64,000 bases of DNA, taken from NCBI GenBank assembly GCA_018894435.1, contig JAHIPI010000027.1, positions 1,552 to 65,551 on the forward strand. Reading direction: 5' to 3'. Positions 1 through 64,000 of this stretch are shown one piece after another (the stretch's first letter is position 1; each line of letters starts with the position of its first letter). This stretch comes from Candidatus Omnitrophota bacterium. GTDB taxonomy: Bacteria; Omnitrophota; Gorgyraeia; JAHIPI01. The notes beneath the pieces are model-generated. The model was given only the letters and a program-made list of their open reading frames with translations, was not told the DNA's origin and did not search any database. A program made the translations under genes and the position numbers.

Positions 1-3000
1 AGTCTCAGTTCCTGAAAGCTGCAATGAATTGTAAGTAGTGGTAGTAACATTGATGTTGCCTGCTGAGTTAGTAGCAGAGTATTTAACTGTAGAGGTGCCG
101 GGAGTTAAGGTGCCGCTAACAGTTAAGACTGTAGCAGTAGCGCCTGCATTGGCTAAGGTAAGCGTATAGCTTCCTGCTCCAAGATCTAAGATATCAGCCG
201 AACCAACTGTTCCATCGATCGTCAGCGTATCCACAGTCATTGAAGAAGCAAGAGTGAGTTTATTGTTAGTAGCCGGAGCTACAGTATCAGTCTTATTGAT
301 TGAGACTACGCCGATATTTTGTGGAGTGGCAGTTGAATCAGTATATGTAGCTGCGGTTGTGCCATCGAATGTCCAGGTGCCTGTGCCTTTGGTAACAGCT
401 CCTGCGGAAGCTATTGAGACATTGCCTGCGGTATTGACATTAGGATTATTGGTCAAAAGATTTAGGGTGCCATCAGTAATCGTCAGTGTCCCATTTACAT
501 CCAAAGCGCCTGATATAATCGCCTGGTCATAAGTCGCCTGGGTATTATTGAGCGTCAGGTTATAGAATGCCTGTCCGGCAGTAGTGATTGTCTGATGAGC
601 TGAAGCATTGCCGGTGAGAGTAACTGTGCTTGTGCCTGCAGTAAATGTTCCTGAGTTAGTCCAGTTGCCGCTTGCTGTAATAGGGGCGTATGAGCTTGTC
701 GCATCGAGGGTGCCATTTATTGTAATGTCTACGGCAGTAAGGCCATACTCTGTGCTAGTGGGTTTCACATCCAATGTGGCGTTAGAATTGATTGTTAAAT
801 TGCCTGTCATGGCATAGCTGCCTATAAGGTCGCCGGTCAGATTATATGTTGTAGCGCCTGTTGGAGTAAGTGTCAGGTTATTGTAAGCGACTCTTGCGAT
901 ATTAGTGGCTGTAGCAGTGCCGGTATAGATTACTGTAGAGCCTGTGCCTTTATTGAAGGTGCCTGTAGCTACAAGAGGAGTACCTGTGCCTGTGATGGTT
1001 AATATATATGAGGTTGTCCCAAGATTAAATGTTGTGCCGGTACCGATACTTAAAGAGGTTAGCTTTAAGTTACCTATCATCGTGGTAGTGCCTGTACCAC
1101 TAGTTACTACTACGCCTATGTCATTAGTAGTGGCGTTAGCATCTGATATATTCTGGGTAGCGCCGTCCAATGTGAGAGCCTGGCCGCCTGTGGCCTTGGT
1201 GAATGTGGAGCCATCCGCTATCGTGAAGTTACCTGATACATTAAGAGTCGAGGTGGCCTGAGTGAATGTGCCTGAATTAAGCGCGAAGGCTCCGTTAACG
1301 TCTACTGAGCCGGCCGCACCGCTTGTAAACGTCCCTCCCCCTATCGTTAACCCACCGTTAAAGGTCTGAAGGGCTGTTGAGGCCGAGTATGTGCCGCCGT
1401 TAATAGATGTAAGGCCTGTTACCGTGACGGTCATGGTGTTGGCATCGAAGATGCCAACTGAATTGATGAAGGCGCCTGTTACTGAAAGAGCATCCGCTAA
1501 CTGCAGCGTGCCGGCTCCGGAGTGAGTGAGGTTGTAGAAGGATGAATTCGTTGTACCGGAAGTTAACGTCTGGGTTCCGCTAGCTTTATTAAAAATAACC
1601 GTAGAATCATCGGCGATGAACTGTGACGGCGCTGTGCCTGTGCCGTAGTTAAGCCAGTTACCACCGACGGTGATGGTTGATGTGCGGCCAGCGCCAACGT
1701 TACGCGTGGCATCGAGTTTTCTTAAACCTGTCTCATCATTAAAACCAATTGTTAAATTTCCGCCAACCGTAAGGTTATAACCATCGGTTTTCCAGGTAAT
1801 TACGTTTCCAGCCGAATAAGCGGTTATAGATAAACTGTTTGTACCATTAAGCGTAACATTGCCTGTTTGAGTTATTGTTACGTTACCCCCTGTGACGATC
1901 CCACAATTATAGCCATTAGTTAGTGTGGGTATTGTAGCACTTGCAACAAAAGATAACATAGTAAGAGTAAGACTCGAGTTGACATCGAAACTGAGCGGAT
2001 TAGCCCCTTTGAGATATATCCATTTGCTACCTGTCAACGTACCGGAACCAATCGTCAATATCGACCCAATGGCAATATGGCTACCCAAAGTCGTCGTATT
2101 ACCGCTCTGTCCGGCGGTCAGGTTATTGAAGCCGTTAGCCGAATAACCTGATAAATTATTATACGTCAGCGTATTCACCCCATTCAGCACTAAGGTAGCA
2201 CTGTTGTATTGAGTAGATGCCACTGTCCCATCCGCTGTGAATGTGCCGTTGCCGTTAATGGTAATAGTTGATGAATTGGCGTTGAAGCGTGAGGTAATAG
2301 ATGACTGAACGAAGTTGCCGGCGAGCGTAATACCGTAAGAGTTGGCTAATGTAGTATCAAGTATCGCTCCTGCATCAATAGTCAGATTACCGGTTAAGGC
2401 ATTGCCAACTGTTAAGTTACCGGTCAAGTCATAAGTCTCAGTTCCCGAAAGTTGCAATGAATTGTAAGTAGTAGTGGTAACATTGATGTTGCCAGCTGAG
2501 TTAGTAGCAGAGTACTTGACTGTAGAGGTTCCGGGAGTTAAGGTACCACTTACTGTTAAGACTGTAGCAGTGGCGCCTGCATTGGCTAAGGTAAGTGTAT
2601 AGCCGCCAGCTCCTAAGTCCAGGGTATCAGCTGAACCGGCAGTGCCATCAATAGTTAAAGTATCTACTGTCATGGATGAGGCAAGAGTGAGCTTATTGTT
2701 TGTGGCTGGGGCTACTGTATCTGTCTTATTGATGGAGACTATTCCGATATTCTGAGGAGTAGCTGTTGAGTCTGTGTATGTAGCAACGGTGATGCCGTCA
2801 AAGGTAACTGCTCCGCCCTTGGTAAAGGTGGTGCCTAGATCCAGCTGGAAGTTGCCGGCATAGTTCTGGGTTTGACTGTTGGCATTAAATGTTCCTGACT
2901 GTAGCCTGAAGTTGCCATTCACATCCAAGGCATCTATTAATACCGCACTGCCAGCGGATTTATTGATGGTCAAGCCATAGAATGACTGACTATTCGATGT

Positions 3001-6000
3001 GATATTCTGGGTTCCTGTGCCGTTTAGAATAACCGTGGAGCTGCCGGGGGTGACGGTGGCGCGGGTAAAATCAACATTTCCGCCGATACTGACATTGCTC
3101 GTTGTGCCAAAATCGAAATAGCCGTAGGTATAACCGCTGCTGCCGTCCACATTAACATTGCCGGTAATGCTGTGCGTGCCGGTCTTAAACAGAATTTTTC
3201 CTCGATAGCCTTCCGGATAAGGAGCGTAACTTATTCCTAAATCCAGATTACCATTAACGGTTAGATTAAAGCCGTTTGTATCTAAAACTTGCGCTTCTGC
3301 TTCTGTATCAGCTAAGAAATCGCCGGCAATCCATAAAGTTCCGGTTGTCCAGTTGCCTGTCATTTGAATAGTCTTTGTATTAGCATACGCTATCTTGACC
3401 TGAACAGAAGTGCTAAATGCTTTTTGTGTTAAAGGGGTAGCGCTGGGTACAATGTCTATTCCACCGGTGGTTATACTCGAACCAGCGCCCATATCTAAAA
3501 AGTCATTCGCATTCGGATAAATAGCAATAGTACTCGCACCGGTCAAGACTGCGCTAGTTCCGAGAACAAGCTTCTTAGTGAAAACTCCGCCGGTTCTCGT
3601 GGAAGTAACACTGTTGCCAATTTGCAATACAGCAATAATATTGCCAGAATTTGGATTGGAGATATTCCCGTTTGCTCCCTGGATCCACGTACCTGTTGAT
3701 GTAAGGATACCCGAAGTATTGGCAATGCTGATATTGCCATTTACAGTTACGGTTTGGCCGCCATCGATCAGTGTGCCATCGGTAACAGTAATACCTGTGC
3801 ACGTTAACGCATCCACCAGCGTCCATCCGCCCGCGGCATTGCTTGAGTCAAATACGACAGTATTAAAAGTAGAGCCGCCGGTCGTAATAGTTTTTCCTAC
3901 TGCGCTAGCGGTAAAGGTAACTGTTTCGCTGGCGCCTTTGGTATATACACCTCTTGTCCCAGAATCCCAATTGCCGCCGACATTAATCGGCGTATTATTG
4001 ACTGAATTATTCAGGGTAATGGTTACGGCGCCGACCGTTGTATGGGTTATGGTAAGATTACCACCCACAGTAAGAGTGCCAATGCCTAAAACACCTGTAG
4101 CGGAGCCGGCATTGCTATTCGTTATGGTTAAATTGCCGCCGTAGGTTGTGGGGGTTATGGGCGCGGTTGTAGCGCCTTGTCCAATCAGATATTCAAATAA
4201 GCTCACAGAAATCGTGCCATTGTTGACAATGTTAGATGAGGCATTGCTAACATCTTTAGAAAACCTGCCCGCGCCGCTTAAGGTGCTTGCATTATTGATG
4301 GTTAAGGTGCCAGTCTGACCTACGTATAATCTCTTACCTGTCCCGATTTCCAGTTCTCCTGTAATATTCAGGGCATAAGAGGGATAGGCGGAAGTGCCTG
4401 TATTCCAGCTCACTTTGTTAATTCCGGAATTTATGGTTAATTTGTAGAATTTAACGTCCCAGTAACTCCCGCTTGTAGGAGTAGTAATGGTTTTGTTTCC
4501 CCCTGTGGCTGTCATAATTACTTCGCTTGTGCCATAAGTAAACGTCCCTGCCGAAGAATCCCAGTTGCCGCCGACATTAATTAGCGTGGCGCCGCTGCAG
4601 GTAAGCGTAACACCGGAGTTAATCGTGAGATTGCCTGAAACGCCGATAGTATAGACACCCACAGTATAGGTAGCGGCAGTGGTGGTCTTAGCTAATGTCA
4701 AAGCGCCGGCTGAAGTAACTGCCTGAAGCGTTGATGATACGCCTTCGCTGGTTAAGGTAATGTCACCGCTGGTAACTGTAGAAATCGTCCCTGAAGACTG
4801 GATGAGCGCTCCTGCGCCGGTATTAATCTGCAGCGCTCCGCTAGTGACTGTGAGGTTCCCGGCAATGGTGAGCGTATTGCCATTACTATTAATATATGCG
4901 CCGCCGGAGCCTGCAACTACGCCAGTGAGCGCTGTAGAAGGAGCAATATATAAATTCGCTACGTCTGTGCCTAATCCGCCAGTCGCGCCGCCGGCTGTCA
5001 ATTTAAGATTTGCTGCCTTGATAATATTGGAAGCGCCGCCGGAATGGGTGATGTTTCCTGCTGCTGCCGCTAGCGTTAGGTCGCCAAGAGTTTTATAAAG
5101 TAGGTTGTCGCCGGTATTTTCCAAAACTCCGCCATAAGTAGCTGTGTTGGAAACAATGGCTAATTCTTCAGTCGTGCCGGATTCAACCGCGGTCTTAATA
5201 TCCAAATTGCCCGAGGCTTTAGAAATGTGCGAAGCGCCAAGGGGCGTATTAGTTTCTACATAGACGCCTGTTGCAATTGGGATTGGCGTAGAGGCAGTGC
5301 CGACACTACCGGAGGTAGATTTTAGGACTATCGCGTCAGCGCTAAAGCTGGCTGAATTTGAAGTTATATTATTTGTTGCTGTAACATAGATAAAGTTGGC
5401 TCCGGAAAATGCGGAAATAGACCCCAGCGAAATATCATAACCCTTGATTGTTATATTGGAAGCCGTTGTGGTTGAAATTGTTCCGGAAGTATGGGTGAAA
5501 TTTCCTGAGCCATTGGCATCGTAATCAGCTTGGATAGCTATAGAGCTGCCGGTTGAGCTAACATTTGCCTGGATATCAATATCGCCATTGGAATAGAGAA
5601 AAATATTCCCTGATCTGGAGAACGCGCCTGTAACTGTTAATTCTACCGGCGCGCCGGCAGTATCGCCAGTAGCATAAATAGTAGTGGTAGCTCCTCCGGA
5701 TAAGCTGGCATTCTGGGTGGAGCCGCCGGTAGTAATAGTATTACCATTAATGATAAAGGTATTGGCGCCTTGCAGGGTTAGAGGGTTTCCCGTGCCGGCA
5801 GTTAAAGTCACTAAGCCTGCAGCGGTAAAAGTGAGGTTGCCTGAGCCATTGGCATTATAATCAGCTTGGATATAAAGGTAACTTTCGGTTGAGCCAACAT
5901 TAGCCTGGATATCAATATCACCTTTGGAAAAGAGATAAACTACCCCTGATTTGGAAATCGCGCCTGTAACTGTCAACTCTACCGGTGCGCCGGCAGTATC

Positions 6001-9000
6001 ACCAGTAGCATAAATGTTAAGGCTATTTCCTCCGGATAAGCTGGCATTCTGGGTTGAGCCAGCAGTAGTAATAGTATTGCCATTAACGCTAAAGGTATTG
6101 GCGCCTTGCAGATAATGAATGTTTGACGCGCCGGCAGTTAAAGTCACTGTAGCTGCAGCAGTAAAAGTGAGATTGCCTGAGCCATTGGCATCATAATCAG
6201 CTTGGATATAAAGGTAATTCCCTGTTGAGCCAACATCAGCCTGTATATCAATATCACCTCTGGACCAAAGAGTAACTATGCCGCTCTTAGAGATCGCTCC
6301 TGTGACTGTCAGCTCTACTGGCGCGCCGGCAGTATCGCCAGTAGTATAGATTTGTAAGCTATTTCCTCCGGATAAGCTGGCATTCTGGGTTGAGCCAGCA
6401 GTAGTAATAGTATTGCCATTGATGCTAAAGGTATTGGCGCCTTGCAGATAATGAGTGCTTGACGCGCCGGCGGTTAAAGTCACTGTAGCTGCGGCAGTAA
6501 AAGTGAGGTTGCCTGAGCCATTGGCATCTATATCAGCTTGGACATAAAGTGAGCTTCCCGTTGAGCTAACATTTGCTTGTATATCAATATCTCCTTTGGA
6601 ATAGAGATAAACTGTCCCTGATTTGGAGACCGCTCCTGTAACTGTCAGCTCTACTGGCGCGCCAACAGTATCGCCAGTGGCATAAATAGTAAGGCTATTT
6701 CCTCCGGATAAGCTGGCATTCTGGGTGGAGCCGCCGGTAGTAATAGTATTGCCATTAACGCTAAAGGTATTGGCGCCTTGCAGATAATGAAGGCTTGATG
6801 CGCCGGCAGTTAAAGTCACTGTAGCTGCGGCAGTAAAAGTGAGGTTGCCTGAGCCATTGGCATCATAATCAGCTTGGATATACAGGGTATCTCCCGTTGA
6901 GCCAACATCAGCCTGTATATCTATATCGCCATAGGCTCGAAGATTAACCGCGCCAGTCTTAGAGATCGCTCCTGTAACTGTTAATTCTACTGGCGCGCCG
7001 GCGGTATCGCCAGTAGCAGTAATGGTAAGGCCGCCACTTCCTCCGGATAAGCTGGCATTCTGGGTGGAGCCAGCAGTAGTAATAGTATTGCCATTAACGC
7101 TAAAGGTATTCGCGCCTTGCAGGACATGAGCGCTCGATGCTTCGGCAGTTAAAGTCACTATGCCGACAGCAGTAAAAGTGAGATTGCCTGAGCCGTTGGC
7201 ATCATAGTCAGCGTAGATACCTACAGAGCTGCCGGTTGCGCTAACATCAGCCTGTATATCAATATCACCTTTGGAAAAGAGATAAACTGCCCCCGATTTG
7301 GAAATTGTGCCTGTAACTGTCAACTCTATTGGTGCGCCGGCAGTATCGCCAGTAGCATAAATGTTAAGGCTATTTCCTCCGGATAAGCTGGCATTCTGGG
7401 TGGAGCCACCGGTAGTAATAGTATTACCATTAACGCTAAAGGTATTGGCGCCCCACAGTTTATGAACGCTTGATGCGCCGGCAGTTAAAGTCACTAAACC
7501 TGCAGCAGTAAAAGTGAGGTTGCCTGAGCCATTGAGATCGTAATCAGCTTGGATATAAAGGTAATTCCCTGTTGAGCCAACATCAGCCTTTATATCAATA
7601 TTTCCATTTGCCCATAATCTTATAAGGCCGGCGCAGGAAATCGTATCATTGACTGTAATGTCCCCGACTATAGCCGAAATAATTGATTTGTAAACACTTA
7701 ATGAGCCTGCAGAAGTAATCGCATCTAACGTGGCATTTGCCGCGTAGATGATGATGTTTGCTGTGCCGGTAGTGGTAATTTGTGTGGCAGAGCCCTGGAT
7801 AAACGAACCATTGCCATCACGGTCAGAATCCGCGTTAAAAGTAATCGTGCCGGAGGCGGAAACCGAGGCATTGACATATATATCATTAGTAGCGGTGAAG
7901 GTCAGCGCGCCGGCATAGGCAGTAATCGGAGAATCAATCCAGATATTTACCGGGTCAAAATCAAGGTGGCTGGCAGAATAGGTGCCGCCAATGTCAAGGC
8001 TGTCAGCCTTAAAGATAATCGTGCCGTAGTCAGGGTTGGCAGCCATAATTCCGCGGGCGTAAATTGTCCCATTTAATGCTTTTAATACTATATCGCCGGT
8101 GGGCGTAGATAAAGTGCCGTTTAAGAATAAATTTTGGGTGGTTGAGATGAGGGTGAGGTTGTTGCTGGAAATAGTTACACCCCTAGCGACATAGATAGAC
8201 CCATCTTGCGCTTCGAGGATAAGATTTGTGCTCTTTAAGTATTGAATTGCGAAATCGTCGCCGGGAGGACCCCTGACGGTTACGCCTTCGCCCATGATAG
8301 AAGATAAAGCTATTACTATATCTTCATTGGTTCTCACCACCTTGAGCGTGCCGGCTGCGGTTATTACGGGTTCCTCGCTATGACCGATATTGTTGCCTAT
8401 AAGGGTGAGTGTTGAGGCAGGTATTATGGCCTGTCCTGAATCTGTCACTCCACCATTTTGGGCCTCCAGGGTAAGAGACTTAAGCGAACAATAGGTCACT
8501 GCTCCGAAACCTTCAACCGGTCCGACAATCGTAACCTGGTCTCCTTCTAACTCTATAACTGCTACTATGTCAATGTCACTTATATTCCTATATATATGGG
8601 TGACATTCGCGTTCACTATGAAAGGCTCTTCAATACTGCCTATTTGAATTCCTATCAGCTTAACCATATCACCGGGAACTGCTGTATCCGATATGTTAGT
8701 AACTTTCCCGTTTGGCGCTTCCAGCGTAATACTGCCGGCAGTCGCATACCTTAATATATCACCGTGCTCTGTGGTCATGGTGGTTATGCCGGCATCTGAG
8801 GTTACTGTGTTAATCTCTATGTCGCCTGCTGTATGGATGTAATGGGGCAGGCCCGCTATCTGAATCGGTGCAACACGGCTTCCTATTAATATATGGCCCT
8901 CGGCCGCCTCCATATCGTACAGGGTAAGAAGAGGAGCATCGACCATCAGGTCGCCTTCAAGAACGGCCAGCTTTGTCCCTTCGATCTGCCTCACCTCGCC

Positions 9001-10305
9001 GCCGAACGCGGTAATATCGAGGTCGCCCGATGAAGAGACGTTAGCCACTGTCACGCTTCCGGTTCCGGAATAGGCAGTGGTGCCTGACCTTATGGTTATA
9101 TCCCCACCTCCCTGAGTAGATATGGCAGCATCGGCGAGTTGGGTGAAATCGCCTCCGTTTAGGTTATCATCATCTGCTATGAATACAAGGTCTGCCCCGT
9201 TTAATCCATATACATTGCCTGTAATATTGATATTGGCAGGCGTCGCTACGGTGAGGGACGCGGTTGCTTCCATTGTGCCTGCTAATGTAGTATCTAACAA
9301 TGAGCTATATGAGATGTTCGCGCCCGTAACTTCGGCGCTTGCCAGTTGTACTATTTCGCCTTTCGTCGCCTCTATAGTGATATCACCTGAGGCGTACATG
9401 GTACCGCTATTTTCTATATCGCCCTCAGGCGCCAGGAGCGCAATGGTTCCGTCCGCATTCTCCACGATCTTAGCGGCCAGTATCATGCCTTCGTTGTTAA
9501 CGGCATTAGCAAAGGCGTCTCTGGCAGCTGAGGCAGCAATAATGACTTTGCCTGAATCGGCCTGGATTGTCCCTGTATTTATTATGGCAGCTTCCTCATT
9601 GGTGGGGTTAGAGGTAACAGGTTCATCTATAGCCACCTGTATGAGGCGGTTATTTTCGAAACTGATGGTAACCTTGTTCCCGCTTGCCAGTGCCACCGTT
9701 CCCTGATCGGCCTGCAGCATCCCTTCATTTTTGATAGTCTGGGCTAAAAGGGCAATGAAGCCGCCATCGTTCACAGCTATTACTGCCTGGTTTACAATCT
9801 GGCCATCTTTGTTCAGTTTCTGGAAAACATATCTGCCGTTTCTGAAATCTTCTGTATCAATGTTCATTGTTGATGCAACAAGCGATCCAACATTGATGTT
9901 TGCGCTGGGGTCAAATACTATGCCGTTCGGGTTGACTATAAAGATATTGCCATTGGCATAAAGATAGCCAGCAATTACTGATTGCTGGCCGCCTATGACA
10001 TTGTTAAGGACGTTTGAGTTTGCTGATGTCTGATAATAATAGACGCTCTCGTTTGCTGTGATATTTAAAGACTGCCAATTTAAAACTGCATTATCTGAGG
10101 GCCTTACGGTTACACTATTGGGGATCGAATAATCGATTTCGGCTGTGCCTTCAACTACCTGGCATCCTTCAGGAAGTGCGTGTACTGTGTTTACGCTAAA
10201 TAATAAAAAAAGAGCAATCAAACCCGCAGCCCACATTATGCCGCTTGTGGCGCGTGTCTTTCTTGCCCTTATAATCTCGTTTTTACTGTGGCTTAACGTT
10301 CTCAT
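1..10305 (-). CDS. Giant TpsA / filamentous-haemagglutinin-like secreted repeat exoprotein; N-terminal signal peptide plus TPS (haemagglutination activity) domain; 3' end lies beyond the window start (at least 3435 codons in window)
   Basis: Reverse-complement translation from ATG at 10305 gives MRTLSHSKNEIIRARKTRATSGIMWAAGLIALFLLFSVNTVHA... then ...GNIFIVNPNGIVFDPSANINVGSLVAST (NPNGI hallmark of the TPS domain). No complete minus-strand ORF is listed for 1..10305, consistent with one open frame with no in-frame stop before the window edge. The plus-strand V/P-rich ORFs are antisense shadows. Confidence 0.8.
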   Translation of the reverse strand, partial: MRTLSHSKNEIIRARKTRATSGIMWAAGLIALFLLFSVNTVHALPEGCQVVEGTAEIDYSIPNSVTVRPSDNAVLNWQSLNITANESVYYYQTSANSNVLNNVIGGQQSVIAGYLYANGNIFIVNPNGIVFDPSANINVGSLVASTMNIDTEDFRNGRYVFQKLNKDGQIVNQAVIAVNDGGFIALLAQTIKNEGMLQADQGTVALASGNKVTISFENNRLIQVAIDEPVTSNPTNEEAAIINTGTIQADSGKVIIAASAARDAFANAVNNEGMILAAKIVENADGTIALLAPEGDIENSGTMYASGDITIEATKGEIVQLASAEVTGANISYSSLLDTTLAGTMEATASLTVATPANINITGNVYGLNGADLVFIADDDNLNGGDFTQLADAAISTQGGGDITIRSGTTAYSGTGSVTVANVSSSGDLDITAFGGEVRQIEGTKLAVLEGDLMVDAPLLTLYDMEAAEGHILIGSRVAPIQIAGLPHYIHTAGDIEINTVTSDAGITTMTTEHGDILRYATAGSITLEAPNGKVTNISDTAVPGDMVKLIGIQIGSIEEPFIVNANVTHIYRNISDIDIVAVIELEGDQVTIVGPVEGFGAVTYCSLKSLTLEAQNGGVTDSGQAIIPASTLTLIGNNIGHSEEPVITAAGTLKVVRTNEDIVIALSSIMGEGVTVRGPPGDDFAIQYLKSTNLILEAQDGSIYVARGVTISSNNLTLISTTQNLFLNGTLSTPTGDIVLKALNGTIYARGIMAANPDYGTIIFKADSLDIGGTYSASHLDFDPVNIWIDSPITAYAGALTFTATNDIYVNASVSASGTITFNADSDRDGNGSFIQGSATQITTTGTANIIIYAANATLDAITSAGSLSVYKSIISAIVGDITVNDTISCAGLIRLWANGNIDIKADVGSTGNYLYIQADYDLNGSGNLTFTAAGLVTLTAGASSVHKLWGANTFSVNGNTITTGGSTQNASLSGGNSLNIYATGDTAGAPIELTVTGTISKSGAVYLFSKGDIDIQADVSATGSSVGIYADYDANGSGNLTFTAVGIVTLTAEASSAHVLQGANTFSVNGNTITTAGSTQNASLSGGSGGLTITATGDTAGAPVELTVTGAISKTGAVNLRAYGDIDIQADVGSTGDTLYIQADYDANGSGNLTFTAAATVTLTAGASSLHYLQGANTFSVNGNTITTGGSTQNASLSGGNSLTIYATGDTVGAPVELTVTGAVSKSGTVYLYSKGDIDIQANVSSTGSSLYVQADIDANGSGNLTFTAAATVTLTAGASSTHYLQGANTFSINGNTITTAGSTQNASLSGGNSLQIYTTGDTAGAPVELTVTGAISKSGIVTLWSRGDIDIQADVGSTGNYLYIQADYDANGSGNLTFTAAATVTLTAGASNIHYLQGANTFSVNGNTITTAGSTQNASLSGGNSLNIYATGDTAGAPVELTVTGAISKSGVVYLFSKGDIDIQANVGSTESYLYIQADYNANGSGNLTFTAAGLVTLTAGTGNPLTLQGANTFIINGNTITTGGSTQNASLSGGATTTIYATGDTAGAPVELTVTGAFSRSGNIFLYSNGDIDIQANVSSTGSSIAIQADYDANGSGNFTHTSGTISTTTASNITIKGYDISLGSISAFSGANFIYVTATNNITSNSASFSADAIVLKSTSGSVGTASTPIPIATGVYVETNTPLGASHISKASGNLDIKTAVESGTTEELAIVSNTATYGGVLENTGDNLLYKTLGDLTLAAAAGNITHSGGASNIIKAANLKLTAGGATGGLGTDVANLYIAPSTALTGVVAGSGGAYINSNGNTLTIAGNLTVTSGALQINTGAGALIQSSGTISTVTSGDITLTSEGVSSTLQAVTSAGALTLAKTTTAATYTVGVYTIGVSGNLTINSGVTLTCSGATLINVGGNWDSSAGTFTYGTSEVIMTATGGNKTITTPTSGSYWDVKFYKLTINSGINKVSWNTGTSAYPSYALNITGELEIGTGKRLYVGQTGTLTINNASTLSGAGRFSKDVSNASSNIVNNGTISVSLFEYLIGQGATTAPITPTTYGGNLTITNSNAGSATGVLGIGTLTVGGNLTITHTTVGAVTITLNNSVNNTPINVGGNWDSGTRGVYTKGASETVTFTASAVGKTITTGGSTFNTVVFDSSNAAGGWTLVDALTCTGITVTDGTLIDGGQTVTVNGNISIANTSGILTSTGTWIQGANGNISNPNSGNIIAVLQIGNSVTSTRTGGVFTKKLVLGTSAVLTGASTIAIYPNANDFLDMGAGSSITTGGIDIVPSATPLTQKAFSTSVQVKIAYANTKTIQMTGNWTTGTLWIAGDFLADTEAEAQVLDTNGFNLTVNGNLDLGISYAPYPEGYRGKILFKTGTHSITGNVNVDGSSGYTYGYFDFGTTSNVSIGGNVDFTRATVTPGSSTVILNGTGTQNITSNSQSFYGLTINKSAGSAVLIDALDVNGNFRLQSGTFNANSQTQNYAGNFQLDLGTTFTKGGAVTFDGITVATYTDSTATPQNIGIVSINKTDTVAPATNNKLTLASSMTVDTLTIDGTAGSADTLDLGAGGYTLTLANAGATATVLTVSGTLTPGTSTVKYSATNSAGNINVTTTTYNSLQLSGTETYDLTGNLTVGNALTGNLTIDAGAILDTTLANSYGITLAGNFVQSSITSRFNANSSTITINGNGTFTADGTVASTQYNSATLVLNGVNTLTYNNLSGYSANGFNNLTAGQSGNTTTLGSHIAIGSILTIGSGTLTGSKWIYLKGANPLSFDVNSSLTLTMLSFVASATIPTLTNGYNCGIVTGGNVTITQTGNVTLNGTNSLSITAYSAGNVITWKTDGYNLTVGGNLTIGFNDETGLRKLDATRNVGAGRTSTITVGGNWLNYGTGTAPSQFIADDSTVIFNKASGTQTLTSGTTNSSFYNLTHSGAGTLQLADALSVTGAFINSVGIFDANTMTVTVTGLTSINGGTYSASTALQTFNGGLTIGGGTFTSGAAGSVDVNGAFALNSGTFTQATSTLNVSGNFTIADGSTFTKATGGQALTLDGATQNISDANATTNDIGVVVTSGTGTTTMIGNLKLTSLSIGTGTTFNLGTTSYILTITGTGTPLVATGTFNKGTGSTVIYTGTATATNIARVAYNNLTLTPTGATTYNLTGDLIGSYAMTGNLTINSNATLDVKPTSTEYGLTAVDITINGTLDATSSYAPITASGNWTNSGTFTAGTSTVTLTGNASAHQTITTAGQAFYNLTLNNTQATYDQAIISGALDVNGTLTITDGTLNLLTNNPNVNTAGNVSIASAGAVTKGTGTWTFDGTTAATYTDSTATPQNIGVVSINKTDTVAPATNNKLTLASSMTVDTLTIDGTVGSADILDLGAGSYTLTLANAGATATVLTVSGTLTPGTSTVKYSATNSAGNINVTTTTYNSLQLSGTET
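2440..2820 (-). repeat. Long-range intragenic duplication: 2440..2820 is about 88% identical to 1..380 (2.44-kb period), with weaker similarity continuing beyond
   Basis: Direct comparison of agtctcagttcctgaaagctgcaatgaattgtaagtag... at position 1 with agtctcagttcccgaaagttgcaatgaattgtaagtag... at position 2440. Confidence 0.75.
5505..7524 (-). repeat. Tandem array of 336-bp (112-aa) near-identical repeats inside the tpsA-like gene, about 6 full copies plus degenerate copies on both sides (roughly 5170..7860)
   Basis: The motif cctgagccattggcat recurs at 5505, 5841, 6177, 6513, 6849, 7188 and 7524; the period is 336 bp (one step of 339). A repeat translates on the minus strand as DANGSGNLTFTAAATVTLTAGASSTHYLQGANTFSINGNTITTAGSTQNASLSGGNSLQIYTTGDTAGAPVELTVTG... 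Confidence 0.8.
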
Positions 10306-10471
10306 TGCAAATCCTATTTTCGGCAACTGACAGCCATGACCAGAATGGCTTTAGGCTCTTAGTTTTGCGTCGCCAGCTTTTGCTGGTTTTGCCTTTTCGC
10401 TATAGAATTTAAAGAGAACCCGAATTACTTTGAGTGGTTTGGTTCGTCTTTACCCTTTTAGCCCTACTAAG

Positions 10472-10500
10472 AGTATAACACATAGTACCTTAAAAATCAA
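10472..10500 (-). promoter_or_regulatory. Candidate sigma70 promoter for the tpsA-like gene (TTGATT-17-TATACT on the minus strand)
   Basis: Reverse complement of 10471..10500 is ttgatt tttaaggtactatgtgt tatact; about 165 nt upstream of the ATG at 10305. Confidence 0.35.
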
Positions 10501-10603
10501 GTTTCGAGTCGTGGTATTATACGTAACTCATTGTGCTATAATATGTTATCTTACTAAACCCCCATTAAAAAGTCTTCCCTTGCCGAAAAATCGTGACAGG
10601 CGC

Positions 10604-10942
10604 TTATTTTTTCAGCCACTTTGTAATCTTAGGGTTCCGGCTCAGTTTGTCTATCTTCTTGTAAACTGTTACCGCCTCCTCATATCTTTTCTCAGCCAAA
10701 AGCGACTCTGCCTCATCATAAAGCGGCTTTATCTCAGAAAGTATACCTTGAAGTTTGTCTTGCGCTTGCTCCTCCCAAATCTTTTGCTCGATCTCCTTTA
10801 TGCGTACCTTCGCTTTCCTCGCCAGCTCATCTATGTTGTATCTGTAGAATTCGGCACGGGAGGTACTAGTAAATAGCAGAACAACTAATATGGTCATTGC
10901 GAGCGCCGCGAAGCGGCGCGTGGCAATCTCAAAGTTTTTCAT
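10604..10942 (-). CDS. Small secreted/periplasmic helical protein with a TPR-like segment
   Basis: 112 aa. N-terminal signal peptide (MKNFEIATRRFAALAMTILVVLLFTSTSRA). The motif LYDEAESLLAEKRYEEAVTVYKKI resembles the C-terminal repeats of the adjacent TpsB. Confidence 0.5.
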   Translation of the reverse strand: MKNFEIATRRFAALAMTILVVLLFTSTSRAEFYRYNIDELARKAKVRIKEIEQKIWEEQAQDKLQGILSEIKPLYDEAESLLAEKRYEEAVTVYKKIDKLSRNPKITKWLKK

Positions 10943-11219
10943 ATAGATCCGTAAATTTAGGATTCAAGCTGTTTATCAAATCTATCTTCTTCTTTCTAGA
11001 ACCAGCTTTAATCTGTTTTTCTCTTGCGATAGCCGTTTCAATATCGTCAAATACTTCATAATATACCAGCTTGTCAACATTGTATTTCTTGGTAAATCCC
11101 TCTACCATCTTATGCTTGTGTTCATACGCTCTCTTACGTAAATCGCTTGTAACGCCTGTGTAAATAACCGCATCCCCTTTGTTAGTCATTAAATAGACGT
11201 AGCCTTGCTTTTCATGCAT
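10929..11219 (-). CDS. GIY-YIG nuclease family protein (UPF0213-like, 96 aa)
   Basis: GYVYLMTNKGDAVIYTGVTSDLRKRAYEH matches the GIY-(x10)-YTG...R...EH core of GIY-YIG; the size is typical of the family. Confidence 0.8.
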   Translation of the reverse strand: MHEKQGYVYLMTNKGDAVIYTGVTSDLRKRAYEHKHKMVEGFTKKYNVDKLVYYEVFDDIETAIAREKQIKAGSRKKKIDLINSLNPKFTDLYEKL

Positions 11220-11231
11220 ATTTTATTTATT

Positions 11232-11270
11232 GAGATTGCTTCGTCCCGCCAAGGCGGGACTCGCAATGAC
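11232..11270. repeat. Family-C palindromic element (GTCATTGCG-NNN-CCCGCC-NNGG-CGGG-NN-GAAGCAATCTC), minus orientation
   Basis: Its reverse complement, gtcattgcgagtcccgccttggcgggacgaagcaatctc, is nearly identical to the plus-strand 39-mer at 33049..33088. Confidence 0.55.
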
Positions 11271-11280
11271 ACAGCCCCCC

Positions 11281-13482
11281 TTATCTCGCGAGCTCCAATG
11301 CCCTTTGATACGCTTCCCCGGCCTTTTCGAGGTCGCCTTCTTTATCGTACTTTTCTGCCTCTTCAAAGGCCTTGACCGCCGCCTCTTCTTCCGAATTTCC
11401 CGTGTGGCTCCAAGCCAGTTCAAGTACCTTCACATACGCCTCTTTTGCCTTTTTCCAATCTCCTTCTTTCTGGTATTTCACTGCCTGCTCAAACGTCATC
11501 TGCGCTTCTTCCTCTTTCTGGATAGTATCTTTTATCTCCACCTGAGTGCCGGTAATGACCTGGTCACGCAGCTCAACGACCTTGGCATACAGTTCCTTTG
11601 CCTCTTCGTAGCGGCCTTCCTGCTCCAGCGCCTGAGCCGTCTCAAACGAGTCTTTCATCTCCACTGACGGTGTTTCGTGCTTTACCTTCGTCAGTCTGTC
11701 TTCTATCCTCGTATACATCATCTCTTGTAAAAGCTGTTCATACTCGGCGAGTGACGGCTCCTCAAAGCTGAAATACATGTGCGCCTTGGGGCTTCTGCCG
11801 TAAGACGAGGCATCGCCGACAGGCCAGGCAACGTCATACCGAGCGGAGAGGCAATTCATAATATTTGCCCTTCCGCCAAAACCTACGCCTATGAAATTAT
11901 GGTTATGCCTTGGCGTCGGGCTGGGCTCTCGGTAGTGCGCAAAGCCCCAGTCGGCAAATATCGTGCCCTGCAGGACGCGCCTCGGATGTATACCCTCAAT
12001 GTGAAAACTGTCCGGAATAAAATAAAACGGATAACGTAATTCTATGCTCGCATTGTTGCCGTAATCGCCCAATGCGTCGCCTTCGCCGTAGCCCCTCACC
12101 GTATACATGCCGCCAATTCTATACTGCTCGGAACTTACAAGCGGATTATTTGACGCCTGTCCCGCCGCGCTCAAAAGAAGGTACGTTGAAAGAGGCATGG
12201 CGTTCATGCGAGAAATGGAGTAGGTATATTTAACAAATTTCCCGCCGCCTTTTTCTCTGGAGGAGTGTATGTCGTTCTCGTCCATAGAGTCCAGGAAATT
12301 AGGGAATGAAACGTTCAGCTCGTTTCTGAGCTGCGTCCTCCCGACGGCATCGCTCTCGTCAAGCGTAAAGGCGCCTTTCATAATCCGCAGTTTGTCGCGC
12401 GAATCCAAAACACCGCCTATGGTGGTCTTTGCCTCTTTTATGTCCATGCCACCGTCAATGGTGCCACCCAATGTGCCGGATTTGTAAGTAAGGTTAAAAA
12501 CGGGGTGCGACATAAAGGGCGATACCGTTCCCGACCAGCTTTTTATACCGTAATCCTGAAAATCACCGCCTATTCTCGATTTAAAGTAAGACGCGGAAAT
12601 CCCCAGCTTTGTACCGGATTCGTTAACGGGTATCGTGTAGTCTGCTATCCAGCCATAAAAATTGAATGTATCGGATCTCATGAAACGGCCGAAGAAGCGG
12701 TCGTCCCAGCCGAGGAGCGAGTTGTCTTCCAGTCCAAGGGTAAGACGCCAATTACCTGTCGTATTATTGCCGGTGTTATCAAAACTCAAAAAAGGATGCA
12801 CCGGCGGCCTGTCCTTTACTTTTATCATTACGTCGCTCGTGTCCGGAAGCGAGCCGCGGTAAAGTACGGCCCGCACAATTCTATCGGGGCTCTGGTTTAG
12901 ATACAAGAGGTCGTCTCTTAAGTCATTGTAATCTAAGATGTCGCCCCTATTGTTATTAATGCGTCTCTTTATTACGGACTCGTTTGAATTCTGAACGCCC
13001 TCTATATTGATATTGCCGTATTTGCCTTCAAGGACTTTTATGGTAACGGTATTGTCTGCGATCGTCTGCGGCGGGACATATGCCTGCGAGGTTATATAAC
13101 CTTCCGATGTGTAAAGAGCGCTTATCTTATTGGCCGCCTCTATAAGGTCGTTCAGTGACAATTCCCTGTTTTCGTAAGGTTGCGTGATCTCTTTAATACG
13201 CTTCTCGGGAAATACGGTATTGCCTTCTACGTTTATGTGCTCAATTAGGAATTTCTTTGTGGATTCGGCCTCGGGGACTGCTATTTTCTTTTCTTCGTCT
13301 TCTATGTTTACTTTTGGCTGGGGTTTGAAACCTTGGAAAGGTTTTTGCTTCAAGATAGCGCTGCCCTCTTTGCCCGCTGTAGGTATGGGTGGTTGAGCGC
13401 GCAACAAAGAAGCCGTGAAGATACAGACGGCTAAAAGTGCAAAAAATATGATTTTTCGTAACTCTTTTTCTTTATTAGGCAT
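11281..13482 (-). CDS. TpsB / ShlB-FhaC family outer-membrane transporter (POTRA domains plus beta-barrel) with a non-canonical C-terminal extension of about 155 aa containing three TPR-like repeats; the listed ORF extends to 13542 but the likely start is the Met at 13482
   Basis: POTRA-like FLIEHINVEGNTVFPEKRIKEITQ...VTIKVLEGKYGNINIEG. Barrel region ending ...KAHMYFSF. Then FETAQALEQEGRYEEAKELYAKVVEL / FEQAVKYQKEGDWKKAKEAYVKVLEL / FEEAEKYDKEGDLEKAGEAYQRALEL. Signal peptide MPNKEKELRKIIFFALLAVCIFTASLLRAQ follows the second Met. Confidence 0.8.
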   Translation of the reverse strand: MPNKEKELRKIIFFALLAVCIFTASLLRAQPPIPTAGKEGSAILKQKPFQGFKPQPKVNIEDEEKKIAVPEAESTKKFLIEHINVEGNTVFPEKRIKEITQPYENRELSLNDLIEAANKISALYTSEGYITSQAYVPPQTIADNTVTIKVLEGKYGNINIEGVQNSNESVIKRRINNNRGDILDYNDLRDDLLYLNQSPDRIVRAVLYRGSLPDTSDVMIKVKDRPPVHPFLSFDNTGNNTTGNWRLTLGLEDNSLLGWDDRFFGRFMRSDTFNFYGWIADYTIPVNESGTKLGISASYFKSRIGGDFQDYGIKSWSGTVSPFMSHPVFNLTYKSGTLGGTIDGGMDIKEAKTTIGGVLDSRDKLRIMKGAFTLDESDAVGRTQLRNELNVSFPNFLDSMDENDIHSSREKGGGKFVKYTYSISRMNAMPLSTYLLLSAAGQASNNPLVSSEQYRIGGMYTVRGYGEGDALGDYGNNASIELRYPFYFIPDSFHIEGIHPRRVLQGTIFADWGFAHYREPSPTPRHNHNFIGVGFGGRANIMNCLSARYDVAWPVGDASSYGRSPKAHMYFSFEEPSLAEYEQLLQEMMYTRIEDRLTKVKHETPSVEMKDSFETAQALEQEGRYEEAKELYAKVVELRDQVITGTQVEIKDTIQKEEEAQMTFEQAVKYQKEGDWKKAKEAYVKVLELAWSHTGNSEEEAAVKAFEEAEKYDKEGDLEKAGEAYQRALELAR

Positions 13483-13513
13483 ATGTGTATTTGCGCTAAT
13501 TATATTACTAACA

Positions 13514-13542
13514 ATAATACCTGATTTTTTGGGTTTAGTCAA
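13514..13542 (-). promoter_or_regulatory. Candidate sigma70 promoter for tpsB (TTGACT-17-TATTAT on the minus strand)
   Basis: Reverse complement of 13514..13542 is ttgact aaacccaaaaaatcagg tattat. It lies inside the first 20 codons of the longest ORF, which supports the downstream Met at 13482 as the true start. Confidence 0.4.
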
Positions 13543-13579
13543 CCCTTCGACGCACTATTTTGTAAAATCTAGCGGGTTT

Positions 13580-13599
13580 GCTCAGGGTTGACCCTGAGC
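13580..13599. other. Short perfect hairpin gctcagggt-tg-accctgagc downstream of kdsC, with no U-tract
   Basis: Read directly from the sequence. Confidence 0.3.
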
Positions 13600-13630
13600 G
13601 TAGTCGAATGGGTCAAGGCTGGAAGGTAAA

Positions 13631-14152
13631 TTAGACGTACCTTTTCATCAATTCTTGCCACTTTCCCTGGGCCTTCAGGATAATCTCTATGACTTCGCGC
13701 ACTGCGCCGCGTCCGCCCCCTTTTGAGGTTACATAATGGGCGGCTTCAAGGACTTCCGGTACGGCATTGGATACCGCTACGGCAAGACCGACTTTTCTCA
13801 AAACCGGCAGGTCCACAAGATCATCGCCGATGAAACAGACCTCTTCGGGAATGACTTTAAAATCGGACAATATCTCCCCGTATGCATCCGCCTTGCGTAC
13901 GGCATTCTGGTAGGATTTGTCTATATTGAGGGTTTTTGCTCTTTTTGCCACAATCTGTGACTTTTTGGCGGTAAGTATAGCGGTTTTAAGGCCGGCCCTT
14001 TTAAATAGCGACAGCCCCATGCCGTCAGTCACGTCAAAAAATTTGAGTTCATCTCCTGAATTTGTGTATATTATGCGGCCGTCTGTCAGGACGCCATCCA
14101 CGTCCATTACAAGTAGTTTGATCTTTTTAGCTTTTTCGTTTATCATCGTCAT
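13631..14152 (-). CDS. kdsC: 3-deoxy-D-manno-octulosonate 8-phosphate phosphatase (HAD-IIIA)
   Basis: LLVMDVDGVLTDGRIIY ... FIGDDLVDLPVLRKVGLAVAVSNA; 173 aa; lies in a kds operon. Confidence 0.85.
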   Translation of the reverse strand: MTMINEKAKKIKLLVMDVDGVLTDGRIIYTNSGDELKFFDVTDGMGLSLFKRAGLKTAILTAKKSQIVAKRAKTLNIDKSYQNAVRKADAYGEILSDFKVIPEEVCFIGDDLVDLPVLRKVGLAVAVSNAVPEVLEAAHYVTSKGGGRGAVREVIEIILKAQGKWQELMKRYV

Positions 14153-14154
14153 TT

Positions 14155-14182
14155 GGGGTCAGACCCTCGTTATGTAAACTAC
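14155..14182 (+). repeat. REP unit (family A) GGGGTCAGACCCTCGTTATGTAAACTAC; single arm
   Basis: Fills the kdsD-kdsC junction; its CTA supplies the TAG stop of kdsD. Confidence 0.8.
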
Positions 14183-15138
14183 ACCAGCCCCGCTTTCAGT
14201 AGATCCTGCACGTCCAGAAGCCCTGCGGGCCGGCCCTTGCGGTCAACCACCGGCATTTCGTCTATCTTTTTGGACTGTAATATCCGAAGGGCGTCAATTG
14301 CCATGGCCTCTTCCCCGATAGTTATAGGGTTCTTTGTCATTACCTCTTTTACGCGCTTACGCGTAATATCGCCTTTCGCCCTCACCTGGCGCCTCAGGTC
14401 GCCGTCGGTAAATATGCCTCGCAATACGCCGCTTTTATCAACAATGCTCGCTGAACCTGCGCGGGCGCGCGTTATCTTCAATAAAATTTCTCTCACCAGC
14501 TCGTCTTCACGCGCCACGGGATTAGCATCGCCCTTTCGCATTATGTCTTTCACCCTCAAAAGAAGCCGCTTGCCTAAATTGCCGCCGGGATGGTAGAGCG
14601 CAAAATGTTCTATTTTGAAACCTTTTTTCGCCTGCACCGCCACAGATAGCGCATCGCCCATCGCGAGCATAACGGTCGTGCTCGTAGTAGGAGCAAGCCC
14701 GAACGGGCACGCCTCTTTATTTATGCCGACATTCAGGACGCAGTCCGCGTTTCTCGCGAGCGTGGAAGACACATTGCCAACCATCGCAATAAGCGTGGCT
14801 CCTATCCGCTTTACAATCGGCAGTAAACTTATTATCTCCTCTGTCTCGCCGCTATTGGATATAGCTATAAGGCAGTCGTTCTTTGTAACTCTGCCAAGGT
14901 CGCCGTGCAGCGCCTCCGCGGGATGCAAATAAATGCTCGGCGTCCCCGTTGATGAGAAAGTCGCGGATATCTTCTGCGCTATAAATCCGGGTTTTCCCAT
15001 GCCGGTTACTATTACGTGGCCCTTTGTCTTCAGGACGATTTTTACCGCCTTCACAAAATTTGAATCTATCCTTTTTATGAGGTCTTGTATGGCTTTTGCT
15101 TCTATTTTCAGCACTTCTTTGGCTTTTTTTATCGACAT
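14179..15138 (-). CDS. kdsD: Arabinose-5-phosphate isomerase (SIS plus tandem CBS domains)
   Basis: GHVIVTGMGKPGFIAQKISATFSSTGTPSIYLHPAEALHGDLG; the C-terminal half has CBS-domain character. Confidence 0.85.
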   Translation of the reverse strand: MSIKKAKEVLKIEAKAIQDLIKRIDSNFVKAVKIVLKTKGHVIVTGMGKPGFIAQKISATFSSTGTPSIYLHPAEALHGDLGRVTKNDCLIAISNSGETEEIISLLPIVKRIGATLIAMVGNVSSTLARNADCVLNVGINKEACPFGLAPTTSTTVMLAMGDALSVAVQAKKGFKIEHFALYHPGGNLGKRLLLRVKDIMRKGDANPVAREDELVREILLKITRARAGSASIVDKSGVLRGIFTDGDLRRQVRAKGDITRKRVKEVMTKNPITIGEEAMAIDALRILQSKKIDEMPVVDRKGRPAGLLDVQDLLKAGLV

Positions 15139-15151
15139 AACCCCTCTTTAT

Positions 15152-15206
15152 GGGGTCAGACCCTCGTTATGTTAACTACGTAGTTTACATAATCAGGGTC
15201 TGACCC
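15152..15206. repeat. REPIN: inverted doublet of family-A REP units forming a palindrome of about 55 bp
   Basis: ggggtcagaccctcgttatgttaactac|gtagtttacataatcagggtctgaccc. Encodes the last codons (IRVRP) and the stop of kdsA. Confidence 0.85.
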
Positions 15207-16017
15207 TAATGACCTTCTCTATTTTTTTCATTTTTTCAAGTATCGCCGGCAATTCCGCCAAAGGCAGCATATTCGGGCCGTCGCATGGAGCCTTGTCCGG
15301 CGCTTCGTGTACCTCTACAAATATGCCGTCTACGCCAACCGAGATAGCCGCATAAATAAGCGGCTCTATAAAACGCCTCTCCCCGCCGCTTGCCGCCCCA
15401 AGTGAGCCCGGCAGCTGTACCGAATGGCTCGCATCATAAATAACCGGTACCCCGAACCCCCGCATTATCAAAATGGAGCGAAAATCACTCACAAGATTAT
15501 TGTATCCGAATATCGTGCCGCGTTCTGTGATTATTACTTTATTATTACCCGCGGAGGCGGCCTTTTCTATAGAGTGCTTCATGTCCCACGGAGAAAGGAA
15601 CTGCCCCTTCTTTATATTCACTATTCTTTTCGTCTTTGCCGCCGCTATTATAAGGCTGGTCTGCCTTGAAAGAAGCGCCGGTATCTGCAAAATATCGAGG
15701 ACCTCGCCCGCTCTTTTCGCCTCTTCTTCCGTATGCACGTCGCTCAGGATAAATACGCCGAGCGAGTCCTTCACCTTCTTCAGTATCTTAAGGCCTTTAT
15801 CTATGCCCGGCCCCCTGTAAGATTTAACTGATGTCCTGTTTGCCTTGTCATAACTCGATTTAAATATAAAAGGCACCTTCGCTTTATCGGTAATCTTCTT
15901 GAGCCGTTCAGCGTGGCGCATCGTGCTTTTTTCGTCTTCTATGACACACGGCCCGGCTATTAAAACAGCGGGATTGTTGCCGCCTATTTTTATTTTGCCC
16001 AAAGTAACTACGTTCAT
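15193..16017 (-). CDS. kdsA: 2-dehydro-3-deoxyphosphooctonate aldolase (KDO-8-P synthase)
   Basis: LIAGPCVIEDE...FKSSYDKANRTSVKSYRGPG. Confidence 0.9.
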   Translation of the reverse strand: MNVVTLGKIKIGGNNPAVLIAGPCVIEDEKSTMRHAERLKKITDKAKVPFIFKSSYDKANRTSVKSYRGPGIDKGLKILKKVKDSLGVFILSDVHTEEEAKRAGEVLDILQIPALLSRQTSLIIAAAKTKRIVNIKKGQFLSPWDMKHSIEKAASAGNNKVIITERGTIFGYNNLVSDFRSILIMRGFGVPVIYDASHSVQLPGSLGAASGGERRFIEPLIYAAISVGVDGIFVEVHEAPDKAPCDGPNMLPLAELPAILEKMKKIEKVIRVRP

Positions 16018-16739
16018 TTGGCACCCATAATAGTTCTCGCGCGTTCCAAATCTTCCGGGGTATCTATTCCTATAGTATCGAACTTCGTTTCTATAACCTT
16101 TATCTTATATCCCGATTCCAAAACGCGCAGCTGCTCAAGCCCCTCGGTCATCTCAAGATGCGATTTCGGGAGATTGGTAAACTGAAAGAGGAAATCCTTG
16201 GTATAGGCATATATCCCTATATGCTTATAGTACATTGGCGTCGTCTCATGCCTGCGGTAGGGTATAATCGAGCGCGAAAAATATAAAGCGAAGCCGTTTT
16301 TGTCCTTCACCACCTTGACTACGTTCGGATTTTCTATCTCGCTCTTATCCTCTATCTTCTTTGCCAGGGTGGCCATATAGACATCTTTATCGTCCAAAAT
16401 CGCTCTCGCCAGATCGTCTATCATCTCGGGCCGCACCATCGGCTCATCGCCCTGGATATTTATAATCACCTTAACGTCCAAAGGGTTTACCACTTCTATT
16501 AATCTGTCGCTCCCCGACGGCTGGTCCGGCGAAGTATATATGGCCTTTGCGCCAAAATCCGTCGCCGCTCTAAGCACCCTTTCATCGTCGGTCGCGATTA
16601 TAAGATCGTCCACCATCTTGGCTTTTTTAGCGCTCTCCCACACGTGCTGGACAACGGGTTTACCCAAAAGATCGGCAAGAACCTTGCCGGCGAACCTCGC
16701 CGAGCTGAATCTCGCCGGAATAACTCCTATTACATTCAT
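16014..16739 (-). CDS. kdsB: 3-deoxy-manno-octulosonate cytidylyltransferase (CMP-KDO synthetase)
   Basis: MNVIGVIPARFSSARFAGKVLADLLGKPVVQHV; 241 aa. Confidence 0.9.
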   Translation of the reverse strand: MNVIGVIPARFSSARFAGKVLADLLGKPVVQHVWESAKKAKMVDDLIIATDDERVLRAATDFGAKAIYTSPDQPSGSDRLIEVVNPLDVKVIINIQGDEPMVRPEMIDDLARAILDDKDVYMATLAKKIEDKSEIENPNVVKVVKDKNGFALYFSRSIIPYRRHETTPMYYKHIGIYAYTKDFLFQFTNLPKSHLEMTEGLEQLRVLESGYKIKVIETKFDTIGIDTPEDLERARTIMGAK

Positions 16740-16759
16740 TTAGAGCTCCTTGACTGGTC

Positions 16760-16811
16760 GCGGGACACGTTCCTTAAGAATCGCTAATTTAATCGCCGGA
16801 ACATGTCCCGC
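16760..16811. other. 14-bp-stem hairpin (gcgggacacgttcc ... ggaacatgtcccgc) between the hldE-like gene and kdsB; contains the GTCCCGC core shared with family C
   Basis: Inverted repeat with one mismatch and a 24-nt loop. Confidence 0.4.
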
Positions 16812-16846
16812 CGTTTGGCATTACAACCATTCTTTGCGTTATTGGT

Positions 16847-17857
16847 TCACCTGCTATGGCTACTGTCTATCTCTTTTCTAATTTTGTCTATCAATTCTTT
16901 TTGCGTAGTTACCGCGATACCGACCTTGCCGACCACTATCCCTGCCGCGCAGTTTGCTATGTGCGCCGCCTCTATAGCCTTTGCGCCGGAGGCAAGCGCC
17001 AGCGTATAGGCGCTTATGACCGTATCGCCCGCGCCTGAAACATCATACACTTCCTGCGCCACGGTGGGTATTTTTGTTATCTTGCCGTTTTTTTCGAAGA
17101 CGCACATCCCGTTCTCCCCCAAAGTAATAAGTACCGCTTCGCAATTCAGGCGCTTTAGAAGCTTTCTCCCTATATCTTCTATAGAAACGCCGTTCTCCGT
17201 CAATATGCCCGCTGCCCTCGCCGCTTCATGATGATTGGGGGTGATAGCCGTTACATTCTTGTACATCGGAAAATGGCTCTCTTTAGGGTCGACCGTTATG
17301 ATCTTTTTATGTTTTTTTGCCAGCTTTACAAGCGGAGAAAGGAGCTCCGGCACTATCACTCCCTTTCCGTAATCTTCTATTACCACAGCATCAATATGGC
17401 CTATGATCTCGTTAGCGAAATCCAGTATTTTCTTTACGGTGTCTTTGCTTATATTGCTAAGTTTTTCCCTGTCTATTCTTACTACTTGCTGGCTATGCGC
17501 TATAACTCTCGTTTTTAGGGTGGTGGGCCGCTCTGCTTCCATTATTACTCCCTCGGCATTTATCTCTCTCTTTGAAAGCTCTTCTATAAGGAGCCGCCCT
17601 CTTTCGTCATAGCCCACTGCGCCGGCCAAGTAGACTTTACAGCCGAGAGAACGTATGTTATTGGCGACATTGCTCGCGCCGCCCGGCATAAGGCTTTCTG
17701 AAGTAGCCCACACAACCGGCACCGGCGCTTCCGGGGAAATCCTCGAGACCTTGCCCCATATAAATTCATCAAGCATCAGGTCCCCTACGACAAGAACGGA
17801 GGCATTATCGAAATGCCTGATGATTTTTTTAAGTTTTTCTATTTTGAGGTCTTTCAT
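16847..17857 (-). CDS. hldE: D-glycero-beta-D-manno-heptose-7-phosphate kinase (HldE domain I / RfaE1, PfkB family); kinase domain only
   Basis: VLVVGDLMLDEFIWGKVSRISPEAPVPVV. The longest ORF begins 21 codons further upstream (MLCCFSV...); the Met at 17857 is preferred and abuts the corA stop. Confidence 0.7.
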   Translation of the reverse strand: MKDLKIEKLKKIIRHFDNASVLVVGDLMLDEFIWGKVSRISPEAPVPVVWATSESLMPGGASNVANNIRSLGCKVYLAGAVGYDERGRLLIEELSKREINAEGVIMEAERPTTLKTRVIAHSQQVVRIDREKLSNISKDTVKKILDFANEIIGHIDAVVIEDYGKGVIVPELLSPLVKLAKKHKKIITVDPKESHFPMYKNVTAITPNHHEAARAAGILTENGVSIEDIGRKLLKRLNCEAVLITLGENGMCVFEKNGKITKIPTVAQEVYDVSGAGDTVISAYTLALASGAKAIEAAHIANCAAGIVVGKVGIAVTTQKELIDKIRKEIDSSHSR

Positions 17858-17858
17858 A

Positions 17859-18830
17859 TTACAGCCATTCCTTCCGCTTGAAATACACCAGCATGCTGAT
17901 ACCGAGAAGCAACATAACAATAGATATACCCAGAAAACCGTATTCCCAATTCAGGATAGGCATATACCTGAAGTTCATGCCGTAGACACCCGTTATTAAA
18001 GTTAGCGGCATCATTATGGTAGCTATCATTGTAAGCACCTTCATTATATCGTTGGTCTTATTTGATACCGTGGAGATATACACATCAAGCGCGCTGTTCA
18101 GCACATCTCTGTAAGTGTCTATAGTGTCGTTTATGAATATCATATTATCGTAAACATCGCGGAAATAGATGCGGGTCTTGGCATGAATAAAAGGCGAATC
18201 TTCTTTCGACAGGAAATTTACCGTATCGCGCTGGGGCCCTATAAAACGCCTCATATTCAGGACTTCCTTCTTTAAAGTAAATATACTGTTAAGTATGCTC
18301 TGGGTCGGATTTTTGAGCATCTGCGTCTCGATATTTGATATCTTATAATCCATTACGTCAAGGACCGGCAGGTAATTATCCACCAGAGAATCCACCACTA
18401 GATGGAGAAGCACATCCGCTCCCTTTGCCATCGACTGCGGGTTCTTCTGTATCCTCTCCATGGTACTCGATATCCCTTTCATGAGTTCCTGATGGATAGT
18501 GATAATATAATTGCTACCGATGCACATATTCAGTTCTATCATCTTTACTTTTTGGGCGCGTGGCGTAAGCGTAGCGCCATGCATGACTATGAAAAGATAT
18601 TTCTCAAACCGGTCCACTTTCGGACGGGTGATCGTATTTATGCAGTCTTCTATAGTTAAGGGGTGCAATTCAAAGACCTTTTCTATCATATCCAGCTCTG
18701 CCTTTTCCGGGTCGATGATGTCGAGCCACAGGACGTCTTTTTCCGACTGGACAACGGCCTTCATTTCCTCGGGCTTGAGATTATTTATAATCTCGCCGTT
18801 CCCCTTGTAATAAACCAACGCTGTTGCCAT
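17859..18830 (-). CDS. corA: CorA magnesium/cobalt transporter
   Basis: C-terminal YGMNFRYMP (GMN motif) followed by two transmembrane helices. Confidence 0.85.
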   Translation of the reverse strand: MATALVYYKGNGEIINNLKPEEMKAVVQSEKDVLWLDIIDPEKAELDMIEKVFELHPLTIEDCINTITRPKVDRFEKYLFIVMHGATLTPRAQKVKMIELNMCIGSNYIITIHQELMKGISSTMERIQKNPQSMAKGADVLLHLVVDSLVDNYLPVLDVMDYKISNIETQMLKNPTQSILNSIFTLKKEVLNMRRFIGPQRDTVNFLSKEDSPFIHAKTRIYFRDVYDNMIFINDTIDTYRDVLNSALDVYISTVSNKTNDIMKVLTMIATIMMPLTLITGVYGMNFRYMPILNWEYGFLGISIVMLLLGISMLVYFKRKEWL

Positions 18831-18847
18831 AGTTCCTCCGTCACTAT

Positions 18848-18875
18848 AGTAGCGGACACTTAAGTGTCCGCTACT
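18848..18875. repeat. GTAG-hairpin (family D): AGTAGCGGACAC-TTAA-GTGTCCGCTACT
   Basis: Perfect 12-bp stem between corA and the GT9 gene. Confidence 0.6.
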
Positions 18876-18880
18876 GCTAT

Positions 18881-19924
18881 TTATAACAATTTAAGCGAAC
18901 TTATCATCCCGCTGACAGCTTCAAAGACATCGTCCGTCGTGATCATCTTCAGGCATTTGAAACCGTTCTCGCAATTATGCGCAAGGCAAACCTTGCAGCC
19001 GGCGTCTTTATGAAGAAACATGTCCTTTTCGCCGGTAGGCCCCCATCTTTTCGGACTGAGGCCGGGCTCGTTCCTTCCGAATATAACAACACAGGGTGTG
19101 CCCGCAGCCGACGCTATATGGACCGGGCCTGAATCATTTGAAATAAATAAGGCGCACTTCTTAAAGAGCGCGGCAAGCTCGCCCACGGACGTCTTGCCGG
19201 AAAGGTCCAGCACCTCAGTTTTTAGGCCTTTTAAAAGCGCTTGGGCGTCTTTTGAATCGGCCGGCCCGGATATCAATACCGCCTGAAAATTATACCGTTC
19301 TTTCAGCCGGTCTATCAACGCCGCAAAACGCTCCGCCGGCCACCTCTTTGAGGGGCAGCTTGCGCCGGGATGCACAGCTATTAAGGGAACGGCACCGTTA
19401 TAGCCCTCGCGCGCCAGCTTTATATTTATCGAATTTTTGGCCGATTCTTTTACGGGCACATACGGCCTCTTATCCTTTGCCGTAATACCTATGTACTTTA
19501 ATATATCTAAAGTATAATCCAATTCATGCTTTTCTCCAAGAAATTTTTTATCTTTTATCCTTTTTGTCAAAAGACCCGCCATCTTCCTGTCTAGGCCGAT
19601 TCTTGAGGGGATGCCGGCTGAAAATGCTACTATATGCGCGCGGTTGGTCGGATGAAGTATAAGCGCTGTATCAAAGTGTTTTTTTCTTAAAGCCAGCCCG
19701 AAGAGGAGCGTCGCAAGAAAACTTTTATGCGCGCCGTCTTTATCATATATAATTACCTCATTGAGGTAAGGGTTACCTTCCACTATATCCCGGGCATAAG
19801 GCCGTACCATAACCGCAATATAAGCGGAAGGATAGGCATCCCTCACCGCCTTTATGGCCGGCGTAGAAAGCACCACATCGCCTATGCGGTCAGTCCGTAT
19901 TAGTAGTATGCGTTTTGGGTTCAT
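18881..19924 (-). CDS. Glycosyltransferase family 9 (ADP-heptose:LPS heptosyltransferase, WaaC/WaaF-like)
   Basis: RILLIRTDRIGDVVLSTPAIKAVRDAYPSAYIAVMV... Confidence 0.8.
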   Translation of the reverse strand: MNPKRILLIRTDRIGDVVLSTPAIKAVRDAYPSAYIAVMVRPYARDIVEGNPYLNEVIIYDKDGAHKSFLATLLFGLALRKKHFDTALILHPTNRAHIVAFSAGIPSRIGLDRKMAGLLTKRIKDKKFLGEKHELDYTLDILKYIGITAKDKRPYVPVKESAKNSINIKLAREGYNGAVPLIAVHPGASCPSKRWPAERFAALIDRLKERYNFQAVLISGPADSKDAQALLKGLKTEVLDLSGKTSVGELAALFKKCALFISNDSGPVHIASAAGTPCVVIFGRNEPGLSPKRWGPTGEKDMFLHKDAGCKVCLAHNCENGFKCLKMITTDDVFEAVSGMISSLKLL

Positions 19925-19930
19925 ATTTTT

Positions 19931-19962
19931 AGCTATCAGCTATCAGCTCTCAGCTATCAGCT
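19931..19962. repeat. Family-B heptamer-repeat arm (AGCTATC)n, left inverted repeat of the four-helix-bundle cassette
   Basis: agctatcagctatcagctctcagctatcagct. Encodes the last residues (ADS) and the stop of the four-helix-bundle gene. Confidence 0.7.
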
Positions 19963-20315
19963 TTTAATTTCTTTTTTAAACCAGATATCATTGCCGAAAT
20001 CTCATCGGATTTTTCAATAAGACAGCTTATGTCTCTTTCATTAAGATAATTTAACCGCTTAGCTATTTCTAGCCCACACATTACTTCATAAGAAGAACGT
20101 AATGAAATGCTCAAAAATCTATTAAACTCATTATCTGAACCAGCTCCGCTACCTTCGGCTATATTTAATGCTATTGACGTAGCTGCCCTTCTTAATTGAC
20201 TCGTTAATCCATATATCTCATTCGTCGGAAATTTATTCGTAATCTTATAAATATCTTCTATAAAACTCATTGCTTTATTCCAAATTGTCAGTTTTCTGAA
20301 TTTTTGTTCTTTCAT
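19950..20315 (-). CDS. Four-helix-bundle protein (23S rRNA intervening-sequence protein family, TIGR02436-like)
   Basis: 121 aa. ...LTSQLRRAATSIALNIAEGSG...EFNRFLSISLRSSYEVMCGLEIAKRLNYL is typical of the family. Confidence 0.7.
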   Translation of the reverse strand: MKEQKFRKLTIWNKAMSFIEDIYKITNKFPTNEIYGLTSQLRRAATSIALNIAEGSGAGSDNEFNRFLSISLRSSYEVMCGLEIAKRLNYLNERDISCLIEKSDEISAMISGLKKKLKADS

Positions 20316-20331
20316 ATCTAATTCCTATTAT

Positions 20332-20364
20332 AGCTGATGACTGACGACTGAAAGCTGACAGCTC
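20332..20364. repeat. Family-B heptamer-repeat arm, right inverted repeat of the four-helix-bundle cassette
   Basis: agctgatgactgacgactgaaagctgacagctc; its reverse complement is agctgtcagctttcagtcgtcagtcatcagct. Confidence 0.7.
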
Positions 20365-21334
20365 ACTTACCAAGCATTTCTTTCGCAACCTCAAACACTT
20401 CCTCCGCAGTGATCTCTTTCATGCATTCGTGCTCAAACTCGCACTGCGCCTTTTCGCAAGGAACGCAGTGTATCTTCTTTCTTATAACGCGGTCGTCTTT
20501 GCCTCTCGGGCCGTAGAGCCGCGGGTCCGTCGGGCCGAATATCGCCAATACTTTTGTTCCGGCGGCAACTCCTAAATGCATGGGAGCGCTGTCATTCGTT
20601 ATAAGCAGGTCGCTCTTTTTTAAAAGTGCGGCAAGCTGGCAAAGGCTCGTTTCGCCGGTAAGGTCAGTTACCTCTTTATTTGCGGCGGCTATTATATCCT
20701 TTACCGCCCGCCTGTCCGCCTTGTCGCCTGCCAATATCACATCGGCGTCGATTTCGTCAATAAGACGCCCTACAAGCTCCGCATATCCTTTTTTCGTCCA
20801 TCTTTTTATCTCGCTTTTCGCGCCCGGCGCTATGGCAACAACGGGTTTTTTTGAGTCGCTCTTTTTTATTATCTTATCTATAAAATCAATGTCTTCCGTG
20901 GGTATATGTATAAAAAAAGGCGCGTCCTTTACTTCGAGCCCTATTGAACTCAGTTTTGCGAGGTGCTGCTCCTTTTTATGCCTGACGGCCCTTGGGACAT
21001 TTTGAATGGGGCTCGTCCTGTATTTTGCGCCCAGAAGAAACGGGAAAAGCGAATTTCTCATATCTACTATAAGGTCATAACGGACCTTTCTCAATTTCTG
21101 TATGAGGCGGCGTTTCTCTTTAAGGGATGTGTGCTTATTGTAGATTATCAGCTTAAATACAGCCGGATGTTTTTTGAATAAGTCCTCACCGTTCGGGCCG
21201 ACCATCACGTCGAGTCTAGCGCTTGGAAAATGGCCGCAAAGGACCGACATGACGGGTGTCGTCAGCACTATATCGCCTATATTGCTCAGTGTGATAAATA
21301 GCATGCGTTTTACTTTGGATTTGTCTATTTTCAT
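20363..21334 (-). CDS. Glycosyltransferase family 9 (heptosyltransferase-like)
   Basis: MLFITLSNIGDIVLTTPVMSVLCGHFPSARLDVMV... Confidence 0.8.
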   Translation of the reverse strand: MKIDKSKVKRMLFITLSNIGDIVLTTPVMSVLCGHFPSARLDVMVGPNGEDLFKKHPAVFKLIIYNKHTSLKEKRRLIQKLRKVRYDLIVDMRNSLFPFLLGAKYRTSPIQNVPRAVRHKKEQHLAKLSSIGLEVKDAPFFIHIPTEDIDFIDKIIKKSDSKKPVVAIAPGAKSEIKRWTKKGYAELVGRLIDEIDADVILAGDKADRRAVKDIIAAANKEVTDLTGETSLCQLAALLKKSDLLITNDSAPMHLGVAAGTKVLAIFGPTDPRLYGPRGKDDRVIRKKIHCVPCEKAQCEFEHECMKEITAEEVFEVAKEMLGK

Positions 21335-21343
21335 AACATGCTT

Positions 21344-21391
21344 GGGGTCAGACCCTGATTATGTTAACTACGTTTCTTGGGGTCTGACCCC
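21344..21391 (+). repeat. REP (family A) with a shortened inverted arm
   Basis: ggggtcagaccctgattatgttaactacgtttcttggggtctgacccc. Encodes the C-terminal LGSDPKKRS of the upstream GT4-GT9 gene. Confidence 0.8.
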
Positions 21392-23532
21392 AGATACCCT
21401 TCTTCCTCAATCACCTTCATAACATCTTCCGGTGTAACGGCAGCCATGCACCTATTCTCGCGGCAGGTCATATCATAACAAGGAACTGAACAACCAATAT
21501 CTTTCTGTATCACCGTATAATTGTCTCCGCCGTAAGGGCCGGTTATGGCCGGATCCGTCGGCCCGAATATCGCTATCGTGCCGGTATGCATGCTTACAGA
21601 TATATGCATAGGCCCGGAATCCCCGGAGATAACGAGTTTGGCTCTTTCAAATATAGCCGCCATCTCCCTTATCGCAGTCCTTCCGCATAAAGATACCGTC
21701 TTATGGCGCATCGCTTTAGATATTTCTTCGGCCAGTTTCTCGTCTTTTCTGCCTCCGCTTATCACTATCTTTACACCGTATTTCTCCCGAAGCCGGTCGC
21801 CCAATAAGGAGAAATGCTCTACGGGCCACCTCTTAGGATCCCAGTTACCGCCCGGATTCAACACCACAAAACGCTCATTTGTGTTTATGCCCAGGGACTG
21901 TAAGAGCGCTTCGACTTTTTTTCTGTCAATATCCGTTATAAAAAACTCGTAATTCTTTTTAGAGGTATCCGCCCCTGCCGCTTCGGCCAATTTGAGGAAA
22001 TATTCCACTTTATGCATCCCGCACCCGCGCGCGGGCGCTGGATCGGATTGCTTCAGCTTCCCGGTCAGGATGCATCCTCTCCCTTTCGTGTCATAGCCAA
22101 TGCGCTCTTTTATCCCCGCCAAAAATGTAATGAATGCGCGTGTAAACGAACGGTGAAGTATAAAAGCTGTGTCAAAATGCTCTTTTCGCAGCTTCATTAT
22201 AAATCGGATCTTCCCCGCAATACCTCTTTCGCTCGCGTCTTCATCGAATATTATTAGTTCGTTAATACGCGAATTCGCCTCCAGCATCTCTTTCGTGCGC
22301 GGCACGACGACACAGGCGATGTAACTTTCAGGGTATGCCTCGCGGATAGCTCTTATGAACGGCGTGGAAAATATAACGTCGCCGAGCCAGTTCACGTTGA
22401 TGATTAATATTTTCTTCCGGGTTTTGGGTTTAGGGTTTATCACCTTTTTATATAAATTCTCGACTTTATCCGCCATCTTATCCAGCGTAAAGTCTCTCAA
22501 CACCTCTTCCCTTGCTTTTTCGCCAAGTGCGGACATCGTCTTCTTATCATTTAATAAATCTACGATCTTCCGGGCAAGGTCTTCGGCGTCGCCCACATTA
22601 AAAAGGATGCCGTTTTTCTTATCCTTTATAACATTCTCTATGCCGCCGACTCGACTCGCGATGCACGGTTTCGCCGAAGCCATCGCTTCCAAAAGCGAAA
22701 GGCCAAGACCTTCCTTCACCGAGGGTAAAATGAAAATATCCATAACTGAAAGCGGCTTTTTTGTGTCTTTTGCGCTTTTCGAAAATACTACATTGTCGCC
22801 GATGCCGAGTGTATCCGCAATTTTCCGCAGCCTCTTCTCGTCGGGGCCGTCACCGACCATCAATACCTTGAGAGACGGCACGCTGTCCGATACCCTGCTT
22901 GCCGCTTTAAGCAGTACCTCCTGGCCTTTCACAGGCGAAAGCCTGCCTATTGTGCCTATCACAGGGCCTTGGGCTTGGAACCCCAGTTCTTTTTTCTCCT
23001 TTATTTTATCGGCGTCAGCTATATCCCTGCGAAAATATTCGGTATCTATGCCGGTATATATAAGTTCCACTCTATCTTCCGGTAATTTGAAGTCATCCAT
23101 GAGATGCTGCTTTACCGCTTCGCTTATCGCTATCACTTTCACGCCCCAGGCTCCGTACAAGATCCTTCCCAGGCGGGTTTTAAAATAACCGTGACAAGTA
23201 GTAATATAAGGTACGCCCGTAGCGCGTGAGGTAAGGGCGGCCACTACCGCCGTAACCCTTGTATGCGCGTGTATTAATTCTATATTTTCCCGCTTCACTA
23301 TATCTTTTACGGCAAAAAATGTTTTGATTATCTTCGGGCTCAGTTCCGATTTAGTTTTTATATCCAGGTGAAAATGGTTTATGCCGCTTTTGGAAAGTTC
23401 CCCTTCCAGATCACCGCCAGAAGAAGCCACGAAAATAACGTGATTTCTCGCCTTCATGGCCTTAGCCAGATTGGCGACATATACGCCTATCCCGCCGATA
23501 TTAATGTGTGTTGTTAAGTGCAATATGCGCAT
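21364..23532 (-). CDS. Bifunctional glycosyltransferase: N-terminal GT4 (GT-B, EX7E) fused to a C-terminal GT9 heptosyltransferase-like domain
   Basis: N-terminus MRILHLTTHINIGGIGVYVANL...EGLGLSLLEAMASAKPCIAS. C-terminus KILIINVNWLGDVIFSTPFIRAIREAYPESYIACVV. Confidence 0.75.
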   Translation of the reverse strand: MRILHLTTHINIGGIGVYVANLAKAMKARNHVIFVASSGGDLEGELSKSGINHFHLDIKTKSELSPKIIKTFFAVKDIVKRENIELIHAHTRVTAVVAALTSRATGVPYITTCHGYFKTRLGRILYGAWGVKVIAISEAVKQHLMDDFKLPEDRVELIYTGIDTEYFRRDIADADKIKEKKELGFQAQGPVIGTIGRLSPVKGQEVLLKAASRVSDSVPSLKVLMVGDGPDEKRLRKIADTLGIGDNVVFSKSAKDTKKPLSVMDIFILPSVKEGLGLSLLEAMASAKPCIASRVGGIENVIKDKKNGILFNVGDAEDLARKIVDLLNDKKTMSALGEKAREEVLRDFTLDKMADKVENLYKKVINPKPKTRKKILIINVNWLGDVIFSTPFIRAIREAYPESYIACVVVPRTKEMLEANSRINELIIFDEDASERGIAGKIRFIMKLRKEHFDTAFILHRSFTRAFITFLAGIKERIGYDTKGRGCILTGKLKQSDPAPARGCGMHKVEYFLKLAEAAGADTSKKNYEFFITDIDRKKVEALLQSLGINTNERFVVLNPGGNWDPKRWPVEHFSLLGDRLREKYGVKIVISGGRKDEKLAEEISKAMRHKTVSLCGRTAIREMAAIFERAKLVISGDSGPMHISVSMHTGTIAIFGPTDPAITGPYGGDNYTVIQKDIGCSVPCYDMTCRENRCMAAVTPEDVMKVIEEEGYLGSDPKKRS

Positions 23533-23549
23533 AAATCTCCGGGGTCGCT

Positions 23550-23605
23550 GGGGTCAGACCCTCGTTATGTTAACTACGTAGTTTACATAATCAGGGTCTG
23601 ACCCC
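23550..23605. repeat. REPIN palindromic doublet (family A)
   Basis: ggggtcagaccctcgttatgttaactacgtagtttacataatcagggtctgacccc. Translated as the C-terminal tail LGSDPDYVNYVVNITRV of the upstream ORF. Confidence 0.85.
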
Positions 23606-25710
23606 AAATACTTCTCCACCGCTTTTAGCACTTCATCCGCTTTTATGTTTTTCATGCAGCGGTTATTTTTCGGGCAAACGCTCTTATAGCACGGGCTGCA
23701 TTTGATATCGGATTTGAGGACAATGGAATTTTCTACTTTCGTCATGTGTCTTTCGGGATCCGTCGGTCCAAATAGCGCCACTACCGGCACGTTAACAGCC
23801 GCTGCTATATGAAGCGGCGCGCTATCAGTAGTCACATATACTTTAAAACGGCTTATGAGCGCCGCAAGCTGCATGATATTTGTCTTTCCCGCCGCTATTA
23901 TGGGCTTACTCGCCGATAGTTTCGCCGCTTCTTTTGCCGGGGCAATATCCAGAGCTGCGCCGGTAAACACCGCCCTTATATCATGTTTCTTCGCAAGCGC
24001 GTCGCATAGTTCGGCTATTTCTTCGACGGGCCATCTCTTCGACTGCCATCTCGTACTCGCGGCTACATTTATGCCCACAAGAACATGCCTTTCGTCTACC
24101 CAGTTTTGTCTCAGAAAGTCATCCACCCATTCATAGTCCTCTTTTTTAGGCCAGAGCTGCGGCACTTCATCTTTTCTGTCTATACCGAGCATTGCGAGCG
24201 CCCTAAACTGATGCATTACCGGTTCGGCCGGTACTACGGAATCTTTGATCTTTTTATTTAAAAAGATGCTCCATTTACCGTTATCATAGCCATACCTTAA
24301 ATTTGCCATAGTCAGAAGTGAAAGAAGGTGGCTCGTCCTATTGTTCTGCAAATCCACGACTATGTCGAAATCTTCCTTTCTCAAACGTCCTGCCAATTTT
24401 AAAAGCCCCTTCCATGTCTTATCTCTGTTATCCGGTTCGAATATTATCCTCTCGTTTATGTACGGACAGCTCTCAAGCACACTGCTTGATGCTTCGCCGA
24501 CCAGCATCTTTATCACGGCTTCGGGAAATTTTTTCCGTATCGCCTGTAATGAAGGGATGGATAAGATCACATCGCCGAGAGCGCTCAGCTTAATAACCAG
24601 TATCTTCCTAAGTTTTATAGCATCCTCATAGACTTTCACGGTCTTCTCCGCCATGGAAGTGAGAGAATATTTATCCTCGACATCCTTTCGCGCCCGGGCG
24701 GCAATAGACCGGGCCAATCCGTTGTCCTTAAAAAGCCTCGTTATAGCTTCTGCTATGGAGTGCGGGTCTTCGGGAAATACCAATAAGCCGTTTTCTCCGT
24801 CGCGGATTATATCGGTTACCCCGCCTACCCGCGTAGCCACTACCGGCACGCCTACCGCCTGCGCTTCTATAATAACCCTGCCAAACGCCTCCGGTGCCCG
24901 CGTCGGCAGGACAAGCACATCAAGTTTAGACAATATCTGGGGGATATCCGTCCTCTGGCCCATAAATTCCACGACGCTGCTTATCCCTAACTGCCTTGTG
25001 AGGGCCTCAAGCTCTTCTCTGTATCTGGGTTTGGAATGCGGGGCGTCGCCGACTACCAGCAATTTTACATTCGGCATTTTTCTGAATATCATCGCTACCG
25101 CCCTGAAAAGATCCGCATGGCCTTTTAGCGGCGTTATTCTTGAGACTACGCCTATAATAAAATCTTTTTTCCGAGGGCTCTTCTCGCCTGCCGCGGCATC
25201 GATCTGTTTTAAGAATCTGAATTCGTCGAGATTGACTCCGCGCGGTATCAGCCTTATTCTGTCGTAGGGCGTAGCGAAATCTTTCATCATGTGCTCGGCC
25301 ATATCGCGGCTTGCTACTATTACAAACCTTCCCCAGCTCATGGGCCTTGAAAAAAGCCCGGTGTTATAATAACCGTGCGCTGTGGTTATAAATATCCTTT
25401 TAGTCAGTTTTGCCGCTCCTGAGCCAATTATAGCCGGCACCCTGCTTCTTGCGTGAACTATATCTATGTCTTCCTCTAATATGATCTTCGCCACTTTTCG
25501 TATCATCATTATAACGGTGACGGGAGATTTTTTCCCTACCGGAAGCGTGTAATGTTTAGAGCCTTCTTTCCGAAGGCGCTTTACGAGCCCGCCGCCACCT
25601 GATATCACGACGGATTTATGGCCCTTTTGGACGAGATAGCCGGCCAAATCTACCGCTCCGCGCTCCACACCCCCCACTTCCAGCTCTGGTAATATCTGTA
25701 GTATGTTCAT
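23554..25710 (-). CDS. Second bifunctional GT4-GT9 glycosyltransferase (paralog of 21364..23532)
   Basis: N-terminus MNILQILPELEVGGVERGAVDLAGYL...FGRVIIEAQAVGVPVVAT. C-terminus KILVIKLSALGDVILSIPSLQAIRKKFPEAVIKMLV. Confidence 0.75.
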   Translation of the reverse strand: MNILQILPELEVGGVERGAVDLAGYLVQKGHKSVVISGGGGLVKRLRKEGSKHYTLPVGKKSPVTVIMMIRKVAKIILEEDIDIVHARSRVPAIIGSGAAKLTKRIFITTAHGYYNTGLFSRPMSWGRFVIVASRDMAEHMMKDFATPYDRIRLIPRGVNLDEFRFLKQIDAAAGEKSPRKKDFIIGVVSRITPLKGHADLFRAVAMIFRKMPNVKLLVVGDAPHSKPRYREELEALTRQLGISSVVEFMGQRTDIPQILSKLDVLVLPTRAPEAFGRVIIEAQAVGVPVVATRVGGVTDIIRDGENGLLVFPEDPHSIAEAITRLFKDNGLARSIAARARKDVEDKYSLTSMAEKTVKVYEDAIKLRKILVIKLSALGDVILSIPSLQAIRKKFPEAVIKMLVGEASSSVLESCPYINERIIFEPDNRDKTWKGLLKLAGRLRKEDFDIVVDLQNNRTSHLLSLLTMANLRYGYDNGKWSIFLNKKIKDSVVPAEPVMHQFRALAMLGIDRKDEVPQLWPKKEDYEWVDDFLRQNWVDERHVLVGINVAASTRWQSKRWPVEEIAELCDALAKKHDIRAVFTGAALDIAPAKEAAKLSASKPIIAAGKTNIMQLAALISRFKVYVTTDSAPLHIAAAVNVPVVALFGPTDPERHMTKVENSIVLKSDIKCSPCYKSVCPKNNRCMKNIKADEVLKAVEKYLGSDPDYVNYVVNITRV

Positions 25711-25713
25711 TTT

Positions 25714-25808
25714 CAGCTTTCAGCTTTCAGCTCTCAGCTTTCAGCTGCCAATTTACCTGACCACAATCAGGTTTATAGCTGATAGCTGACGGCTGACGAC
25801 TGAAAGCT
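25714..25808. repeat. Family-B heptamer palindrome: (CAGCTTT)4CAGCTG, a 29-bp spacer that itself contains a hairpin, then the inverted heptamer arm; an 'empty' copy of the cassette ends
   Basis: cagctttcagctttcagctctcagctttcagctg ccaatttacctgaccacaatcaggtttat agctgatagctgacggctgacgactgaaagct. Occupies the whole intergenic gap. Confidence 0.75.
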
Positions 25809-25811
25809 TAA

Positions 25812-27761
25812 TTAAACTATCCTTTTCACTGCCTCGTATATTTTTTCGTTATCGTTCAAACGCTTCGGCTCTTCGTCCGAATCCATAAGCCCTACAATAT
25901 TGTCTTTCAGGTCTTTTACTTCCGAGAGGCAGATATGCCCTTTGGAGGCCATCTTTTTAAGGAACAGCTCGTGCTTGTTCGCTGCCGGCGCCGAGAGTTT
26001 TTTGTTCGGTTTAAACGCTATAACGTGTTTGCCGGAACTCGCCGCCTCCGAAAGCATGGAAGTCGATTCGCCCGAAACTACCACGACCGAAGACGCGCCC
26101 AATATCCCGCCAATGGCCCATTCAGGATTGCGCTCAGCGGATATTATAACAAGCTTTGCAAGTTCATCTTTTCCGAGTTTCGTCTTTAGGAGATTGTTTA
26201 CCTCATTACTCGTCCTTCTTGATGTGGTCGCGAGTATGTTTGCGTCAAGTTCATGTGCTGCGCCGAGCACTTTTTCAATCACATCTTCCACAAGCGCCTT
26301 GTCCAGCGAATAATTCTTATTGTCCCCGCCTATGAATAACCCTATATTTTCCTTATTGCCGAGTTCCGCGATCCTCTCCAGCTGCTTCAGGTCATCGGCC
26401 ATCTTTTTTTGCGATATCAAATTGGGCATGCCGAGCGTCTTTACAATATTTTCTCTTTCGGCGGGCCTGTCGTGTTCCGGTATTATGTTTATGTCAAAAT
26501 TGCGCACTGATAAAAGCGACGGTTTCATAAGCGCGATGCTTTTTGCGCAGTTTTCCCTGCTGAAGAGGATGTTTACGGCCGCCACGCGCGATCCGCATGA
26601 TATCACTATGTCGGCGTAAGCACTTTTTATCTCGTCATAACATTTAGGATCCAAAACAAGATTGAGCAGCTTCATCCTGAACAAGCAATAATTTGAAATA
26701 AGGGGCGTGATTAAAGCGGCAAGGGTCCTTCCGAAATCACTTTTATACGTTATCTCTATCACCCTTTTTTCGGTATCGCGCTCGGTATAGCCGAATTCGC
26801 GCCGCGATTCTTTTATCTTCTCGAAGACGGCAAGCGATTGATTTAAATGGCCCGCCCTGCCGTCTGTTAAAATAACCACCTTCCTCAAAGGTGTAGATTT
26901 CCATCTTTTATGAAGCCAAAGCCACTGCTCAGGGCTTTTCCTTACAAATGATTCCAAGAGAGAGCCGAATCTCTGCATTGCTTCAAGCTCGTTAGCTTCC
27001 ATGTCGCCTTCACTGCTGAGTGCTATGGGTTTCTCTATAAATATTGTATGGTAAGGACCGTCCCTTCTTACGACAAATGCCGGCACTATGAGGGCACCCG
27101 TCTTTCTCGCCAGCGCGAAAGCGCCTCTCGGACTGGAAGTAGGCCTCGCGAAGAAATTTATAAATACCCCCTTTTTGCCGGCGTCCTGATCGGAGAGGAT
27201 CCCGACTATGCCGTTTCTCGCGAGGTGCTCGTATATCTCCCTTGTTGCCATGCCTTTTTTTATGACCTTGCAGCCCTTGCTTTCTCTGGCGGCATTTAAA
27301 AGGTTGTTCAACCGCGTCATCTTCTGTTCCCTCGCAAGCACAAAAAGAGGAAAGCCTCTTAGCGCGCTCGCGATACTGGAAAGTTCCCAGTTTCCAAAAT
27401 GACCCGTAAGGTATATGGTGCCGCGGCCAAGTTTAGCCGCGCTTTCAAAATTATGCCAACCCTCCACTTTTATATATTTCTCAAAATAGTCCTTGTCAAC
27501 GTCGGGCAATCTCAAGATTTCCACAAGCATTTGGCCAAAATTCCTATATAGGCGCTTAACGGTACGCCGTATCTCTTCGGGCTCCTTTTCCGAGCCGAGC
27601 GCCGCGCGCATATTGGAATACGCCACCTTCGCCCTCTTGTAATTTACAAAATATGCGATACTGCCAAAGCCGCGGCCAAACGCCAAAGCGGTATCTACGG
27701 GAAGTATCCTGAAAAGCGCGCTTGCAAAATTAGCTATTAAATAAAGAACGTAATCGAGCAA
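25812..27761 (-). CDS. Fusion protein: N-terminal lipid A lauroyl/myristoyl acyltransferase (LpxL/HtrB family) plus C-terminal ELM1/DUF1022-like domain
   Basis: N-terminus ...YSNMRAALG...YLTGHFGNWELSS (LPLAT/LpxL motifs). C-terminal half begins VVILTDGRAGHLNQSLAV, recalled as the signature N-terminus of the ELM1-like family. Confidence 0.6.
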   Translation of the reverse strand: MLDYVLYLIANFASALFRILPVDTALAFGRGFGSIAYFVNYKRAKVAYSNMRAALGSEKEPEEIRRTVKRLYRNFGQMLVEILRLPDVDKDYFEKYIKVEGWHNFESAAKLGRGTIYLTGHFGNWELSSIASALRGFPLFVLAREQKMTRLNNLLNAARESKGCKVIKKGMATREIYEHLARNGIVGILSDQDAGKKGVFINFFARPTSSPRGAFALARKTGALIVPAFVVRRDGPYHTIFIEKPIALSSEGDMEANELEAMQRFGSLLESFVRKSPEQWLWLHKRWKSTPLRKVVILTDGRAGHLNQSLAVFEKIKESRREFGYTERDTEKRVIEITYKSDFGRTLAALITPLISNYCLFRMKLLNLVLDPKCYDEIKSAYADIVISCGSRVAAVNILFSRENCAKSIALMKPSLLSVRNFDINIIPEHDRPAERENIVKTLGMPNLISQKKMADDLKQLERIAELGNKENIGLFIGGDNKNYSLDKALVEDVIEKVLGAAHELDANILATTSRRTSNEVNNLLKTKLGKDELAKLVIISAERNPEWAIGGILGASSVVVVSGESTSMLSEAASSGKHVIAFKPNKKLSAPAANKHELFLKKMASKGHICLSEVKDLKDNIVGLMDSDEEPKRLNDNEKIYEAVKRIV

Positions 27762-28812
27762 CTATCTCCTCCTTATTCCTCGTAACTGTGGCTTCTATCA
27801 GCAGGCTTAAAAGATCCACTTTTTTGCCTCCTCCGGAAGCCTCTATCAAACTCGCAAGGCCGTCCGTACCGTTATTTTTTGAGCGTATGATATCCTTTTC
27901 TGTAGTAATGACGGTATCAATGCCTTCACGCGCGCATTTTTCGATCACTGAGTCAACATCCTTCATGCTGTACAGGTGATGGTCCGCATAATAGAAACTC
28001 TCGGCGATATTGGCGCCCAGATTTTTTATCATCCACTCAAAGTAGCCGGGATTGGCGATAGCCGCAAGAAGAGCTACACGCCTGCCTTTTATATAATCCA
28101 ACGGCACGATCCCGCCGGATACTCTTTTTAGGCCTGCCGGTTTATAGAAAGATTCTACGGCGACAATATCATCTTTTATCTTCTTTAGCTCCGCGTATAT
28201 TGCGGGCTTATTGCTGGCGCCCATATCGGCCTTTGTCAAAACGGCCATGTCGGCCTCTTTCAGGCGGCTGAGCCCTTCGCGCAGGATACCAGCCGGAAAT
28301 AATTTCATATTTCCAAAGGGCGAAGTCGCATCTATGAGGACTATATTGAGGTCTCTTTTCAGCCGGCGATGCTGAAAACCGTCATCAAGTATAATGCAGT
28401 CGCTTCCAAACTTGTCTATGGCGCGCTTTGCGCTTTTATATCTATCGGCCCCTACTATTACGGGTATACCGCTAAGGCGTGTTTCAAGAAGATGCGATTC
28501 ATCTTCGCCGTAACCTCTTATCAAAACGGCGACATTTTTTCCCATCGCCTTTACGTTCTCCGCCAGCATGATAACAAAAGGCGTCTTGCCGGTACCGCCC
28601 AACGTTATATTACCCACACTGATGACCTTGGCGGATACTTTTCTGCAAGGCAGGATGCCGGCCCTATACAAAAAAGATATGCACTTTAAAACAATGGCGT
28701 ACAAAAAAGAGCATAACGATAGAATTATTCCTACTACATAAGCATCCGGCGTCTTCCTTTCGCCTTTCATTATTGAGAGCATGTACAGTTTTAATTTATC
28801 CATGGTAAACAA
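27730..28812 (-). CDS. lpxK: Tetraacyldisaccharide 4'-kinase
   Basis: VISVGNITLGGTGKTPFVIMLAENV; overlaps the neighbouring genes in operon fashion. Confidence 0.85.
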   Translation of the reverse strand: MFTMDKLKLYMLSIMKGERKTPDAYVVGIILSLCSFLYAIVLKCISFLYRAGILPCRKVSAKVISVGNITLGGTGKTPFVIMLAENVKAMGKNVAVLIRGYGEDESHLLETRLSGIPVIVGADRYKSAKRAIDKFGSDCIILDDGFQHRRLKRDLNIVLIDATSPFGNMKLFPAGILREGLSRLKEADMAVLTKADMGASNKPAIYAELKKIKDDIVAVESFYKPAGLKRVSGGIVPLDYIKGRRVALLAAIANPGYFEWMIKNLGANIAESFYYADHHLYSMKDVDSVIEKCAREGIDTVITTEKDIIRSKNNGTDGLASLIEASGGGKKVDLLSLLIEATVTRNKEEIVARLRSLFNS

Positions 28813-30094
28813 GATCCATAATCAAAAGCGCGTTGCGTTCCGTCGAACCGACGTTATCCATAACGACTTTTCGGGCATTCTCGCCCATTATCTTCCGTTT
28901 ATGTTCGTCGAAAAGGAGCTCCCTCAGGTATTTTGCCAGCTCCTCCTCGTCGTCCGCCACGAGAAGCGCGCGTTCATTCAGAAAGAGTTCCGCCATATCC
29001 TTAAAATTATCCACAAAAGGCCCGGTTATTATCGGCTTTGCGTACGCCGCCGGCTCCACAAAATTATGGCCTCCTTGGGGAACAAGGCTTCCGCCCATAA
29101 TCACAATAGCGGCTATCTGATAAAGTACTTTCAGATTGCCGATAGAATCAAGCAGAAATACGCAATCGTCCAAAAAGTGCGCGTCCCGGCCGCTTATTAT
29201 TTCCGACATCCTTACGGGAGTAAAGTCAAACTTTGATATAAGCGCGGCTATTTCATTTACCCTCTCTATGTGACGCGGAGCTATCAAAAGCCGCGCATCC
29301 GGAAAATCACCTTTTAGCGACTTAAAGGCTCCAAGTATCTTTTGGTCTTCTCCACGGTGAGTGCTGCCGGCTATGATAAGTTTTGCCTGATGAGGAAGCC
29401 AAAGATCACTTTTTTCTATCGGGAAAAACGAGCGCGCGGCCGTATCGGATACCTTATATATCATATCAAATTTCATGTTACCGGTAACTTTTACCCTGTC
29501 GGAAGGCGCGCCCAGCTCTATTATTCTCGCCGCGTCGTCTTTCGCCCTCATGGCAAAAAGGGTAATTTTTGAAAGTATATTACTCATGACCGGTTTTATA
29601 AGCATATAATTCGCAAATGATTTCGCGGATATGCGGCCGTTCAAGAGCGCTATAGGTATCTTATTGTCATGAAGCGCCGAAATAAGATTGGGCCATATCT
29701 CGGTCTCTATGGAAATAAACAGGCACGGGTTTATTTCTTTTATCACCTTTTTTACGATAAATGTCAGATCCAGCGGCAAGTATATTACGATGTCCTCTTT
29801 TGCGGCTATGGAAAGCGCTATCTCGTGGCCCGTCTTGGTTACATTTGATATAACGAGGCGTTTTGACGGAAAAAGAGTCTTAATCCTCTCTATGAGGCCC
29901 TCCGTAGTCTTCATTTCCCCTACACTTACGGCGTGGATCCATATGGGCCTTGCACGCGCCATGCCCAGGAGTAATCCCTTGTCAAATATGCCGAAGCGCT
30001 GCATAAAATCCTTATGCGCCTTCTTTTTTATCAGAAAATAAGGCAGATACACCAGCGCAAACAATATAAAAAACAGATTGTAAAGTATCCGCAT
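28796..30094 (-). CDS. waaA: 3-deoxy-D-manno-octulosonic acid transferase (Kdo transferase)
   Basis: PIWIHAVSVGEMKTTEGLIERIK; 432 aa. Confidence 0.85.
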   Translation of the reverse strand: MRILYNLFFILFALVYLPYFLIKKKAHKDFMQRFGIFDKGLLLGMARARPIWIHAVSVGEMKTTEGLIERIKTLFPSKRLVISNVTKTGHEIALSIAAKEDIVIYLPLDLTFIVKKVIKEINPCLFISIETEIWPNLISALHDNKIPIALLNGRISAKSFANYMLIKPVMSNILSKITLFAMRAKDDAARIIELGAPSDRVKVTGNMKFDMIYKVSDTAARSFFPIEKSDLWLPHQAKLIIAGSTHRGEDQKILGAFKSLKGDFPDARLLIAPRHIERVNEIAALISKFDFTPVRMSEIISGRDAHFLDDCVFLLDSIGNLKVLYQIAAIVIMGGSLVPQGGHNFVEPAAYAKPIITGPFVDNFKDMAELFLNERALLVADDEEELAKYLRELLFDEHKRKIMGENARKVVMDNVGSTERNALLIMDLVYHG

Positions 30095-30101
30095 TTTGCC
30101 C

Positions 30102-30974
30102 TTACGCGCGAGGATGCGCTTTGTCGTAAATTTCTTTTAGCCGTTCAGTAGTAACATGCGTATATATCTGTGTTGTGGATAAATTCATGTGCCCCAGAAG
30201 CTCCTGCACACTTCTCAGGTCCGCGCCCCTGTTTAAAAGATGCGTAGCAAAGGAATGCCTGAGCGTGTGAGGGGATACGCCTTCCCGGAGCGATACCCTT
30301 TTTATATATTTCTCCAGGACCCTTCTTATGCTCCTGTCAGTAAGCCTTGAACCGCCCTTGTTTAGAAAAACCGCCTTCTTATCATTAAGCCTTGCAACGC
30401 CTCTTTTATCCAAATAATTCCTTATCGCGCGAAGTGCCTTGTCCCCTATGGGAGCGAGCCTCTCTTTTTTGCCTTTGCCGAAGACCTTCACTACGCCGCC
30501 TATGAAATCCACGTTGTCGAGACTCATGCCTACGAGTTCGCTTACGCGTATACCCGTAGAATAAAGCGTTTCCATTATTGCTCTGTCGCGCAGCCCGGCG
30601 GCGTCCTTTTCATTGGGAGATTCTATCAACCGGGAGACCTCGTCCGGCCCTAAAAAGATAGGCAGCTTCTTATCCAATTTCGGCGTAGCTATGCCTGAAG
30701 ACGGGTTTGCCTTTATATAGCCTTCCCTGTACAAGAATTTAAAAAATGACCTCAATGACGCCAGTTTTCTCGCGACAGTTCGTTTCGAATAATTCTTCGC
30801 CTTCATATTGGCGAGATATTTGCGCAGAAAAAGATAGCTTACGTTTTCCACGCTTGTCTCGCCCAAAAACTTCGCGAAATCCCTCAGGTCTACGGAGTAG
30901 TTCACTATCGTGTGGTGTGAGGCATTCTTTTCTATATTAAGATAATTTACGAATTTATCAATGTAGCGCAGCAT
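30102..30974 (-). CDS. xerC: Tyrosine site-specific recombinase XerC/XerD
   Basis: ...HTLRHSFATHLLNRGADLRSVQELLGHMNLSTTQIYTHV; the dprA-topA-xerC neighbourhood matches known arrangements. Confidence 0.8.
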   Translation of the reverse strand: MLRYIDKFVNYLNIEKNASHHTIVNYSVDLRDFAKFLGETSVENVSYLFLRKYLANMKAKNYSKRTVARKLASLRSFFKFLYREGYIKANPSSGIATPKLDKKLPIFLGPDEVSRLIESPNEKDAAGLRDRAIMETLYSTGIRVSELVGMSLDNVDFIGGVVKVFGKGKKERLAPIGDKALRAIRNYLDKRGVARLNDKKAVFLNKGGSRLTDRSIRRVLEKYIKRVSLREGVSPHTLRHSFATHLLNRGADLRSVQELLGHMNLSTTQIYTHVTTERLKEIYDKAHPRA

Positions 30975-30983
30975 ACGATTTAT

Positions 30984-31009
30984 GTAGAGGACATTTAAAC
31001 GTCCTCTAC
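30984..31009. repeat. GTAG-hairpin (family D): GTAGAGGACA-TTTAAA-CGTCCTCTAC
   Basis: Contains the last four codons and the stop of topA. Related to the hairpin at 52148 with compensatory base changes. Confidence 0.6.
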
Positions 31010-33028
31010 TCCTGTGGACAACTTATTGTCGGGCGTATCTTTTGAGGGCAGAGTACGGGAGACATAGCGGCACGCGGGAAACTTGGTACAGCCGTAAAAG
31101 GCCCCCCTCGAGGAGCGCCTTTCCACAAGCTCTCCTCGGCAATCAGGCTGGGGGCATTTCACTCCGGTGGTAATAGATTTGGCATTCTTGCAGCGGGGGA
31201 AGTCGGAACAGCTTAAGAATTTTCCCTTTCTGCCCCACTTTATCACCATCGGCTTGCCGCATTTATCGCATACCTCGTTCGTAGGCGTATTGATATTCTT
31301 AATGCTCTTCATGTCCTTCTGAGCCTTTTCGAACGCTATTTTAAACGGCGAGTAGAAATCCCTTAGGACCTTAAGCCATTCTATCTTTCCCTCCTCCACC
31401 TCGTCCAGCTCCTCTTCAAGATAAGCGGTAAATTTTATATCCAACACTTTCGGAAAATGCTTGGTTAAAAGCTCTGTCACCACCATGCCCAATTCTGTCG
31501 GGTAGAGATAGCCCTTTTCCCTTTTAACATAATTGCGTAAGGTAATAGTCGAGATAATAGGGGCATATGTGCTGGGGCGGCCTATGCCTTTTTCTTCAAG
31601 CTCTTTTACCAAAGAAGCGTCGGAGAACCTCGGCGGAGGGTTTGTAAAATGCTGCGACGGGTCCAACTTAATAAGTACCAATAATTCTTTTTCCTGTAAG
31701 TGCGGCAGGGTGTTAGTTTCTTTGTCAGTATCATGGTATAGGGCGGTAAAGCCGTCAAAAAGGACCTTGGTGCCGCTTGCCCTGAATATACATTTGCCCG
31801 CTTCTATATCTGCGCTGACAACGAGATTAAGCGCCGGTTCCATCTGGCTCGTGACGAACCTCGTCCATATAAGCTCGTACAATTTATGCTGAGCGCTCGA
31901 GAGATGCTCCTTTATGGCATCCGGTTCGTGAAGAGGCAAACTTGGCCTGATAGCTTCATGCGCCTCCTCGGCGCTCTTTTTTGATTTGTATTTATTGGGT
32001 GCCGCCGGGCAGTATTTTTTCCCGAATTTTTTTGTAATATACTCCCGCACCTCGTTCTCTGCTTCTTTGGACACGTTGACGGAATCGGTCCTCATATAAG
32101 TTATGAGCCCTGCGGCTTCTTCCTTACCCAGCTCTATACCTTCGTAGAGTTCCTGCGCCACTTTCATTGTTTTGCCAACCGAAAATCCGAGTTTATTAAA
32201 CGCGTCCTGCTGCATTTTGCTCGTGGTATAAGGCGGGTACGGCGAACGCCTCTTTTTTATCTCCCTTACGCTCTTTACTATGAAGTTTTCTTCTTTAAGG
32301 CCGCCTATAATGGCTTCCGCTTCTTTTCCGGCCTTTAATTTCGATTCGTTGCCGTCTATCAATATCAATTTCGCCTTAAAGGGCCTCGTCTCCCCTTTGT
32401 CCGTTTCGGCGGCATCCGTAAGAGCGCCTCTCTTTTTTAGAAGGGCCTCTACTTCCCAATATTCCACCGGAATAAACGCCTTTATTTTTTGCTCCCGTTC
32501 GGCTACCAATCTGAGAGCCACCGACTGAACCCTGCCGGCGCTTAAACCCGAACCGACCTTCTTCCATAAAAGCGGGCTAAGGCTGTATCCGAGCACCCTG
32601 TCAAGTATCCTTCTTGCCTGTTGCGCGTTCACTTTGTTAATATCCAGTATGTGGGGATTTTTGAATGCCTCTTTTATCGCCCGTTCCGTTATTTCGTGGA
32701 AAGTGACGCGGTGGATCTTATCGTTTATTCCGGAAAGCTGGTCCCTCAGATGGTATGCTATCGCCTCGCCTTCTCTGTCAGGGTCCATCGCCAGGTAAAT
32801 ATCCTCCGTCTCCTTCGCGCCTTTTTTAAGCTCGGAAAGGATCTTGCGCCGTTTTGCCATAACTATATAACGGGGCTTGAAATCATTCTCAAGGTCAACG
32901 CCCATCTCGCTCTTCGGCAGGTCTATTACGTGCCCCATTGAAGAGAGGATAATGTAATCACTGCCTAAAAACTTGTTTATAGTTTTCGATTTTGTCGGCG
33001 ATTCGACCACTACCAGATGTTTTGCCAT
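30995..33028 (-). CDS. topA: DNA topoisomerase I with C-terminal zinc-ribbon repeats
   Basis: MAKHLVVVESPTKSKTINKFLG... TOPRIM; C-terminal Cys4 modules. Confidence 0.9.
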   Translation of the reverse strand: MAKHLVVVESPTKSKTINKFLGSDYIILSSMGHVIDLPKSEMGVDLENDFKPRYIVMAKRRKILSELKKGAKETEDIYLAMDPDREGEAIAYHLRDQLSGINDKIHRVTFHEITERAIKEAFKNPHILDINKVNAQQARRILDRVLGYSLSPLLWKKVGSGLSAGRVQSVALRLVAEREQKIKAFIPVEYWEVEALLKKRGALTDAAETDKGETRPFKAKLILIDGNESKLKAGKEAEAIIGGLKEENFIVKSVREIKKRRSPYPPYTTSKMQQDAFNKLGFSVGKTMKVAQELYEGIELGKEEAAGLITYMRTDSVNVSKEAENEVREYITKKFGKKYCPAAPNKYKSKKSAEEAHEAIRPSLPLHEPDAIKEHLSSAQHKLYELIWTRFVTSQMEPALNLVVSADIEAGKCIFRASGTKVLFDGFTALYHDTDKETNTLPHLQEKELLVLIKLDPSQHFTNPPPRFSDASLVKELEEKGIGRPSTYAPIISTITLRNYVKREKGYLYPTELGMVVTELLTKHFPKVLDIKFTAYLEEELDEVEEGKIEWLKVLRDFYSPFKIAFEKAQKDMKSIKNINTPTNEVCDKCGKPMVIKWGRKGKFLSCSDFPRCKNAKSITTGVKCPQPDCRGELVERRSSRGAFYGCTKFPACRYVSRTLPSKDTPDNKLSTGVEDV

Positions 33029-33048
33029 TAGGTTTCCTTTACGTGCTT

Positions 33049-33088
33049 GTCATTGCGGGCCCCGCCATGGCGGGGCGAAGCAATCTCA
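33049..33088 (+). repeat. Family-C palindromic element, plus orientation
   Basis: gtcattgcgggccccgccatggcggggcgaagcaatctc. Lies in the 157-bp hairpin-rich dprA-topA intergenic region. Confidence 0.55.
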
Positions 33089-33185
33089 TTCGAGATCCCT
33101 CGTATGCTCCTATTCGTCGCATCCTCGGGATGAAATTCGGCCTGATGACTTACATTCGCTACGCTCTGTAAGTCATGGCCTCATT

Positions 33186-34283
33186 TCACTTCAGTATAAA
33201 ATTCTTGCCCGGTAATTCCCGAATAATATTTTTTATCTCCAGCCTCACAAGAAGCGACGCCACCTTATCAACACTCATATTACTCTTCTCGGTCAGATCA
33301 TCTATATATGAAGGCTCATAACTTAAAAATGCCGTCATTGCCAACTCATCTTTAGTTAAATCCTCCCGGCCGCTTATCCCTTTTGCCGGGCCGTCCGCGG
33401 GTTTTTTATAGAATCTCAGCTTATTTTCTATCTCCTCAATAATATCGTCGGGGCCTTCTATTAGCTTGGCGCCTTCTTTTATAAGCCTGTTCGTACCGGC
33501 GCTAGTTTTGGAATCGACCCTACCGGGCATGGCAAATACGTCTCTATTATCTTCCAGCGCAAAATTCGCCGTTATAAGGGCGCCGCTACTCTCGCCGGCC
33601 TCCACAACTACCACGCCGAGCGAAAGGCCGCTTATAATCCTATTGCGCCTCGGAAAATTCAGTTTAAGAGGCGGCGTATCCATGGGAAACTCGGAGATGA
33701 CGGCTCCGTGGGCGCTGATCTCCTCCGCGAGCTTTTTATTCTCCGGCGGATAGATATCGTTGAGGCCGCTGCCGAGCACCGCTATCGTGCGTCCTGACTT
33801 AAGCGCGCCCTTATGCGCCGCCGTATCTATGCCGCGCGCCATCCCGCTCACGATCGTTATGCCGCGCGAAGCAAGGGCCTCGCTCAATTTCTCCGAACTC
33901 GATATGCCGTAATGAGACGGTATCCTTACGCCGACTATAGCCACACTATCGGCGTCTTCGGGTTTTATCTCGCCTTTTATATAAAGAACTATAGGGGGCG
34001 AATAACTATTTTTAAGAAGCTCCGGATATTTGGGGTCAAATACGCTTATGGCGTAGACACTTCTTTTTTCCATCAAACGGAGCTCCTTATCAAGCTCCTC
34101 TCTTTTTAAGGAGGCTATCTTATCTGCTATTGTTTCCCCGATATTCGGTATCTTGGCCAGCTCCCGGCGCGGGGCCTTTAATACAGCCCCGGGTTCTCCG
34201 TAGAATTTTAGGAGGCCTTCGAGCTTTTTAAAGCCGAGGCCCTCCGCCATATTGAGGAGTATGTAGTCTTCTATATGCGTCAT
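33186..34283 (-). CDS. dprA: DNA processing protein A (Smf)
   Basis: ...VSGMARGIDTAAHKGAL...AVLGSGL... Rossmann-like DprA core. Confidence 0.85.
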   Translation of the reverse strand: MTHIEDYILLNMAEGLGFKKLEGLLKFYGEPGAVLKAPRRELAKIPNIGETIADKIASLKREELDKELRLMEKRSVYAISVFDPKYPELLKNSYSPPIVLYIKGEIKPEDADSVAIVGVRIPSHYGISSSEKLSEALASRGITIVSGMARGIDTAAHKGALKSGRTIAVLGSGLNDIYPPENKKLAEEISAHGAVISEFPMDTPPLKLNFPRRNRIISGLSLGVVVVEAGESSGALITANFALEDNRDVFAMPGRVDSKTSAGTNRLIKEGAKLIEGPDDIIEEIENKLRFYKKPADGPAKGISGREDLTKDELAMTAFLSYEPSYIDDLTEKSNMSVDKVASLLVRLEIKNIIRELPGKNFILK

Positions 34284-34286
34284 ATG

Positions 34287-34856
34287 TTATTTCCCGGTCC
34301 TCCGGTAGATCTCCATGATTTCGTTGGCGATATCCCGAGCCGTCTTCCCTGTCGTGTTTATCTGATAATCTGCCCTTCTATAATACGATTCTCTTTTCTT
34401 TAAAAGATAACTTATCTCGCCAAGCGGGTCTTCAACATTCAAGAGCGGCCGGTGCGTCCTTTGGCTTACCCTTTTGTATATCTCCTCCGGCGTGGCATTA
34501 AGGCAGAAAAGAATGCCGTTCATCTTGAGGTCAGCCACATTCAGTTCGTTTATTACAGCGCCGCCGCCCGTATCTATGACAGTCGATTCCTCTGCCGATA
34601 CTTCCATTATCGCTTCCCGTTCAAGCTGCCTGAAATAAGATTCGCCTTTCTTCGCGAATATATCATTTATGAACATGCCGGCTTTCTTCTCTATGATATC
34701 GTCTGTCCTGATAAAAGAAATGCCAAGCTCTTTCGCTATGAGAGCGGCAACGACCGTCTTGCCGGTACCCATGAAGCCTACTAGCACAATGTTCTTCTTG
34801 GGCATGCGCATTTTGTCTTCCATAGTTTTTCGCTCGCAATATCTCTTATTAACCAC
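34287..34856 (-). CDS. aroK: Shikimate kinase
   Basis: IVLVGFMGTGKTVVAALIAKELGISFIRTDD; the true start is probably the internal Met before this P-loop. Confidence 0.8.
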   Translation of the reverse strand: MVNKRYCERKTMEDKMRMPKKNIVLVGFMGTGKTVVAALIAKELGISFIRTDDIIEKKAGMFINDIFAKKGESYFRQLEREAIMEVSAEESTVIDTGGGAVINELNVADLKMNGILFCLNATPEEIYKRVSQRTHRPLLNVEDPLGEISYLLKKRESYYRRADYQINTTGKTARDIANEIMEIYRRTGK

Positions 34857-34922
34857 ATCAATATGAATTCCACGGGTTCCCCAAGGAATTCGCTACTTCC
34901 CAAATGCGGGCGAATTTCATAC

Positions 34923-36044
34923 CTAAAATTTTTCCAGCATCTTTATATAATTCTGATAGTTCTTGGTAATTTCCCCAAGCGCGTCCGAACCGAACTTCTC
35001 CAAAAATGCGCCTGCGATTTCAAAGGCGCATACTCCTTCCGCTACTACTGAAGCGGATGGCACTGCGCATATATCAGACCGCTCAAGCGCGGCGCTCGTC
35101 ACTTCTTTCGTGATTATATCCACACTTTTAAGGGGATTTTTGAGTGTTGATATCGGTTTCATGGCGGCCCTTATTACTACGGGTTCTCCATTTGTTATGC
35201 CGCCTTCTATTCCTCCGGCATTATTTGTGGATCTTCGGAATCTGCCGTCTTTATATATTATCTCGTCGTGCGACTTTGAACCCATCCTCTTTGCCAGAGA
35301 AAATCCCGCGCCTATTTCAACTCCTTTTATCGCTTGTATAGACATTACGCCCATTGCGAGCCTTCCATCAAGCTTCCTGTCCCACTGGACATGCGAGCCC
35401 AGTCCTGGGGGCTGGCCTGTTATTACGACCTCAAATATCCCGCCAAGGGTATCGCCGGCCGATGAAGCCTTGTCGATCTCCTCGCACATCAATTTCTCCG
35501 CCGCTTTATCCGCGCAGCGCAATATGGAACCGGATGCTGTATTTTTTACCTCCGCGAGGGTCTGGCCGGATGTATGGGCGTCTATCCCGCCTATGTGTAT
35601 GACATGAGAAAATATATCTATGTCAAACTCCGAAAGAAAAATCTTACAGACTGCTCCTAGTGCGACTCTCGCCGCCGTCTCTCTTGCGCTTGAGCGCTCG
35701 AGGATATCGCGCATATCGCGCCTTCCGTATTTCATGGCTCCCGCCAGATCCGCATGGCCCGGCCTTGGAGAATGGATCTTCGGCAGTTCGTCTATTCTCG
35801 CGTCGGCATTCTTAATAAGAAGCGAAATAGGGCTCCCTATCGTTTCGCCGTTTCTCAGGCCCGAGAGTATTTCTGCCTTATCAGCCTCTATCTTCATCCT
35901 CTCGCCGCGGCCATAACCTGACTGCCGTTTTTTAAGCTCATTATTTATAAAATCCGCGGGTATCTTGAGGCCCGACGGCATTCCTTCCAGTATGGCAAGG
36001 AGCGCCTTACCGTGAGATTCGCCAGCCGTTAAATATCTTAGCAT
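34923..36044 (-). CDS. aroC: Chorismate synthase
   Basis: MLRYLTAGESHGKALLAILEGMPSGL... Confidence 0.9.
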   Translation of the reverse strand: MLRYLTAGESHGKALLAILEGMPSGLKIPADFINNELKKRQSGYGRGERMKIEADKAEILSGLRNGETIGSPISLLIKNADARIDELPKIHSPRPGHADLAGAMKYGRRDMRDILERSSARETAARVALGAVCKIFLSEFDIDIFSHVIHIGGIDAHTSGQTLAEVKNTASGSILRCADKAAEKLMCEEIDKASSAGDTLGGIFEVVITGQPPGLGSHVQWDRKLDGRLAMGVMSIQAIKGVEIGAGFSLAKRMGSKSHDEIIYKDGRFRRSTNNAGGIEGGITNGEPVVIRAAMKPISTLKNPLKSVDIITKEVTSAALERSDICAVPSASVVAEGVCAFEIAGAFLEKFGSDALGEITKNYQNYIKMLEKF

Positions 36045-36067
36045 TGCACACCCCCGTTAAGGAATTT

Positions 36068-36853
36068 TTAATACAGAAAAAGATAGCTGAGTATCCTGTC
36101 CCCCCAAAAAATGACAATAATCGCGGCCAGTGAAATATACGGCCCGTAGGGAATAGTCTCTATTTTATATTTAACCTTAAGCATTATGCCCACAAAAGCG
36201 CCGAAAAAAGGCGCGATAAAAAATACCAAAAGCGCCATTTTCCATCCGAGAAATGCTCCTATCATGGCCATCAGTTTGACATCCCCTCCGCCCATAGCGT
36301 CTTTCTTAAAAGCAATGGTCCCTAAAACGCCTATAAGGTATATACTGCCTCCGCCTACTAAAACTCCCAAAAGAGAATTTATTAAGGCCTTCTGGCGGCT
36401 TATTTCTCCGAAGATAGACGGGAAAATATACGCCGCTATAAGCCCTATTATTATCCCTGAAACCGTTATAGAATCGGGTATTATCTGAAAATCAAAATCT
36501 ATGAAAGTCGCCGCAATAAGTGCCGAAACAAGCAGCGCCATAAAGGCGAACTTCTCGCTAGACCCGAAACTTATAAAGAGCGCAAGGAATAAAAGCGCCG
36601 AAGTCAATTCAACTATGAAATACCGGGGCGAAATAGTCCTCGCGCAAAAACGGCAGCGCCCCCGCAGAAAGATGTAACTCAAAAACGGGATATTGTCATA
36701 CCAATGAAGCCTGTTATTGCAATTGACGCAGTGCGACGGCGGATAGACGATAGATTCGTTCCGCGGAAGCCTGTGTATACAGACATTAAGAAAGCTCCCA
36801 ACGACGGAGCCCATTATAAATATAAATATTTTTAAGCCCATTTTATAATACAC
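36068..36853 (-). CDS. pilD: Type IV prepilin peptidase (A24 family) with an N-terminal zinc-binding DiS-P-DiS domain
   Basis: GSFLNVCIHRLPRNESIVYPPSHCVNCNNRLHWYDNIPFLSYIFLRGRCRFC. Confidence 0.8.
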   Translation of the reverse strand: MYYKMGLKIFIFIMGSVVGSFLNVCIHRLPRNESIVYPPSHCVNCNNRLHWYDNIPFLSYIFLRGRCRFCARTISPRYFIVELTSALLFLALFISFGSSEKFAFMALLVSALIAATFIDFDFQIIPDSITVSGIIIGLIAAYIFPSIFGEISRQKALINSLLGVLVGGGSIYLIGVLGTIAFKKDAMGGGDVKLMAMIGAFLGWKMALLVFFIAPFFGAFVGIMLKVKYKIETIPYGPYISLAAIIVIFWGDRILSYLFLY

Positions 36854-37694
36854 CGCTGAGCGCCTTCTTCATAAGATGAATCGGCGCTTTTTTGCCTGTC
36901 CAGATAGTAAAGGCCAATGTACCTTGGTTCAACAGCATCCCCATTCCGTTCGCTGTCACAGCGCCCCTGTTTCGGGCATCGCGTAAAAGCGTGGTCGTCC
37001 TGGGGTTATATATGGCATCGTAAACTAAAAGGCCCTTATGTATAAAATTGGGCTCAATTACTCTTGGGTCGGACACCTTCATGCCGCAGGGCGTAGCGTT
37101 TACTAAAACATCGGAATTGAGGACCATCTCTTTTATGGCCTTATTCTCTTTCTTAAGAGCGATCGCCTCGCAGGACGTGTGCCTGGAAACGGCCTTTGCC
37201 AAAGCCGCCGACTTTTCCGCTGCATCATCCACAAGCGTGATACGTCCGGCGCCTTGAAGCGCAAGCGAAAAAGATATGGCCCTGGAAGCGCCGCCTGCGC
37301 CGATTATAAAGAAACGCTTACCCTTAGGTAGTATGCCAAATTCTTCCTGCAGAGACTTTACGAACCCTTTGCCGTCGGTGTTAAAACCCTTCGGCTTTCC
37401 GTCTTTAAGCGCGATTGTGTTTACCGCCCCTATAAGCTCGGCCTCTTTTTCTACATCGTCAAGATATTTTAATACCGCCTCTTTATAAGGTACGGTGACA
37501 TTCAGCCCGCGTATGCCCAGCACTTTTAAGCATTGCATAGCTGAACCGAGGTCCTTGGGTTTTACTTCAAACGCCACATACGCGGCGTTTATGCCAAGTG
37601 ATTGAAATGCGGCATTGTGCATAGCCGGCGAAAATGTATGATGAGCCGGATATCCTATAATGCCGTACAGTTCCGTGCTTCCGTTTATACGCAT
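36843..37694 (-). CDS. aroE: Shikimate dehydrogenase
   Basis: LYGIIGYPAHHTFSPAMHNAAFQSLGINAAY... Confidence 0.85.
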   Translation of the reverse strand: MRINGSTELYGIIGYPAHHTFSPAMHNAAFQSLGINAAYVAFEVKPKDLGSAMQCLKVLGIRGLNVTVPYKEAVLKYLDDVEKEAELIGAVNTIALKDGKPKGFNTDGKGFVKSLQEEFGILPKGKRFFIIGAGGASRAISFSLALQGAGRITLVDDAAEKSAALAKAVSRHTSCEAIALKKENKAIKEMVLNSDVLVNATPCGMKVSDPRVIEPNFIHKGLLVYDAIYNPRTTTLLRDARNRGAVTANGMGMLLNQGTLAFTIWTGKKAPIHLMKKALSGVL

Positions 37695-37702
37695 ATTTGC
37701 CT

Positions 37703-39244
37703 TTATAGGGCCGTCTTTGTTTTGCTTTTAGCCGTGCGCTTATTTGTAATTCTACTCACGGCATTCAGATAGGCCTTGGCGCTCGCCTCTATGATGTCGG
37801 TGCTTGAACCTCTGCCCGTCAGGATCTCGTCTTTGACTCTTATCCTTACCGTAACATCTCCGACGGCATCTTTGCCGCCCGTAATCGCGCGGAGGGAATA
37901 GTTCAGGAGTTTTCCCTTAACGCCCGTGATCTTATCGATCGCCTTATAGCATGCGTCTACAGGCCCGTCCCCGGTAGAAGTTGCCTCGGCCGTTTTGTGG
38001 CCGGATTTAAGCTTGATTGTTGCACGCGGGGTGATCTTATTGCCGCTGGTTACTTCAATGGAATCAAGCCGGTACTTTTCCGTAATGCTTCTTGTAGTCT
38101 CTTCTACTATAGCGATAAGGTCTTCATCGAAGACCTCTTTCTTTTTATCCGCCAGCTTTTTGAAATCGAGAAATGTCTTGTTTATCTCGCTATCGCTCAG
38201 ATTGAATCCGAGTTTTTTAAGCCGCTCACTGAAAGCGTGCCTGCCGGAATGTTTTCCCAGCACAAGGCGCGTCATTTCTACGCCCACATCCGACGGTTTC
38301 ATTATCTCGTATGTGGTCCGGCGTTTCAGCACACCGTCCTGATGTATGCCGGATTCGTGCGAAAATGCGTTCGCGCCCACAACGGCTTTGTTCGGCTGGA
38401 CTATTATGCCCGTAAGCCTGCTTACAAGCTGGCTTGTTTTGTAAAGTTCTTCTGTCTTTATGCCGGAGGTAAACCCGAATAGGTCCTTCCGCGTATTAAT
38501 CGCCATTACTATCTCTTCCATCGAAGCGTTGCCGGCGCGTTCGCCCAAGCCGTTTATGGTGCACTCGACTTGTCTCGCGCCGTTTTGGAGCGCAACTATG
38601 GAATTTGCGACGCCCAGGCCCAAATCATTATGGCAATGGACACTCAAAACGCATTCATCAATATTGTTTACGTTTTCCTTTATTCCCTTTATAAGGCGGC
38701 TGAATTCCGAAGGAATGGCGTAGCCGACTGTATCGGGTATATTCACTGTTGTAGCGCCCGCGTCTATAACTGCCCTTACAACCCTATACAAAAACTCTTT
38801 CTCTGTGCGCGAGGCATCTTCCGGCGAAAATTCTATATTCTCGGTAAGGCGCTTTGCGTATTGGACTCCCCACACCGCAAGGCGCAGTATCTCGTCTTCG
38901 GCCTTCCTCAGTTTATATTTCATATGTATCTTTGACGTGGCCAAAAATACGTGGATGCGGCGGTTTTTGGCGTACCTCACCGCCTGATAAGCTGTATCGA
39001 TGTCTTTTTTGAGGCATCTTGCCAGCCCGCAGATCGTAGGGCCTTTTATATTTTTGGCAACGGCCTTTACGGCCTCAAAATCGCCTTTGCTTGAAATGGG
39101 AAAACCCGCTTCAATGACATCGGCCTTAAGGTGCGCGAGCTGCCTAGCTATTTCAAGCTTCGCCTTAGGCGTCAGAGACGCCCCCGGTGACTGCTCGCCG
39201 TCACGCAGCGTCGTGTCGAATATTATGACTCTGTCACTACTCAT
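37703..39244 (-). CDS. leuA: 2-isopropylmalate synthase (LeuA-type, with the C-terminal regulatory domain); a citramalate synthase cannot be excluded
   Basis: IFDTTLRDGEQSPGASL...HCHNDLGLGVANS...; 513 aa. Confidence 0.75.
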   Translation of the reverse strand: MSSDRVIIFDTTLRDGEQSPGASLTPKAKLEIARQLAHLKADVIEAGFPISSKGDFEAVKAVAKNIKGPTICGLARCLKKDIDTAYQAVRYAKNRRIHVFLATSKIHMKYKLRKAEDEILRLAVWGVQYAKRLTENIEFSPEDASRTEKEFLYRVVRAVIDAGATTVNIPDTVGYAIPSEFSRLIKGIKENVNNIDECVLSVHCHNDLGLGVANSIVALQNGARQVECTINGLGERAGNASMEEIVMAINTRKDLFGFTSGIKTEELYKTSQLVSRLTGIIVQPNKAVVGANAFSHESGIHQDGVLKRRTTYEIMKPSDVGVEMTRLVLGKHSGRHAFSERLKKLGFNLSDSEINKTFLDFKKLADKKKEVFDEDLIAIVEETTRSITEKYRLDSIEVTSGNKITPRATIKLKSGHKTAEATSTGDGPVDACYKAIDKITGVKGKLLNYSLRAITGGKDAVGDVTVRIRVKDEILTGRGSSTDIIEASAKAYLNAVSRITNKRTAKSKTKTAL

Positions 39245-39262
39245 TTATTTGCTCCTCCATCT

Positions 39263-39323
39263 AGCTTTCAGCTTTCAGTCTTCAGCTTTCAGCTGAGAGC
39301 TGACGGCTGATAGCTGATAGCTC
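39263..39323. repeat. Family-B heptamer palindrome, an 'empty' cassette copy filling the leuA-ilvC gap
   Basis: agctttcagctttcagtcttcagctttcagct g agagctgacggctgatagctgatagctc. Confidence 0.75.
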
Positions 39324-39324
39324 T

Positions 39325-40317
39325 CTACTTTTTCATCCAGGGCATCATTTCGCGCAGCTTCTTACCCACTGCCTCTATGGGATGTTCATCGCCCGCTTTT
39401 AAAAGCTTGTTAAAATTGGGCCGTCCCTCTTCGTTCTCCCTTATCCATTCGCGGGCAAACTTGCCGGATCGGATATCCTTCAACATCTTCTTCATTATTT
39501 TGCGGGTCTTTTCAGTTATAACCATGGGGCCGCGCGTAACATCGCCGTAGCAGGCCGTATTTGAAACCCTGCGCCTCATCCCGCTTATGCCGGTCTCCTG
39601 TATAAGATCGGTTATCAGTTTCAATTCGTGCAGGACTTCGAAGTATGCTATTTCCGGTTGATAACCCGCCTCTACCAGCGTGTCAAATCCTGCCTTGATC
39701 ATTTCGCTGACGCCTCCGCAAAGAACAGCCTGCTCTCCGAAAAGATCTGTTTCTGTCTCTTCAGAAAATGTAGTCTCAATAACGCCTGCCCGCGTTCCGC
39801 CTATCGCTTTAGCGTAAGCGAGCGCCAGTTTCATAGCATCACCGGTAGCGTCCTGATGAATGGCCACAAGGCATGGAACGCCTTTCCCTTCTTCGTACAT
39901 CTTTCTCACTAAAGCTCCCGGGCCTTTCGGCGCCACCATAAAGACATCTATCTTCTTACTCGGTTTTATCTGCTTGAATCTTATATTAAATCCGTGTGAA
40001 AAAACAAGCGCCTTTCCCTTGGTCATATACGGAGCTATGGATTCCTTGTAGACCTTCGCCTGCACGTGATCCTGCGTCAGTATCTGGACGATATCGGCCT
40101 GCTTTGCCGCTTCGGATGCGGATATAGGATTGAAGCCATCTTTTTTTGCCGTCTCATAATTCGGGCTCGCTTCTATTTCGCTCACTATGACATTGAGCCC
40201 GCTGTCGCGGAGGTTCAGCGCCTGGCCCCGGCCCTGTATGCCGTAGCCGATTATGGCGATCTTTTTATCCTTTAATATACTCGGGTCTGCATCGTTATCA
40301 TAGTAAATCTTCAGCAT
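39325..40317 (-). CDS. ilvC: Ketol-acid reductoisomerase (class I). The listed ORF extends to 40407, but its first 30 codons are REP-encoded; the probable start is the Met at 40317 ([11 protein letters not shown]), preceded by AAGGA
   Basis: [25 protein letters not shown]. Confidence 0.9.
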
Positions 40318-40342
40318 AATTATTTTCCTTTCTCGGTCTATC

Positions 40343-40395
40343 GGGGTCAGACCCTCGTTATGTAAACTACAAATATGTGCCGGGGGTCTGACCCC
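40343..40395 (+). repeat. REP (family A) with a 12-nt loop insert and an inverted arm
   Basis: ggggtcagaccctcgttatgtaaactac aaatatgtgccg ggggtctgaccccc. Confidence 0.8.
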
Positions 40396-40413
40396 CTCCC
40401 GCGGCACATATAA

Positions 40414-40887
40414 TTAATAACCGACTGCCACTCTTCCGGTCCTGACCAGTTCCTTTACGCCGAATTTCCCGAGCTCCTCGAGCAATTCTTTTATCTGCGC
40501 CTGGTCTCCAACCGCTTCAATGATCGCGATATCTCCTTTTGAATATATGATCTTCCCTACATACTTATTAAGAAGATTCTCTATCTTCCCTTTGTCTTTC
40601 GGGGAATAATCCACTTTTATTAAAACCATCTCTCTGTCAATATGCTCTTTCTTCGTAAAGTCGGTAACCGTTATAACGTCGATCAATTTATTGAGCTGCT
40701 TCTTTATCTGTTCGAGTATCTTCTCGTCCTCGGCCTCGACCACTACAGTCATATAAGAGACTACCGGGTCCAATGTCTCAGAGACGGCGAGAGAGGCAAT
40801 ATTGTACCCCCGCGCGCTGAAAAGCCCGGCAATACGCGCCAAGACACCGAATTTGTTTTCTACTAGAAGTGATATTGTCCGCCTCAT
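40414..40887 (-). CDS. ilvH: Acetolactate synthase small (regulatory) subunit
   Basis: [30 protein letters not shown] (ACT domain). Confidence 0.85.
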
Positions 40888-42554
40888 GCCAACCCCCCGA
40901 TAATTTTGTTAATCGCTTCGCCCGCCGGCACCATAGGATAGACATTCTCTTCCGCTTCCACGCGGAAATCTATAAAAACTGTGTTATCCGTTTTGATGGC
41001 CTTCTCGATCGCCGGGCGCACGTCTTCTTTTTTGCTGACAGATATGCCCACCGCGCCATAGCTTTCGGCAAGCTTCACAAAATCGGGCCCTGTGATCGAA
41101 ACCTGCGAATAACGCCTTTTGTAAAAAAGTTCCTGCCATTGCCTGACCATGCCCAAGTAGCCATTATTGAGTATCGCCACTTTTACATTTATTTTATTGC
41201 AAACGCAAGTGGCGAGTTCCTGTATATTCATTTGTATTGAGCCGTCGCCGGCTATATCAAACACAATTTTGTCCGGACACCCCACCTTAGCGCCCATAGC
41301 CGCGGGAAAACCGTACCCCATCGTCCCGAGGCCGCCGGAAGAGAGGAATGTGCGCGGATGGGAATATTGGTACCATTGGGCCGCCCACATCTGATTTTGC
41401 CCGACCTCTGTGGCAATAATAGCGTCGCCTTTTGTCGCCTCATAGATCTGCTCGACCACATACTGGGGCTTAAGAATGCCGTCTTCTTTATATTGCATGG
41501 GGAACTTCTTCTTCCACTCATCCACGGTCTTAAGCCATTCTGAGGTATCAGGTGCCTTTTTGATTTCGCCTACCAGTTCGCTTAATATATTCTTTGCGTC
41601 TCCCACTATGGGTATTTCTACGCTGACATTTTTACTTATGGAAGACGGGTCTATGTCAATATGCACAATCTTGGCGTGAGGCGCAAATGCGTCGAGCCTC
41701 CCCGTCACGCGGTCGTCGAAACGCGCGCCCACTGCGATAATAAGATCCGATTCCATTATAGCGTGGTTTGCATAAGCCGTACCATGCATGCCGAGCATTC
41801 CCAAAGAAAGCTCATGTTTTGACGGAAAACCGCCTATGCCCATAAGGGTCCAGGTAACGGGCGTCTTTATTTTTTCTGCCAGGTCTCTAAGTTCTTTGTG
41901 CGCGCCGGAGATTATGATGCCGCCACCCGCGTAAATAATGGGCCTTTTGGCAAGCGATATCGCCTTTGCCGCCTTTTTTATTTGTCCCGGATGTCCGACG
42001 TACGTCGGTTTATAACTGCGCATTGTAATTTTTTCGTGCCAAATAAACTCCGCCTCCGCCATTTGGACATCCGATGGTATATCTATAAGCACAGGCCCGG
42101 GCCTGCCTGTCGATGCCACATAGAACGCTTCGCGCACTATGCGCGCGAGGTCTTTGATGTCTTTCACAAGATAGTTATACTTTGTTATGGGTCTGGTTAT
42201 TCCCGTAACATCCGCTTCCTGAAAAGCGTCGTTTCCTATGAGGTGTGTCTTTACCTGGCCTGTGATGGCAACCATGGGAATAGAATCCATATACGCGGTT
42301 GCCAGGCCGGTAGTAAGATTTGTGGCGCCGGGGCCGGAAGTAGCAAGACATACCCCGACTTTGCCCGTTGCCCGCGCATATCCGTCCGCCGCGTGAGCAG
42401 CTGCCTGCTCATGGCGCGTCAGTATGAAATTTATCTTTTCGTCATAAAGGGCGTCTAAAATAGGCAGGACCTGCCCGCCAGGGTAACCGAATATGACATC
42501 GACCCCTTCTTTTTTCAAAGCCTCCAGAAGTATATTCGCGCCTTTTAATTTCAT
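40884..42554 (-). CDS. ilvB: Acetolactate synthase large subunit (ThDP-dependent)
   Basis: [23 protein letters not shown]...; 556 aa. Confidence 0.9.
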
Positions 42555-44206
42555 TTTCCGAACACCGCCCCTTCATTCGCCTGCGTAACCGCTTCGGCAT
42601 ACCGCTTAAGATATCCTTCGCTAATGGATGGCTTGGGCGCTGTCCACTTGGACAGCCTCTTCTTGATCTCGCCAATATTCACATCTAGTTCCAGTTTTCT
42701 ATTGGGGATATCTATCAGGATCGTATCGCCGTCTTTGATCGCGGCGATCGGCCCGCCGATTGCCGCCTCGGGAGATATGTGGCCAATGCACGGACCTTTA
42801 GTCCCGCCGGAAAATCTTCCGTCAGTTATAAGCGCGACATCGTTAGCAAGGCCCATACCGACAATACTCGATGTCGGCGAAAGCATCTCCCTCATGCCGG
42901 GTCCACCCCTCGGCCCTTCGTATCTTATGACCACAACGTCGCCTTTTACTATTTTTGCGTTCATTATCGCCTGCATCGCCGATTCTTCCGAATCAAAAAC
43001 GCGCGCGCGGCCTCTAAACTTTAACATCTTACTGGAAACAGCGCTCTGCTTAACAACCGCGCCATCCGGCGCGAGGTTGCCGTAAAGTATTGCCATGCCG
43101 CCCTCTTTATGGTAAGGGTTATTGAGCGGACGGATGATTTCTTCGTCAAATATCCGCGCCTCCCGCGCTATCTTGGATATTTTATCTCCGGACACTGTGT
43201 CGACGTCGTTCAGTCTATTGCGAAGCCTTTTAAGAACAGCGGGTATACCTCCGGCCATATCAAGATCTTCCATAAAATATTCTCCGCCGGGCAGTAAATT
43301 GACGATGTGCGGCGTTTCGCGGCTGATCTTATCAAATTCCTTTAGCGGCAGATTAATGCCAAGTTCATTTGCTATGGCTTTTATGTGAAGGACCGTGTTG
43401 CTTGATCCGCCCATTGCCATATCGACAATGATAGCATTTTCAATCGCCTCTTTGCGCATGATGGTGCGCGGCAGGACATTCCTTCTCACAAGCGAAATGA
43501 TCCTTTCGCCGCTTTCAAAAGAGATCCTGTCTTTTTTTGCCGAAACAGCGAGCGCTGAAGCCGAATAAGGAAGGCTCATGCCCATCACCTCAGTAATGCA
43601 GGCCATGGAATTAGCCGTATAAAGCCCCTGGCACGATCCTGCGCCGGGGCACGCTTCCATTTCAAGACAGCCCAATTCTTCCTGCGATATCTCGCCCTTT
43701 TTGAAGCGGCCGACTGCCTCAAAGGTATCTTTTACCAAAGAAAGCCTTCTGCCTGCATACCTTCCGGAAAGCATAGGGCCTGCCGTTACGGTTATTGCCG
43801 GCAAATTAAGCCTTGCCGCCGCCATAATCATGCCGGGCGTTATCTTATCGCAATTAGTAAGTAAAACCATCCCGTCAAGCGAATGCGCCCTCATGATCGT
43901 CTCGACCATATCCGCGATTAGCTCGCGGCTCGGAAGCGAATACTTCATGCCTGAATGGCCCATAGCTATGCCGTCGCATATGCCCGGTATCCCAAATATA
44001 AAAGGCACGCCTCCCGCGCTCACAATACCCCGCTCAATAAAGCGCTCCAGCCTCCGCATCCCTATATGACCGGGTATTATGTCAGAGTGGCTTGAAAATA
44101 CCCCTATGAAGGGCTTGGCCATCTCCTTTTTAGTAATACCGGTTGCGTAAAGTAAGGCCCTGTTACCCGCTCTTTCCAGTCCTCTTTTTATCTTGTCGCT
44201 GCGCAT
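42551..44206 (-). CDS. ilvD: Dihydroxy-acid dehydratase
   Basis: ...[15 protein letters not shown]...[12 protein letters not shown]... Confidence 0.9.
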
Positions 44207-44221
44207 AACATTCCCCCAATG

Positions 44222-44241
44222 AGTCCCGCCATGGCGGGACG
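44222..44241. repeat. Family-C core hairpin GTCCCGCC-ATGG-GGCGGGAC in the ilvD leader, 16 bp upstream of the start codon
   Basis: agtcccgccatggcgggacg; an alternative pairing gcggga/tcccgc lies upstream on the transcript. Confidence 0.5.
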
Positions 44242-44335
44242 AATTGATCCCGCAGCTTACGCAGAAAATTTTGCAGAAATTTTCAAGTGCTTAAGCAAGG
44301 GACTATCTTATTCATTTTACATTATAAGACCCATT

Positions 44336-44364
44336 ATTATACCCATGGGGAGGAAATTTGTCAA
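44336..44364 (-). promoter_or_regulatory. Consensus sigma70 promoter (TTGACA-17-TATAAT on the minus strand) driving the ilvD-ilvB-ilvH-ilvC-leuA operon
   Basis: Reverse complement of 44336..44364 is ttgaca aatttcctccccatggg tataat: a perfect -35 and -10 with a 17-nt spacer. The TSS would be about 123 nt upstream of ilvD. Confidence 0.55.
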
Positions 44365-44376
44365 CAAAATTAGGAT

Positions 44377-45516
44377 TTAGCGGGAATTCTTGTATATCCT
44401 TGGAACGCGGTTAGTTATGGAGCAGACTATTTCGTATGGAATCGTGCCTGCCAGGCGCGCAAGCTCTTCGCAGCTTATCTCATTATTGCCCTGTTTGCCT
44501 ATTAGGACGACTTCATCTCCCAACTTGACCCCCTCTATGTGTCCAACGTCTACCATGGTCTGGTCCATGGTAACCTTTCCTACTACCGGGGCCTTCTCGC
44601 CCCTGACTAGGACCTTCGCCTTATTGGAGAGGATACGGCCGTAGCCGTCGGCATAGCCTATCGGAAGAGTTGCGATAACTGTGGGTTTCTGGGTGATGTA
44701 GGTCCTCCCGTAACTTATGGACATCCCGGGTGGCGTCTTTTTAAGAAATACTATCTTTGTCTTAAGGGACATCGCCGGTTTAAGGCGAAATAGGCGTGAA
44801 AACGACCTTTTCGGATACATGCCGTACATTATTATTCCCGGCCGCACTAAATTTAAATGCGCCTTTTTAATAGCAACAATCGCTATGCTGTTGGCGGCAT
44901 GGCGGTAAGGTATATCTATGCCAAGGTGCTTGAGTTCTTCCAGGAGGGCATTAAAAGAGTCAAGTTGATATGTCGTAAAGAATTTATCCCTGCCGGCTAC
45001 GGAAAAATGGGTATATATGCCTTCTACAAAAATATTTTTACAATCGAAAATGACATCCTTAACAAAATCGAAAGCGCCTTCATGCCAGACGCCTATGCGG
45101 CCCATGCCCGTATCTATCTTGATGTGAACTTTTGCTTTTTTCTTCAGCTTGGCCGCCGCCCTATTGATGATCTTGGCAAGCTCCATATCGCACAGGGTGA
45201 GCGTTATGTCATTTTTAATAGCCGGCTCCACTTCTTTGGGAAGCACCGAACCCAAAACGAGTATCGGCGTCTTTATTTTTCTTTCGCGAAGATGGAGCGC
45301 CTCGTCGAGAGTGGCAACGCCGAAGAAGTCCGCGCCGGCTTTCTCAAGCGCCTTTGTGACCTCAAACATGCCATGGCCGTACGCATTGCCTTTTACGATG
45401 ACGAGTATGGATGCGCCGTTCGCCACCAATTTCTTGACCTGCCGATAATTGTAGACAATGGCTCCGAGATCGACCTCAGCCCACGTAGCCCTATGCGTCA
45501 TTTTTGTTTTAAACAT
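44377..45516 (-). CDS. alr: Alanine racemase (PLP)
   Basis: VIVKGNAYGHGMFEV (PLP-lysine motif). Confidence 0.85.
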   Translation of the reverse strand: MFKTKMTHRATWAEVDLGAIVYNYRQVKKLVANGASILVIVKGNAYGHGMFEVTKALEKAGADFFGVATLDEALHLRERKIKTPILVLGSVLPKEVEPAIKNDITLTLCDMELAKIINRAAAKLKKKAKVHIKIDTGMGRIGVWHEGAFDFVKDVIFDCKNIFVEGIYTHFSVAGRDKFFTTYQLDSFNALLEELKHLGIDIPYRHAANSIAIVAIKKAHLNLVRPGIIMYGMYPKRSFSRLFRLKPAMSLKTKIVFLKKTPPGMSISYGRTYITQKPTVIATLPIGYADGYGRILSNKAKVLVRGEKAPVVGKVTMDQTMVDVGHIEGVKLGDEVVLIGKQGNNEISCEELARLAGTIPYEIVCSITNRVPRIYKNSR

Positions 45517-45527
45517 ATCATCCCTTT

Positions 45528-45574
45528 GGGGTCAGACCCTCGTTATGTAAACTACGATGGCCGGGGTCTGCCCA
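45528..45574 (+). repeat. REP (family A) between alr and tsaB; its inverted arm is degenerate
   Basis: ggggtcagaccctcgttatgtaaactacgatggccggggtctgccc. Encodes the C-terminal MGRPRPS of tsaB. Confidence 0.8.
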
Positions 45575-46274
45575 TGACATTGCAATCCCGCGCATACAAA
45601 TAAAGCGGCTCTAAATCGTACGGGTCGTCACGCTTACCGCTTTTAAACATCTCGAGCCCCAATTTGGCGATCACGCTCGCCTTGGGAAACCACCGATTAT
45701 CTTCGATAAACTTTGCCTTGATCGTCTTCTCTGCCATCAACTTATCTTTATATATAGCTATGCCGTCGCCTAGAAATAAAACATCTCCTTCTAACCGTTT
45801 CATCAGCCGCTCAACAGGCTCAAGCAAATAATCACTATTCCTTACAAGTCTATCACCATCTATGCGATAAATACAAGCGTAGACCTGACTTTTCTTTGCA
45901 TCCAGAATCGGTATTGGGGTCAGACCCCCATTATGTAAACTACGATGGCCGGAGTATAACTCCAAAGCATTATATGCTATTGCGTCCAGCGTCGGCACGC
46001 CAATTATGGGCTTATTTAATGCTATGGAAAAGGCCCTCATCGCCGTTACGCCTATCCTGAGACCCGTAAAAGAGCCGGGGCCCATACCGACGGCAAAAAG
46101 ATCGACGTCTTTGAGTTTCTTTCTGGCTTTCCTTAGCGCCTTTTGTATAGTCGGCACAAGAAGCGCCGAATGGCTAAGCCGGCCTATTGCGTTATAATCG
46201 GAGAGCACCTTATTACCGCTTATTACGCTTACCGTCAAAAATTCTGTAGACGTGTCTACGCCAAGTGTTATCAT
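45552..46274 (-). CDS. tsaB: tRNA threonylcarbamoyladenosine biosynthesis protein TsaB (YeaZ)
   Basis: MITLGVDTSTEFLTVSV...PILDAKKSQVYACIYR. Confidence 0.8.
   Translation of the reverse strand: MITLGVDTSTEFLTVSVISGNKVLSDYNAIGRLSHSALLVPTIQKALRKARKKLKDVDLFAVGMGPGSFTGLRIGVTAMRAFSIALNKPIIGVPTLDAIAYNALELYSGHRSLHNGGLTPIPILDAKKSQVYACIYRIDGDRLVRNSDYLLEPVERLMKRLEGDVLFLGDGIAIYKDKLMAEKTIKAKFIEDNRWFPKASVIAKLGLEMFKSGKRDDPYDLEPLYLYARDCNVMGRPRPS
45916..45956 (+). repeat. REP (family A) lying in-frame inside the tsaB coding sequence
   Basis: ggggtcagacccccattatgtaaactacgatggccggagt; translated on the minus strand as ...LHNGGLTPI... within TsaB. Confidence 0.7.
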
Positions 46275-46735
46275 AATTTCATCTTCTCGAGCATCTTTTC
46301 GTAACGTTTTCCATGGGCTTTCGCGCTAATTCTTCTTTTGCTCGAACCTGCGATATCGATATTTATCATAAGATATTCTTTCGGCAATGCCTCTTTCACT
46401 TTATCGGCCCATTCTACAACCGAGACACCTTTGCCGTAAAAATATTCATCATATCCGACGGTGGAAAACTGTAAAATATCTTTTAGTCGATAAACGTCAA
46501 AGTGGTAAAGAGGAATTCGCCCCTTATATTCCTTAAGAATTACAAAAGACGGGCTGTTTACATAGCTACTTTGTTTTACGCCTAAGCCTCTAGCAATCCC
46601 TTTAGTCAAAACCGTCTTGCCGCTTCCAAGCTGGCCCGAAAGCCCGACCACGTCTCCGGCCTTCAAACTTTTGCCGAGCCGTTTGCCGAAATTTATCGTC
46701 TCATCCCTGGTCTTAGAAACAAAACTTCGTGCCAT
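46271..46735 (-). CDS. tsaE: tRNA threonylcarbamoyladenosine biosynthesis ATPase TsaE (YjeE)
   Basis: VVGLSGQLGSGKTVLTKGIARGLGV. Confidence 0.85.
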   Translation of the reverse strand: MARSFVSKTRDETINFGKRLGKSLKAGDVVGLSGQLGSGKTVLTKGIARGLGVKQSSYVNSPSFVILKEYKGRIPLYHFDVYRLKDILQFSTVGYDEYFYGKGVSVVEWADKVKEALPKEYLMINIDIAGSSKRRISAKAHGKRYEKMLEKMKL

Positions 46736-46758
46736 TAAAATACCTAGCCCCCGCTAAT

Positions 46759-46800
46759 CTAACCTGGTTAGTCTAACCTGGTTAGATTTGTCAGGTTAGA
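46759..46800. promoter_or_regulatory. Tandem 13-bp near-palindromes CTAACCTGGTTAG x2 plus a partial CAGGTTAG; operator-like site upstream of tsaE
   Basis: ctaacctggttag tctaacctggttag atttgtcaggttaga. Confidence 0.35.
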
Positions 46801-47695
46801 AATGTCGATATCCTGCCGGCTTCAATCCGACTCTTTTTCCGCTCTTATCCACTATTGTGACGTTTTTGTATTCAGCAACAATCTCGCCTATCATACTAAC
46901 TCGAACACCAAGCTTTTTAGTCAATACTTTTTCATTCACATTGCCCGGCATCGTAAATAAGAGCTCGAAGTCTTCACCGTCGGTCAGTGCGCCCTTTAAG
47001 GACGAACCCTTGGAAATAGGAATGTCTTTTTCGTATATAAGCGCGCCGGTATTACTTGACTCGGCAATATGCCGCAAGTCTGATGATAGCCCATCCGAGA
47101 TATCTATCATAGCGTTGACTTTGAAATTTTTGACTAAAATCCTAGCTTCTTTGACTTTGGGAGTAAAATTATATTGCTTGACCTTTATGGATCCGCCTAA
47201 TCGCCCTGTGACATATATCTTGTCGCCTATTTTGGCGCCGCTGCGTTTAACTAAGCGGTGTTTTTCCACTTCCCCGACGACACAGACATCACAAATAAGC
47301 TTATCCGATTTATTAGTATCACCGCCGATAAGTTCCACTTTGTATTCCTTCGCTAATTTAACGAAACCCGCGTAAAAATCATCGACAACCTTAACCGGCA
47401 TGTTTGGCGGTAAACCGACCGATATAAGACAATATTTTGGAACTCCCCCCATAGCCGCAATATCACTCAAAGATACCGCTAATGCCTTTCTTCCGACTCT
47501 CTTTGGCCCGGCTTTTCTCAAATTAAAGTGGACGCCATCTATCAGCATGTCCACAGTTAGTAGAAGATACCTATCTTTTGTATAATCTATAACGGCGCAA
47601 TCATCGTCGATGCCCAAAACGGCGCTCTTCAGAGGTATCGCTTTCTTCTTTACTCTCTCTATTAAACCAAACTCGCCGAGCGTTTTTATCTTCAT
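46796..47695 (-). CDS. thiL: Thiamine-monophosphate kinase
   Basis: LGEFGLIERV...LGIDDDCAV... Confidence 0.8.
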   Translation of the reverse strand: MKIKTLGEFGLIERVKKKAIPLKSAVLGIDDDCAVIDYTKDRYLLLTVDMLIDGVHFNLRKAGPKRVGRKALAVSLSDIAAMGGVPKYCLISVGLPPNMPVKVVDDFYAGFVKLAKEYKVELIGGDTNKSDKLICDVCVVGEVEKHRLVKRSGAKIGDKIYVTGRLGGSIKVKQYNFTPKVKEARILVKNFKVNAMIDISDGLSSDLRHIAESSNTGALIYEKDIPISKGSSLKGALTDGEDFELLFTMPGNVNEKVLTKKLGVRVSMIGEIVAEYKNVTIVDKSGKRVGLKPAGYRHF

Positions 47696-47740
47696 GTGGC
47701 TTATTTTACCACTAATAATCCCATATTTGTAGCATAATTA

Positions 47741-47767
47741 GGGTCAGACCCCGATTATGTTAACTAC
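47741..47767 (+). repeat. REP (family A) abutting the 3' end of the RAYT gene
   Basis: gggtcagaccccgattatgttaactac; overlaps the last codons and stop of the RAYT. Confidence 0.8.

Positions 47768-64000: not shown

What the first reader, a model, noticed from the sequence alone, without database searches (positions are those of the whole stretch)
45916..45956. REP element in-frame inside the essential tsaB gene
A family-A REP (ggggtcagacccccattatgtaaactac...) lies within the tsaB ORF. It is read through in-frame as ...HRSLHNGGLTPIPILDAKKSQVY..., immediately before the conserved (I/V)LDA(R/K)...VY segment of TsaB/YeaZ. An in-frame 9-13-residue insertion into a surface loop of a universally conserved tRNA-modification protein is unusual. 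This copy is the variant ACTACGATGGCCGG also seen at 45528, 388 bp away, which suggests local duplication of the REP.
Basis: partly seen in the sequence, partly recalled or inferred. Interest (0 to 1): 0.5.

Follow-up and report, generated by a model that had tools for sequence, protein, structure and literature searches.

The report
REP repeat translated inside tsaB gene

Summary
Confirmed. Window 45915-45962 (minus strand, 48 nt, TsaB residues 105-120, ELYSGHRSLHNGGLTP) derives from a GTAG-tagged REP. The family has 11 loci in the window, and only this one is internal to a gene. A RAYT-type transposase gene (47760-48347), flanked by inverted REP units, lies 1.8 kb away.

The ORF is continuous and is TsaB on both sides of the insert. 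The REP is read in the only stop-free frame of that orientation.

Nine distinct TsaB clusters from related Omnitrophota carry the same peptide ([16 protein letters not shown]). In four of them the DNA junctions could be checked and are identical. Sister lineages have an unrelated lysine-rich loop, and distant TsaBs have a short loop. REP-bearing genes are under purifying selection (dN/dS 0.06-0.17).

The 30-nt REP core is the most conserved stretch of the gene, whereas the window's left hairpin arm has decayed. REP-bearing alleles are scattered on the TsaB tree and the gene is mosaic, so recombination probably spread the allele. The internal copy and the copy at the tsaB 3' end have exchanged sequence.

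Intragenic in-frame REPs and Rickettsia palindromic elements are already described, so this is a new member of a known kind. Interest is modest.

The parts
45915..45962 (-). REP-derived in-frame segment of tsaB: 48 nt, 16 codons, residues 105-120 (ELYSGHRSLHNGGLTP)
   Evidence: Codon alignment with L019, L020 and L023. Those genes carry an intact REP hairpin (GGGGTCAGACCC-spacer-CGTAGTTTACATAA.GAGGGTCTGACCCC) at identical junctions.
45916..45944 (-). Intact 29-nt REP core unit (CGTAGTTTACATAATGGGGGTCTGACCCC on the coding strand)
   Evidence: 2 mismatches to the family consensus. It is the least diverse 30-nt stretch of tsaB among 5 genomes.
45945..45962 (-). Spacer (CCGGCCAT) plus the decayed left hairpin arm (GGAGTTATACTCC, from GGGGTCAGACCCC)
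   Evidence: The hairpin is lost: RNA fold -15.6 kcal/mol (z -0.8), against -28 to -29.5 (z -4.9 to -6.2) in L019, L020 and L023.
45552..46274 (-). tsaB (240 aa), the host gene
   Evidence: PF00814 at 1.2e-25; TIGR03725 at 153 bits (cut-off 69); matches E. coli TsaB 4wq4_C at 5.6e-17.
45526..45573 (-). Second REP copy, overlapping the tsaB 3' end. It encodes the tail (G)RPRPS and supplies the TAG stop from its GTAG. It lies 9 nt upstream of the alr start codon.
47760..48347 (-). RAYT-type Y1 (HUH) transposase gene, 195 aa
   Evidence: PF01797 at 5.9e-16 (59 bits, cut-off 23). NF047646 REP_Tyr_transpos at 3.4e-20 (72.4 bits, cut-off 80), against IS200 at 22.7 bits. HUH motif NHIHLL and tyrosine motif RYIHRNP are present.
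47738..47767 (+). REP unit flanking the 3' end of the RAYT gene, overlapping its stop codon
48408..48437 (-). REP unit 60 nt upstream of the RAYT gene, inverted relative to 47738-47767
14153..14186 (+). REP family member, single unit, between genes
15150..15209 (.). REP head-to-head dimer; encodes the C-terminal tail of the kdsA-like gene
21342..21392 (+). REP hairpin (unit plus second arm); encodes the tail LGSDPKKRS* of a glycosyltransferase
23548..23607 (.). REP head-to-head dimer; encodes the 17-residue tail LGSDPDYVNYVVNITRV* of a glycosyltransferase
40341..40396 (+). REP hairpin, intergenic between ilvN and ilvC
49133..49162 (-). REP single unit, intergenic
49891..49920 (-). REP single unit, translated as the C-terminal tail (S)[10 protein letters not shown] of the mtnA-like gene

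Best explanation
A GTAG-tagged REP element of the genome's own REP/RAYT system became embedded in the variable loop of TsaB, between helix alpha3 of the N-terminal domain and the first strand of the C-terminal domain.

In this orientation two of the three reading frames hit stop codons (TAG/TAA and TGA). The copy sits in the third frame, so the ribosome reads through it. The result is a 16-residue loop (ancestrally [16 protein letters not shown], in which both hairpin arms are translated as GSDP and GLTP). This loop takes the place of the lysine-rich loop seen in sister lineages.

The insert is a tolerated passenger: TsaB stays under purifying selection. The event is old. The same insert at the same junctions occurs in several Omnitrophota lineages separated by dS above 1. 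Its patchy distribution is best explained by homologous recombination moving the loop allele between lineages (inferred). The 30-nt core is kept close to the family consensus, most likely by gene conversion from other REP copies, including the one 388 bp downstream (inferred).

In the window's copy the left arm has decayed, so the hairpin is gone. It is probably an immobile relic.

Shown: identity, frame, orthology, conservation and mosaicism. Inferred: the insertion mechanism (RAYT-mediated), the recombination and conversion history, and functional neutrality.
For: - Family and transposase: there are 11 REP loci, and 10 of them lie outside genes or at gene 3' ends. The RAYT gene has HUH and Tyr motifs and is flanked by inverted units.
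- In-frame read-through: shown.
- Same insert elsewhere: the peptide occurs in 9 TsaB protein clusters. The DNA junctions are identical in L002, L019, L020 and L023.
- Loop states in relatives: REP-free relatives have a lysine-rich or short loop. E. coli TsaB has an 8-residue gap at this point.
- Selection: dN/dS is 0.06-0.17 at dS 1.1-2.2 between the divergent REP-bearing lineages (0.37 for window vs L002).
- Structure: in the AF2 model (mean pLDDT 87) the insert lies between helix 95-106 and strand 119-125, where pLDDT drops to 67-76. It is outside helices alpha1 and alpha2, which form the TsaB-TsaD interface (PMC6009658).
- Core conservation: pi is 0.05 against 0.219 for the gene, and none of 696 windows is lower. 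Third codon positions are invariant in 9 of 10 core codons against 54 of 220 elsewhere (Fisher p = 2e-4). Flanking third positions differ by 27-57%.
- Mosaicism: downstream of the loop, 0 sites against 10 support the window grouping with L021, compared with 36 against 24 elsewhere (p = 3e-4).
- Copy-to-copy exchange: the L019 internal and 3' copies are identical over 45 nt, including lineage-specific bases. The window's two copies share the spacer CCGGCCAT.
- Hairpin loss: seen in the window and in L002.
- Synteny: the RAYT gene is syntenic in the window, L019 and L020. The REP-free L021 has neither a RAYT gene nor any REP unit in 13.4 kb.
Against: - L002 keeps the internal REP but has no RAYT gene at the syntenic site. 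A RAYT is therefore not needed to retain the copy.
- The REP takes the place of the lysine-rich segment (16 codons for 11-16) instead of adding to it. A simple transposition does not predict that; extra deletions or a template-switch origin must be assumed.
- P0009 and P0015 have a different left junction (AYNGYQxL before the REP). More than one insertion event therefore remains possible.
- The evidence for gene conversion rests on very few diagnostic nucleotides.
- No experiment shows that the protein is made or active, or that this RAYT moves these REPs.
- The exact window protein is seen only in one NCBI MAG and one Logan contig, which may come from the same reads.
Confidence: 0.8

Rival explanations
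1. Recurrent, independent, site-specific insertion. Each lineage that carries this RAYT has separately placed a fresh REP into the same tsaB site, because the site matches the transposase's target. That would make every copy young and close to consensus.
For: REP-bearing TsaBs fall in 4 separate, well-supported subclades next to REP-free sisters (bootstraps 85-100). The core is near-consensus although the flanks are diverged at synonymous sites. P0009 and P0015 have a different left junction. A different palindromic element occupies the same junction in P0010 (L025). The 5' flanks of the internal and 3' copies share TAATG.TT. Y1 transposases of the IS200/IS605 family are known to be target-sequence specific (established knowledge). 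Different REPs lie at about the same site in the recB genes of two Xanthomonas species (PMC3733652).
Against: The junctions are identical to the nucleotide, and the lysine-rich segment is missing in the same way in each lineage. Independent insertion does not predict that. The internal copies of the window, L002 and L019 share the non-consensus base AATG (consensus AACG), which suggests common descent. tsaB is demonstrably mosaic, so recombination offers a simpler route. L002 has the copy but no local RAYT gene.
Confidence: 0.15
2. The embedded REP core has been co-opted by the host, either as a DNA or RNA element (for example an mRNA processing or stability site, or a protein-binding site within the thiL-tsaE-tsaB-alr gene array) or as a useful peptide loop. 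It would then be conserved by selection rather than by conversion.
For: The core is the most conserved 30 nt of the gene, including synonymous sites. In intergenic copies the same unit sits directly upstream of the ribosome-binding sites of downstream genes. The peptide is conserved in 9 clusters. The insert lies 5 residues before the DA(K/R)..VY motif, which lines the tRNA C34 pocket in T. maritima TsaB (PMC13276492).
Against: Sister lineages function with an unrelated loop. The hairpin arm decays freely in the window and L002, and the whole element has decayed in P0015. The three substitutions within the core are all non-synonymous, so there is no sign of peptide-level constraint. No Rfam family matches the region. 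There are no expression data.
Confidence: 0.05
3. Artefact: a chance match, or a mis-assembly that collapsed or joined contigs at a repeat.
For: MAG contigs often break at repeats; Logan contig L001 ends exactly in the 3' REP.
Against: The 37-nt match has a chance expectation of 0. The ORF is collinear with TsaB on both sides. The same structure appears in independent samples and assemblers from NCBI, ENA and Logan.
Confidence: 0.01

Closest known systems
Intragenic GTAG/CGTC REPs (Di Nocera, De Gregorio & Rocco 2013, PMC3733652)
   Same: These are short GTAG-tagged palindromic repeats associated with RAYT genes. They are mostly extragenic, near gene 3' ends, and often supply the TAG stop codon. 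A minority lie wholly inside ORFs and are translated, mostly as dimers. The highest numbers were reported in Opitutus terrae (PVC superphylum, which Omnitrophota are usually placed in or near, from general knowledge). tRNA-related enzymes are among the decorated proteins.
   Different: Here the host gene is tsaB and the phylum is Omnitrophota, neither mentioned in the parts of that paper read here (its table of intragenic REPs, Additional file 3, was not consulted). The unit is atypical: the GTAG tag is separated by 12 nt from a 13-nt self-palindrome. The insert is followed across several species-level lineages, with evidence for nucleotide-level conservation, mosaic spread and arm decay.
Rickettsia palindromic elements (RPE) inserted in frame in protein-coding genes (Ogata et al. 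2000, from my own knowledge; reviewed in PMC10969869)
   Same: A palindromic repeat is inserted in frame into housekeeping genes, translated as an extra peptide segment, and judged compatible with the protein fold.
   Different: The first-described RPEs are about 150 bp, lack an identified transposase, and are inserted in many genes of one genome. Here the element is 48 nt, a cognate RAYT gene is adjacent, and only one of 11 loci in 64 kb is internal.
REPIN/RAYT systems of Pseudomonas and E. coli (Bertels & Rainey 2011; Nunvar et al. 2010; Ton-Hoang et al. 2012 - from my own knowledge)
   Same: A single RAYT gene is flanked by inverted REPs. Units occur as singlets and as inverted doublets that can form long hairpins. 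Family homogeneity is maintained within a genome.
   Different: Mobility and RAYT activity are untested here. REPINs are described as essentially extragenic.

Membership tests
REP/RAYT system (GTAG-type REP, 'REPtron') | Short repeated unit with a palindrome and a conserved GTAG tetranucleotide at one end | tested here: met
   The 29-nt unit is CGTAGTTTACATAACGAGGGTCTGACCCC, with GTAG at one end and the palindrome GGGGTC(A/T)GACCCC at the other. The 12-nt gap between tag and palindrome is atypical.
REP/RAYT system (GTAG-type REP, 'REPtron') | Multi-copy, predominantly extragenic, close to gene 3' ends, frequently in inverted dimers | tested here: met
   There are 11 loci in 64 kb, 10 of them outside genes or at gene 3' ends. 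Two are head-to-head dimers and three are unit-plus-second-arm hairpins. Seven overlap the 3' end of the upstream gene; six of these also contain its stop codon.
REP/RAYT system (GTAG-type REP, 'REPtron') | A Y1 (HUH) tyrosine transposase gene flanked by REPs in inverted orientation | tested here: met
   ORF 47760-48347 matches PF01797 at 59 bits (cut-off 23). HUH (NHIHLL) and Tyr (RYIHRNP) motifs are present. REP units lie at 47738 (+) and 48408 (-).
REP/RAYT system (GTAG-type REP, 'REPtron') | The transposase belongs to the RAYT subfamily rather than IS200 | tested here: inconclusive
   NF047646 REP_Tyr_transpos scores 72.4 bits, just under its curated cut-off of 80, but far above IS200 (22.7 bits, cut-off 55). 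No PDB relative was found by sequence.
REP/RAYT system (GTAG-type REP, 'REPtron') | RAYT binds, cleaves or mobilises its REPs | not testable with these tools
   Needs biochemistry or genetics.
In-frame intragenic palindromic element (intragenic REP / RPE-like) | The element lies wholly inside an ORF of known function, with the frame preserved and no stop codon | tested here: met
In-frame intragenic palindromic element (intragenic REP / RPE-like) | Orthologues without the element exist and align across the site | tested here: met
   P0005, P0008, P0011 and P0012 have a lysine-rich loop; P0048-P0117 and E. coli have a short loop.
In-frame intragenic palindromic element (intragenic REP / RPE-like) | The insert sits in a loop compatible with the fold and away from essential interfaces | tested here: inconclusive
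   In the AF2 model the insert lies between helix 95-106 and strand 119-125, with pLDDT 67-76. It is not in helices alpha1 or alpha2 of the TsaB-TsaD interface (PMC6009658). The distance to the tRNA and TsaE surface was not measured, and the DA(K)..VY pocket motif starts 5 residues later (PMC13276492).
In-frame intragenic palindromic element (intragenic REP / RPE-like) | The decorated protein is expressed and functional | not testable with these tools
   Indirect support only: dN/dS is 0.06-0.17 in REP-bearing genes.
TsaB (T6A_YeaZ) | Scores above the curated family cut-off, with the conserved GPGSFTGLR and DA(K/R)..VY motifs | tested here: met
   TIGR03725 scores 153 bits (cut-off 69). The motifs are invariant in the alignment. 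The gene follows tsaE in a thiL-tsaE-tsaB-alr array.

The most novel reading that the evidence does not exclude
The tsaB alpha3-beta loop may be a fixed landing pad where palindromic elements are repeatedly inserted, overwritten and refreshed. REP-A is kept near consensus across lineages separated by dS above 1. A second, unrelated palindromic element sits at the same junction in P0010, and a decayed REP-A in P0015. If this reflects RAYT-dependent, site-specific targeting or REP-to-REP gene conversion acting inside an essential coding sequence, it would give a natural, phylogenetically resolved record of how REPs move and are maintained. That mechanism is still unproven for any REP family.
Probability: 0.15. 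Interest if true: 0.6.

Novelty: new member of a known kind. Interest (0 to 1): 0.33.

Why it matters
The finding shows that a REP/RAYT system is active, or was recently active, in Candidatus Omnitrophota. It also shows that a REP can persist for a long time inside a gene that is essential in most bacteria studied, tolerated as a surface-loop replacement just upstream of a tRNA-contacting motif.

The set of REP-bearing, decayed, replaced and REP-free alleles of one orthologous site is a convenient natural series. It could be used to study REP turnover, gene conversion and recombination, and how much sequence change that TsaB loop tolerates.

It does not change what is known about REPs in principle. 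For annotation, it warns that REP-encoded loops and C-terminal tails are common in these genomes: at least five genes in this window end in REP-encoded residues.

Tried and rejected
- The metagenome-contig scan with the clade alignment chose generic TsaB patterns. It returned only distant (30-41% identical) TsaBs and no new members of the REP-bearing clade.
- A search of the protein database with the three stop-free REP translations found nothing (3 candidates, none scored). The frequency of in-frame REP-A insertions in other proteins could therefore not be measured.
- No DNA was available for P0009, so its different left junction could be judged only at protein level.
- The genome-contig scan found just one close relative, L002.
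- Rfam at a permissive threshold found no RNA family at the REPs.
- A PDB sequence search with the RAYT found nothing.
- I considered that the L021 loop might be a very decayed REP-A and rejected it: about 25% identity in register, and the loop is homologous to the lysine-rich loops of outgroups.
- I considered that low divergence of the REP core might simply reflect a young recombination tract and rejected it as a full explanation: adjacent codons differ at 27-57% of third positions.

Full report
**Observation**

The window is from a Candidatus Omnitrophota MAG. Its closest relative in the genome collection is L002 (JAZDNG010000041.1), whose flanking genes are 94-99% identical in protein.

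The ORF 45552..46274 on the minus strand encodes a 240-aa TsaB. It matches PF00814 at 1.2e-25 and TIGR03725 at 153 bits (cut-off 69), and E. coli TsaB 4wq4_C at 5.6e-17. It lies in a thiL-tsaE-tsaB-alr array.

The reported 37-nt string is at 45916-45952. Its only other match at up to 3 mismatches is at 45528-45564; none is expected by chance.

**The repeat family**

The unit is about 29 nt: CGTAGTTTACATAACGAGGGTCTGACCCC on the gene strand. A GTAG tag sits at one end and the self-palindrome GGGGTC(A/T)GACCCC at the other.

The family has 11 loci in the window (15 core hits against 0.34 expected). They occur as single units, as head-to-head dimers, or as a unit plus a second arm that closes a long hairpin.

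Ten loci lie between the unidirectional minus-strand genes. Seven of these overlap the 3' end of the upstream gene. They encode C-terminal tails such as MGRPRPS*, LGSDPKKRS*, LGSDPDYVNYVVNITRV* and [11 protein letters not shown]. In six of the seven the stop codon also lies inside the repeat; the mtnA-like stop falls 2 nt beyond it.

ORF 47760-48347 is a Y1/HUH transposase. It scores 59 bits on PF01797 and 72.4 bits on NF047646 (REP-associated tyrosine transposase), just under that model's cut-off of 80; IS200 scores only 22.7. The motifs NHIHLL and RYIHRNP are present. REP units in inverted orientation flank the gene at 47738 and 48408. Calling the repeat a REP is therefore justified.

**The internal copy**

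On the coding strand two of the three frames of the unit are closed, by TAG/TAA and by TGA. The tsaB copy sits in the open frame.

Comparison with relatives shows that the REP-derived segment is 48 nt: window 45915-45962, residues 105-120. In L019, L020 and L023 the orthologous site carries a complete hairpin, TTGGGGTCAGACCC-spacer-CGTAGTTTACATAA.GAGGGTCTGACCCC. It is translated as [16 protein letters not shown], so both arms are read, as GSDP and GLTP. The junctions are identical to those in the window.

In the window the left arm has decayed to GGAGTTATACTCC. In L002 it has decayed independently to GGTATCAGGCCCC.

The predicted RNA hairpin is strong in L019, L020 and L023 (-28 to -29.5 kcal/mol, z -4.9 to -6.2). 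It is lost in the window (-15.6, z -0.8) and in L002 (-14.2, z -1.1).

There is no frameshift. The exact protein also occurs on a Logan contig that is identical in DNA.

**Orthologue comparison**

Nine distinct 90%-identity clusters of TsaB carry the REP peptide.

Sister lineages at similar identity (P0005, P0008, P0011, P0012) have an unrelated lysine-rich loop, for example GYQHLKKKKELSKNIRIC. That loop is homologous to the loops of more distant Omnitrophota TsaBs, so it is the ancestral state. Still more distant TsaBs, and E. coli, have a short loop.

The REP therefore takes the place of the variable segment (16 codons for 11-16) rather than simply adding to it.

**Structure**

In an AF2 model (mean pLDDT 87) the segment lies between helix 95-106 and strand 119-125, where pLDDT drops to 67-76. 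The REP-encoded C-terminal tail has pLDDT below 50.

The TsaB-TsaD interface uses helices alpha1 and alpha2 (PMC6009658), which the insert does not touch. The DA(K/R)..VY motif that begins 5 residues after the insert lines the pocket for tRNA wobble nucleotide C34 in T. maritima TsaB (PMC13276492). I could not measure the distance from the loop to that surface.

**Selection and conservation**

REP-bearing tsaB genes are under purifying selection: dN/dS is 0.06-0.17, at dS 1.1-2.2 between the divergent REP-bearing lineages (0.37 for window vs L002).

Against that background the 30-nt REP core is the least diverse stretch of the whole gene (pi 0.05 against 0.219; none of 696 windows is lower). 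Third codon positions are invariant in 9 of 10 core codons against 54 of 220 elsewhere. Among amino-acid-invariant codons the figures are 7 of 7 against 39 of 138 (Fisher p = 2e-4). Codons immediately flanking the REP differ at 27-57% of third positions.

The core is therefore held near the family consensus at the nucleotide level.

**Evolutionary history**

On a neighbour-joining tree of TsaB with the loop removed, REP-bearing proteins fall in four supported subclades, each next to REP-free sisters (bootstraps 85-100), all inside one clade with 98% support.

L021 is REP-free. It has no RAYT gene at the syntenic site and no REP unit in 13.4 kb. Yet in alr, ilvD and ilvB it is closer to the window than the REP-bearing L019 and L020 are.

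tsaB is mosaic. In the roughly 130 nt downstream of the loop, no site groups the window with L021 and 10 sites group it with L019 and L020. Elsewhere the counts are 36 and 24 (Fisher p = 3e-4). L002 also has a tract nearly identical to L021.

I therefore favour one or a few old insertions whose loop allele was spread by homologous recombination. Recurrent site-specific insertion cannot be excluded. P0009 and P0015 keep GYQxL before the REP, which is a different left junction.

**The copy at the tsaB 3' end**

This copy (45526-45573) is present in the window, L019 and L023 but absent in L002 and L020.

In L019 the internal and 3' copies are identical over 45 nt, including bases that distinguish internal-type from 3'-type copies in other genomes. 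In the window the two copies share the spacer CCGGCCAT.

It also offers a mechanism for keeping the core near consensus.

**Site reuse**

In P0010 (L025) a different 87-nt palindromic element, GGGGACGTTCCC...GGGAACGTCCC, lies between the same flanks (AATGTTTTGGGG... and ...CCCTACAATATGCCC). P0015 (L022) carries a strongly decayed REP-A, with each arm matching at 10 of 13 positions. L021 has its own 8-bp hairpin in the loop. These observations were only partly followed up.

**Comparison with what is known**

GTAG REPs that supply TAG stops, and REPs lying wholly inside ORFs and translated, were catalogued by Di Nocera et al. (PMC3733652). That catalogue includes many in the PVC bacterium Opitutus terrae, and different REPs at about the same site in the recB genes of two Xanthomonas species. 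In-frame Rickettsia palindromic elements are the classic case (PMC10969869).

This finding is thus a new member of a known kind. It adds a new host gene and phylum, and a useful comparative series.

**Verdict**

The most likely mechanism is a tolerated passenger REP maintained by conversion and spread by recombination. Interest is modest.

Noticed in passing
window 13631-50921 (REP loci listed under parts): At least five genes end in REP-encoded residues: kdsA-like IRVRP*, two GT4-GT9 glycosyltransferases LGSDPKKRS* and LGSDPDYVNYVVNITRV*, tsaB MGRPRPS*, and mtnA-like [14 protein letters not shown] translation at C-termini is therefore common in this genome.
   Followed up: partly
window 47760-48347 vs L019:7971-8522 and L020:8019-8588: The RAYT protein is 90-92% identical between genomes whose neighbouring thiL, tsaE and tsaB are only 73-77% identical. 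It is absent from the syntenic site in the much closer L002 and in L021. This suggests either strong constraint or recent horizontal movement of the RAYT.
   Followed up: partly
L025:861-965 (tsaB of P0010): A different palindromic element of about 87 nt (arms GGGGACGTTCCC / GGGAACGTCCC, RNA fold -64.6 kcal/mol for the loop region) lies in frame at the same junction as REP-A. It encodes GTFPKVAPFTTSLSNMKSKGVPGGNVP.
   Followed up: partly
L022:2240-2300 (tsaB of P0015); L021:8300-8350: The P0015 loop (RPGPILCQYTVKGPAP) looks like a decayed REP-A of the same length. The REP-free L021 loop contains its own perfect 8-bp hairpin, GGGACAGCGGCAGCTGTCCC.
   Followed up: partly
window 18849-18878, 30984-31013, 52148-52177; L002:10709-10735: A second GTAG-tagged palindrome family (GTAG-GGGACG-TTTAAA-CGTCCC-CTAC and variants) lies after genes. 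In L002 one of these sits at the tsaB stop codon, exactly where the window has REP-A.
   Followed up: no
window 46741-46802: Two tandem copies of the palindrome CTAACCTGGTTAG, plus a third partial copy, lie in the tsaE-thiL intergenic region. This is operator-like. There is only a spurious weak Rfam hit (mir-1420, 26 bits against a gathering score of 70).
   Followed up: no
window 5488-7608: Six to seven tandem 336-nt (112-codon) repeats at 61-85% identity, presumably a repetitive domain array in a large protein.
   Followed up: no
window 19911-19970, 20328-20369, 25709-25814, 39257-39328: Intergenic arrays of a 7-nt motif (AGCT[AT]TC / CAGCTNT) occur in both orientations at several gene junctions.
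   Followed up: no
window 11231-11271 and 33048-33088: A 41-nt inverted repeat pair (TGAGATTGCTTCGTCCCGCCAAGGCGGGACTCGCAATGACA, 90% complementary), each copy containing a GC-rich hairpin. This is another dispersed palindromic element.
   Followed up: no
L002:8380-8630: At the site where the window has the RAYT gene, L002 has two direct repeats of about 87 nt starting AAAGGGGACGTTTCACTTTAAC, followed by an inverted copy of the GGGGACGTTTCAC motif.
   Followed up: no
window 45552-47695 vs L002: thiL, tsaE, tsaB and mtnA are 78-86% identical to L002, while all other shared genes are 88-99% identical. The region around the RAYT and tsaB is unusually diverged, or recombinant, between the two closest genomes.
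   Followed up: partly
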